The position numbers were made by a program, and so were the translations under genes. Below the pieces are notes generated by a model. It saw only the letters and a list, made by a program, of their open reading frames with translations. It was not told the DNA's origin and made no database searches. A stretch of DNA of 46,324 nt, the filler included, from Jimgerdemannia flammicorona (lineage: Eukaryota): the NCBI GenBank assembly GCA_003990765.1. It is 2 parts of 2 records of this genome, joined end to end, with 100 filler letters (N's around TTAATTAATTAA, not from the genome) between each part and the next. Parts side by side here need not be neighbours in the genome. Positions count along the whole stretch, not along the records: positions 23,215 to 46,324 come from RBNJ01001157.1; 1 more part is not named here. One strand, written 5' to 3'. Shown here one piece after another: positions 1 through 46,324 of this stretch. The number at the start of each line of letters is the position of its first letter. Within the stretch, counting starts at the first letter, position 1.

Positions 1-368
1 CCCCTCCCAAGGCTCACCTTGCCCTTCCCCACAGCAGCTCCAGCCCTGTCTCCAGCCCTGTCTCCAACTGGCCATCCACTCCCCTTCACTTTGTCAGCAA
101 AGCTGGATGGGCCAGCTCTTCCCCTGTCGCCACCCAACACCAGTCTACCTCCAGAGCCCTCCCCACCTTTCGATCCTCCAAAGGCCCCCATCCCCAGGCC
201 GAAACCCCTTCCCACCTCCTGCCAGCCGAAAGCCCCAGCTCCCCCCAACCCAGTACGCCCATCAGAACTCTTGCTTGAAGACATGTTGATAGTACCTTCT
301 CTCCAAGTAGTGTCGAAAACTGTTGCTTGAAGTCTTGTGTAATGCAAATTGTACCGGAGAAAGGTGTG
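1..368 (-). mobile_element. 5' end of an L1-clade LINE (5' UTR + ORF1 N-terminus from ATG at 284, running off the window), inserted antisense into gypsy copy A
   Basis: The reverse complement starts CACACCTTTCTCCGGTA, matching the 5' end of the LINE at 17436 (CACATCTTTCTCTAGTA). The minus frame from 284 reads MSSSKSSDGRTGLGGAGAFGWQEV...PSSFADKVKG, matching GGALAWEK...VSFVNKVK in ORF1 at 17530. Homology of A to copy B begins at ~369. Confidence 0.8.
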
Positions 369-3300
369 ACGTCAGCCTATACCCTATGTCAGATTGAAGA
401 CTGTATCTTTGATGCCATTATTGATACTGGTGCTGGAGAATACCTCATGAGCAAGAAGGCAATTGACCACCTAGGTTGGGACATTGAAGAGTCCACCAAG
501 ATGGTCTATGTTACAGCAGATGGTACATGAGCTACCCCCCTTGACAAAATCTGAGAAGTCCCCATCAAGATAGGAGGAGCTACTATCCCAGTAGACATGA
601 TTGTTACAAGTACCACCAACTATGACATCCTCATTGGCAACCAATGGCTTTACAAGGCCAAGGCCATTATTGACCTCAATGCCCAGAAGATGCAGATCAA
701 CTATAGAGGAAGAAAGGTATGAGTCTCTATCAATGTCCACAAAGGAGTCTTACCAGACATAGAGGAAGGAGATGAAGAGGACACAGAGGTCTTCATGCAC
801 TCAGTGAACAAGAACAAGAACAAGACACTCAAGTTCACAGATGAGCAGTGGTACAACAAGATCATTGATGGGTATGCCTCTCAAGGAAGATGCCCCCATG
901 GTACTGGGATGTACTACTCTGAACACCTGAATGACTGCTGGTCCTGTATCAGTGAAGTCAGGAAAATCTGCCAACAGAAACATGAGCAAGAAGCCACTGA
1001 AGCAAAAAGGAAAGCCAAAGAAGATGACCAGCCCCCAGAGCTTCAGGCTGACAGTGATGATGAGGAGGAACAAGAATCAGACATCACCCTCAAGGTCAAG
1101 AAGTTTCACCCCAAAGCCAAGATCCCAGAATATAAGACTGAAGGAGCCATAGAAATGGACCTTGCCAGCATTCAAGATGCTACCCTTGAACCACAGACCA
1201 CCACCCTACTTGGTACTGGAATTGGATTCAAGCTGCCAGAAACCATACCGGAATTATCAAGACCAGGAGCAGTCTGGCCAAAAGCGAAATCTCAGTTAAA
1301 GGAGGAGTAATTGACCCTGATTAACCTGGTGAGATCTTCCTCATAGTCAGGAATCACAACCCCACCACTCCATTCAAAGTCAAGAAGTATGACAGAATTG
1401 GCCAGATACTGATCCACAAAATCAAGAAGCCTAAGATCATAGAAGCCATCAAACTCATCAAGACCAAGAGAGGAGAACAAGGCTTTGGATCTACTGAACA
1501 AGGAGCCTATACTATCACCAAGATTACCGAACTTGAGCACAAGAAAGATAAGGACCAGAACAAGCACATATACACTATTGGAGAAAACTTTCCCCTGGAA
1601 GAACAACTTCTTAAGATCCTGTATCAGAATGAAGGAGTACTTACTACAGACTTCAGGGATATCCACAATCAAGAACCCAAGTACTATTATAAAGTTGACA
1701 CTGGTGATACCAAGCCCATCTACCAGAAAGTCAGACCCATACCACCTGTTTACAGAGAATGACTGCAAGCAGAACTCAAGGAAATGGAAGAAGCTAGAAT
1801 CATCAAGCAAGCTATCAGCCCCTGGGCCTCACCCATTGTCCTTGCCCCAAAGAAAAGAAGCAAGCCTGAAGAGTTTGCACCAAGACTCTGCATTAACTAC
1901 AGGAAGCTCAATACCATCACTAAGAAGAATAGGCAGCTCTTGCCAAATATTCAAGAAATCCTTACCACCCTTGGAAGCAAAGCCAAATACTACACCACCT
2001 TGGATCTGTTTTCAGGCTTCTATCAGATTGGTCTCACTTAAGATACTAGTGAGAAATCAGCCTTCATCATACCTGATACCACCTATATCTACCTGCGAAT
2101 GCCATTTGGAATGTGCAATGCCCCAGTAAGTTTTCAGTGAATGATGAACAGAGTCTTCAGCAATGAGATTGGAAAATGGTTCTTTGTCTATGTTGATGAT
2201 GTGATCATCTTCAGCAACATTGCATGGGAATATGTCAATTATATACAGCTAGCCCTCAAAAAGCTCAAGGAGTATGACCTTTACATCAAGCCCAAGAAAT
2301 GTAAGTTTGCAGCTTAGGAAATCACCTACCTAGGACACCTCATCAACCTGACTGGAATCCACACAGACCCCATGAAGATTGAGGCTGTTGCAGCCTACCC
2401 GAGACCCAGAACAACCACAGAAGTCCATGCCTTCCTTGGACTGGCCAGCTACTACAGAAGGTTTATCAAAGGATACTCTAATATTGCAGCACCTATCTAT
2501 GAGCTACTGAAGAAGAAGACCAAATTTGAATGGACCAAGGAATGCTAAGAAACCTTCAATGAACTCAAGACCAGGTTGACCCAAGCACCTATCCTTAGAA
2601 GACCAGATTGGAACCTAGAATCATCCTGCAGACAGATGCAAGCACTATAGGACTTGGAGCAGTCCTAGCTCAGAAGAAAGATGAACATGAATATGTCATC
2701 TCCTATACAAGCTGAGGTACCCATGGAGCAGAACAGAACTATGAGTCATATAAGCTCAAATGCTTAGCAGTAGTCTGGGCAGTAGACAAGTTCCACTACT
2801 ACCTAGCCAGGAAATACTTCACTATTCAAACAGACCATTCTGCTCTTGCCTGGCTATTCCACACTCTGAACCCCAAAGGAATATATACCAGATGGATCTA
2901 CAGACTGTAAGAGTATGACTGTACTGTCAAGCACTGCTCAGGAAGAACCAACACCAACACTGATGTACTCTTAAGGATACCTCGAAATACTCTCATCAAG
3001 ACTATTCAACATAAATAAGGAGCTATACTATAGATTAATCAGCTATCTTGAGCAGCAGAAGATGCCCAACCACCTTGAACCCTGGACAATCACCATCATC
3101 AACTGGACTTGGAAACAGCTTAAACTAGACAACACTATACTCAGAAAAGGAGGAAAGCTAGTAATACCCGAATACAAGAAGTATCAAGTAATGAAGGAAG
3201 TACATGAGCAAGGATACCTAGGAGAAACCAACACATACGACAAAGCAAGAAGAACTATGTGGTGGCCCAAGATGGAAGAAGACCTGTGCCAATTTGTCAA

Positions 3301-4200
3301 AGGGTGTGATAAGTGCCAAAAACAGAAACAAGATCAGCAAGACCAGGTATCCAGGTCATCAAGAATTGAGCCTATCTCCTTCCACCACATCGCAATAGAT
3401 ATCATTGGGCCACTACCAGTAACATTATCAGGAAACCACTATATTATAGTTATTGTAGACCTCTTCACCAAATGAATAGAGGCAGGAGCATTATAAGAAG
3501 CCAATGCCCTCTCTATAGCCAACTTCTTGCACTGAAAAATCATCTGCTACTACAAGATACCAAAGAAAATCACAACAGACCATAGCACAGAATTTGTCAA
3601 TAGATTTCATGAGATAATGTATCAGAAATACAAGATCTAGCACATCAAGACCACTACATACTACCCCCAAGGAAATGGACAGATAGAGAGAACCAACAAG
3701 ACCCTCAAGAACATTCTGGCAAAGATCTCAGAGACATATGAGAATTGGAATAACTATCTCCCAACCACCCTCTCTGTCCTATAAGACATATGTATGGTCA
3801 CAGAGTACACACTTTACCCCAAGAGAACTGCTCTTCAGAGAAGAAGATTCTGATGGAACCTCAGTCACAAATCTAGACCTAACTTGGAGACAGGTTGATG
3901 CAGAAATCTGGAGGCTACACCAAATCAGGAAGAAGGCTGAAGATTACATTATCAAGTCACAAATGCTGATAAGAAAGAATGCAGAAAAGAATCACAAGAC
4001 CCTAGAACCCATCTGAATTGGAGAAAAGGTTCTACTATATCAAAATATGGTAGAAGCCTCATGGTTGTGAAAACTGGAGCCCCAATGGGAAGGACCCTTC
4101 TATATACAAGATATCAAGGGAACTATCTTCTGACTTAGAAAAATCTCAGGGACCATACTGCCTATCATGGTATATAGGAACAGACTCAAGAAGTACCATG
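369..4200 (+). pseudogene. pol: Degenerate pol of copy A
   Basis: FDAIIDTGAG protease (~409-438), SPWASPIVLAPKK and YVDD (2189-2200) RT, QTDAS RNase H (~2629), H..C-x2-C zinc site and DIIGPL integrase, WEGPF (~4086). Many TGA/TAA/TAG stops and a few frameshifts. Confidence 0.93.
1089..1495 (+). pseudogene. dut: dUTPase domain between protease and RT (copy A)
   Basis: KFHPKAKIP..GAIEMDL, TRSSLA, GGVIDPD, DRIGQ, RGEQGFGST: trimeric dUTPase motifs I-V, with frameshifts. Confidence 0.9.
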
Positions 4201-4565
4201 AATCGATACAAGAGAAGCAAAATGTAATGACTGCCCATGAGGTTCTAGTCTGCAAATTATAACAGCATATCCTGTGACCAGTAGGCTATCTGTCTGGACC
4301 ATTCTCTAAGGGATATGGTACCAGCAACAACTCATTCATGAGACTTTTGAAGCCAGAGGAGTTCGAACCATCAACTGATTGATCAAGATCAGAATCAGGC
4401 CCTAGCTCTATATGAAGGGAATGACCCTTCACCATCATGCCAAAATATAAAGAGAAGACGCCAGCCCATAAATACTACTTTTCGACCCCTTGCCAGAGGT
4501 TATGGGATCAGTAAATTTTGCAGGACTGGACCAATGAATAAGGATGCTCAAGAAGATCCTTATTC

Positions 4566-4575
4566 AGAAGGAAGA
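4566..4575 (+). other. Polypurine tract of copy A
   Basis: AGAAGGAAGA immediately before TATAATGG; the same tract precedes TGTAATAG in copy B (15791-15800). Confidence 0.75.
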
Positions 4576-6110
4576 TATAATGGTGATCCCAGAATGATGA
4601 CATCAGCACAGGAGATAGTCTTTCCTTGCAAGCCACCAGATTGGAGCACAAGAAGATCATATGGCATATGAGATGAGCAATGATGACTAACTGTGAGTCA
4701 TTGTGATCATAGTATAGTATTTTGAGGAATATAAAAGAAGGATCAAGGAACTGCAATAGCAGCAATCAACAAGACCCACCAATCCCAAAATAGCTCAAAG
4801 ACTTACCACAAACAAAATGCCTGCTGCCCACCAAACCTCAAGATCAAGGAACCACCAAGATATCTCAGTCAAAGAAAGGATGTTCCAAGACATCAGAAGA
4901 GTCACTCAAGAAGGACTCCTAGTGTCAACCTGGGTATCAGTGATCCTTATCACTATATCCTCTACCACTATGAAATGGAAACAAGGATCACTATTGCTAC
5001 TGAATACCTCCAAATGTGGCAGGAGTACAAAATAGGAAACCTCCTCAGCTGGGAGTTCCTACAGGCCAGCCCTCAAGAGCTACAAGATGCCACTCCCATA
5101 GATATACATGAGGTAAGAACAGCTAAGAAGATCCATCAGATCTTCAGGCATATACCATGGTCAATCCCCAACTTGGAGTATGTTAGAGTCTCAGATTTCA
5201 GAGACCTGTCATCCCACCATATCAATGCACTAGAAGCCAGGGTGGCTACAGAAGCCCAGTCCACCAATGTCCTCAATAGTGATGAAGTAGAAGACTTCTG
5301 GCATCCCATCCTTCAGGACAACCCAGACCAATTTCTGTAAGGATTGATCTCAGTATTCCAAGGCCCAAGCATCCAGGTTAGACCTCACCAAGACTCCACA
5401 TTTGTTCCCTATTTTGTGGAAGAGAACCTCATAGACTGGAGAGCTCCAGATCTCCTTGTTCTTGATTTCTCTGCCACCAAACATAATGATGTCATTGGCA
5501 ATGATGTCATCCTACATGATATCAAAGTACACGAAATGTGCAACCTACATGATCTTGACAAAATGTTCACAGACCTCATCTCCTTCGAAGACATCCTGAC
5601 CTCTGATGATGAGGATGAAGCTCCCATGATCCTGAACATTCTGCTCTAAGTCCCTTGTTACACTGAATAATGTCAGCACTGGCATTTGATGTAAGACTGA
5701 ATAATGCCAGCACTGGTATTCTGATATGACACCAAATTATACCAGCACCCTGAATCTGTACAACCATTAGTGCTGACTCTGGAACTTAGCAGTTTTTCCT
5801 ATCCTGGCATTTTATTTTAGTTATTGGAATTTATATTTAGCTTTATATCTTAGTAACCATTGAATTATATTTTGTTTAAATATTCCTCTTATTTCCTCTG
5901 AAATAAAGTCAGTCAAGTTCACTTACATACACTTCTTTACAAGCAATTTAAGAGATAACAAGACAGTTAAAGATAAGAAGTTTAAGGATTATAAGATCTT
6001 GAGAAGGCACTCCAATAAGAACTTGCTTATAACAAACTTGAGTTAGTCTAAGAGATACACCTTGAAGAGAATCTGGCATATTTGAAGGACTCAGTGACCA
6101 CTATATGATA
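4576..6110 (+). repeat. 3' LTR of copy A (~1535 bp)
   Basis: Aligns end-to-end with 8579-10113 and 15801-17338. Starts directly after the PPT and ends ATGATA (mutated GTGACA). Confidence 0.85.
4817..5649 (+). pseudogene. LTR-encoded accessory ORF, copy A (10-nt deletion near 4890, one internal stop)
   Basis: ORF-track pieces 4817.., 4975..5340 and 5344..5649 join into one protein by comparison with the two LTRs of copy B. Confidence 0.75.
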
Positions 6111-7805
6111 CTAAATAATAATTGATGCTGAGTTCTAATCTAGATATAATTTTTATATAATTGTCTTCTGAATATTGAATTGTAATTTCAGTAGATACTA
6201 GGGTTCTTTCTTTTACAGAAATGGTGACTAATTTGACTGAATATAGGTTAAGACCAATGACTCCTTCTGATTGATATTATGAAATCTGAGTTTAGTATTT
6301 CTAAATAAATCAAATCAATTTAAATTAAATTAGGGATTTTTCAATTTAAATAAATTTTGAATTGAATCAAATTTAAATTGAATTGAGGGTCTAATTTAAA
6401 CTCTATTTTTAGAATATAATACTTAATGAAAATATATCTAAATTTAATAATCTTTAGTTTTTAGATTCATCTTATATAGTAGAATTTAATAAGCTAAAGA
6501 TTATTAAATTTGGACATATGTTTGTTGAGTTATTATATTTTGAAAAATAGGGTTCAAATCAAATTTCAAATCAAATTAGCATTTAATTTGATTTAATTCA
6601 TTAAGAGTACTACCTGAGTCTTTGAGTATAGCTTCTTAATCTTAAGTTCTGGCTAACTAGTAATAGAGTTGATAGATATATCTTTGGACAACATAGTAAC
6701 TAGTCTTGCAGATTTACTTGTCTTCTTAGTATATTTAGTTGCAATATATCCTGTCTGGTAGCAGAAAAAACATACTTTTGACTTCTTCAGACATTCCTTC
6801 TCTTCAAAAGTAAGCTTGATGTTTTTCTTATTTATAGAGTCTAAGTCTATTGGGGCTAGTTTTATAGTTCTAGACTAGTTCTTATTATAGTTCTCAAAGT
6901 AATTCTTCTTGTAGTGTTCTGATTCAAAACAGTGACTATAAGTGATAATATTAAATCTATTAGCTATTCTTATGACTTCTTTAAGAGATTCTAGTTCTTT
7001 TAGCTTGATCTTAACTTGTATATTTCTCTTTAAGCCTCAGATATACATAGCAGTTAATTTTCTCATCTTCAGTAATATCAGATAGCTCTAAGAGAATTGA
7101 CAAAATTATATATTATAATATTATATAAATTTAGATTACTTGATGTTCACTAACCTATCTCTAGTTAGTTTAGTAATGTTAGTAAGCTTGAATGACTTGT
7201 AAAAGACTTCCTTAAAGACTGTCTAGTCTTGTATTCTTATTTCTCAATAGCTAGATATAGTTATGATATAATTATATTACTAGAATATAGCATTTTCTTA
7301 GAGAAGGGTAGTAGCAAATTGTACTTGTATATCTTCTTTTATTCTTATAAGTTTGAAGTATTAGTTAAATTAGAAGGTCTGGATATCAGTAGATAGTCCT
7401 CCTCAGTGACCATTAATGGTATATATCTAGTTTGAGTGACTTGAAACTAACAGATATAATTGTGAGATATACTAATATTATACTTCTTATTTTCTATTAT
7501 TCTAGCTATACTTATAGATATTAGAGCTAGTATACTATAGTGATAATCATTTCTATTAGGTCTACTTATATTTCTAGATCTATATCTTCTACTGTAAAGA
7601 GTTCTGACTAGTTCACTAGTTCTCAGTTTATTTTAAGTTTGTATAACTAGTTGTAACTAATTTCTAAATTTATATAAGATTTCTTAATAAGGTAAAATAT
7701 AACTTTACTACTACTAAGTATAACAGTTTTAGTTTTTTTTTAAGAGAAAGCAACTAAATCTAGAAGTATTCTGGTGAGCCTAAAGTAGCTTAAAGAGATA
7801 CTTAT
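6111..7805 (-). mobile_element. Heavily mutated fragment of the chromovirus family (part of 5' LTR 7719-7805, gag, N-half of dUTPase)
   Basis: Collinear with 44718-46072; CCHC knuckle remnant ~6733-6772, PMDLD-like motif ~6840-6853, LTR start TATAACAG at 7719. Confidence 0.85.
6293..6612. mobile_element. hAT-type hairpin MITE (~320 bp) with 8-bp target-site duplication
   Basis: Termini TAGTATTT...GAGTACTA; long internal inverted repeat (TCTAAATTTAATAATCTTTAG ~6437 / CTAAAGATTATTAAATTTGGA ~6494). TSD tctgagtt (6285-6292) / cctgagtc (6613-6620); single empty-site copy tctaagcc at 44892-44899 in the sister element. Confidence 0.8.
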
Positions 7806-8578
7806 CCATCTTTAGTAAGTTATATATCTGATGAGAGCTAGGATATTATCTTCTAGATTATAGATTTTGAGGATTTTCTTTGTAAGTTTCTTAGCTTGGT
7901 CTTTTTGAATCTTAGTTCTGTTATCTTCTCTCTTGAGTATATATACTATAATATCTTAACTAAGGTATATTTTCTCATACTAGTAGTTAGCAGCTTAAAT
8001 ATTTTCCATAGAGATAATATCTTATTACTTATAAGGACTGTTTTTAGTTCTCAACTTCTCACTGTCTTAGAAATCAGTAATCTTCCCTGTTAGAGATAGG
8101 GAGAAGAGTAGCTAAGAGCTATACCTCTGTATAGATATAGTGGTCTCTTCTTGACAATTGTTTTACCAGTATAATAGTTATTTCTTAAAATATAGTTATT
8201 TATATAACAATTACTAGAGATGCTGGTTTAGAGTATCTTTGCTTTTCTTGCTGATTCAATAAGTGATACTGATAGCAGTAGTCTTGTGGAGAGTGGAAGA
8301 CCATTTGATACTAATATCTTCTTAGTCAAAAGGCTCTTTTCTGATTTATTTTCTGTCTTAGAACAATAGTAACTATACTTGGTCCTTTTTCAGTATTTCA
8401 GAGATTATTATCTTCTAGTGGTATCTAGTGAGAGTTATCTTAGAAGATTAGCTCAGAGAGTTCTTCTGATTTGGATACTTTTTTATCAGTTATTTTTTAT
8501 CTTAGATTACTTATACCTCTATAGCTTTAGTTGTAGGTATCTTTTACAAATAGTTGTATTTCTTTTTTTTCTTTCTAC
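7806..8578 (-). mobile_element. Fragment of gypsy family 2 (protease-dUTPase linker region), left of the copy B insertion
   Basis: The reverse complement matches ~31853-32661, e.g. ATGGTCTTCCACTCTCCACAAGACTACTGCTATCAG vs ATGGTCTTCTACTCTCCCTAAGACTACTGCTATCAG (32161). Confidence 0.85.
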
Positions 8579-8832
8579 TATAATGGTGATCTCAGAATGA
8601 TGACATCATTACAGGAGACAGCCTTTCCTTATAAGCCACCAGATTGGAGTACAAGAAGATCATATAGTATAACTCACTAAGGCTATGAGATGAGTAATAA
8701 TGATCAACCATAAGTCATCATAACCACAAGACAGACATCTCAAGGAATATAAAAGAAGGATCAAGAAACTACAGTAGCAGCAACTCAAACAAGGCTTACA
8801 AAAATAGTTTAAAAAGACTTACCACAAACAAA

Positions 8833-9615
8833 ATACCTGTTGCTCACCAAACCTTAAGGTCCAGAAACCACCAAGACCCCTCAGTCCAGGAAAGGATATT
8901 TCAAGACATCAGAAAAGCTATGAGGATCTATACAAGAAGAACTCCTAGCCTCAACTTGAGTACTAGTAACTCTGATCATTATATTCTCTATTACTATAAA
9001 ATAGAAATAAAGATCACTATTGCTACTGAATGCCTCTGGATGTAGCAGGAATATGAAATAGAAAACCTCCTCTACCAGGAATTCCCTCAGACCAGTCACC
9101 AAGAAATATAAGATACTACCTCTATAGATATATGTGAAATAAGGACAGCCAAGAAGATTTATCAGGTCTTCAGGTATACACCATGCTCAATCCCCAACTT
9201 AAAGTATATTAGAATCTCAGACTTTAAGAAACTATCAGCCTGCTATACTAATGTACTGGAGGCCATAGTGGCTACAGAAGTCCAGTCTACTATTACTCTC
9301 AATAGTGATGAGGTAGAAGAGTTTTGGAATTCCATCTTTCAGAACAATCTAGATCAATTTCTGCAAAGATTGATCTCAGCATTCCAAGGCCCCAGCATCC
9401 AAGTTAGATCTCCCCAAGACCCCACATTTATTTCTTATTTTGTGGAAGAGAATGTCATAAATTGGAGAGCCTCTACCACTACTGAATGTGATGACATCAT
9501 CAGCAATGATGTCATCCCACATAATATATACAAAATGAATAAAACATTTATGGATCTCATTTCCTTCAATAGTAATAAAGATGAAGCCCCCATGGTTCTG
9601 AACATTCTGCTCTAA
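8833..9615 (+). pseudogene. LTR-encoded accessory ORF in the 5' LTR of copy B (260 codons, frame intact)
   Basis: Start mutated ATG>ATA. Single frame to TAA at 9613-9615 with only two internal stops (TAG 9043 for TGG; TAA 9109 for CAA), both sense codons in copy A. Confidence 0.8.
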
Positions 9616-9871
9616 GTTCTTGGTGATACTGAATTCTACTAGTATTCTTTTTCTATATAACTGTTATTCTTCTGGCATTCTGATCTTGCATAACTCAGAA
9701 ATTCTTCTGGTATTATTTTTCTGTTCTACTGGTATCCTGAACTTATGCAACTATTTATATAGACACTTGAATTTGTACTTATAACTATTGTTTTCTATGT
9801 TTCAGTATTTTATTTGGTTATTGGACTTTATATTTAGCTTTATATCTTAGCAACCATTGAATTATATTTTG

Positions 9872-9904
9872 TATAAATACCCTTCTTATTTTCTTTGAAA
9901 TAAA
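9872..9904 (+). promoter_or_regulatory. Putative LTR TATA box (TATAAATA 9872-9879) and poly(A) signal (AATAAA 9899-9904)
   Basis: AATAAA is present at the equivalent position in all three LTR copies; TATAAATA is also in the 3' LTR of B (TTTAAATA in A). AT-rich context lowers certainty. Confidence 0.5.
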
Positions 9905-10116
9905 GTCAGTCAAGTTTACTTACACTCAATTCCATATAAGCAATCTATGTAAGAGATAATAAGACAGTTTAAAGATAAGAAGTTTGAGGACTATAAGCTC
10001 TTGAGAAGATACTTCAATAAGAACTTGCTTATAACAAACTTGTGGTTAGTCTAAGAGATATACCTTGAAGAGAATCTGACATATTTGAAGAACTCAGTGA
10101 CCACTATATGATAACT

Positions 10117-10135
10117 TGGTGCCTATTGGCTGGTG
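10117..10135 (+). other. Primer-binding site of copy B
   Basis: TGGTGCCTATTGGCTGGTG just after the 5' LTR; the TGG start is complementary to tRNA CCA. The tRNA is not confidently assignable. Confidence 0.65.
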
Positions 10136-10181
10136 ATTCAAGAAAAATCCCTCACTTTTAAGCTGAAAAACGAAAAACTAC

Positions 10182-13100
10182 TATAACAACTATTCTGACT
10201 ATAAGAGTCACCCCTGCAAGAATTCAAGACAAGATGGACATCCCCCCACATTCTATAGATATACTACTGAAGAGTCAATCCTGATCTTCATTGAAGACTT
10301 TGAACAATTTGCTGCTATATGAGTCCTCAATATAGATGCTCAATTGGCTCTTCTACTAGTCAGCCTCAGAGGACCTACCAGAGACAAGTTCAATACAACC
10401 ACCATTACTGATGTTAATGCAGCCAAACTTGCCAACATGAAGACCTTCCTCAGAACTATATACTATACTGAAGAGATCAAGCAAGCTCTTAAGGATTAAC
10501 TCAATACTATCTGCCAGAGACTTAGTGAAGATTCCAACTCATTCTATATCTGAATCTGCTACCAGATTTTCTTGGCTGACTATGATGATACCCTCAAGGA
10601 ACAAATAGCTGATTCAACCTTCCTCAAAGAAGTTCACTCTGAAATTGCCCTAGCAATCTGGTCTATTCCAGCTGCACTTACTCTTGATCAGAAAGTGGTC
10701 TTTATATAGAGATATTAGACTGTCAGATACCTAACTAAATACTTAATAGAGAAAATAACTGGCATCAAGATGGAGTCACAAAAGCTAACCAGTATTATAT
10801 CCACCATAGTTGTAAACAGACAACTATCTCCACCTACCCCCAAGGTAGCTAAAGTTGGCCCAGTGGAAGAACTTGCTAAGCAGTTTGCTGAGATGACTGC
10901 ACACCTTAGTGATGTTGTTAGAGAAGTCCAAAGTGCCAACAGGAGACCAGTATAGAGATTTGTAGTTGCTATAGAAGAATGCAATATCACATACTTCAGA
11001 TATGAAGAAGAAGGCAACTATACAAAGAGTTGTATGACTGAAACAAGATACAAAGCCCAACTAAGCAATACTATCAGAACTAGAGAACAAACCAATACAG
11101 TAGTCATTGAGGAGATTGGTGACACTGATGATGAAGAATATTATGAGGAGTCTGAATTCTACCCTATTACTGAAGATATCAGAAACTGCTCCAAGCCCTA
11201 TAACAAGAAGAGCAACAGTAAGCTAGTTGGAAGACCAAAGAAGACCCCAGCTATCACTATTCAAAGCAAGACCCAATCTGAGGAGATTGATCAAGACATA
11301 AAGTTAGATAAAGCTATCTGCCAAATTATTGAAGATATTACTCTAGTCTCAGGATAAGTGAAAGCAAGAAAGAACAGAAGCTATGCAAGACCAAAATCCA
11401 TTAGTATAATATTTACAAGGACCTCAAGGAATAGAAGGTCAATTCTACTTTTGAACAACTAGCTGAAGTCCCTGCCTTCAGACAGCAGTTAAGAGTAAGA
11501 CTTGCAATCACTGTCAAGAACTAAGAGTATAAGATCATAGAAGCTCACAATGTACAAAAAAATGAACAAGAAGACTCAGGTGAAAAATCTGAAGACCAGT
11601 GCAAGATATCAGCCTATACTCTATATCAGATTGAAGATTATATCTTTGATGCCATCATTGATACCAGTGCTGGAGGATACCTCATAAGCAAGAAGACAAT
11701 TGACTGCCTAGGCTGGGACATTGAAGAGTCCACCAAAATGGTCTATATCACAGCAGATAGTACATGAGCTACTCCCCTAGGCAAGATCTGAGAAGTCTCC
11801 ATCAAGATAGGAGGAGCTATCATCTCAGTAGATGTAATTGTTACAAGTGCCACCAACTATGATATCCTCATTGGCAACTAATAGCTTCATAAGGCCAAGG
11901 CTGTCATTGACCTCAATACCCAGAAGATATAGATTAACTATAGAGGAAGAAAGGTATGAGTCTCTATCAATGTCCACAAAGGAGTTCTACCAGACATGGA
12001 GAAAGGAGATGAATAGGACACAGAAGTCTTCATGCACTCAGTATATAAGAACAAGAGCAAGACACCCAAGCTCACAGATGAGCAGTGGTATAACAAGATT
12101 ACTGATGGCTATACTTCTCAAGGAAGATGCCTCCATAGTACTAGAATATACTATGCCAAATACCTGAATGACTACTGGTTCTATATTAGTGAAGTCAGAA
12201 AATTCCATCAATAAAAGCATTAGCAAGAAGCTACTGAAGCAAAAAAGAAAGCTGAAGAAGATGACCAGTCCCCAGAGCTTCAAGCTGATAGTAATAATGA
12301 GGAGAAACAAGAACCAGACATCACTTTCAAGGTCAAGAAGTTTTATTCTGAAGCTAAGATCTCAGAATACATATAAGACTGAAGGAGTTATAGGAATGGA
12401 CCTTGCCAGCATTCAAGATGCTATCCTCAAACCACAGACCACTACTCTACTTGACATAAGAATTGGAGTCAAGTTACCAGAGAACAATGCTAGAATTATC
12501 AAGATCAGGAGCAGTCTGACCAAGAGTGAAATCTTGATTAAAGGAGGAGTCACTGACTCTGATTATACTGGCAAGATCTTCCTCATAGTCAGGAACCACA
12601 ATCCCACCACTCCATTCAAAGTCAAGAAGTATGATAGAATTGGCCAGATACTGATCCATGGAGTCAAGAAGCCTAAGATCACTGAAGTCATCAAACTCAT
12701 CAAGACTAAGAGAGGAGAACAGACTTTGGATCTACTGGAAGAGGAGTCTATACTACTACCAAGATTACTGAACTTGAGCACAAGAAAGACAAGGACCAGA
12801 ATAAGCATACATATATCATTGGAGAAAACTTTTCCCTAGAAGAACAACTTCTCAAGATCCTATACCAGAATAAAGGAGTACTCACTACAGACTTCAGAGA
12901 CATCCACAATAAAGAACTCAAGTACTATCACAAAGTTGATACTGGTGATATCAAGCCCATCTATCAGAAAGCCAGACCCATACTATCTATCTACAGAGAA
13001 TGGCTGCAAGCAGAACTTAAGGAAATAGAAGAAGCTGGTATCATCAAGCAAGCTATTAGCCCCTGGGCTTCACTCATTATCCTTGCCCCAAAGAAAAGAA

Positions 13101-15463
13101 GCAAGCCTGGAGAGTTTGTCCCAAAACTCTGCATTGATTATAGGAAGCTCAATACAATCACTAAGAAGGATAAGCAGCCTTTGCCAAATATTCAAGAAAT
13201 TCTTACTATTCTTGGAAGTGAAGCCAAATACTATACTACCTTGGATCTGTTCTGAGACTTCCATCAGATCAGTCTCACTCAAGATGTCAGTAAGAAATCA
13301 GCCTTCATTACACCTGATATCACCTATGTCTACCTGCAAATGCTATTTGGAATGTGTAATATCTCAGCAAGTTTTCAGTGAATGATGAACAGAGTCTTTA
13401 GCAATAAGATTGGAAAATAGCTCTTTGTCTATATTGATGATGTGATCATCTGCAATAACAATGCACAGAAATATATCAACCATATACAGCTAGCTCTCAG
13501 AAAGCTCAAGGAGTATGACCTCTATATCAAGTTTAAGAAGTGTAAGTTTGCAGCTCAGGAAATCACCTACCTAGGACACATCATTAACCAGACTGGAATT
13601 TACATGGACCCTATGAAGATTGAGACTGTTGCAGCCTACCCAAGACCCAGAACAACTACAGAAGTCCATGTCTTCCTTGGACTGGTCTCCTACTATAGAA
13701 GATTTATCAAAGGATACTCCAATATTGCAGTACCTATCTACAAGCTACTGAAGAAGGAGACCAAATTCAAATGGACCAAGGAATGTCAAGAAACCTTCAA
13801 TGAACTCAAGACTAGGTTGACCCAAGCACCCATTCTTAAAAGACCAGATTATAACCTAGAATTCATCCTGCAGACAGATGTAAGTATTATAGAACTTGGA
13901 GCAGTCCTAGCTCAGAAGAAAGATGGACATGAATATGTCATCTCCTATGTAAGCCAAGGTACCCATGGAGTAGAACAGAACTATGAGTCATATAAGCTAG
14001 AATACTTAGTAGTAGTTTGAGTAGTAGACAGTTCCACTACCTTAGCTGAGAAATACTTCACTATTCAAACAGACCATTCTGCTCTTGCCTCGCTATTCTA
14101 TACTCTGAACCCCAAAGAAATATATGCCAGATAGATCTACAGACTGCAAGAGTATAACTGTACTATCAAGCACTGCTCAGGAAGAACCAATACCAATGCT
14201 GATGTACTCTCAAGGACACCCTGAAACACCTCCATCAAGACTATTCAATATGAATAAGAAGCTATACTATAGATTAATCAGCTACCTTAGGTAGTAGAAG
14301 ATGCCCAACTATCTCAAACCCTGGACTATCACCATCATCAACTAGACTTGGAAACTATTTGAACTAGATAACACTATACTCAGAAAAGGAGGAAAGCTCA
14401 TAATACCTGAACACAAGAAGTATCAAGTAGTGAAGGAAGTATATGAACAAGGATACCTAAGAGGAATTAATACATATGACAAGGCAAGAAGAACTATGTG
14501 GTGGCCTAAGATAGAAGAAGACCTGTACCAAATTGTCAAAGGGTGTGACAAGTACCAAAAACAGAAACAAGATCAGCAAGACCAGACATCTGAGTTATCA
14601 AGAATTGAGTCTATCCCCTTCTACCACATTACAATAGATATCATTAGACCACTACTAGTAATATTATCAGGAAACTACTACATTATAGTTATTGTAGACC
14701 TCTTTACCAAATAGATAGAAGCAGGAGCATTACAAGAAGCCAATGCTCTCTCTATAGTCAACTTTCTATACTGAGAAATTATCTACCACTACAAGACATC
14801 AGGGCAAATCACTACAGACTGCAGCACAGATTTTGTCAATGGATTCTATGAGATAATATATCAAAAATACAAGATTCAGCATATCAAGACCACTATGTAC
14901 CACTCTCAAGGAAATGGACAAATAGAAAGAACTAACAAAACTCTCAAGAACATCTTGGCAAAGATCTCAGACACATATGATAATTGAGATAACTACCTCC
15001 CAACTGCCCTCTCTGTCCTATGAGATATATGGTCACAGAGTACATACTTTACCCTAAGAGAACTGCTCTTTAGAGAAGAAGATTCTGATGGAACCTCAGC
15101 CATAAATCTAGACCTAACTTGGAGACAGATTGACTTAGAAATCCAGAGACTGCACCAAATCAGGAAGAAGACTGAAGATTATATCATCAAGTCACAAGCA
15201 CTGATAAGGAAGAATGCAGAAAAGAATTACAAGACCCTAGAACCCATCCAAATTTGAGAAAAGATTCTACTGTATCAAAATATAGTAGAAGCCTCATACT
15301 GGAGCCCAAATGAGAAGGACTCTTCTACATACAAGATATCAAGGGAACTATCTTCTGGCTTAGAAAACTCTCAGAGACTATACTGCCTACTATGGTATAC
15401 AGGAATAGACTCAAGAAGTACTATGAACCTATAAGAGAAGCAAAACATGATGACTGCCCATGA
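10182..15463 (+). pseudogene. Degenerate gag-pol of copy B
   Basis: Gag PTF..FIEDFEQFAA..SLRGP, mutated CCHC knuckle (10992-11033), DAIIDTS(G)AG protease (~11648), YIDD RT (13430-13441), FILQTDVS RNase H, integrase, EGLF (GPF) at ~15314. Confidence 0.92.
12326..12739 (+). pseudogene. dut: dUTPase domain of copy B
   Basis: GVIGMDL, IRSSL, GGVTDSDYTG, DRIGQ, RGEQ/DFGSTG. Confidence 0.9.
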
Positions 15464-15790
15464 GGTTCTAGTCCATGAATCATAACAGCATATCCTATAA
15501 CTAGCAGGCAATCTGTCTAGACCATTCTCTAAGGGATATAGTACCAGCAACTACTCATCTATGAGACTTTCAGAGCCAGAAGAGTTTGAACTATCAACTA
15601 ATTAGTCAAGATCAGAATCAGGCCCTTGCTCTATTTGAAGAGAGTGATACTTCACCATCATATCATAATATATAGAGAAGATACCAGCTCATAAATACTA
15701 CTTTTCGACCCCCTGCCAGAGGTTATGAGATCAGCAATTTTTTTTAGACTGGACCAATGAATAAGGATATATAAGAGAAGATTCTTATTT

Positions 15791-15800
15791 AGAAGGAAGA
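15791..15800 (+). other. Polypurine tract of copy B
   Basis: AGAAGGAAGA directly followed by TGTAAT. Confidence 0.8.
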
Positions 15801-17338
15801 TGTAATAGTAATCTCAGAATGATAACATTATTACAGGAGACAGTCTTTCCTTATAAGCTATCAGATTGGAGCATAAGAAGATCATACAGCATAACTCACC
15901 CAGGCTATGAGATGAGCAATGATGACCAACCATGAGTCATCATGACTACAAGATAGACATCTTGAGGAATATAAAAAAAGGATCAAGAAACCACAGTAGC
16001 AGCAACTCAAACAAGGCTCACAGAAATAGTTCAAAAAGACTTACCACTAACAAAATGTCTGCTACTCACCAAACCTTGAGGTCCAGGAACCACCAAGGCC
16101 TCTCAGTTTAGAAAAGAATGTTCTAAGACATCAGAAGAGCTATGAGGACCTACACAAGAAAGACTTCTAGCCTCAACCTGGGTACTGGTAACTCTTATCA
16201 TCATATCCTCTACTATCATAAAATGGAAACAAGGATCACTATCACTACTGAATACCTCTGGATGTGGCAGGAATATGAAATAGGAAACCTCCTCTGCCAG
16301 GAATTCCTTCAGGCCAGTCACCAAGAAATATAAGATGCCACTCCTATAGATATATGTGAAATAAGGATAGCTAAGAAGATTTATCAGATCTTCAGGCATG
16401 CACCATGATCAATCCCCAACTTGGAGTACTCTAGAATCTCAGACTTCAAGGAACTGTCAGCCTGCTATACCAATGTACTGAAGGCCATGGTGGCTACAGA
16501 AGTCCAGTCCACTATCACCCTCAATAGTGATGAGGTAAAAGAGTTCTGAAATTCCATTCTCCAGATCCAGATCAATTCCTGTAAGGATTGATCTCAGCAT
16601 TCCAAGACCCCAGTATCCAGGTTAGACCTCCCCAAGACCCCACATTTGTTCTTTATTTTGTAGAAGAGAATGTCATAGATTGGAGAGCCTCCACCACTAC
16701 CAAACATGATGACATCATTGGCAATGATGTCATCCCATGTGATATATGCAAAATGGACAAAATATTCATGGATCTCATTTCCTTCAATAGTGACAAAGAT
16801 GAAGCCTCCATAGTTCTGAACATTCTTGCTCTAAGTTCTTGGTGATACTGAATTCTACCAGTATCCTTTTTCTGTATAACTGTTATTCTTCTGGCATTCT
16901 GATCTTACATAACTCAGAAATTCTTCTGGTATTCTTTTTCTATACCACTGAGATCTACTGGTATCCTGAACTTATACAATCATTTGTACAGATACTTGAA
17001 TTTGTACTTACAACTGTAGTTTTCTGTATTCTAGTATTTTATTTGATTATTAGACTTTATATTTAGCTTTATAACTTAGCAACCATTGAATTATATTTTG
17101 TATAAATATCTCTCTTATTTTCTTTAAAATAAAGTCAGTCAAGTTCACTTACACTCAATTCCATACAAGCAATCTAAAAGATAACAAGACAGTTTAAAGA
17201 TAAGAAGTTTGAGGACTATAAGACCTTGGGAAGGCACTTCAATAAGAACTTACTTATAACAAACTTGTGGTTAGTCTAAGAGATATACCTTGAAGAGAAT
17301 ATGATATATTTGAAGGACTTGGTGACTACTATATAATA
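15801..17338 (+). repeat. 3' LTR of copy B
   Basis: Direct repeat of 8579-10113, differing mostly by transitions. Confidence 0.88.
16055..16834 (+). pseudogene. LTR-encoded accessory ORF in the 3' LTR of copy B
   Basis: ATG at 16055 (MSATHQTLRSRNHQ...); same protein as 8833-9615, with stops, a 4-nt deletion near 16564 and a 1-nt insertion near the end. Confidence 0.75.
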
Positions 17339-17435
17339 TTATATTTATAATAGATGAGTTTCTTATTCTAATAATCTTAGAGAAATATTCAGGATACTTA
17401 TATCTTTTGAGGCAGATGAGATATTCTTAGGCTTG
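17339..17435 (-). mobile_element. Continuation of the family 2 fragment right of copy B
   Basis: TTTCTTATTCTAATAATCTTAGAGAAATATTCAGGATACTTATATCTTTTGAGGCAG is the transition-mutated reverse complement of ~31760-31850. Confidence 0.75.
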
Positions 17436-17529
17436 CACATCTTTCTCTAGTAATATTCAGGTTACACAACCTTCTAACAACACTCACAATACAGTTTTTA
17501 AAGAAACAATACTAGTAATATAGCAAGCA

Positions 17530-19473
17530 ATGAGTATTCCAAGATGTATACTGGGTAGAGGGGCCCAAGTATATTCAACTAACAATATGTGGGGAGGGGC
17601 TCTAGCTTGGGAGAAGCATGAGGGGCTGCTGGTGGGTAGATGTGGAAGGAGAGGGAGTAGTATTGGAGGACAGAGAATCAGAAGAGTGAGCTTTGTGAAT
17701 AAGGTAAAGGAGAGACAGCTGGCAACTAGACTAGAGGGTTGGCTGAGGATGGGCAAGGAGGAGGCAAAGACTGTGAGGCAGCAGCAGCAGGGGGGAGTCT
17801 CTCTGGAGGGCCAGAGTAGTGGGGCTAGTGGTGTAGTGGCTGAGGGGGTGACTGCTGATGAGAGCATGATAGGCAATCTGGAAAAAAATCCAGATGAGAC
17901 TACTGATAGTGGACTGGATGATGGGAAGGGCACAAGGCCTAGTAACCTGGCTGATAGTATAACAAGTCTGGTGGTGGCCCCATTACTCAAGAAGTTGATC
18001 TCAGAGTTTGTAGTTACCTTATGCTTCCAGGGCTTGGTAGTGACAGTAAAAATGGTTTTGAGGCTAATTACTAAGCAGATAAATAGTGCAGCATCTGTTA
18101 AGTTTCTGAGGGGCCTGAAAGGGGTAGAGGTGGGCTTTGAGAAGACAGGACTATTGGAGAATATACTGAAGGCTGGGTTGACTATGTGTTCTGATGGTGC
18201 ACTACTTGAGGTGGAATCCCAGAGTGGTGTAGTTTCTAGTGAAAGGAGTTTCCATGATGACTGCTATGGAGATGAGAAGGAGAGTGAAAGAAGTCATGGC
18301 TGAGTATAGGGAGGTGGTTGATGTAGGGTTCAGGGTCTGGGAAGGGACCTCTTTCTGGACAGAGAATGTTGACATCTGGATTTAGTTGGCAGAGAGGGTG
18401 GGGAGCCTTTGTGTACAAGGTGATAAGGGTGAAGGAGAGTGAGGAGGAGGAAGAGGACCTGTTGGAGGCACTGGAGGAGCTGAGTAGTGTAGTGAAGCAG
18501 AGGGCAAAGACTTGAAAGGCATATATAGAGTTAATCTACTTGGAGATTGTGGATGGGAGGCATATCCACATTGACAAGAGAATGTGGGAGAGATCCCAAG
18601 AGCACAAGAGGTAGAGAAAGTTGCTGGCAAATCTGAAGGAAAAGATGATAAAGGTTGCTAGTGGTATTGAGGTTACTGGAGGAGCTAGGGTGAGTGTCTG
18701 GACCAGTGGACATAGAGGGAATATAGAGGTGAGTCCAGAGGAGGCTGGGAAGGCACCAAGCAAGGACCCATATAAGGATAGTACTTTTGAAGTCTGGGAG
18801 GATACTCTTCCTCTTCTTATCAGGTAGAGACTAGCTATGAGGGACTGGGTGAGAGAGAATGTACCAATGCATGGTGCCCAGTGAGTGCACTTTGGAGTTT
18901 CTGAGGTAGTGAAAGGGGGATAGGTGGTGGCAGTAGGTGAGGATGAACTGGTGGAGGAGTGGGATGAGACTGCAAGTGTAGGAGCAGATATCTCAATAAT
19001 GGGTGAAGGAAGGCTAGGGAGGAGAGAGGTGGGAAATCTTCAATGAATGTGCTGGATGATGAATAACTTAGTGGCTGAGGAGTTGGGAGAAGTGAACTTG
19101 AGAGTAATGAGTGATGAGTATTGGGCATAGATCCTATATAGTGATGGAGTGGTAGAGGCTCTGAAGACAGAGGTACTTGTAGTTTTCTTGGAGGAGGAGG
19201 GGTATGAGGTCAATAAGAGGAGAGAGGCAGAGCTGGTGGTTGCTGTTGGAGAGCAGGCTGCTCTCTGGTGGGCAGAGCATCATAGATTGTAGCTCTGGCA
19301 GGAGGCCTGCCTAGAGTATTGTAAGGACTTTGAGGAAAAGGAGAATGGGAAACTAACTGAACTTCTGACTGGATTGGAGGTGAAGAGAGTTGAAGAGGAG
19401 GAGGTGGCTGGGGAATATAACTTGGACTTGGCATAGGAGGAGATGAATATAGAGTTGTAGAGGATATGCATAA
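17530..19473 (+). pseudogene. LINE ORF1 (degenerate)
   Basis: Position upstream of the APE; the SF(A)(D)KVK motif is shared with the copy at 1-284. End approximate. Confidence 0.65.
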
Positions 19474-19491
19474 CTCTGAATATTATTTTTT

Positions 19492-22400
19492 ATGAATAGT
19501 ACAACAAATATTTTTTCTTTGAATGTGAATGGGCTGCAGGGTTTGGTTAGGCATTAGAACATTTTTACTTAGCTGAAAGGCTTGGAAGCTGATCTCTTTT
19601 TCTTATAGAATGTTAGATATGAAGATGACTTGGACAGTCTGCAATAGATGAAGGAATGGGGAGGTGTGGTAGTTTGGAAGAGCAAGGTTGGGATCTTAGT
19701 CCAGAGAGACAGAGGGAAGATACAAGAGTCTGGGAGCTGGGGTGATAGGCTGATCTGGGGAGAGTAGATTTGACCAGATTGGGAGCTAGTTACAGTGGGC
19801 TCCTACTACTGCCCTGCTGTATATGGTGAGAGAGTGGATTGGGTGAAGGGACTTCTGGAGAGTGGGGCCCTCACAGAGGCTGGAGTGGACATTCTTAGAG
19901 AGGACTTTAATATGGTCCAGGATATATAGGTGGATAGGACTGATGGAGGGCAGGGAGCTGAGAGTAGGAGCAGGGGTCTAGTGGCATGTGAGGAAGTAGA
20001 GAGGCTAAGCTCCCTAGTAGACACTGGCAGGGGGTTCTGGGAAGATAGGAAGATTTATATGCACTGGATAAATAGGTTAGAGATAAGGATTGACTGAATG
20101 CTGATGGTAAACTACTAGGGGTTGGATGTTTGGAAATCATTGGAAGCTGAGTGGTGTCCATAGTCTGATCACTGGAGGTTGTTGGGGCAGAGTTACTTTG
20201 GGGGAAGTGGAGATAGGTCTGGACATTGGTGCCTTAATTCCTCCTTATTAGCCAAGAAGAAGTTGTGGGTTAAGTAGGTAGGGGACATTCAGCAGAGATT
20301 GGAGGGTTGGGTATGGGAAGGGGCCTCAGTGGATATTCATTGGGTGAGGCTAAAGGAGGCTGCTAAGGTTTACTGAAGTGTAGCAGACAAGGTAGCAGGA
20401 AGATAGAGGAGGAGGAGGATAACCTAGGCCTCTGCTAGATTGGCTGACCTCTTAGAAGATTGGGTGGGGCTCTTGGCCCTGGTGGGGGTAGAGGATTGGA
20501 GGGTGATAAGGGCAAAGCTGGAGATTGTGGAGTTACAACAGGTATTGCAAGAGGAGGAGGAGATACAGGTGCAGGGTTTGGCTGCATAGCTATGCTGGCA
20601 GAGGCTGGAGGAGGGGAAGAGGCCCTCTAAGTACCTTTTCAGGTCCCTTTGGGTGAGAAGAGTGAGACAGCAGTAGGAGGGAGTCTTCAATTCTGATGGG
20701 CTACTAGTGCATAGTTTGCAGGATATTCTGGGCTTGCTGAAGGAGAGGTGGAGTAGTTTGTAGAGTGAGGAGGAGAGTGGAGCTGATGCTACTACCATAG
20801 AACATGTTCTGGAGGAATGGTACCCACTGCAAGCAGATGGGCTAGGCAACTTAGTAGTGCCAGTACAGGAGGAGGAAATTTGCCAGGTTCTTGCTATAAC
20901 TATGCCAGGTACAGCACCAGGAGAGGATGGTCTGCCCTAGGACTTTTGGAAGAAGATGGTAGAGATCCCTGGAGTGCTGGGAGAGATGATAGTGCTTTAT
21001 GACTTAGTACTATAGTTAGGAAAGTAGGTGGGTGAGCAGGATCTGGGGCTGATGGCACTGCTTTTTAAGGACAAGGATAGGAGAGAAGACTGGAAGAACT
21101 GATGGCCTATTATGCTTCTGGATATGGATAGGAAGTTGGTCACTAAGGTAGTGATAGCAAGGCTGCAGAAGGTAACTCAACAGGTCTTGAGAGAGGAGCA
21201 GCAAGACTTTGTAGGGGGCTGACTTATTAGAAATGATATGGCATGAGTGTATGGCATTATTGAAGGAGTATGAGTCTGTGGTCTAGATGGGAGATTGGTC
21301 TTCTTGGATCAGGAGAAGGTGTATGATCATGTTCAGCAGGTCTGGCTGGCAAAGGTCTTAGATAGGATTGGTATCCCTCAGTAGTTCAGAGAGACAATGA
21401 TCAGTCTGTTAGAAGAGAGCAGGGCAGTACTTATATATAATAGATATAGAGGGGTGGCATTTACCCTGGAAAGGGGTGTTCTCCAGGGGAACCCACTGTC
21501 TTCTATTTTGTATAATCTGTTCTTAGAGCCATTGATGGATAGAATTCAGAGGAAGATTGTAGGGCTCTCAGTATTTGGTGTTGTGTGGAAAGTTGGAGCC
21601 TTTGCAGATAATATAGTAGTTGGTCTGGATTTGATTGCTGATATCAAAGAACTCCAGGAAACAGTGGAGTGATATGAGACACACTCTGGAGTGAAACTTA
21701 ACTGGCACAAGTATGAAACAATGGTGTTAGGCAATGGTCTGGTGGGAGGGGATATCATTGGAACAATTGTTCCTGCAGGAGAGACAGTGAGATACTTGGG
21801 CATCTTTCTCTCAGTATATGGGTCAATCCTACCAAGACCTTGGTGGAAGTAGTGGGTGGTGATCTGGGGGGAGACCCTGTGGAGTTGGGGAGGACACTAC
21901 TTGTCTTTGGTGAGGTACATTATAATTTTGAATATCTACTGGCTGCCAAAGTTATAGTACTTAGTATATCATCTGGACTTTCTGGCCTGGGTGGTAAAGA
22001 GGTTACTGAAGCTGGCCAAGGATTGGATCTGGGCTGGAAGAAGAAGTCAGATTGGCTGAGAAATCTTGTCATTGCTGGTGGCTAGAGGAGGACTTAGTCT
22101 GGTTGACTTCTCAAAGAGGCTACATTGCCTGAGAGTATAGTGGCTGAGGAGAGCAGTAGAACTGAGAGGTAGTGGCTGGGTTCTGCTGATGCAGAAGGTC
22201 TGAGAGATAAGGTGCTCACTAAGAGAGTCCACTGGAGATCTACTATCCTTAGTTGGGCTTCAAGATAGTAGATACATGTAGTATAGGGGCTTCTGGTGGA
22301 GTGTAGTTGGTGGGGCTCACTGTATTGGAATTTGCTAGCAAGGGGATGAAGGGGAGATATCTTGGGGCCTGGTGATATAGAGATGAGATCAAGTATTATT

Positions 22401-23111
22401 GAGAGGCACTCTCCTTATAGACTTTGATATTGGTGATGGGGTTGAATGCCAGTGGGGGTTGGGACAAAATGCATGGCCTAGCAATTAGCAGATAGTAGGT
22501 ATTAGAGAGGAGTGAGACTGGAATGGGGTCTGGGCCTGGAGTGCAGAGATATGGTAATAGTTACCACCTAAATACTGAGTGGTCTGGTAGTGCATACTGT
22601 GGAGAAATATTATACTCAACTTCCACTCAGGCCATCTGGTAGAGGGAGGGAGCTTCAACTGTAAGAAGTGTTATAATATAGAACAGGAAGGGGATTTTGT
22701 ACAGATGCCTAAACATTGGCTGGGGGAGTATGAGATACTTGAGGACTTTTGGTTAGTAGTTGGGAATCACTTGAGAGTGGTAAGAAGGGGAGATGGTGAG
22801 AGGAGTAGATGGGAGGATCTGAGGGATATATTGGTGGGGGAGGTTGGGAAGGAGTGGCTCACTTTGGGTTGGGTGTTGGTAGTTTGAGTGAGGCTAACAG
22901 GTCACTGGTTGTTTGTTTTTGAAGAAGAGAGGTATATGAGTTTGGGGGAGCAGTTGCTGAGGTAGGAAGGGTTGATGGTAGACATTTTAACAGACTGATA
23001 GCTGGGGTGGGGTCTGCAGAGTAGTTGGTGATACTGTTTGGTAGAGAAAATCTATAGGTAGAGTGAGGAGAGAGTTGGAGTAGTGGGTGAAAGAGTGGTA
23101 TTCAAGCATAA
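19492..23111 (+). pseudogene. LINE ORF2: AP endonuclease + reverse transcriptase (degenerate)
   Basis: FSLNVNGL, EDFN (GDFN), SDH (20164), WCLNSSLL, APGEDGLP, N*WPIMLL, FLDQEKVYD, GVLQGNPLS, AFADN (YADD site), VRYLGI, C-terminal CKKC. Confidence 0.92.
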
Positions 23112-23114
23112 GAG

Positions 23115-23214
23115 NNNNNNNNNNNNNNNNNNNNNNNNNNNNNNNNNNNNNNNNNNNNTTAATTAATTAANNNNNNNNNNNNNNNNNNNNNNNNNNNNNN
23201 NNNNNNNNNNNNNN
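23115..23214. other. Artificial contig/scaffold linker
   Basis: 44 N + TTAATTAATTAA + 44 N = 100 bp; the palindromic 12-mer gives stops in all six frames. Confidence 0.95.
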
Positions 23215-23355
23215 GGGTGGCGGCGGAGGTGGTGGAGGGAGCGGCGGGGGCAGCGGGGGTGGCGGCGGAGCCGGTGGAGGGAGCGGCGTGGGCGGCGGGA
23301 GGTGGCGGGAGCGGCGGGGGGGGCGGTGTGGACGGCGGTGGCGGGAACCGGGGGT
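23215..23355. repeat. GC-rich low-complexity/tandem repeat (~42-bp unit x2), possibly Pro/Ala/Thr-rich coding on the minus strand
   Basis: GGGTGGCGGCGGAG..GGTGGAGGGAGCGGCG is repeated; the minus strand can read AAPSTGSAATPAAPAAPSTTSAAT. Confidence 0.5.
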
Positions 23356-23364
23356 GTATATGGT

Positions 23365-24114
23365 CTACTCGTCGGCAAACCAGGTCCGCTTGATATATTC
23401 TATCTGCGTAGAGACTAGTTCGTCGATATTCTCGAGAAGCCGAAATTTTTGAAGGCCGCCGTACTCCTTAATACATAATGCGTAGCGGTTTGTGCCGTTG
23501 CTGCAACCCTTGGAGTTGGCGATGCGAATTTCGGCGTCGCCGATCCAGAGCATGCTCTTCAGCTCGTGGATCGCCTTGTTGATTACACCTTCATCCGAAG
23601 CGGGAGTCAAGAGTTCGCACCGAGATTCGATAGCGGCACGGTAGCTGTTGGAGTTGAAACACAGTTTACCATCCTTGCGACAACGACGACACGGACGGCC
23701 ATCGACGCATCTCTTTTTGTTGACTTTGCACCGGGCACATATCGTTCCGGGAGAGGCCCTTTTATTGACGGTGACGTAACGGCTGCCATCCGAAATTAGA
23801 TGCGGACTTCCGTGAGGTTCGCTGTTATTTGTTGGGATGTTAATGGGAGGATCCAAGTTGAGGTGGACTGCGGCACTTTGCTGGATAGCTTCGTCGTTTG
23901 TTTGGACTCTGTTGTGACTTTCGGCGTTCAGGTGAACTAGAAGGTTGTCCATGCCCAAGAAGATCTTCGTGCATGTAGGGTAGGGGCAGTAGATAAATTT
24001 CGGTATGCTGCTGTGGGCGCCATTGACGTGGTCCAGGAGGTTCTCCATGCCGTGGTTGATACATGGGCATGCGGGAAAGGGACAGCGTACGTATTGGTTT
24101 GTATCGGAAGACAT
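23365..24114 (-). CDS. Zinc-finger protein with two C2H2-like fingers and a Zn(II)2Cys6 binuclear cluster (putative transcription factor)
   Basis: Uninterrupted 249-aa ORF. CPFPAC..HVNGAH and CPYPTC..HLNAESH fingers; CARC-x6-C-x5-CRRC-x6-C fits the Gal4-type consensus; normal CpG content. Confidence 0.8.
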   Translation of the reverse strand: MSSDTNQYVRCPFPACPCINHGMENLLDHVNGAHSSIPKFIYCPYPTCTKIFLGMDNLLVHLNAESHNRVQTNDEAIQQSAAVHLNLDPPINIPTNNSEPHGSPHLISDGSRYVTVNKRASPGTICARCKVNKKRCVDGRPCRRCRKDGKLCFNSNSYRAAIESRCELLTPASDEGVINKAIHELKSMLWIGDAEIRIANSKGCSNGTNRYALCIKEYGGLQKFRLLENIDELVSTQIEYIKRTWFADE

Positions 24115-24589
24115 TGGTGAGGAAGCTGGCGAAGAAAGACAAGGGCTAACTCGGACATGTTTCCAGAAAATAAGTAATTCGCTTGTGTAACCAGCGGTAA
24201 GTCGGCGGAAATTTATTCACGTGATATTTAAATCGGTGGTGTCACTCATCCCAAAGCTTGTAAAAAAATTTTCCGTGGGCCAGATTAGGATTCTATAATC
24301 CGCTTCATAGATTGGCAACCTCTATCAACGACGCCTACGCTGACGCCAAAGCCTTCTCGAATAGCCTTCCAGAATTTCGTTATAGTGTTCCTCGAGCAAT
24401 TGCTGAAATTGTGTATTTGCCAATTTCATAGATTATAGTTATAAATATATGTACGAGAGAGAATAGTGTGCAAATGGGCAGATAGATAGTGAAGAAACGA
24501 GAGGGAATGGATGTACGATTTAACTTAGTGTATATTACAATGTAACCACTTTTACTCCTATTCTGAAACTTCTCCTTTCTCTTCGGCGG

Positions 24590-25135
24590 CCACTTTCCCT
24601 CCCGTTGTTCCCCGATCATGCGCAGAACATCGTATAAATCTCTCTCGACGTTCATCCCTGTCCTATGTGACGTCTCGGTGAGGTGGATTCAGAACCGACG
24701 TGCCAACGCCAAACCCTCCTCCCCCGACATGACTCGCTCCATCCTCGTATTGCAGTCGTTTCCGACCAGGCTCGTTGGCACGTCGCCCGTGTGGCCAGCA
24801 GGGAAAACACCTTCGCATCGATCCGGATGTCTGAGTAGCGCTGCTCGAGCCTCGTGAGCCTCACTCAGCGCGGCGATTTGGGGGAACGCAACGAGCGCAT
24901 CGGCGACCTCGTCCTCGTATTCTTCAACCCACTCGCCGCTGGTGAAGGTTAGGTCCTCGAGGAGCCGGCTTGACGTCGTCAGTTCTTCCAGGACGTCGCA
25001 GAAATGCGAGTTATCGTGCTTGAAGATGAACGATCGGAGATTGGCCCATCCGTGCGGTATCCGAATGGATTTCGACGCATGTAGTCTTGCTTTGTTCCAG
25101 TCGAAAATTCCGAAAAGAACCAATGAACCATGCAC
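24590..25135 (-). pseudogene. Degraded hypothetical gene, possibly LRR/RNI-like
   Basis: Overlapping protein-like frames (LRSFIF..LEELTTSSRLLEDLTF; LTRLE..DAKVFSLLA) that need frameshifts to join. Confidence 0.3.
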
Positions 25136-25195
25136 TAATCGTCATACGTACTTTTTCTTGAAAGTGATTTTCGCTCCTTTCTAGCTACACCTCCG

Positions 25196-25346
25196 CTACC
25201 CACGAGCTCAAACACCAACATCGGCTCCTGACCACATGTCATCCCTACATACGAGCTCAAGCCCAACATCAGCCCCCGGTCACGTGTCGACCAACTCACC
25301 TCAATACCAACATCGCCTCCCGATCAAACGTCAGACCAAGTCACCC
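25196..25346. repeat. Degenerate tandem repeat, ~46-49-bp unit x3
   Basis: CTCAA..CCAACATC..C.CC.G.C/TCA..GTC recurs three times. Confidence 0.6.
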
Positions 25347-25686
25347 CAACCGTCCAGCACAAGGCATGCATGTCATGCCGCCTGAAAAATAAAGGCTGCC
25401 CGCACGTCAATGAGAACACCCGTAAGAGGAATGTGCCTGGAATTGTGTGTGCCTGCTAGCCTTGTGTCATGATGTATGATACTGACAGACACCAGTCTTT
25501 TTTCTAGTCACCCGACAATCCACCGTCCACTTGGATAGAATGCTCACATTATAAGTGCTACGGCGTGAACCGCCCTAACAGAAAGCATGTTATGGGATTG
25601 ATCTGATGGTTTGAAGTTCGGACGCCGCTATCCTACCTTCAGAATTTCCGCCCACCAAGGTAGTGGAGTGGCTTGGTATGATTGTG

Positions 25687-25769
25687 ATGTCATCAATGAG
25701 CTATGTCATCAATGAACTATGTCATCAACCAGGTATGTGTATGTCATCAACCGGATGTTGTCAATGAGA
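25687..25769. repeat. Short ATGTCATCAA repeat cluster
   Basis: ATGTCATCAA occurs four times; the first three are at a 16-bp period. Confidence 0.6.
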
Positions 25770-26229
25770 CGAGCCAAACGTGGACAGTACGAGCAAACGT
25801 GGAATGGTCTCCAACATTTTTGTCTCGTCTCTATTCCATGCAAGGCCTCATCTCTGAGGCAAAACATATGTATGTACGTTATTTAGATCTACTTAATTTC
25901 GGTCGATTTTCGAGGTATATACGTCTCCAAAGAGACTCGGCAGGTTGGGTCGGCGAGGGCTTATATAGCAAAGGGTTTCTCGTGGGATTGTGAATGGCAA
26001 TTATCAGCCAGATACTCAATGGCCGAGTGGGCTGTTCCTCTGGGCGATCTCGATTGCGCCATAGAAATCAGACGTTGAACCACAGGTCAAAAAAAATCAA
26101 GCCTATCAGAGCCAACGCCTCCGTCATCAGTATCAACACCGCTGCCCAACGGACTATAGGTATGAGTTCGTGAGGTTTGAGTTATAATTTAATCTCCCCT
26201 TCCGTGCGTCAAGCAGAAAGGCCGGCGCG

Positions 26230-26231
<2 letters not shown>

Positions 26232-26263
<32 letters not shown>

Positions 26264-26294
26264 TTTTTTAATTTTTTTTTTTTTTTTTTTTTTT
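26232..26294. repeat. Interrupted poly(T) tract
   Basis: Directly visible. Confidence 0.9.
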
Positions 26295-26619
26295 GATTCA
26301 TCTCTGAAAATTTTCATTTAATATTTTTCCCATTATCACATAAGTTGACTAAAGCTCTGCAGCGAGGTCAGTGCAAAGGGCAGAACTTGAAGCGTAGTAG
26401 TGGGTAGCAGAGGTTGAGCCCTTTCGAGATTGCAGCTATCGCAAAGCGAGCGAATAGCGTTCACATTCTACTTTCCATTCCGTAACCATGCCATGTTCTT
26501 CAAGCTTGCGCAGCGGTCTTGTGAGGACAGAGGATGTAGCGTTCGGAAGCAGGAACCGCCATATCCTTCTATCTAGACATAGTTTTCGAATTGCGTGCCA
26601 TGCGCATCCGGTTAAAGGG

Positions 26620-27890
26620 TTATAGTCTGAACTTTTCTAAGCCCTCAACCATTTGCACCACGCGATGAATCGAAAGCATGTCACTAGTTGGGACGAAATT
26701 GTTTGTATGACCTTCGCCATTTGTATTGCTTTTGCGATTGATATCCTCCCCGATAGTTCGCCGAAGAAACGAAAACTCGTCTAATATACCAATCGCGGAA
26801 AGAACATCCTGTTCAGCTGTCTCCTTAAGGGATCCACGTAACGGTTTCCGAAAAAGTGCCAATGCATCATGTTGTCGTTAGAAAAGGGATGCTGGTATTG
26901 CATCTGGTTGGAGAAAGGCGCAAGCTTGGAGATTTCGAGTTGCCAATAGATTTTGCTTCTTCATTCGATTGAATGACAACTTCCACACAGTAGCGACTTT
27001 CTCCTCGTAGGCGCTCGGATTGCTGTGATCGCCGCCAGTGAGCAACACTTTAGGAATTTTGTAATCAACCTCAGATAACCTTTAAAAGTTGTTTTAGTTC
27101 ATTCAATGTATGAACGAGCAATGTTTATGGCGAGAGGGAAACGATCGAGCTTTGTACAATGCGTTGTGCATTGGTTATTGTAGCATTCGCAAATGGAGAT
27201 CGTGACCCAAGCAGGAGAGAAAGGCCTGCTCGTTAGTCATCTTGTTGACTCCGATTACCGTGGCCCATGAAGAAGGAATATGATTGCGAGTTGCCACGAT
27301 AACGTCACCACCGGTTACTAGAATATAAGGGTCTACATCATTGGCATCGTTCATGTTATCTAAAAGCAGCCAGCCGGTCTTCGTTTCAAGCCATTCGCTT
27401 AGCCGAAACATCGCCATCGCCGGATCTTCAGCCTCGTTGAGTATCCCAAGTTTCTTTGCCAGGCTTCTGAAGGAATCCAGAGTCACCTTCCTACCATCAA
27501 CGCGGAGCCAGAAGATGTAATGTTTCGGCACCAGTAACAAATTGCAGCATAGTTTCAGTTTTCCGACACCTTTGAGGACTACCGGCAGGCGTATGTCTTT
27601 CGATTGGTTTCCATGGATCGCTGCCAGGATCTTTTCCATGATATCCTCTCGGCCTACGAATCAGTTTGTGGGCTTGAGCAGAACTAGGAAAATTTTCCTA
27701 TTTTCGATGATGGCGCTGTCGACTGGTGTGGAATTGTAATTATTGACAGTACCGGGTGTTGAAAAATATAATAGCTCAGTTATCAGTTTATCAGTTATCA
27801 AAATTCGAATGTACATAATACACAGATAATGTACCATAGGATACTGCTCCACCAGATTCGACAATATTACCAATAGGTCCGAGAAACGCG
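26620..27890 (-). pseudogene. Fungal NLR-like NB-ARC pseudogene
   Basis: FVGRED (~27660), truncated Walker A (VLKGVGKL), IFWL, Walker B WLLLDN, DVIVATRN, FPLAI (~27140, GxP-like), ILDEFSFL..SIHRVVQ (winged helix/MHD-like). Stops and frameshifts throughout. Confidence 0.8.
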
Positions 27891-29192
27891 TCCCCTGTGC
27901 GTGCTAACAGCATCAACATTATTTTTTCACGTTTTGCACCAAATCTTCAACGGAGTCTCCCTGCCAGTAGTCGGCAACTGGCTGCTGGCAAACGCAGTTC
28001 GGGTGGCCATGTTTGTGTTGTTGCTTTCTGAAGACATATCTAGTTATTGTGGAATACCGTTAGTTAGTTGTGTTACATGTACCGGACGAGATGATCTTTG
28101 TAGACCTTGTAGTAACTTACTTTGTTGCGGTCAGGTTGTGAGCGGCAATTGATTATTCAATTCACACATGGCTGAGAAATTCAACTTGTCTTTATCGCTC
28201 CTAGGCGGACCTAGCTTAGCGCACAGACAATGGAAGGTTGGTTCTTGCCGATGGAGGTGATGTCGTCCCTGAGACTAAGACCATTGTCGGATTCCTGTTT
28301 CGCATATGGATGATTCGTAAGAAAAGGACTTCTATGTGAATGTCTAAATTGTGGCGCAGTGATATAAAAGGGACAATGTGTTCTGGCTTGGGGTGCATAC
28401 ATTCTGCCTAATTCACGTAGTCCATACTGATTCCTCCGGATTCTTGTCTTTCCGGTTGAGCTCTTATTCCGATAAGATGATTAAGAGCTGTCACTATTTC
28501 ATTCCATGCGTCCTCCTATTGTTCTACTCCTTTGCCAACTAACACTACGTAAGAACGCCACGCAATCGTAGTGGATGGTGAAATGCACGTTTAGAACGAA
28601 ACATGTAAATAAAATAAAATATTTTTTGCAAGATTTCGACGCGTCAATCCCAAATCACGTACCTGCACCCTCGGCCAAGCTATGCTTGCAGCCAAATCCA
28701 AACCGCGCTTATTTCCATCGGTGAAAAGGCTCAACGTATGCACGCCAAGCCAGGGTTGACAAAACCTCTCCGCCGGACACATTCGACGTGTATGTTTTGG
28801 TCCGCTTATCGCTCGCTTGCTCCACACTCTGCAAGTGCACCATATACATCTGCGTATCGCGACAAAAAATCTAAGCGATAACAAATTTAGGGTGACATTT
28901 TGTTCACAAATCACGACCATTTTTGATCACGAAACTAATAAATAGACAAACCACTACAGAAAAATGTTCTAAGAAAGCTAATACGTATATGCAAGGGAAT
29001 AAGCGCGATAATAATATGCAAGAAATGTAATGTGTGAATCATAATATCTTAGTGCTGATGTACATGGGAACAGATGCAATATTAATGTGCAAATAATATG
29101 CCATAATCGAAACACAACAAAAATAAAAATAAAAAATAAAAAAGAGAGACACATATATTAACAAGAAAGTAAGGGATATTATTTTCGATACA

Positions 29193-30300
29193 TCAGGTTC
29201 CGCTTCTACTCTCTTCACTCCACCTCATGTCATCCACGTCATCATACACTTCTTCACCTTCGCTGTCATCCACCTCCATTTCGTCCTCCGTATCCTCGTC
29301 ATCCTCCTCTTCTTCGTCATCCGTGTAATCCATATCCATGTCATCCTCCTTCCCCTCCTCCTCCTCCTCCTCCTTCTCCCCCTCCTCCTCCTCCTCATAA
29401 TCCATATCCTCCACGTCGTTGTATAATCCCCTCCCCTGTCGTTGCCCTCCATTCCATCGATCACCGCGCCCGCACCATCCGCGCCCTCACCACCAATATG
29501 CCCGTCCACCATACCGCAATGCTCCACACGTTCCATGTCCTTGACCTCTACACCCTTGCCCTCAATGTTTTTGCCATCCCCAGCATCACCACTCACTCCC
29601 TTCCGGCATCGTCATCCCTCCCTCATCCTCAGTGTCCATGCCCTCCCCACCATACCCCTCCCTACTGTCCTTGCCCTCATCGCCATCACCCTCGTCAATC
29701 CCTGCCATCACCCTCCACTTTCTTGACCTCGCCCTCCCCGAAATCTCCCTTCCCGCCCTTGTCCTCCGCGTCCTCACCATTCGCATCTTCCACGGTCTCG
29801 CCCTCACCCTCTTCACCTTTCTCACTTCGCCATCCTCCTCATACTCGCCCTCCGTATCGTCCCATCCTCGCCGTCTAGTACTTAAATGCCAGCGACCCGA
29901 CGGAAAGCTCCACGACTTTGGCATTGTCTGAGATGACAACTTGCGAACCGACTTTCGATTGATCCCAATGGAGATCTTGGCGTTTGCGATACCCGGACGG
30001 GTGTCCAGTTGGACACACGGTGTTCTTGAATACGTGGTGACAAAAGGCCATGTAATTTGGAGATGTCTCCGCCAACCCGTCGACTGCCTCCGTGAGGATC
30101 TTCAAGCGATGCGGGCACACAAGAGTGAGGCCCACATACTCCATCATTTTTAGTAGCAATGATTTATTTCCCAATCGAATTTTACCCTCGCAACCTGTAG
30201 CTAACTCTCAAAAAAAAAAAAAAAAAAAAAAAAAAAAGGTGCAAGGGTGTTCCATGCACTCGTTTTCGAGACGCCGGAGAATCCTGCCAGCTCTAGCCGG
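29193..30300 (-). pseudogene. Degraded gene with a long Gly/Asp/Glu-rich acidic C-terminus
   Basis: ORF pieces 29875..30174, 29586..29939, 29225..29596 and 29193..29414 form a frameshifted continuum ending in a D/E tract. The poly(A) at ~30210-30237 could be an intronic pyrimidine tract on the minus strand. Confidence 0.45.
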
Positions 30301-32844
30301 ATAGAAGGTTAACGAAAAAAATGGCCTTCCCTTTCCAAGAGTCCAGAGGGAATCGTGGCTCGATAACCATCGCCGCAATGTGCATCGCAAACCACACCCG
30401 GGCCATCCCGTATGACACGTCCCATAATCTACTTTGCACCCGTTGTCAAATGGACGATAGCCTTTCTCTGACTTCATGGAACTACCGCACTGCCCCCTCG
30501 CAGCCTCGCCGGCCGCTAGCTCTGCCACCGGACAGCTCCGAGAAGTAACCCTGCCTGAGACAGCAACACAGAGACAAGCCTTCCACTCAATTATTAAATT
30601 TACCTTCAGTCTATGTCAAGCGCCATCACGACCATATGTGCATAATGATCACTTCCAACGATTGTCAGTGACATCGTAGAGGACCCAACCAAAGGATTGT
30701 TCGCGGCAGTATTTATACCTCATGTGATACATTGTAAATGGTTGCAACCGGAGCTGAATACCCACCTTGTCGTTGCCACTTCAGACGATGCAGCCCGTGA
30801 GGTTCTCGATATGGTCTGCCAGCTGAAAATTTCTCGAAAGGGCTCGTGTTTTACGAAACAATTCGACCATTGAAGACGATTTGGAGGCCATTTTACGAGG
30901 TTTTAAAGAAATTCATGATGTATTTAAGATTGAAGTGTGTAGGGGGAGGTTTTTCTCGGAAGAAGTGTTCTGATCTGACATGTAATAGCTGAAAATTCCT
31001 TGTATTATATTCAATCGTTGCTCGGCGGATATCTTTGCTCTTCGGTGAATGGGTAAAGCCTTTGCTTATCGGTAAGTCGTCGCTCCGGTTTACCGTCTTT
31101 CTGCTCGGCGCCCAATCTTTGCTCGGAGTTCGTTTTGTTTTTTATATTTTTAGTAATTAATATAGCTGTGTGTGCACGGTGACGACTCTCTGGCAAACAC
31201 GCTTGCATTTGGCAATATCTGAAACAATTTTCACGCTACATGCTATTGTAAGAACCCAATCAATCTTTGGTCAGCATGCAACAAGATGTAAGCTCGGAAC
31301 TGGGTGAAGAGCGAAAAACTAGGTATGCTGAACAGGAATTTGCGTGACTCCATTTTGTGATATTGGATCAAGTGCCAGTGCGATCACGTGAACATTAACT
31401 GCAGTTTACATCCACCAAAGCTATTATCTATGACATGATTCTTGGCACCAACTGGATGAAGGAAATGAATATAGTTGTTGATATTGGTCAACAAGTACTC
31501 AAGTTTGACTATCAAGACAAGAAGTACAGAGTTAAGGTGACCAGCCATGAGCAATCAAAGAAGAAAAAGAAGGTCACTATTCAGGAAGAATATGCTAGTA
31601 GTGAAGAGTTTACCACAAAGAAGGAAGAATAATCTGAAGATAGAAATGATCCCAGACTTAATCCCCAAATTAACCTGATAGATGGCAGACCAGAAGATAA
31701 TGTATAGGCCAAGAACACTGTCTCCATTACCATCAGAGCCATCACAGGAGAGATCAAAGGATGCCCCACCTGCCTCAAGAGACACAAGTGCTCTGAGCAC
31801 TCCTCCAAGATCATTGGGACAAGGAAATCGCCTGGCACAGCCTGCCCAGAGTGCAGAAAGAAGAAGAAGAAATACAGACATATTCCAGAAATACCTGCAG
31901 CCAAAGCTACAGAAGTACAAGTGATTTGGGGCCAAGAATCATCTGAGGAAGAAGAAGTTTCTGACCAAGAAGTTTCTGAATAAGAAGTACCTGAAGAAGA
32001 AGAGGTCTCTGAACTCATTCCCTAGGATGACTCTTGCTGGACACCACCTGAAGATAATGACCCTTGGAATATGGAAGAAGGACCCAGCATAATCTCCATT
32101 ATTCCCAAGAAAGAAACTCACCAAGAGAGAGCATTTCAGCTGAGAAGATGTCTACACTAAATGGTCTTCTACTCTCCCTAAGACTACTGCTATCAGTGCT
32201 ATCTACTAGACCAACAGGAGAGATAGAGGCCCCAGAGACCAGAACCTCTGAATATAGTTATATAGTTAACTACCTTCCAAGAGGTCACTACCAAGCTGCA
32301 AAGTCAATTCAGAGGACAAGGCTTCTTTACTTGAACAGAAATATATCTATTGTCTACCCTTCTTCAAACTTATGACTAAGATAGATACTGATTTCTGAGA
32401 TAACAAGAGATCAATAATCAGGAATATCATTTTTAAGCAATGGAATATTGTAATCATAGAAGACACCTAGACTGCTGAGACTGCAAACATCAGAAGATTC
32501 ACCTCAGTCATGATGTTGCAATCCACACATAAAAGAGAGGAGACAATAGAAGCCAGATCTGAAAAAGCCAGACCAAGAAGCCAGGAAGAAGGATCCTTAA
32601 GATCTATAATTTAGGAGAAGACATTCTAGCTCTTATTAGACATGCAATCCATCAAGAATGGGTAGAAGATGCCACCAACTTTATGGAAGCCCTAGACTCA
32701 ACAGAAAGAAGAGGAATCAACTACCTTCAAGATCCCTCCACTGGAGCCAGATGGCCACACCTCAATCTCAGAGCTTGGAGGCTCTCTATTAGTAGAGCTT
32801 CAGCCCAAGGATAGTCCAAACTCAGCAAGAATGTTGCCCAGTAT

Positions 32845-33243
32845 GCCCTGCTACATCCTAAGGCCAAACCCCTGACCAAAGCTTACTCAGAAGATATAGG
32901 GTATGATATTCACAGTCTGGAAGATAAATCCATCAAGTCTGGAAAAACATTCATGATCAGAACTGAACTAGCTATGCAGCTACCTTAAGAAACTTATATA
33001 CAATTGACCTCAAGGTCTGGACTTGCCAGACAAGGAATAACTATAGAAGGAGGAACCATTGATCCAGGATATACAGGCAAAATCAAAGTCATCCTACACA
33101 ATAATAGTGCAGAATGGCACTGAATTATTAAAGGACAGAAGATTGCCCAAGCAGTCTTTATGAAGGTCAAAATCCCCCAATTATAAGAAATCTCTGAACT
33201 GACTGAAGGAAAAAGACAAGCTAAAGGATTTGGAAGTTCAGAT
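32845..33243 (+). pseudogene. dut: dUTPase domain of family 2
   Basis: LLHPKAKP..DIGYDI, SRSGLA, GGTIDPGYTG, GQKIAQ, RQAKGFGSSD in one frame. Confidence 0.93.
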
Positions 33244-36122
33244 AAGAAGGAAGTATATCTTCTTCAAGTCAACCATCTCAAGAGGAATATCCCTCAGCAA
33301 GTATACCACCAACCAGTCAAACTACACAAGAACCTCATCATGGAACCTGGAAAACAAATCACCTTCAAAATCTTTGTATCACCTGACCTCAGAAATCTCT
33401 TCTTTGAACCCAATAAAGATATCCCACACTTGGATATAGAAGGACACACATTTCCTAATAAGATGAATCTAGTATATTCCTGAGCAACCAACCAAAGTTG
33501 GGAAACCATCATCTTGCCAAAAGGAACTATCATAAGATATCTAGTGTCTTTTCTCAACTGAACTTATAGAGAAGTTTATAAACTAAACTTATTGAGAAAT
33601 GGCAAAAGGTTCCAGAAGAAATGAAAGACCCCTCTGTGACCCAGGAGATAGTAAAGCCTTCTACCAACATTGGAGAAGAATTGATACTCCAATAACAGCA
33701 ATAACTAGCAGAACTTCTCAACAAATTTCAAGATATCTTCATTACTGATTATGACAACCTGCCATATAACCCATCATATCACCATAGCATAAATACAGGA
33801 AATACAACACCCATCTGGCAGAAACCCTATAGAATACCCCATTACTTAAAAATATTCAAAAAGGAGCATATTCAAGAACTCTTAAATAATGAAGTCATCC
33901 GACTCTCTACCAGTCCCTGGGCCAGCCCTATACTTATTATACCAAAGAAAGGGAGATAGAGACTCTGTGTAGATGACAGAAAACTCAATTCAGTCACCAA
34001 AAAGGATGTCTATCCTTTGCCAAGAATCGATGACCTTTTGTATCAGTTACAAGATACCAGATACTTCAGCAGTATGGACCTCTTTATAGGATTCCATGAG
34101 ATCCCCATGGATTCCAAAGACATCCAAAAGACAGCCTTTCTTACTCTAGAAAAACTGTTTGAATACCTTCAAATACCTTTTGGACTTTACAATACACCCC
34201 CCACCTTTCAGAGAATGATGAACTCAGTCTATGCCCCTTTGATCTACTACTGTCTGATCATATATATGGATGATTCCAACATCTATTCAGCCAACTTTGA
34301 AAAACATCTGTACTACCTGGAGGAATTCTTCAAGCTCACCTACAAGAACTACCTGAGACTCAATGCTAAGAAATGCTACTTCAGGAAACAGAAACTTGAA
34401 TTTCTTAGATTTATAGTTTTGAAAGAAGGAACCCATGCAGACCCAAAGAAAACTGAAAAGATCAAAAATTGGCCAGTACCCAAGACTCTGAAGGAAATAT
34501 TATCATTCCTGATGCTGGTATTCTACTACAGAAGATTTATCAAGGACTTTGCTCAAATTACCACCCCAATCTGAATTCTTCTCAAGAAAGAAGTACTATT
34601 CAAATAGACAGAATCATAAGAAAAAGCCTTCAAAGAACTCAAGAACTGCATGACTATAGTACCAATCCTTGTATACCCCAATCTACAAAAGCCATTCATC
34701 TTGTATACAGATACTTTCAAAGATGGCCTTGAAGCAGTTCTAGCTCAAGAAGGATCTGATCAATAACACTATGTGATAGCTTATATAAGCAGAGCTATCA
34801 ATCAGCAGCAGATGAACTATGGCAGTACCAAATTGGAATGTCTTGTAGTCATATGGGCAGTCACCCTGTTCAAGCATTACTTCATTGAAAAAAGGTTCAC
34901 TCTGATTATAGACCATGTAGCCCTCAAATGACTATTCAACTGTAAGGAACCTACCAGAATCCTAGCCTACTGGATTCTTATTCTTCAGAATTAAAAAATC
35001 ACCATTATCCACAAAGCAGGGAAAGCTCACAACAATGTTGATGTACTTTCCCACCAGCCCCAATAAATCAGAAGAAGGGTGTTCCAAGGAACTATACCCT
35101 AAAGGAAGCTCCTCAGACCATCAAGGTACAAGAAGATCTCATTCAAAAAGAACACCAGAAAGCCCATCAAGGACAAGCAAACATAGAAGAAAAGTTGCAA
35201 ACAATACACCAACATTGGCCTAATCTCAGAACATAAGTCTGGGACATACTCAAGAAATGTAACATCTGCCAGAGATACTAAGAAAGAAAGAACTACCAAG
35301 CACTACTGCAACCAATTATACTACCAGACAACATCTTTCAGAGATGGAGAGTAGATATAATTAGACCTCTACCAGTTATACTAAGAAGAAACAAATACAT
35401 CCTTATATTTGTAGAACATCTGACTAAGTGGCCCAAGGCTTTCCCAATAGAAATCACAGATGCTTTAACCATTATAGGTCTCCTCCATAGACTCACACTC
35501 AGATATGGACCCCCAGAAGAACTCATCTCTAACTAAGACACAGAATTCATCAATAATATAATCACCAGTTATACCCAAATTCACAAGATCCATCTCAAAT
35601 AGACTACATCATACCACCCTCAGATCAATGATATGACAGAAAGAATGAACCAGACTATCAATAAAGGACTTGTCTAAGTCAATCCTACCAATTGGGACCT
35701 TTGCTTACCTGAGATGCTATGGGAGATTCGGAATACCCCTGCTGCCTCTACTAAACAAAAGCCATTTGAAATGATGTTTGCTAAGAAAATCAGAACTGCT
35801 GACCAAGAGAATATCAGAGACCTTCTCAAGAAGGCAGAAGAGTTATATAATCAAGCCTGAGCCCAGATTATCAAGGCCCAAGAAAGACAAAAAAAGTACT
35901 ATAATCAGAAATAGAAGGATCAGAAGATCAAGATTGGAGATCAAGTACTAGTTTGGAGAAGTATGATTGAAATGAATTTTGCTGCCAAATTGGAGACCAA
36001 ATGGGAAGGACTTTATCTTATATACAATATCTGAGGAATCAGCATCTATTTAAGAAGCATAGATAGATGGACCCTCAGGATATCAGTATACATCAACTGT
36101 CTCAAGATATACCTCTCCCATC

Positions 36123-36635
36123 ATGAATCAGACAATTGATCAGCACCTCCAGACCCTTGTTCTAAGTTCATTCCAATCACTCACAGTTTCCCTTCCACAA
36201 TTCCAATAAGTCAATAGAAACCCCCTACAGAAAATCTAGACCCATCAAGAGAACCTCATCTTGACCAGATATTTACTGTAAGTCCACTAGCTGCAGGCCT
36301 ATTATGCAATTGGAGAACAATTGCAGAACCTCCCAGCAGCATATCTGACCTACATCAGAAACTCCACTGGTCTTACTCAGAAAAATACCACTGCTGCAGA
36401 CAGATTGTACACAATCTACAAATGAAATTTTCCAGCCTTAACACAAGTACAATTTCTTCTGAATGATATTTAGAACATGAACTCTGCCATCTACTGGAGT
36501 ATCATCAACTATGTCAAAATTCTGTTTCCAGAGGAAGAAGAAGAACCTGTTGAGTGGAGTAACTCTGATCCAAATGAAGATACTGGTTCAGATATTGATG
36601 CTGAAGATGCTTATGCATATTGAAATGATGACTAA
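36123..36635 (+). pseudogene. 3' accessory ORF of family 2 (170 codons), homologous to the LTR ORF of family 1
   Basis: The ATG overlaps the pol end (pol stop 36137-36139). Single frame with transition-type stops; YYAIGEQL..AADRLYTIYK..NDI*NM motif; acidic tail. Confidence 0.72.
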
Positions 36636-36663
36636 AGGATTGTCTGAGGGCAGATCATTCTTT

Positions 36664-36675
36664 AGTGGGGGCTGA
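36664..36675 (+). other. Polypurine tract of family 2
   Basis: AGTGGGGGCTGA directly before TGTGACA. Confidence 0.7.
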
Positions 36676-38094
36676 TGTGACAAGCAACAGAATGGTATTA
36701 CCAAAATCATAAATTAGCTACATACTATATCTAGTACACTAAGCAACTAAGACTGCTTTACTGTGCCAATCTATATATTTAGCCAGAGATACTAGAAACA
36801 GTATGTTTACCTATACCCTCAAGAAATACTTACTATAGTTAGTAATCTATAGTTAGCAACATAGTAATTCATAGTAACCACAACTATATAAAATACCCCA
36901 GAGATAAGAGTAAATAAACCTCAGTCCAAAATTGAAGCAAAAGACAAGTCTATCTACCATATTTCAAGAGGAACTCTACAGCTATTGCTAAGAGATTGTA
37001 CTTTGAGAGAAACTCTACAGCCACTGCTAGGAGATTGTGAGCTTATTTTCCCACTCTGGTCCACTTTTCAATATAAAGAATGAGTCTAAAAAGTTGAAGC
37101 AAACCAAAGAAGCCTCTAAAGATTGAGCATTGGTCCCTTTTCCCCACTTCAGTCCACTTTCTGATATAAAGATTGATTGGTATACTTACCAGACTAAGCC
37201 TGAAGAATCTGAGTTTGCCATCTAAGTTTATAAAAGAACTTCACTGCCATTTCTAAGTTATCTATATTCCCAGAAAGCCTAAGAGAAAGCTGCCCTGCTT
37301 AAGCCAGTTTCTGATACAACTTTGTAGTAAATTCATTTGCATAAATGAAGCCAGTCTTTGACACAACTTTGCCAAGAGACTCTTTCCCAAAAGCCACCAG
37401 TTATATTTCTCAGTTGAAGCTACCAATTCAGAAAGAATCTATGACATCCAAGTTATTTCTCAGAAGCCCACCAATTTAAGAAGAATCCATGACATCTGAG
37501 TCATTCAAGTTACCTGAGTTATCTGAATTATCCACAACATCTGAGTTAGTCATTTGTTCCCAGTAAGTCAATACAGAAGAATCTGCTGCTAGTATAATTT
37601 CCAGTAAGCTGCTATTTCAGAGAAACTACACCTAAATCAAGTTATCTATCAGAAATTGCATACTTTTGGAGATCATCGCACTATATAGAGATCACTACAC
37701 TACATAAGACTGTCACCCAGAAATCACATACTTTTGGAGATCACTGTTACCTAAGAAGGAAAACTGCTAAATTGCCAGATCATCATGTATAAGGAACTTA
37801 TCATACTATATATAAAATTCTACTAATTCCCAGTTGACCCAAGAAGAAAACTCATTTACAAATTATCACTACACTCAGAGAACTATCCTAATAAAAAAAT
37901 CAACATACAAATTGACCACTACACAACTAGAAGAATTACTATTATATCCAGATTGACTATTATACCACTAAACACCAAGTATCTCTAGAATCTTAGAACA
38001 TTTTGTTGCTTTTGACAAAGTAACTGGAGGCTCAAGCCAAACTACATCAACCCCCAACCTTGTAATTTATCTCAATTGAGCCAGGCACATTATA
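36676..38094 (+). repeat. Probable 3' LTR of family 2
   Basis: Starts TGTGAC after the PPT; TATATAAAA ~36886 and AATAAA ~36913; internal duplications; ends ATTATA (transition-mutated GTCACA). No second copy is available to confirm the end. Confidence 0.6.
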
Positions 38095-40436
38095 ATATTA
38101 TAGAGTTATAGAGGTCCATCATTAATACTATCTTATATATTAGGATTATAGCTATCTATTAGAATAATACTACTATCTTATATATTAGGATTATAGCTAT
38201 CTATTAGAATAATACTACTATCTCCTTATAGATCTTATATATTTTATCTAAAGATAGATAAAACTCTCTTATAACTATATTAATCAGAAAGCTCAGAAAT
38301 TATTATTATTGAGTAAGTTCTTAAATATACTTTATTAGATATAAGAGAAATCTCAAGATCTCTAGATATTTCTAGATAATTGTTCTATAAAGAAGAACTT
38401 TATCTCTTATAGAGACTAGAAGATATATATTATATATAGTAGATAAGATAAATGCTATACTTCTGAAGAGATACTAGAACTACTATCATTAACTTAGTTT
38501 AGATCCAGAGAGTAGAGGATAGTCTAAATAGCATTATATAGAACTTTTAGTTAATCTTTCATTATTAGAAGGCTATAAATATATGATCTGCTAAATATAG
38601 AGAAATATAGAGATATATATTCTTAATATTGATCTTAATGAAATAGTTGCTAAATTATATTATATAATATAGAGTTTGAATATCTTTTATCTTAAAGTAC
38701 AAATACTATATAAACTTATTCAGTAAATATATATTAAGATAGATATAATACTTATTAATTTGAAGAATAGTAAAGATATTAGAAAAGAAGAGCAGTTCTT
38801 TTAGTTGAGCAGAATAAATAGTATTCTTATTCTAAAACTTAGAGATAGTTATATTTACTAATATCTTTTCTATTTCTAATATATGTTTCTTATAGGAGAA
38901 GTGAGGCTGACTCTAAAGAGAGATCAGAGAGCTTATCTATTTAAAGTAGATCATATTATATACTATATCAAAGACTCAGTGGTCAATATTCATATCTACT
39001 TAGATAGTCTCTGAAATCTTAGTTAGTTATATTTCAATCTTAGTAATAATATTTAAAATCTTGAGAGCAATTATACAGAGCCTTCAGGGTAAGTGGTAGG
39101 CATTGATATGTCTTATTCTGTAGATTAGTTCAGATATTGGCCTCAGCTAGTTATGCTTAGATAGCAGTACTCTGAGTTGGTTAATGTATATTATAGTAGT
39201 TGAGATAGTAATTATACTGAAAGCCATTTCTCTGACTATGGTCTCTAGAAGAAAAAGATCTATAGTTAGATAATTTATATAATAGTTTAGTAGTATTTAT
39301 TAACTTTTTTGACAATAAGGTAGTATTTTTAGTATTTGATATTCTTATAGAAAGTCAGATAAATTTAGTACTAAAGAGGTCATAGTTATATTTAAAGCTA
39401 GAAGTTAAGATATAGTAGATAGAAATAAGAGTGGATAACTATCCTACAAACTTAGTAAGCTTGATATAGTAGTAAATTCAGATATATTTTACTTTATAGA
39501 AACTGATTTAGAGAGTGTTATATATTTTCTCTACTAGAGAGAGAAAGACAGTATTATATAGACCAGCTTATAATGATAAAGGTTAGCCCTATTAGCTCAT
39601 AGTTTAAAAGTATAAAGAGTGAGAGTAATTAGCTAGAGAGTATTATCAATAGCTCATTAAGTTTTAGTAAGAACCTTGTTTGCTTCTTTAGCTATCTTAC
39701 TAAAATCTTTAATAAAGATATTATTGATAGATAGAATATAGAAAATACTCTATAATGGCTTAGAATTATGATAGAGAAGTTTCTAAAAACTAATAGCAGT
39801 GAGGTATATATTGATCTAGTCCTCAGAGATAGTATTATTAAATATGAGAGAAATGTAGTATATATCTCCTAATATCTCTGATCTTAGTAATAGTGAGGAA
39901 TTTGTTATTACTACTATTAACATCATTGTTCTGAAGATTTATATTATTGAAGTTATTATTAATAAATCTATAGAGATATTGAAGAAAGGAAATATCAGTA
40001 ATATATTATCATTTATACTAGTTTATGACCTCTGGATTTAATAAAGAAGGGCAGAGGCTGATTATGACATTCTTAGTAACCTATTGAAGGAATTTAGTAT
40101 ACTTGATTAGAGTGGCCTAATTATATTACTATTGTTGAGATTTATCATATATAATTAGATATATATATTATAGAAAGAGATAAACTGTCAAGCTTTTAAA
40201 ATAGCTAAAAGACAGACTCTGTAAAAGTTAGAAATATTTTTACCATATATTTTATATTGCCAATATTTCATATATAGGTCTTAAACAGATAAATTTATAT
40301 ATTACATAAAACATTACTATGTCTAAAAAAAAATAAAGTATGCCAATATCTTCAGAATAGCAAAAACTAACTCTAAAATAGTTCAGAACTAAGTAATTTT
40401 TAATTACATTAGCTATAGTAATAGTTAACTATTAAG
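38095..40436. repeat. Unclassified, extremely AT-rich hypermutated repeat remnant
   Basis: CpG-free, TpA-rich, no ORFs; no motif recognised. Confidence 0.5.
38126..38223. repeat. Perfect 45-bp tandem duplication
   Basis: TACTATCTTATATATTAGGATTATAGCTATCTATTAGAATAATAC at 38126-38170 and 38171-38215, plus a partial third copy. Confidence 0.9.
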
Positions 40437-40898
40437 TATAATAGTCCGAGTTTCTTTAAGAGAAAGTAGCTAAATTTTGTAGTTCTGGTGGATCTAAAGT
40501 AGCTTGAAGAGATATTTATAGGTTCAAGTATTCTTAAAGAAATTCTGAAAGAAAATATTCTGAGCTTTATTTAAGCAGAGAATAAGGATATTTGTATAAG
40601 ATCTGAAAGAAAGATCTGGAAGAATCTTAGAAAAGAAAAGTAAAGCTAAGAAATAGATTTTCAGTAAGAATGACTAATAAAATTCTATAATATTTTCAAA
40701 AGTTCTATAACTAGCTAAAATAAGATACTTGATACTAAGAAAATATAAAGATCTAGTAATATCTTGATACTAAGAGAAGATTTCTAGATATTTAGAAGAT
40801 ATTGAAACATAGTAAAATATTCAAGAAAAGATAAGAGAAGACTAGAAAAAAGATGTAAAAAAGTACTAAGGCTAAAATATAACTGTAAAATTATTACA
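40437..40898 (-). repeat. 3' LTR of the chromovirus (~462 bp); PPT at 40899-40911
   Basis: Direct repeat of 45990-46324; the minus strand reads AAGAAGAGAGAGA then TGTAAT. Confidence 0.88.
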
Positions 40899-41196
40899 TC
40901 TCTCTCTTCTTAAGAACTAATATCCTCATTGAGTTTTTAGATTATATAAGACTAAATATACTTAATAAAAATTTCTCAAACTTATATCAGCATATTGGTA
41001 AAGACTGGCTATTCTCATATAGGGTAGAGGATCTGTTACTAGACTAACCAACTGAGAGAGGTTCAAACTCAGCTAGTAGCTTTATTTCAGTAAACTTCTA
41101 ATGCATAAGGCACTGGTTATTACCATAGGTCATCAATAATCTAAGAAAGTCACTATAGAGATTGAGTAATATATTTTGCCTTAAAGTCTTAAACTA

Positions 41197-41320
41197 GTTC
41201 TTGAGATTAACTAGTAATTCTTAGATAGTATCATATTTAGAATAGTCCATCCACTTGATCAAATATTCAAAATAATAGTAGTGGATTCATTTGTTAAGAA
41301 TTTTCTTAACTTTATACTTG
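41197..41320 (-). pseudogene. Integrase chromodomain
   Basis: KYKVKKILNK*...EYLIKWMDYSKYDTI*ELLVNLKN corresponds to EYEVEKILDKR..YLIKW.GY...TWEP..NL after reverting transitions. Confidence 0.85.
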
Positions 41321-44300
41321 ATATGGTCTTCAATAATTACAGGGGTAGATAGCTTGAGAATTTGACTAGGATAGAGTGGTGACTGGCTTCAGATCTTGAG
41401 ATATGATATATAAAAGACTAGATATATCCTCATGATTTCAGGTAACTTGAGATAGTAGGAGGAAGCTAAGACTTGTTCAGTAATCTCAAAGGGTCTAATA
41501 TATTTGGATTAAAATTTATTTAACAGGTAGTTGACTTGAGATTATATCTTGAAGTTCTCAGTAGATAGTAGGACTTAGTCTCCAATAGTATATATGATAT
41601 CATAGTGCTTCTTATTAGTATATTTGGCTTAGTGTTATTGGGCTTTCTGAAGATTTATGATGGTAATCTTGAGTAGTTCATTTATCTTATCTATGAGGTT
41701 TCTAGTAGTAGAGACTTATATTTAACTATTTTTCTTAAAAGAGACTAAACTTGTAGAGGTCTTGGGGTCTTAACTATAGAATAGCCAAAAGAGAGAAAGA
41801 TCAGTAGATGATTGAACAGTATTATTGTATATAAATTCTATATACGTCAAATAGTAGTCCCAATTATCTTATTTATAAAAAATATAGTTTCTGAGTATTT
41901 TCTCTAATATTCTGTTCATATACTGAGTTGTTTATCAGTTTGTAGATAGAAGATAATAGATATGGCAAATTGTATTTCTAGAGTCTTAAAGAGAGTTTTT
42001 CAAAAGTAACTAGTGAACTTGAAATTATGGTTACTGAAAATTACTTATAGTAGACCATAATAATGATAAAAGATAGACTTGAAGAAGATTATTGCAATCT
42101 CAGATATAGTAATATTAGTAGTGGTGAGTTTGGCAATCATAGTCTTGATTAGATGGTCAATAAACATAATGATGATATTGATACTAAATTGAGTTCATAA
42201 TAGTTGAGTTACAAAGTCCATTGTAACTTACTCAAATTTCTTAATTGGAATTAGCAGTAGTTATAGTAAACCAGCTGATACTTGGTTGATAGACTTGTTG
42301 CATTGATAGAGATTATATCTAGTAATATAGTTCTTGATTTTCTTGATCCTATTTGACTAATAGTAGTAATTTTGGATGTTTTTAACAGTTTTCTCAATTT
42401 CAAGATAACTGATAAGTGGGGAGTTATAGTATTCTTATAGTATCTTATAGTATAGATTTATGTTGTCAGATAGGTAGACTTTGTCTTAATAATAGATTAT
42501 ATTATTCTCAATAGTATATGTATCCTTGAGCTCATTTGAGAAAGCTCTAATAGCAATAGTATCTTCTTTATAAGCTTATCTAATTTGGTCTAGAAATTGT
42601 AATACTAAGGTAACTTGTATGATTGTAGTAAGGTCTAAATATTTAGATAAGATATCTGGTACTACAAGTGTTTTGCCAGACTTGTAGATAATCATTGGAT
42701 TGAAAGTTTGAAGTTTAGACTCTACTTGGCTTATAGATATAATAGGGTAGATTAAATATTAATATACTTGAGTGATTGATGATCAGTAATAACATCAAAC
42801 TTAATATTTTCTAGATAGTATTACTAGTGATCTAGTATATATATTATTACTAGTAACTGCTTTTCATAGGTGGCTAGTTTTTGTTCAGCCAGAGATAACT
42901 TGCAGAACTTAAAGGCAATAGAGTAATGTTCTTTATCATCATCTTGTAACAGAACTGCTCTAATGATAAAATTCAACATATCTATAGTAATAGTAAATTT
43001 TAGACTTAGATCTGCATTGTATAGGACTAGAGCATAGATCAGGTAGTTCTTGAGTTCTTGAAAGGCTTGTTGACAAAAGAGGTCTCAGGTATAGAGTACA
43101 TAGTGATCAGAGTTAGAGGCTTTCTTTATGAGATTAGTCAGTGGCTCAGCAATACCAGAAAAATTCCTGATAAAGTAATGGTAGTAGCTAGCTAGACTAA
43201 GAAAGAACCAGAGTTCTATGAGGTTTGAAAGAATAGATCATTCTTAAATTTTCTCTATCTTGTATAGATCTACTTGGATTCCTTATACAGAAAAAATATA
43301 GCTAAGATATTTAACTTATTCTTTAAAGAATTCATACTTCTTGAGTTTTATATATAGTTTATATTCTCATAAAATCTCTAGGACTACTTAGATATGCTTG
43401 AGGTATTCTTCTTTAGTTGCATTAAAGATCAGAATGTTGTCAAGATATACTAATAAGAAGATAAATAGTTAGTCTTTAAATATCTTATTTATGAGAATCT
43501 GAAATATAGTAGGTGTATTGATAAGACCAAATACAAGAACTAGGAATTCATTGAGTCCAAAGAGAGTTATAAATATAGTCTTGGAGATATCTTCTGACTT
43601 GATTCAGATTTGGTAGTAATCTGACATAAGGTCTAGCTTGATGAAGTACTTGGCATTTTTAAGATTATCAAAAATTTGATCAATTAAGAGTAACAGATAT
43701 CAGTTCTTGACTTTAAGCTTATTGAGTACTCAGTAGTCTATATATATTTACAGAGTATTATTCTTCTTCTTGATAAATAAGACTGATAAACCATAGGAGT
43801 ATTTGCTTGGTTGAAAGGCTCCTCATATAAGTAACTCTTCTAGTTTCTTCTTGACTGCTTCAATTACAAGAGATAATATATAATATATTTAATTTTACAA
43901 TCAACTTCTTATATAGGTAGTAGACTAGATAGCTTATCTGAAAAGATATTTTTAAATTCTTCAAGAAATAACTTGATGCTTTTATTAATTGATAACTTCT
44001 TGTCTTATTTTTTGAGATAGACTATTGCAATAAAGATATATACTGTCTTCTTGAGTACTTTCTTGTACAGTATTGCTAATAATATTGCAATCTGGATTTT
44101 ATTCATAGGTTTGTCTGTCTTGATAGTAATATTGACTCCTTTCTAAAATAGGGTAACTTTATTCTTATACCAATCAATATTTTGATTATGTTTGATAAGT
44201 CAGAGTTTTCTTAAAATCAGGTTATAATCTCCTAGTAGTACAATTTTGAAATCTACTTATTCCCAATATTTCTAAATCTCGATAGATAGTTTGGCAGCAA

Positions 44301-44514
44301 TTGACTCAATAGAATATAGTGTACCATCTACAGTAACTACACCATCATTCTTAAGTACTAATTTGATAAGGATCTTGAGGTTTTCAATAAGGTTCTAATT
44401 GATGAAGTTTCCTATAACTTTACTATTTATAAGTACTTGAACTTTCTTCCCTTTAACTAGATCTTTGAAAATGAGTATAGCTTGAGCTCAGTTTTCAGTA
44501 AGACTTGCTACTTA

Positions 44515-44930
44515 ATCAGTATTATCAAAATCTTTCTGGTCTCACTTAGTTTTGAGTAGTTCTTGGACTTCTATAACCTTGAGTTGACTGGTTTTTTCTA
44601 GGATCATTTTTATAACTTGGTCTCCTTTCTTAACTATATAGTCTTGATTCTTCTAGTTGACAAGCAAGACTTAAACCTATCCTCAATAGTCTGAGTCAAT
44701 GATACTAGTATCAATATCTAAATGATATTTAATACTAAGTCCTGATTATAGTATAATTCTAACATAATATCCTTCAGAACATTGGACTGTAATTCCAGTA
44801 GACACTAGAGTTTAGCTTTTAGTAAGAATAGTAACTTGCTTAACAGAGTATAAGTCAAGATCAATGGTATCTTCTAATTGATATTGAGAGATCTAAGCCT
44901 TTAAATGAAGTTTCTTAATTTTGAGTTTAG
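44515..44930 (-). pseudogene. dut: dUTPase domain between the Gag zinc knuckle and protease (chromovirus)
   Basis: LKIKKLHLKA*ISQY, DTIDLDLYS, LVSTGI, RIIL*SGL, IDSDY*G, KGDQV, *DQKDFDNTD (RGQKGFGSTG); in frame with both the CCHC knuckle and the protease. Confidence 0.88.
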
Positions 44931-45975
44931 ATTGACTAATAGTAGAATTGGTAGATATATCTTTGAATAATATAGTAACTAGTTTTGAGAGTTTGCTGGT
45001 CTTTTTAGGACATTTAGTTACAATGTATCCTGTTTGGTAATAGAAGAAACAAGTTTCAGATTTCTTCAAATGATCTTTTTCTTCTATAGTAAACTTGGTA
45101 TTTTTCTATTTATAGTATCTAGATCTATTGGTACTGAGCTAACTACTTTGAGTTGGTTTTTGTAATAGTTCTCAAAGTAATTCTTCTTACAGTGCTCTAG
45201 TTTAAAGTAGTTGCTAAAGATGATAATATCAAACCTATTAGTAATTCTCATAGCTTCGTTAAGGTTCTATAGCTTCTCTAGCTCAACCTTGACTTATATG
45301 TTTCCTTTCAGGCCTTAGATATAGTAATCTATCTTTTTGTCCTCAGCTATTACTAGTAGTTTGAGTAGAATTGACAGAAATTATATATTGTAACTTTGTT
45401 TAGATTTGAGTTGCTTGATGTTCACTAGCTTATCTTAGACTAGCTTGATAGTATTAGTAGGCTTGAACTGCTTGTAAAAGGCCTCCTTGAAAGATGTCCA
45501 ATTTTGGATTTTTGTATCTAAATAGATAGTAGTAGTTATAATATAATTATACCATCAAATAGGTATATTTTCTTAGAGGAGTGTAGTGGTAAATTAGACT
45601 TATATGTTTTCTTCTATTCTTATAAGTTCAAAGTATTGGTCTAACTGAAAGGTCTATGTATCTGTGGTCAGTCCTTCTCAGTGACCATTAAAGATATCTA
45701 GTTTGAAGCTAACTAGTATAGTAGTAGAATATAATATAACAGTAGTCTTTATTTTCTAATAGTCTATTTGTGTTTGAAGTTATCAAATTTAATAGGCTAT
45801 AGTGGTAATCATTTCTTCTAGATTAACTCATAGTTCTGTACCATCTGCTTCTTCTATAGCAAAAGGGTCTAGACAGTAGACTGATTCTTTATAATTTATT
45901 TTGATCTCATATAACTAGTTGTAACTGGTTTCTGAAATTATATAAGATTTCTTAATAAGGTAAGATATAATGATA

Positions 45976-45988
45976 CCACTATTACTAA
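45976..45988 (-). other. Probable tRNA-Leu-type primer-binding site
   Basis: Minus strand TAGTAATAGTGGT next to the LTR end differs from TGGTGGCAGCGGT only by G>A/C>T changes; the sister copy reads TAGTAGTAGT. Confidence 0.5.
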
Positions 45989-45989
45989 G

Positions 45990-46324
45990 TGTAATAGTTC
46001 TAGTTTCTTTAAGAGGAAGTGGCTAAATATGATAATTCTAGTGGGCCTAAAGTAGCTTAAAAAGATACTTATAGGTTCAAGAAATTCTGAGAGAAAATAT
46101 TCTAAGCTTTATTTAAGTAAAGAATAAGAATATTTATATAAGATCTAAAAGAAGAATCTGGAAGAATCTTAGAAAAGAAAAGAAAAGTTAAGAAATATAT
46201 TCTTGACAAGGATGACTAATAGAATTCTACAATATTCCAAAAGATTCTATAACTAGCTAAGATAAGATACTTAGTGTCAAGAAAAGACAAAAATATTTTA
46301 ATAATGTCTTAGTTTTTTTTTTTT
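45990..46324 (-). repeat. 5' LTR of the chromovirus (truncated at the window end)
   Basis: Aligns with 40437-40770. Confidence 0.85.

Follow-up and report, generated by a model that had tools for sequence, protein, structure and literature searches.

A probable accessory gene lying wholly inside the long terminal repeat of a Ty3/gypsy retrotransposon from Jimgerdemannia flammicorona

The long terminal repeats (LTRs) of a Ty3/gypsy retrotransposon from Jimgerdemannia flammicorona contain an open reading frame (ORF) of about 260 to 278 codons, which is found wholly inside the LTR in all three LTR copies of the analyzed stretch of DNA (46,324 nucleotides, hereafter the window). Very probably, the ORF is a genuine, element-family-specific accessory gene within the 1.54-kb LTR, of which the window holds three dead relics under heavy C>T/G>A decay. 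Two further layers are more tentative: each LTR may be a self-contained RNA polymerase II unit, to which we give slightly less than an even chance, and the protein might be a soluble nuclear regulator, a rather unlikely reading that is drawn from its amino acid composition. For the explanation that combines all three layers, the chances are judged to be balanced.

The window contains one full element and the 3' LTR (copy A) of another, the 5' part of which runs past the window start. Their features are as follows:

4576-6110, plus strand: LTR copy A, 1535 bp, beginning directly after the polypurine tract at 4566-4575
8579-10113, plus strand: LTR copy B, 1535 bp, the 5' LTR of the full element at 8579-17338
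15801-17338, plus strand: LTR copy C, 1538 bp, the 3' LTR of the full element, beginning directly after the polypurine tract at 15791-15800
4566-4575 (element with copy A) and 15791-15800 (element with copy C), plus strand: polypurine tract (PPT) AGAAGGAAGA
10117-10134, plus strand: PBS-like sequence with TGGTGCC as its first bases, 3 nt past the end of the 5' LTR (copy B)
10114-15800, plus strand: internal region with many stops and frameshifts, including a gag-like part with a CCHC-like knuckle
about 11627-11890, plus strand: PR (Pfam)
about 12366-12722, plus strand: dUTPase (Pfam)
about 13127-13585, plus strand: RT (Pfam)
about 13775-14155, plus strand: RNase H (Pfam)
about 14403-14570, plus strand: IN zinc domain (Pfam)
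about 14613-14894, plus strand: IN core (Pfam)

The element is a Ty3/gypsy (Metaviridae) LTR retrotransposon with the organization gag-PR-dUTPase-RT-RH-IN. The class assignment made in an earlier note on this DNA stands: paired long terminal repeats, the order of the pol domains, a PBS-like site and a PPT are all present. Pfam searches found the order PR-RT-RNase H-IN, with a dUTPase between PR and RT, in both element copies. The position of the dUTPase, together with a loss of CpG that is restricted to the transposable elements (observed/expected ratio of 0.00-0.08 in the element copies versus 1.04 in the window at 24-30 kb), makes a fungal element plausible. Excerpts of one study describe dUTPase-bearing fungal Ty3/gypsy elements, namely Tmt1 from Tuber and PosPlaTy3-5 from Postia placenta, and PosPlaTy3-5 likewise has its dUTPase between PR and RT (PMC2864245). 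A chromodomain at the C-terminus of the integrase, a feature of the Tcn1-/Tmt1-like chromovirus clade, was not found at E≤0.001 in any of six read-through frames of the two copies; this absence is weak evidence because the element copies are degraded.

The gene-sized ORF that had been reported from all three LTR copies was recovered in each of them:

4817-5649, plus strand: LTR ORF copy A, ATG retained, with a 10-bp deletion near 4902 and one TAA
8833-9615, plus strand: LTR ORF copy B, frameshift-free, with internal stops at codon 71 (TAG) and at codon 93 (TAA) and with ATA as the start codon
16055-16834, plus strand: LTR ORF copy C, ATG retained, with a 4-bp deletion, a 1-bp insertion and several stops

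Copy B fits its previous description, as both internal stops are of the transition type and no frameshift is present; in addition, its start codon has decayed to ATA. Copies B and C differ in the ORF part by about 12.8% transitions and 0.4% transversions. The stops and frameshifts are specific to each copy, and since the ORF is broken in all three of them, nothing functional is left in this window. A tblastn search of the window with the family proteins described below gave no match outside the three LTR copies.

The following candidate promoter and poly(A) signals surround the ORF:

4730-4737 (copy A), 8748-8755 (copy B) and 15970-15977 (copy C, where it reads TATAAAAA), plus strand: candidate upstream TATA box TATAAAAG
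9872-9879 (copy B) and 17101-17108 (copy C), plus strand: candidate downstream TATA box TATAAATA, the candidate promoter of the genomic RNA; imperfect in copy A (TTTAAATA)
5902 (copy A), 9899-9904 (copy B) and 17128 (copy C), plus strand: AATAAA, the one poly(A) signal that the three copies have in common

The conserved upstream TATAAAAG with an ATG-free leader and the sole conserved AATAAA are newly seen here. The upstream box lies 85-87 nt before the start codon, which stands in the context CAAAATG and is the first ATG after the box: these 85-87 nt contain no ATG in any of the three copies, whereas six to eight ATGs occur in the 154-169 nt before the box in every copy. The conserved AATAAA is located about 285 nt past the ORF stop. 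Because of the upstream TATA box, the ATG-free leader and the single conserved AATAAA, each LTR looks like a self-contained transcription unit; splicing therefore need not be invoked, and a promoter of its own in either LTR appears at least as likely as a spliced or subgenomic route. The predicted unit would consist of bZIP-type sites, TATAAAAG, the leader, the start codon, the ORF, a 3' untranslated region of about 285 nt and AATAAA. An mRNA of about 1.1-1.2 kb, transcribed from either LTR and perhaps from solo LTRs as well, would encode the protein, and transcription of the genomic RNA would begin at the downstream TATAAATA. The stronger statement that every LTR, including solo LTRs, is an autonomous gene (promoter, ORF and poly(A) signal) for a trans-acting nuclear factor is possible, though doubtful. 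In the window, TGAYRTCA octamers occur 15 times (4.4 expected), and nine of these lie inside LTR copies. The AP-1/Gcn4-like motif TRAGTCAT was also considered; it is not enriched (7 matches versus 6.1 expected). Rfam and tRNA scans of the whole window gave no match.

Retroviral accessory genes in or over U3, such as sag of mouse mammary tumor virus (MMTV) and lentiviral nef, are expressed by splicing. The earlier note had proposed that expression would proceed from the ORF copy in the 3' LTR, through a spliced or subgenomic RNA. A need for this route is not supported, as the proposal overlooks the conserved TATAAAAG upstream of the ORF and its ATG-free leader. As an alternative, the ORF would lie in U3 above the sole promoter, be transcribed solely within the 3' portion of the genomic RNA and be translated from a spliced or subgenomic mRNA. 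This arrangement agrees with the retroviral precedent and with the downstream TATAAATA at 9872 and 17101, which is followed by AATAAA after 27 nt, an order that is typical of LTR core promoters where R is short. The segment from this TATA box to U5 is also the best-conserved part of the LTR, with 2.1% transversions between subfamilies versus 3-12% elsewhere. However, an mRNA with a splice acceptor at or before the LTR start would be burdened by the six to eight ATGs that precede the upstream TATA box in the LTR, the ATG-free stretch begins exactly at the conserved TATAAAAG, and splice sites were not identified; this route is considered unlikely on balance.

The position of the upstream TATA box allows yet another arrangement, in which TATAAAAG is the genomic promoter and the ORF, as the first cistron of the genomic RNA, lies in an R of about 1.1 kb, with a short mRNA also arising by polyadenylation at the signal of the 5' LTR. 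The box lies about 155-170 nt into the LTR, which is a usual length for U3, bZIP-type sites precede it, and the first ATG after it is the start codon of the ORF. Against this, such an R would far exceed the lengths known to us, gag would begin about 1.4 kb from the cap and behind a 260-codon ORF, and a second, well-placed TATAAATA stands just before AATAAA in two of the three copies, so that this arrangement is improbable. The previous placement of the ORF in U3 may hold: the ORF lies wholly in the LTR and upstream of TATAAATA and AATAAA, but the upstream TATA box could place it in R.

Sequence comparison shows that the ORF belongs to a real protein family. Intact relatives of 247-342 aa with 28-79% identity are contained in public protein sets from metagenomes, and these homologs strengthen the coding nature that had been claimed for the ORF. 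With the frame of the window as the query, four matches at E≤0.01 were obtained among 230 candidates; the best of them, the intact 271-aa protein P0002, is 64% identical to the copy B ORF over its full length (100% of the query covered). The copy A ORF shares 74.8% identity with P0003 in the stretch past its deletion. A profile built from close relatives only found five matches in 1,835,955,588 representatives, including P0009 (1.3e-52), P0010 (2.0e-42) and P0011 (4.0e-11), and a wider profile matched 13 proteins. The relatives are known as predicted proteins on short contigs (567-4848 bp) of ENA and JGI sets, the contig of P0010 being 4.8 kb long; a search of protein sets covers predicted proteins only and is thus biased toward open frames. 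No longer or fused forms were seen among 7999 scored candidates of 600-2000 aa, which is weak evidence that the protein stands alone. A scan of metagenome DNA with the family profile yielded a sole locus (L001, 30% over 78 residues), whose ORFs look unrelated and which was set aside as a chance match, and a scan of viral contigs gave 21 pattern matches, none of which was confirmed.

The family alignment has a conserved start, MP..R, and conserved blocks, while the subfamilies share 28-47% identity and have ORFs of 200-342 aa. Neutral DNA would lose frames of this length, with their common start and common blocks, at such divergence. Three frame-preserving length differences between copy A and copies B/C, which the earlier note had taken as a sign of coding selection, were confirmed at the subfamily level and amount to 21, 24 and 15 nt (7, 8 and 5 codons). 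The ORF contains six indels, and the three that are common to both LTRs of the full element are multiples of three, compared with none of the 11 indels in the non-coding LTR parts (Fisher p of about 0.03, computed from these counts). Purifying selection was not detected by substitution tests on the window's copies, which have low power and are confounded by post-insertion C>T decay: three of 21 transversions in the ORF copies are synonymous (14.2% expected), nonsynonymous and synonymous changes number 64 and 44 between A and B=C and 67 and 36 between B and C, the neutral control, and family-conserved codons show no depletion of substitutions. The dN/dS comparison, which had been named as a possible refutation of the gene, accordingly shows no constraint in these copies, in which any signal is swamped by the decay.

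These tests would agree with a frame that never was, or no longer is, a functional gene and that is a captured or decaying passenger in the LTR, its open relatives being the minority that gene callers report. The disruption of the ORF in all three copies of the window, the lack of a known domain or fold in the searches described below, the scarcity of relatives (five representatives in 1.84 billion) and the fact that none of them comes from an annotated genome source are in line with this interpretation. However, it would not account for the block-wise conserved frames of 200-342 codons that persist with a shared start at 28-47% amino acid identity, or for subfamily-level indels that stay in frame, unlike all 11 non-coding ones, and we regard it as quite improbable.

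The claim that the LTR is about 1.54 kb long, rather than about 460 bp, was borne out: copies A, B and C are collinear over this whole length and have both ends in common, two of them adjoin a PPT, and the third is followed by the PBS-like site, so that the full element has a putative PBS next to its 5' LTR and a PPT next to its 3' LTR. In copies A and C, the repeat begins at the base after AGAAGGAAGA, as had been noticed before; copy B opens with this same base, and unrelated AT-rich DNA lies to the left of it, before 8579. The 5' terminus of the LTR reads TG in copy C and, after G>A decay, TA in copies A and B, and the 3' terminus is TA in all three copies versus the canonical CA. Of the previously proposed target site duplication, compatibility remains, but the flanks of the full element (CTAC on the left and TTAT on the right) are equal only after two C>T changes, so that the duplication is a putative one. 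A short LTR that starts near 9620, with the boundary at 8579 as a chance junction of tandem or rearranged elements, is scarcely credible, as the unclean flanks are all that might be cited for it and both the exact opening of copy B at the post-PPT base and the collinearity of the three copies stand against it.

The encoded protein has an arginine-rich N-terminus, and its tail is strongly acidic and interspersed with bulky hydrophobic residues. Residues 1-60 carry a net charge of +8, and roughly the final 60 one of -14 to -17; the distant members P0010 and P0012 have a similar acidic tail. Two AlphaFold2 models, both of them poor (mean pLDDT of 36 with 6 sequences, and of 50 with a pTM of 0.42 with 16 sequences), predict a helical core. 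The combination of a basic N-terminus, a helical core and an acidic-hydrophobic tail suggests a nuclear regulator. According to Kyte-Doolittle profiles of seven family members, hydrophobic segments, signal peptides and transmembrane anchors are absent: the maximal 19-residue mean is 0.58-1.07 in all seven, and the N-termini are hydrophilic. The protein is thus not Env-like, as had been concluded before. The fold comparison that the earlier note had recommended, AlphaFold followed by Foldseek, was run with these poor models and gave no matches at E≤0.001 against PDB and BFVD. A PDB sequence search with the family profile found no matches at E≤10, no Pfam family reached its threshold for the window frame or the family members, and the best scores in the ESM Atlas (0.83 and 0.85) stayed under the lead level of 0.9. 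Below the Pfam thresholds, S6PP (16 bits for the window frame, cut-off 20.3) and ATG5_HBR (four of 16 members, best E of only 0.028) were rejected.

To our knowledge, LTR-borne genes are known from a few retroviruses and not from Ty3/gypsy-type transposons. The superantigen gene sag is located inside U3 of the MMTV LTR. Like sag, the ORF described here is an accessory ORF of a few hundred codons that lies whole in an LTR of about 1.3-1.5 kb, upstream of the LTR core promoter, so that each end of the element has a copy of it. In contrast to sag, it is preceded within the LTR by a candidate TATA box and an ATG-free leader, and its Ty3/gypsy host has no env. The protein shows no sequence or fold similarity to Sag (Pfam; Foldseek at E≤0.001), which is a type II membrane glycoprotein, whereas the LTR-encoded protein has no hydrophobic segment. 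Lentiviral nef overlaps U3, and foamy-virus Tas/Bel1 has an internal promoter; both resemble the present ORF as accessory genes at the 3' end of the element that reach into the LTR. By a proposed analogy, the ORF and Tas would have in common an acidic activation region and a promoter that is distinct from the LTR core promoter. Homology to Tas or nef was not found, the activation role is suggested by the pattern of charge and hydrophobic residues, and Tas lies mostly outside the LTR, whereas the ORF lies entirely inside. Following the logic of Tas, the protein may act in trans on the expression of its own element. The ORF is likely to have been located between pol and the 3' LTR formerly. It would have become part of U3 once a polypurine tract upstream of it took over plus-strand priming.

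Additional ORFs of unknown function are also described for other Ty3/gypsy-type elements, namely the plant elements Ogre and Athila and elements of bdelloid rotifers; in the excerpts of these sources, all such ORFs are internal and none lies inside an LTR (PMC6431247, PMC5408684). Ogre LTRs are long (1.9-6.5 kb), and the excerpt names no gene within them (PMC6431247). The legend of Figure 3 in the study of fungal elements lists an 'add. ORF' of unknown function in some of them (PMC2864245). A full-text exact-phrase search, which can miss such a report, found no description of an LTR-internal gene in a fungal Ty3/gypsy element. As far as these searches go, the ORF would become the first gene known from the LTR of an LTR retrotransposon if the reading of each LTR as an autonomous gene is true. 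In that case, the amount of the factor would rise in step with the genomic number of LTRs, and the element family would possess a built-in transactivator or copy-number sensor in the part that survives recombinational loss.

Should the gene be genuine and be expressed from the LTR itself, the capture of accessory genes into U3, which is already known from complex retroviruses, would also have occurred in an env-less Ty3/gypsy lineage. Solo LTRs could stay genetically active, and the family would offer a tractable orphan protein for studies of retrotransposon self-regulation or of the countering of host silencing. Since retrotransposon LTRs are regarded as control regions that code for nothing, they are masked ahead of gene prediction; a conserved LTR gene would therefore be missed systematically. 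Consistent with masking, the relatives were found exclusively in unannotated protein sets of metagenomes, never in an annotated genome. Among sequencing runs, no RNA run was listed for the window; the only listed run, a DNA run labeled soil metagenome, contains 7% of the window's words, and its contigs yielded 5609 matching pieces at 80% likeness (553 of them at least 99% alike), which cover all 30 bins of the window; the element family is thus abundant in this run.

The first 17.3 kb of the window contain an LTR retrotransposon, which is present as one 5'-truncated copy and one full copy (8579-17338). A search for repeats, together with an alignment of the three sequences, revealed a unit of 1,535 to 1,538 bp in three collinear copies, one at the 3' end of the truncated element (A) and two at the ends of the full element (B and C):

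4576-6110: LTR copy A, first base directly after the polypurine tract AGAAGGAAGA
8579-10113: LTR copy B, beginning at the base equivalent to the start of A and C, after unrelated AT-rich DNA
15801-17338: LTR copy C, first base directly after the polypurine tract AGAAGGAAGA

The last base is identical in position in A, B and C, and a PBS-like TGGTGCC is found 3 nt downstream of the end of B. The starts adjoining the polypurine tract, the common end and the PBS-like site identify the whole unit as the LTR, in line with the length of about 1.54 kb proposed in the earlier note; a short LTR is without support, since B starts at the tract-equivalent base after unrelated DNA. As for the target site duplication suggested there, the full element is flanked by CTAC and TTAT, which match only when two C>T changes are assumed. 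The 3' terminus of the LTR is TA, not CA, in all copies.

Read-through translations of both element copies contain, in this order, Pfam matches to an aspartic protease, dUTPase, reverse transcriptase (RT), RNase H, an integrase zinc domain and the integrase core, and no match to a chromodomain. A dUTPase between protease and RT is a feature shared with PosPlaTy3-5 of Postia placenta, according to PMC2864245, and PMC6431247 describes the same position in Tmt1 (Tuber) as well as in elements from rotifers and planarians. A fungal host is plausible on this basis. The element copies are old, hypermutated relics: CpG observed/expected is 0.00-0.08 compared to 1.04 in the presumably genic stretch at 24-30 kb, 165 transitions and 10 transversions separate B from C, and C>T changes favour the CpA context (44/73 in B, 23/43 in C). 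The 2.5-kb spacer between the two elements (6111-8578; 27% GC, zero CpG, TpA excess) has the appearance of an older repeat, decayed throughout, that served as the insertion site of the full element. Run X1, a publicly available DNA run with a soil metagenome label, contains thousands of contig pieces from the element family (5609, of which 553 are at least 99% alike). Many of these pieces show C or G at positions that are T or A in the window, consistent with mutation having affected the window copies.

As previously noticed, all three LTR copies contain a gene-sized frame (A, 4817-5649; B, 8833-9615; C, 16055-16834). In B, the frame has no frameshift and is interrupted solely by the two transition-type stops already described (TAG at codon 71, TAA at codon 93); its start codon has decayed to ATA. 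Copy A retains the ATG and carries a 10-bp deletion and one TAA, and the frame of C is disrupted by several stops, a deletion of 4 bp and an insertion of 1 bp. Six indels are found in the frame: three are copy-specific (10, 4 and 1 nt), and three are common to both LTRs of the full element (21, 24 and 15 nt) and were thus already there when it inserted. The latter are the frame-preserving length differences between A and B pointed out earlier; in the non-coding parts of the LTR, 0 of 11 indels are a multiple of three.

That the gene is real is indicated mainly by relatives of the encoded protein. The read-through frame of B matched four proteins with E values of 8.7e-99 to 2.9e-51 (230 candidates from a collection of 5.8 billion proteins), the best being an intact 271-aa protein with 64% identity across the whole query. 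A profile built from close relatives only matched five proteins among 1.84 billion cluster representatives, including the distant P0009 (1.3e-52), P0010 (2.0e-42) and P0011 (4.0e-11), and a broader profile retrieved 13. Their alignment comprises at least three subfamilies with 28-47% identity to the 271-aa member (lower for the shortest fragments, P0016 and P0017), with MP..R at the start and several blocks of conservation in common, followed by a variable, indel-rich and acidic C-terminal tail. Neutral DNA would not be expected to stay open and alignable over 200-342 codons at this identity, with the caveat that a protein database lists open frames only. All relatives are predicted proteins from contigs of 567-4848 bp in ENA and JGI sets, nameless or annotated as 'hypothetical protein'.

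The window copies themselves show no constraint: of the 21 transversions that separate A from B=C, 3 are synonymous, compared to 14.2% expected, the nonsynonymous/synonymous counts (64/44) are indistinguishable from those of the neutral B versus C comparison (67/36), and neither set of differences avoids codons conserved in the family. This is the outcome that the earlier note had named as a reason to doubt the embedded gene; the tests are weak, however, because most differences stem from post-insertion decay. An accessory gene embedded in the LTR appears well supported at the level of the family, whose members outside the window are known as predicted proteins on short contigs, and has no backing from substitution statistics in the window.

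The protein has no assigned fold or family. Pfam gave sub-threshold noise only, a PDB sequence search yielded 0 matches at E<=10, and the ESM Atlas nothing reaching the 0.9 level; AlphaFold2 models were poor (pLDDT 36 and 50), and Foldseek found nothing at E<=0.001 in PDB or BFVD. Using tblastn, family members matched solely the three LTR copies, none in gag or pol; a longer, fused form was not found, which is weak evidence. The N-terminus is hydrophilic and a hydrophobic segment is absent; the protein is therefore not Env-like, in agreement with the earlier note, nor is it Sag-like. A net charge of about +8 in the first ~60 residues is followed by a predicted helical core and by -14 to -17 in the last ~60, where aromatic and aliphatic residues are interspersed; acidic tails also occur in the distant members P0010 and P0012. 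By composition, the termini resemble an arginine-rich nuclear-targeting or nucleic-acid-binding segment and an acidic activation-type tail.

By position, the closest analogue is MMTV sag, where the U3 of a long LTR contains an entire ORF, and by proposed logic it is foamy-virus Tas, an acidic activator with its own promoter; neither is a relative, as no homology and no membrane anchor were found. Full-text literature searches returned no description of an LTR-internal gene in a fungal Ty3/gypsy element; in PMC2864245, the legend to Figure 3 attributes an 'add. ORF' to certain fungal elements. The arrangement may represent carriage of a gene for an orphan protein in U3, in the manner of retroviruses, by a Ty3/gypsy element that lacks env.

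The frame was previously placed upstream of the TATA box and poly(A) signal. Both are indeed present downstream (TATAAATA at 9872 and 17101, TTTAAATA in A; a single conserved AATAAA at 5902, 9899 and 17128), but a second TATA box (TATAAAAG at 4730, 8748 and 15970, the last reading TATAAAAA) precedes the frame, 85-87 nt before the start codon in all copies. The 154-169 nt before this box contain 6-8 ATGs and the 85-87 nt after it none; the start codon context is CAAAATG. Each LTR would thus provide a promoter, a clean leader, the ORF, a 3' UTR of ~285 nt and a poly(A) signal, with a predicted mRNA of 1.1-1.2 kb from either LTR. Expression from the upstream TATA box is tentatively favoured as somewhat likelier than a spliced subgenomic RNA. 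The latter, proposed earlier on the basis of the downstream signals, is rather unlikely; given the second TATA box and ATG-free leader, it is not the sole route to consider and probably not the best. That the upstream box is the genomic promoter, placing the ORF within a very long R, seems improbable.

The window has an excess of ATF/CRE-like octamers (15 compared to 4.4 expected); nine of the 15 lie in LTR copies, with A and B each having one close to where the LTR starts. In every copy, two to three TGAYRTCA octamers 15 nt apart occur in the part encoding the C-terminus:

9492-9514, 5487-5524 and 16710-16732: TGAYRTCA clusters within the LTR ORF

They may be regulatory sites that coincide with coding sequence, or merely reflect repeated D-D-V/I codons.

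Elsewhere in the window, the + strand of 18000-23500 is strongly purine-rich (GC skew +0.3 to +0.54, AT skew near zero, CpG observed/expected 0.24), and its long frames have no Pfam match. Tandem arrays of GGC/GGN-rich (23215-23345) and TCC type (29232-29396; GC skew -0.5 around 29-30 kb) probably represent low-complexity repeats in the coding sequence of host genes, in the stretch at 24-30 kb where CpG is normal. A second, different retroelement is present within 30000-38000 (CpG observed/expected 0.25; RVT_1 match at 33960-34574, + strand, E 2.9e-23), where no match to the LTR-ORF family was found. Finally, direct repeats at 40430-40761 and 45983-46303, ~83-84% alike, 5.5 kb apart and surrounded by DNA of 24-30% GC with a CpG observed/expected of 0.03, probably represent the LTR pair of a third element, which is heavily decayed and runs to the window end.

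Follow-up and report, generated by a model that had tools for sequence, protein, structure and literature searches.

Positions 36123-36635 of the analyzed DNA hold a transition-riddled dead copy of a genuine accessory gene of 171 amino acids, here called ORF3, which belongs to a dUTPase-bearing Ty3/gypsy element (family 2). The window, by which we mean the whole stretch of 46,324 nucleotides from Jimgerdemannia flammicorona, also contains elements of another gypsy family (family 1) that carry an ORF inside their LTRs. Taking the different lines of evidence together, we lean slightly towards a joint reading in which ORF3 would be the dead copy of an adaptor-type gene and a probable distant homologue of the family 1 ORF in U3. 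The extra genes of fungal LTR retrotransposons are poorly charted, and ORF3 represents an unnamed protein family with about ten database relatives, no Pfam entry and no solved structure. Its place in the element is clear, and it may form a stop-restart junction with pol.

The decayed ORF3 copy and its intact relatives

The pol gene of the family 2 element is truncated at its 5' side and was delimited by Pfam matches on the read-through frames (Table 1); a match to Chromo was found neither in these frames nor in ORF3. ORF3 has the same orientation as pol and is flanked by the pol stop on one side and by the PPT and 3' LTR on the other. As the integrase frame stops at the TGA at 36137-36139, ORF3 and the end of pol overlap by 17 nt, and the distance from the end of ORF3 to the 3' LTR is 40 nt. 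The terminal inverted repeats of this LTR (36676-36694 and 37999-38017) comprise 19 nt with 84% complementarity, and just past the LTR the G+C content drops to about 0.24. A self-comparison revealed no 5' LTR copy of family 2 within the window and therefore the LTR boundary at 36676 rests on a single copy; a second copy of the region 36001-38600 was not found within the window either. With the boundary taken from this one copy, the arrangement described in the original prediction, an ORF across the pol stop and ahead of the PPT, was found again. The window also harbors a third gypsy-like element, which is located on the minus strand and is heavily decayed; an HMM search of the six-frame window detected no ORF3 in it.

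Table 1. Coordinates of the family 1 and family 2 features in the window.
Feature	Position	Strand	Evidence or remark
Family 1 LTR-borne ORF, element A 3' LTR	4876..5646	+	tblastn P0009 residues 3-247, 75%, E 2e-119
Element A 3' LTR	~4577-6110	+	PPT AGAAGGAAGAT at 4566
Family 1 LTR-borne ORF, element B 5' LTR	8833..9612	+	tblastn P0010 residues 1-271, 64%, E 2e-110
Element B 5' LTR	~8580-10113	+	upstream flank unrelated DNA; PBS-like TGGTGCC at 10117
Family 1 LTR-borne ORF, element B 3' LTR	16055..16827	+	tblastn P0010, pieces 16055-16564 and 16564-16827
Element B 3' LTR	~15802-17338	+	PPT AGAAGGAAGAT at 15791
Family 2 pol, 5'-truncated (protease end, dUTPase, RT, RNase H, integrase)	31350..36139	+	Pfam on read-through frames
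Family 2 dUTPase	32866-33240	+	Pfam dUTPase, E 6.5e-25
Family 2 RT	33939-34409	+	Pfam RVT_1, E 4.7e-23
Family 2 RNase H	34608-34991	+	Pfam RT_RNaseH_2, E 6.4e-26
Family 2 integrase zinc domain	35126-35278	+	Pfam Integrase_H2C2, E 5.2e-05
Family 2 accessory ORF (ORF3), decayed copy	36123..36635	+	translation; tblastn E 1e-59
Polypurine-tract-like AGTGGGGGCTGA, directly upstream of LTR	36664..36675	+	read from sequence
Family 2 3' LTR, 1342 bp, TG...CA	36676..38017	+	19-nt terminal inverted repeats

Translated from the ATG at 36123, the frame comprises 171 codons including the terminal TAA at 36633-36635 and is interrupted by seven internal stops at codons 29, 39, 53, 56, 101, 117 and 167. It begins with MNQTIDQHLQTLVLSSFQSL... 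and ends with ...AEDAYAY-stop-NDD-stop, in exact agreement with the translation given earlier. The X-masked translation, searched against 5.8 billion proteins, returned five matches with E values from 6e-62 to 1.5e-34. Two of them are full-length proteins that cover 99% of the query with 63-65% identity, namely the intact P0004 (171 aa, 65% identity to the window copy over 99% of its length) and P0005 (172 aa, 63%), which are encoded by open frames and are 75% identical to each other. Furthermore, an exhaustive search of 1.84 billion cluster representatives with a family 2 profile detected five proteins at E <= 0.001, and the more divergent relatives P0016-P0019 stem from this set. P0016 has a length of 144 aa without reaching the C-terminal end; it shares the start with P0004 at 50% identity.

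The start M[NT]QR[IV]D is common to seven of the nine database relatives, the exceptions being P0007, in which the motif is internal at residue 42, and P0019, which is a C-terminal fragment. All three relatives that reach the C-terminal end (P0004, P0005 and P0019) terminate with ...Y[PA][YH]WDDD. As intact relatives of 171-172 aa with identical start and end are present in public protein sets, ORF3 is, or was, a gene. These relatives, which carry no membrane segment, bear out the assumption that family 2 has a real, helical, non-Env accessory ORF in the place of env.

Comparison with the LTR-borne ORF of family 1

Family 1 is represented in the window by the 3' part of element A (1 to ~6110) and by the full element B (~8580-17338). 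The three copies of its LTR, each about 1.53 kb in length, share sequence from ...ATAATGGTGATC onward, and their ends lie at ...CACTATATGATA. In all three copies the ORF is located inside the LTR and starts about 250-300 nt past the LTR start, which confirms the originally described position after the PPT; the distance between pol and PPT is about 330 nt. The frame in the 3' LTR of element B is broken near 16564. Seven intact relatives of the family 1 ORF were identified, six by single-sequence search and one by profile search, with P0009 (247 aa) and P0010 (271 aa) as examples. The N-terminus of the family 1 protein is arginine-rich (9-10 K/R in the first 40 residues), and toward its C-terminus lies an additional conserved domain (about 75 aa, ...WNPILQDNPDQFLQGLISVFQGP...YFVEENxIDWR...) followed by the tail ...LISFED...LNFLL. 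Both this domain and the ...LNFLL end are absent from the family 2 proteins, which end about 25 residues past the aligned core. In the post-integrase region of family 1 the search for a family 2-like ORF yielded HMM matches at noise level (15292-15627, iE 2.7; 4082-4231, iE 12).

Both elements have the uncommon order PR-dUTPase-RT and long LTRs, which makes the biological prior for a homology of the two ORFs reasonable. The pol proteins share 36-42% identity in RT-RH, 26-31% in IN and 32% in the dUTPase, and as the pol genes are this far apart, a likeness of the accessory genes is expected to be near the detection limit. The original prediction had proposed such a homology on the basis of an ungapped alignment over 64 aa without similarity at the DNA level. 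The latter part holds, because blastn (word size 9, E <= 1e-3) found no similarity between the two ORF regions. The alignment itself did not stand up to shuffling for the sequences originally aligned: with the three real copies it contains 7-11 identities, the BLOSUM62 score ranges from -10 to -3, and 490-500 of 500 shuffles equalled it. The same copies yielded no BLASTP match at an E value of 20 and Smith-Waterman Z values of 0.5-1.0 against family 2, scores that were reached by 88, 90 and 143 of 500 shuffles. Window copies that score at chance are what one would expect if ORF3 were a real family 2 gene unrelated to the family 1 ORF, with independent gains of the two 3' ORFs and a likeness made up of similar composition (helical, Q/L-rich, acidic tail) and chance. 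We consider this reading a serious contender with clearly less than an even chance.

The intact relatives gave a different picture, at borderline significance. BLASTP comparisons of P0005 with P0009 (E 0.68) and of P0004 with P0010 (E 1.5) were not significant, and both fell into the register of the downstream matches in the original prediction (YxIGxxL; TAKKIHQIFR/AADRLYTIYK; SDF/NDI). For P0016 and P0013, the two most divergent members, BLASTP reported an E value of 6e-4 over 40 residues with a Smith-Waterman Z of 5.1 (...ATKRIHALYRQ...LNDIQKMT versus ...LARRVHQIFQH...TSDIQELS), and between P0016 and P0010 no similarity was found. Smith-Waterman alignments of 20 intact pairs resulted in Z > 2 for six pairs and Z <= 2 for 14, three of the 20 values being negative.

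A first profile-profile comparison (6 versus 7 rows) was blank, with an E value of 0.11 in a different register. Once the divergent members had been included, giving alignments of 9 and 8 rows, hhalign returned a match over 75 columns with a P value of 0.0047, a probability of 7.5% and a score of 25.5, in which YAIGEQL is paired with YEIGNLL and AADRLYTLYK with VKKIHQVFRH. None of 265 column shuffles reached this score (mean 13.9, sd 2.5, maximum 24.8); for block shuffles the counts were 0 of 145 and 1 of 146, so that one of all 556 shuffles equalled the real score, and reversed profiles scored 15.7 and 15.9. The identical register was on top in eight out of eight subsets (P 0.004-0.097), including some without window-derived rows and some that were disjoint, and the signal was strongest with the most diverse sets. 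These shuffling results, a signal that rises with diversity in a constant register and the P0016/P0013 pair speak against a chance likeness of unrelated ORFs. Of the matches first seen by eye, the downstream part recurs in the same register in intact relatives, at borderline significance, and the proposed homology finds no backing in the window copies and some in the hhalign P value and in one BLASTP pair.

Each family's HMM also had its top non-self match in the ORF of the other family, which again speaks against unrelated genes. In the six-frame window, the best non-self match of the family 2 HMM was the family 1 LTR ORF (9019-9300, iE 0.31), in frame and in the hhalign register, and a second family 1 LTR copy ranked about fifth (16229-16513, iE 3.8). 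The best non-self match of the family 1 HMM falls in ORF3 (36084-36224, iE 0.51) in a non-colinear register that pairs the N-terminus of family 2 with family 1 positions 140-173; it could reflect the shared Q/L-rich composition as well as homology and is compatible with independent origins. The exhaustive profile search points in the same direction: the family 2 profile drew no family 1 protein from the 1.84 billion representatives, a library clustered from the same ~15 billion proteins in which the family 1 proteins were found. Unrelated genes would also account for the different C-terminal halves and tails and for the different start contexts, an ATGA on the pol stop versus an ATG placed ~250-300 nt past the LTR start. 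A precedent is given in passages of a study in which ORF3s of LTR retrotransposons were captured repeatedly and independently (PMC5408684). The mean pLDDT of the AF2 models was 47.2 (family 2) and 38.9 (family 1), too poor for a comparison of folds; in both low-confidence models, which are helical, a long helix terminates at YxIGxxL.

The homology tests are not independent, as all of them use descendants of the same two ancestors, and a chance likeness in these two ancestors would therefore be inherited by all descendants tested. Considering that the pair was picked by eye and that two profile and about 25 pairwise comparisons were made, we regard the homology signal as consistent but weak, roughly at the 1% level. 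On these sequence comparisons we judge it somewhat probable that ORF3 is a very distant homologue of the family 1 LTR-borne ORF. Given homology, the common part would comprise residues ~30-145 of family 2 and ~43-167 of family 1, probably as a helical core of about 75-115 residues with the motifs YxIGxxL, A[KD][KR][IL][HY]xx[FY][RK] and [SN]D[FI].

The junction with pol and the translation of ORF3

A metagenome scan detected one locus, contig L001, which holds the pol/ORF3 junction; viral contigs contained no locus of family 1 or family 2, and prokaryote genome contigs none of family 1. L001 is likewise decayed, with three stops in 118 codons, and is nevertheless better preserved than the window copy. 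Its pol halts directly past the ...KIGDQVLV...WEGPY... module with ...KKYFPTLP-TGA, and the ATG of ORF3 shares three bases with this stop, resulting in an ATGA. Upstream of this ATG, the ORF3 frame of L001 is closed by a stop at a distance of seven codons. Compared with L001, the window copy has a length change of 4 nt directly before the ATG, which alters the relative frame of pol and ORF3 and leaves the ORF3 sequence unaffected. The ATGA of L001 is the one intact junction that was seen; the window copy has the 17-nt overlap in a different relative frame.

These data bear on the idea that ORF3 is no separate gene and instead forms the C-terminal end of pol, which ribosomes would enter by frameshifting or which was lost through an indel. 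The frame adjoins and overlaps the integrase end, and P0007 shows no stop in the 41 codons before the ATG. However, a long extension of pol by frameshifting is precluded by the upstream stop in L001, and the pol TGA overlaps the ATG itself. The conserved start in seven of nine relatives and the preservation of the ORF3 sequence across the 4-nt frame change argue against an extension as well, and the RNA around the L001 junction (141 nt) folds no more stably than shuffled sequences (z 0.12). Hence, we consider such an extension very unlikely. Still less credible is the view that no gene ever existed here and that a frame in the 3' untranslated region was open by chance. In its favor one could cite the seven internal stops of the window copy and the fewer stops of the integrase frame over the first ~125 codons past its own stop. 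It is at odds, however, with full-length open frames (171 and 172 aa) at 75% mutual identity, with a 50%-identical member that keeps the start (144 aa, not full length and not reaching the C-terminal end) and with a shared start and a shared end seen across P0004, P0005 and P0019.

Two routes of translation are inferred for ORF3 as a separate gene: ribosomes may reinitiate at the ATGA after termination of pol, or a spliced subgenomic RNA may serve as the message. Fungal victoriviruses (Totiviridae) couple termination and reinitiation where two ORFs overlap in AUGA, and the shared ATGA of the pol stop and the ORF3 start in L001 resembles this arrangement. Unlike in the victoriviruses, the window copy has a 17-nt overlap and no stable structure was found in the junction RNA. 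A spliced subgenomic RNA is equally possible and is described as the usual route of ORF3 expression in passages of PMC5408684.

Evolutionary setting and protein properties

Some fungal Ty3/gypsy elements are drawn with an "add. ORF" of unknown function, and a dUTPase between PR and RT occurs in the basidiomycete element PosPlaTy3-5 (both from parts of PMC2864245). The dUTPase-bearing elements of bdelloid rotifers contain diverse, repeatedly captured ORF3s, including a coiled-coil type, according to passages of PMC5408684. Like other Ty3/gypsy ORF3s, the family 2 ORF3 is encoded on the sense strand between pol and PPT/3' LTR, is specific for its family, lacks Env features and belongs to a dUTPase-bearing element. 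Leaving aside the "add. ORF" of PMC2864245, which could be the same ORF, it matches none of the described types, with no Pfam or PDB match and without their GDSL, DEDDy and TM features. In a narrow full-text search, neither this ORF3 family nor any fungal gypsy element with an ORF in its LTR was found to have been described. If the link to family 1 fails, ORF3 would be an ordinary family-specific ORF3, preserved here as a pseudogene only.

Accessory genes in or across the U3 region of the LTR are known from retroviruses, namely sag of MMTV and nef of primate lentiviruses, in which the PPT lies inside the gene. They illustrate that a 3' accessory gene can sit before, across or after the PPT. 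The case presented here differs from sag and nef, as there is no sequence relation and as the two positions occur in two distant retrotransposon families (RT-RH 36-42% identity), the link between the two genes being putative. The original claim of a gene that switched sides relative to the PPT requires homology of the two ORFs. If this homology is accepted, one old accessory gene of the lineage would be found before the PPT in family 2 and after the PPT, in U3, in family 1. A gene crossing the PPT would require a shift of the plus-strand priming site, which is possible, and such a crossing must also explain the ~330 nt between pol and PPT and the ~250-300 nt between LTR start and ORF in family 1.

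We tentatively put forward, as a scenario with a minority chance, that the two ORFs go back to a single ancient accessory gene in a lineage of fungal gypsy elements with a dUTPase. This gene would have kept the env position with the ATGA in one branch and come to lie in U3 in the other by an upstream shift of the plus-strand priming site. In the U3 branch the gene would now be copied into both LTRs. If the family 1 link is true, the PPT/LTR boundary would be able to move across a gene, and a protein-coding gene would have persisted in an LTR over long evolutionary times. The two families would then provide a retrotransposon counterpart of sag/nef-type LTR genes, which bears on the origin of their U3 overlap.

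With regard to the protein itself, Pfam searches of P0002 and P0003 (E <= 10) and of P0004, P0010, P0013 and P0016 (E <= 1) assigned no family. The faint resemblance to DUF1016_N/YhcG noted earlier is consequently not reflected in a Pfam match in any of these six members at E <= 1 to 10. In a sequence search of the PDB, the best E value for family 2 was 0.29, and family 1 had no match. ORF3 is likewise no recognizable enzyme. The maximum Kyte-Doolittle hydropathy over 19 residues is 0.94-1.14 in family 2, and no Env-like signal peptide or transmembrane segment was found in six members (maximum 19-residue mean 0.6-1.14).

The AF2 model of the family 2 protein, built from nine sequences, contains helices only, at the low confidence given above. 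The ESM Atlas model of P0004 has a pTM of 0.68, and its nearest structures are helical hairpins with TM <= 0.37, which is no real match; an informative neighbor was found in the ESM Atlas for neither family, the best TM being 0.37 (family 2) and 0.33 (family 1). The ESM Atlas neighbor lists of both families have at least three clusters in common (a 105-aa hypothetical protein, DUF6192 and Closter_coat). The family 1 scores in this comparison are <= 0.83, a level often reached by shuffled proteins, and the shared clusters are a lead only.

ORF3 is predicted to be an all-helical protein with a strongly acidic tail studded with aromatic residues. A DNA-binding regulator, as had been suggested, is not in line with these properties: family 2 proteins have an acidic pI (4.5-5.2), no nucleic-acid-binding domain was matched, and without a basic patch ORF3 is unlikely to bind DNA. 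A non-enzymatic adaptor whose acidic, aromatic-bearing tail binds a basic partner is the leading candidate role, proposed with low confidence. The putative partner would be a protein of the element or a host or chromatin protein. As a speculative functional analogy for a small helical ORF3 one may point to CERV of Cer1, a gypsy-type element of C. elegans, which parts of PMC10309623 describe as an accessory protein with a non-enzymatic post-transcriptional role. The acidic tails noted by eye in both ORF proteins were confirmed by residue counts; for family 2, the last 40 residues of the two full-length proteins comprise 16-18 acidic and no basic residues, and those of P0016 comprise 10 acidic residues and one basic residue.

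Protein features of the accessory ORFs

The ORF lying inside the LTR of family 1 (window 8833-9612), together with its intact database relatives P0009 and P0010, has an arginine-rich N-terminus with 9-10 K/R in residues 1-40, while its middle-to-C-terminal domain (...WNPILQDNPDQFLQGLISVFQGP...YFVEENxIDWR...) is strongly conserved and its end, of the form ...LISFED...DEAPxxLNFLL, is conserved as well. Neither the arginine-rich N-terminus nor the conserved domain or end matched an entry in Pfam or PDB. Searched against the window, the family 1 HMM has its best non-self match at 36084-36224. This segment resembles residues about 158-195 of family 1, at about 38-41% across 39 residues and with tblastn E values of 0.08-1.7. 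In this short, non-colinear likeness the family 1 DQFLQGLISVFQ motif is aligned with the N-terminus of the family 2 ORF (DQxLQxLxxSxFQ); it may have arisen by chance, or else through an internal repeat or by rearrangement. In the HMM search of the six-frame translated window, no ORF3 was recognisable in a third, decayed gypsy-like element.

Mobile elements and other features

A dUTPase between protease and RT is common to both gypsy families, and the domains of family 1 and family 2 share 32% identity. The 3' LTR of family 1 directly precedes the insertion of a LINE-like element, in which G outweighs C very strongly (skew of +0.3 to +0.5). Two runs of 44 N (23115-23158 and 23171-23214) at the 3' edge of this element were read as an assembly gap; their positions are those of the filler between the two records. 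The 249-aa ORF on the minus strand yielded weak, sub-threshold Pfam matches, one to a FOXP coiled coil at E 0.0002 and the other to a fungal Zn(2)-Cys(6) cluster at E 0.0035; these were the sole clue to the type of host. Three short repeats are located within and immediately past the family 2 LTR.

Coordinates of features in the window
Feature	Position	Strand	Remark
Third gypsy-like element	40534-46324 and 6100-8570	-	heavily decayed, AT-rich
RT of third element	43852-42767	-	31% to family 2
IN of third element	41928-41566	-	
LTR-like repeats of third element	40534-40761 and 46076-46303		83% alike
Fragment related to third element	8496-7782	-	41-44% identity to family 2 PR-dUTPase linker
LINE-like element	about 17500-23100	+	endonuclease and RT motifs in + frames
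dUTPase domains	12390-12713, 1256-1534, 32866-33240		
249-aa ORF	23365-24114	-	
Tandem or near-tandem repeat	36960-37037		39 nt
Tandem or near-tandem repeat	37422-37552		about 47 nt
Tandem or near-tandem repeat	38123-38212		45 nt

CpG depletion in the repeats

CpG is nearly missing from all repeats of the window (1-23100 and 31350-46324), with an observed/expected ratio of 0.00 for the LINE-like element, 0.01 for family 1 and 0.03 both for family 2 and for the AT-rich part at 38100-46324, whereas the ratio is 1.05 in the G+C-richer stretch at 23215-31300, which is presumably genic. C>T and G>A transitions also make up most of the differences between copies. This pattern points to CpG-directed hypermutation or to methylation decay of the repeats.
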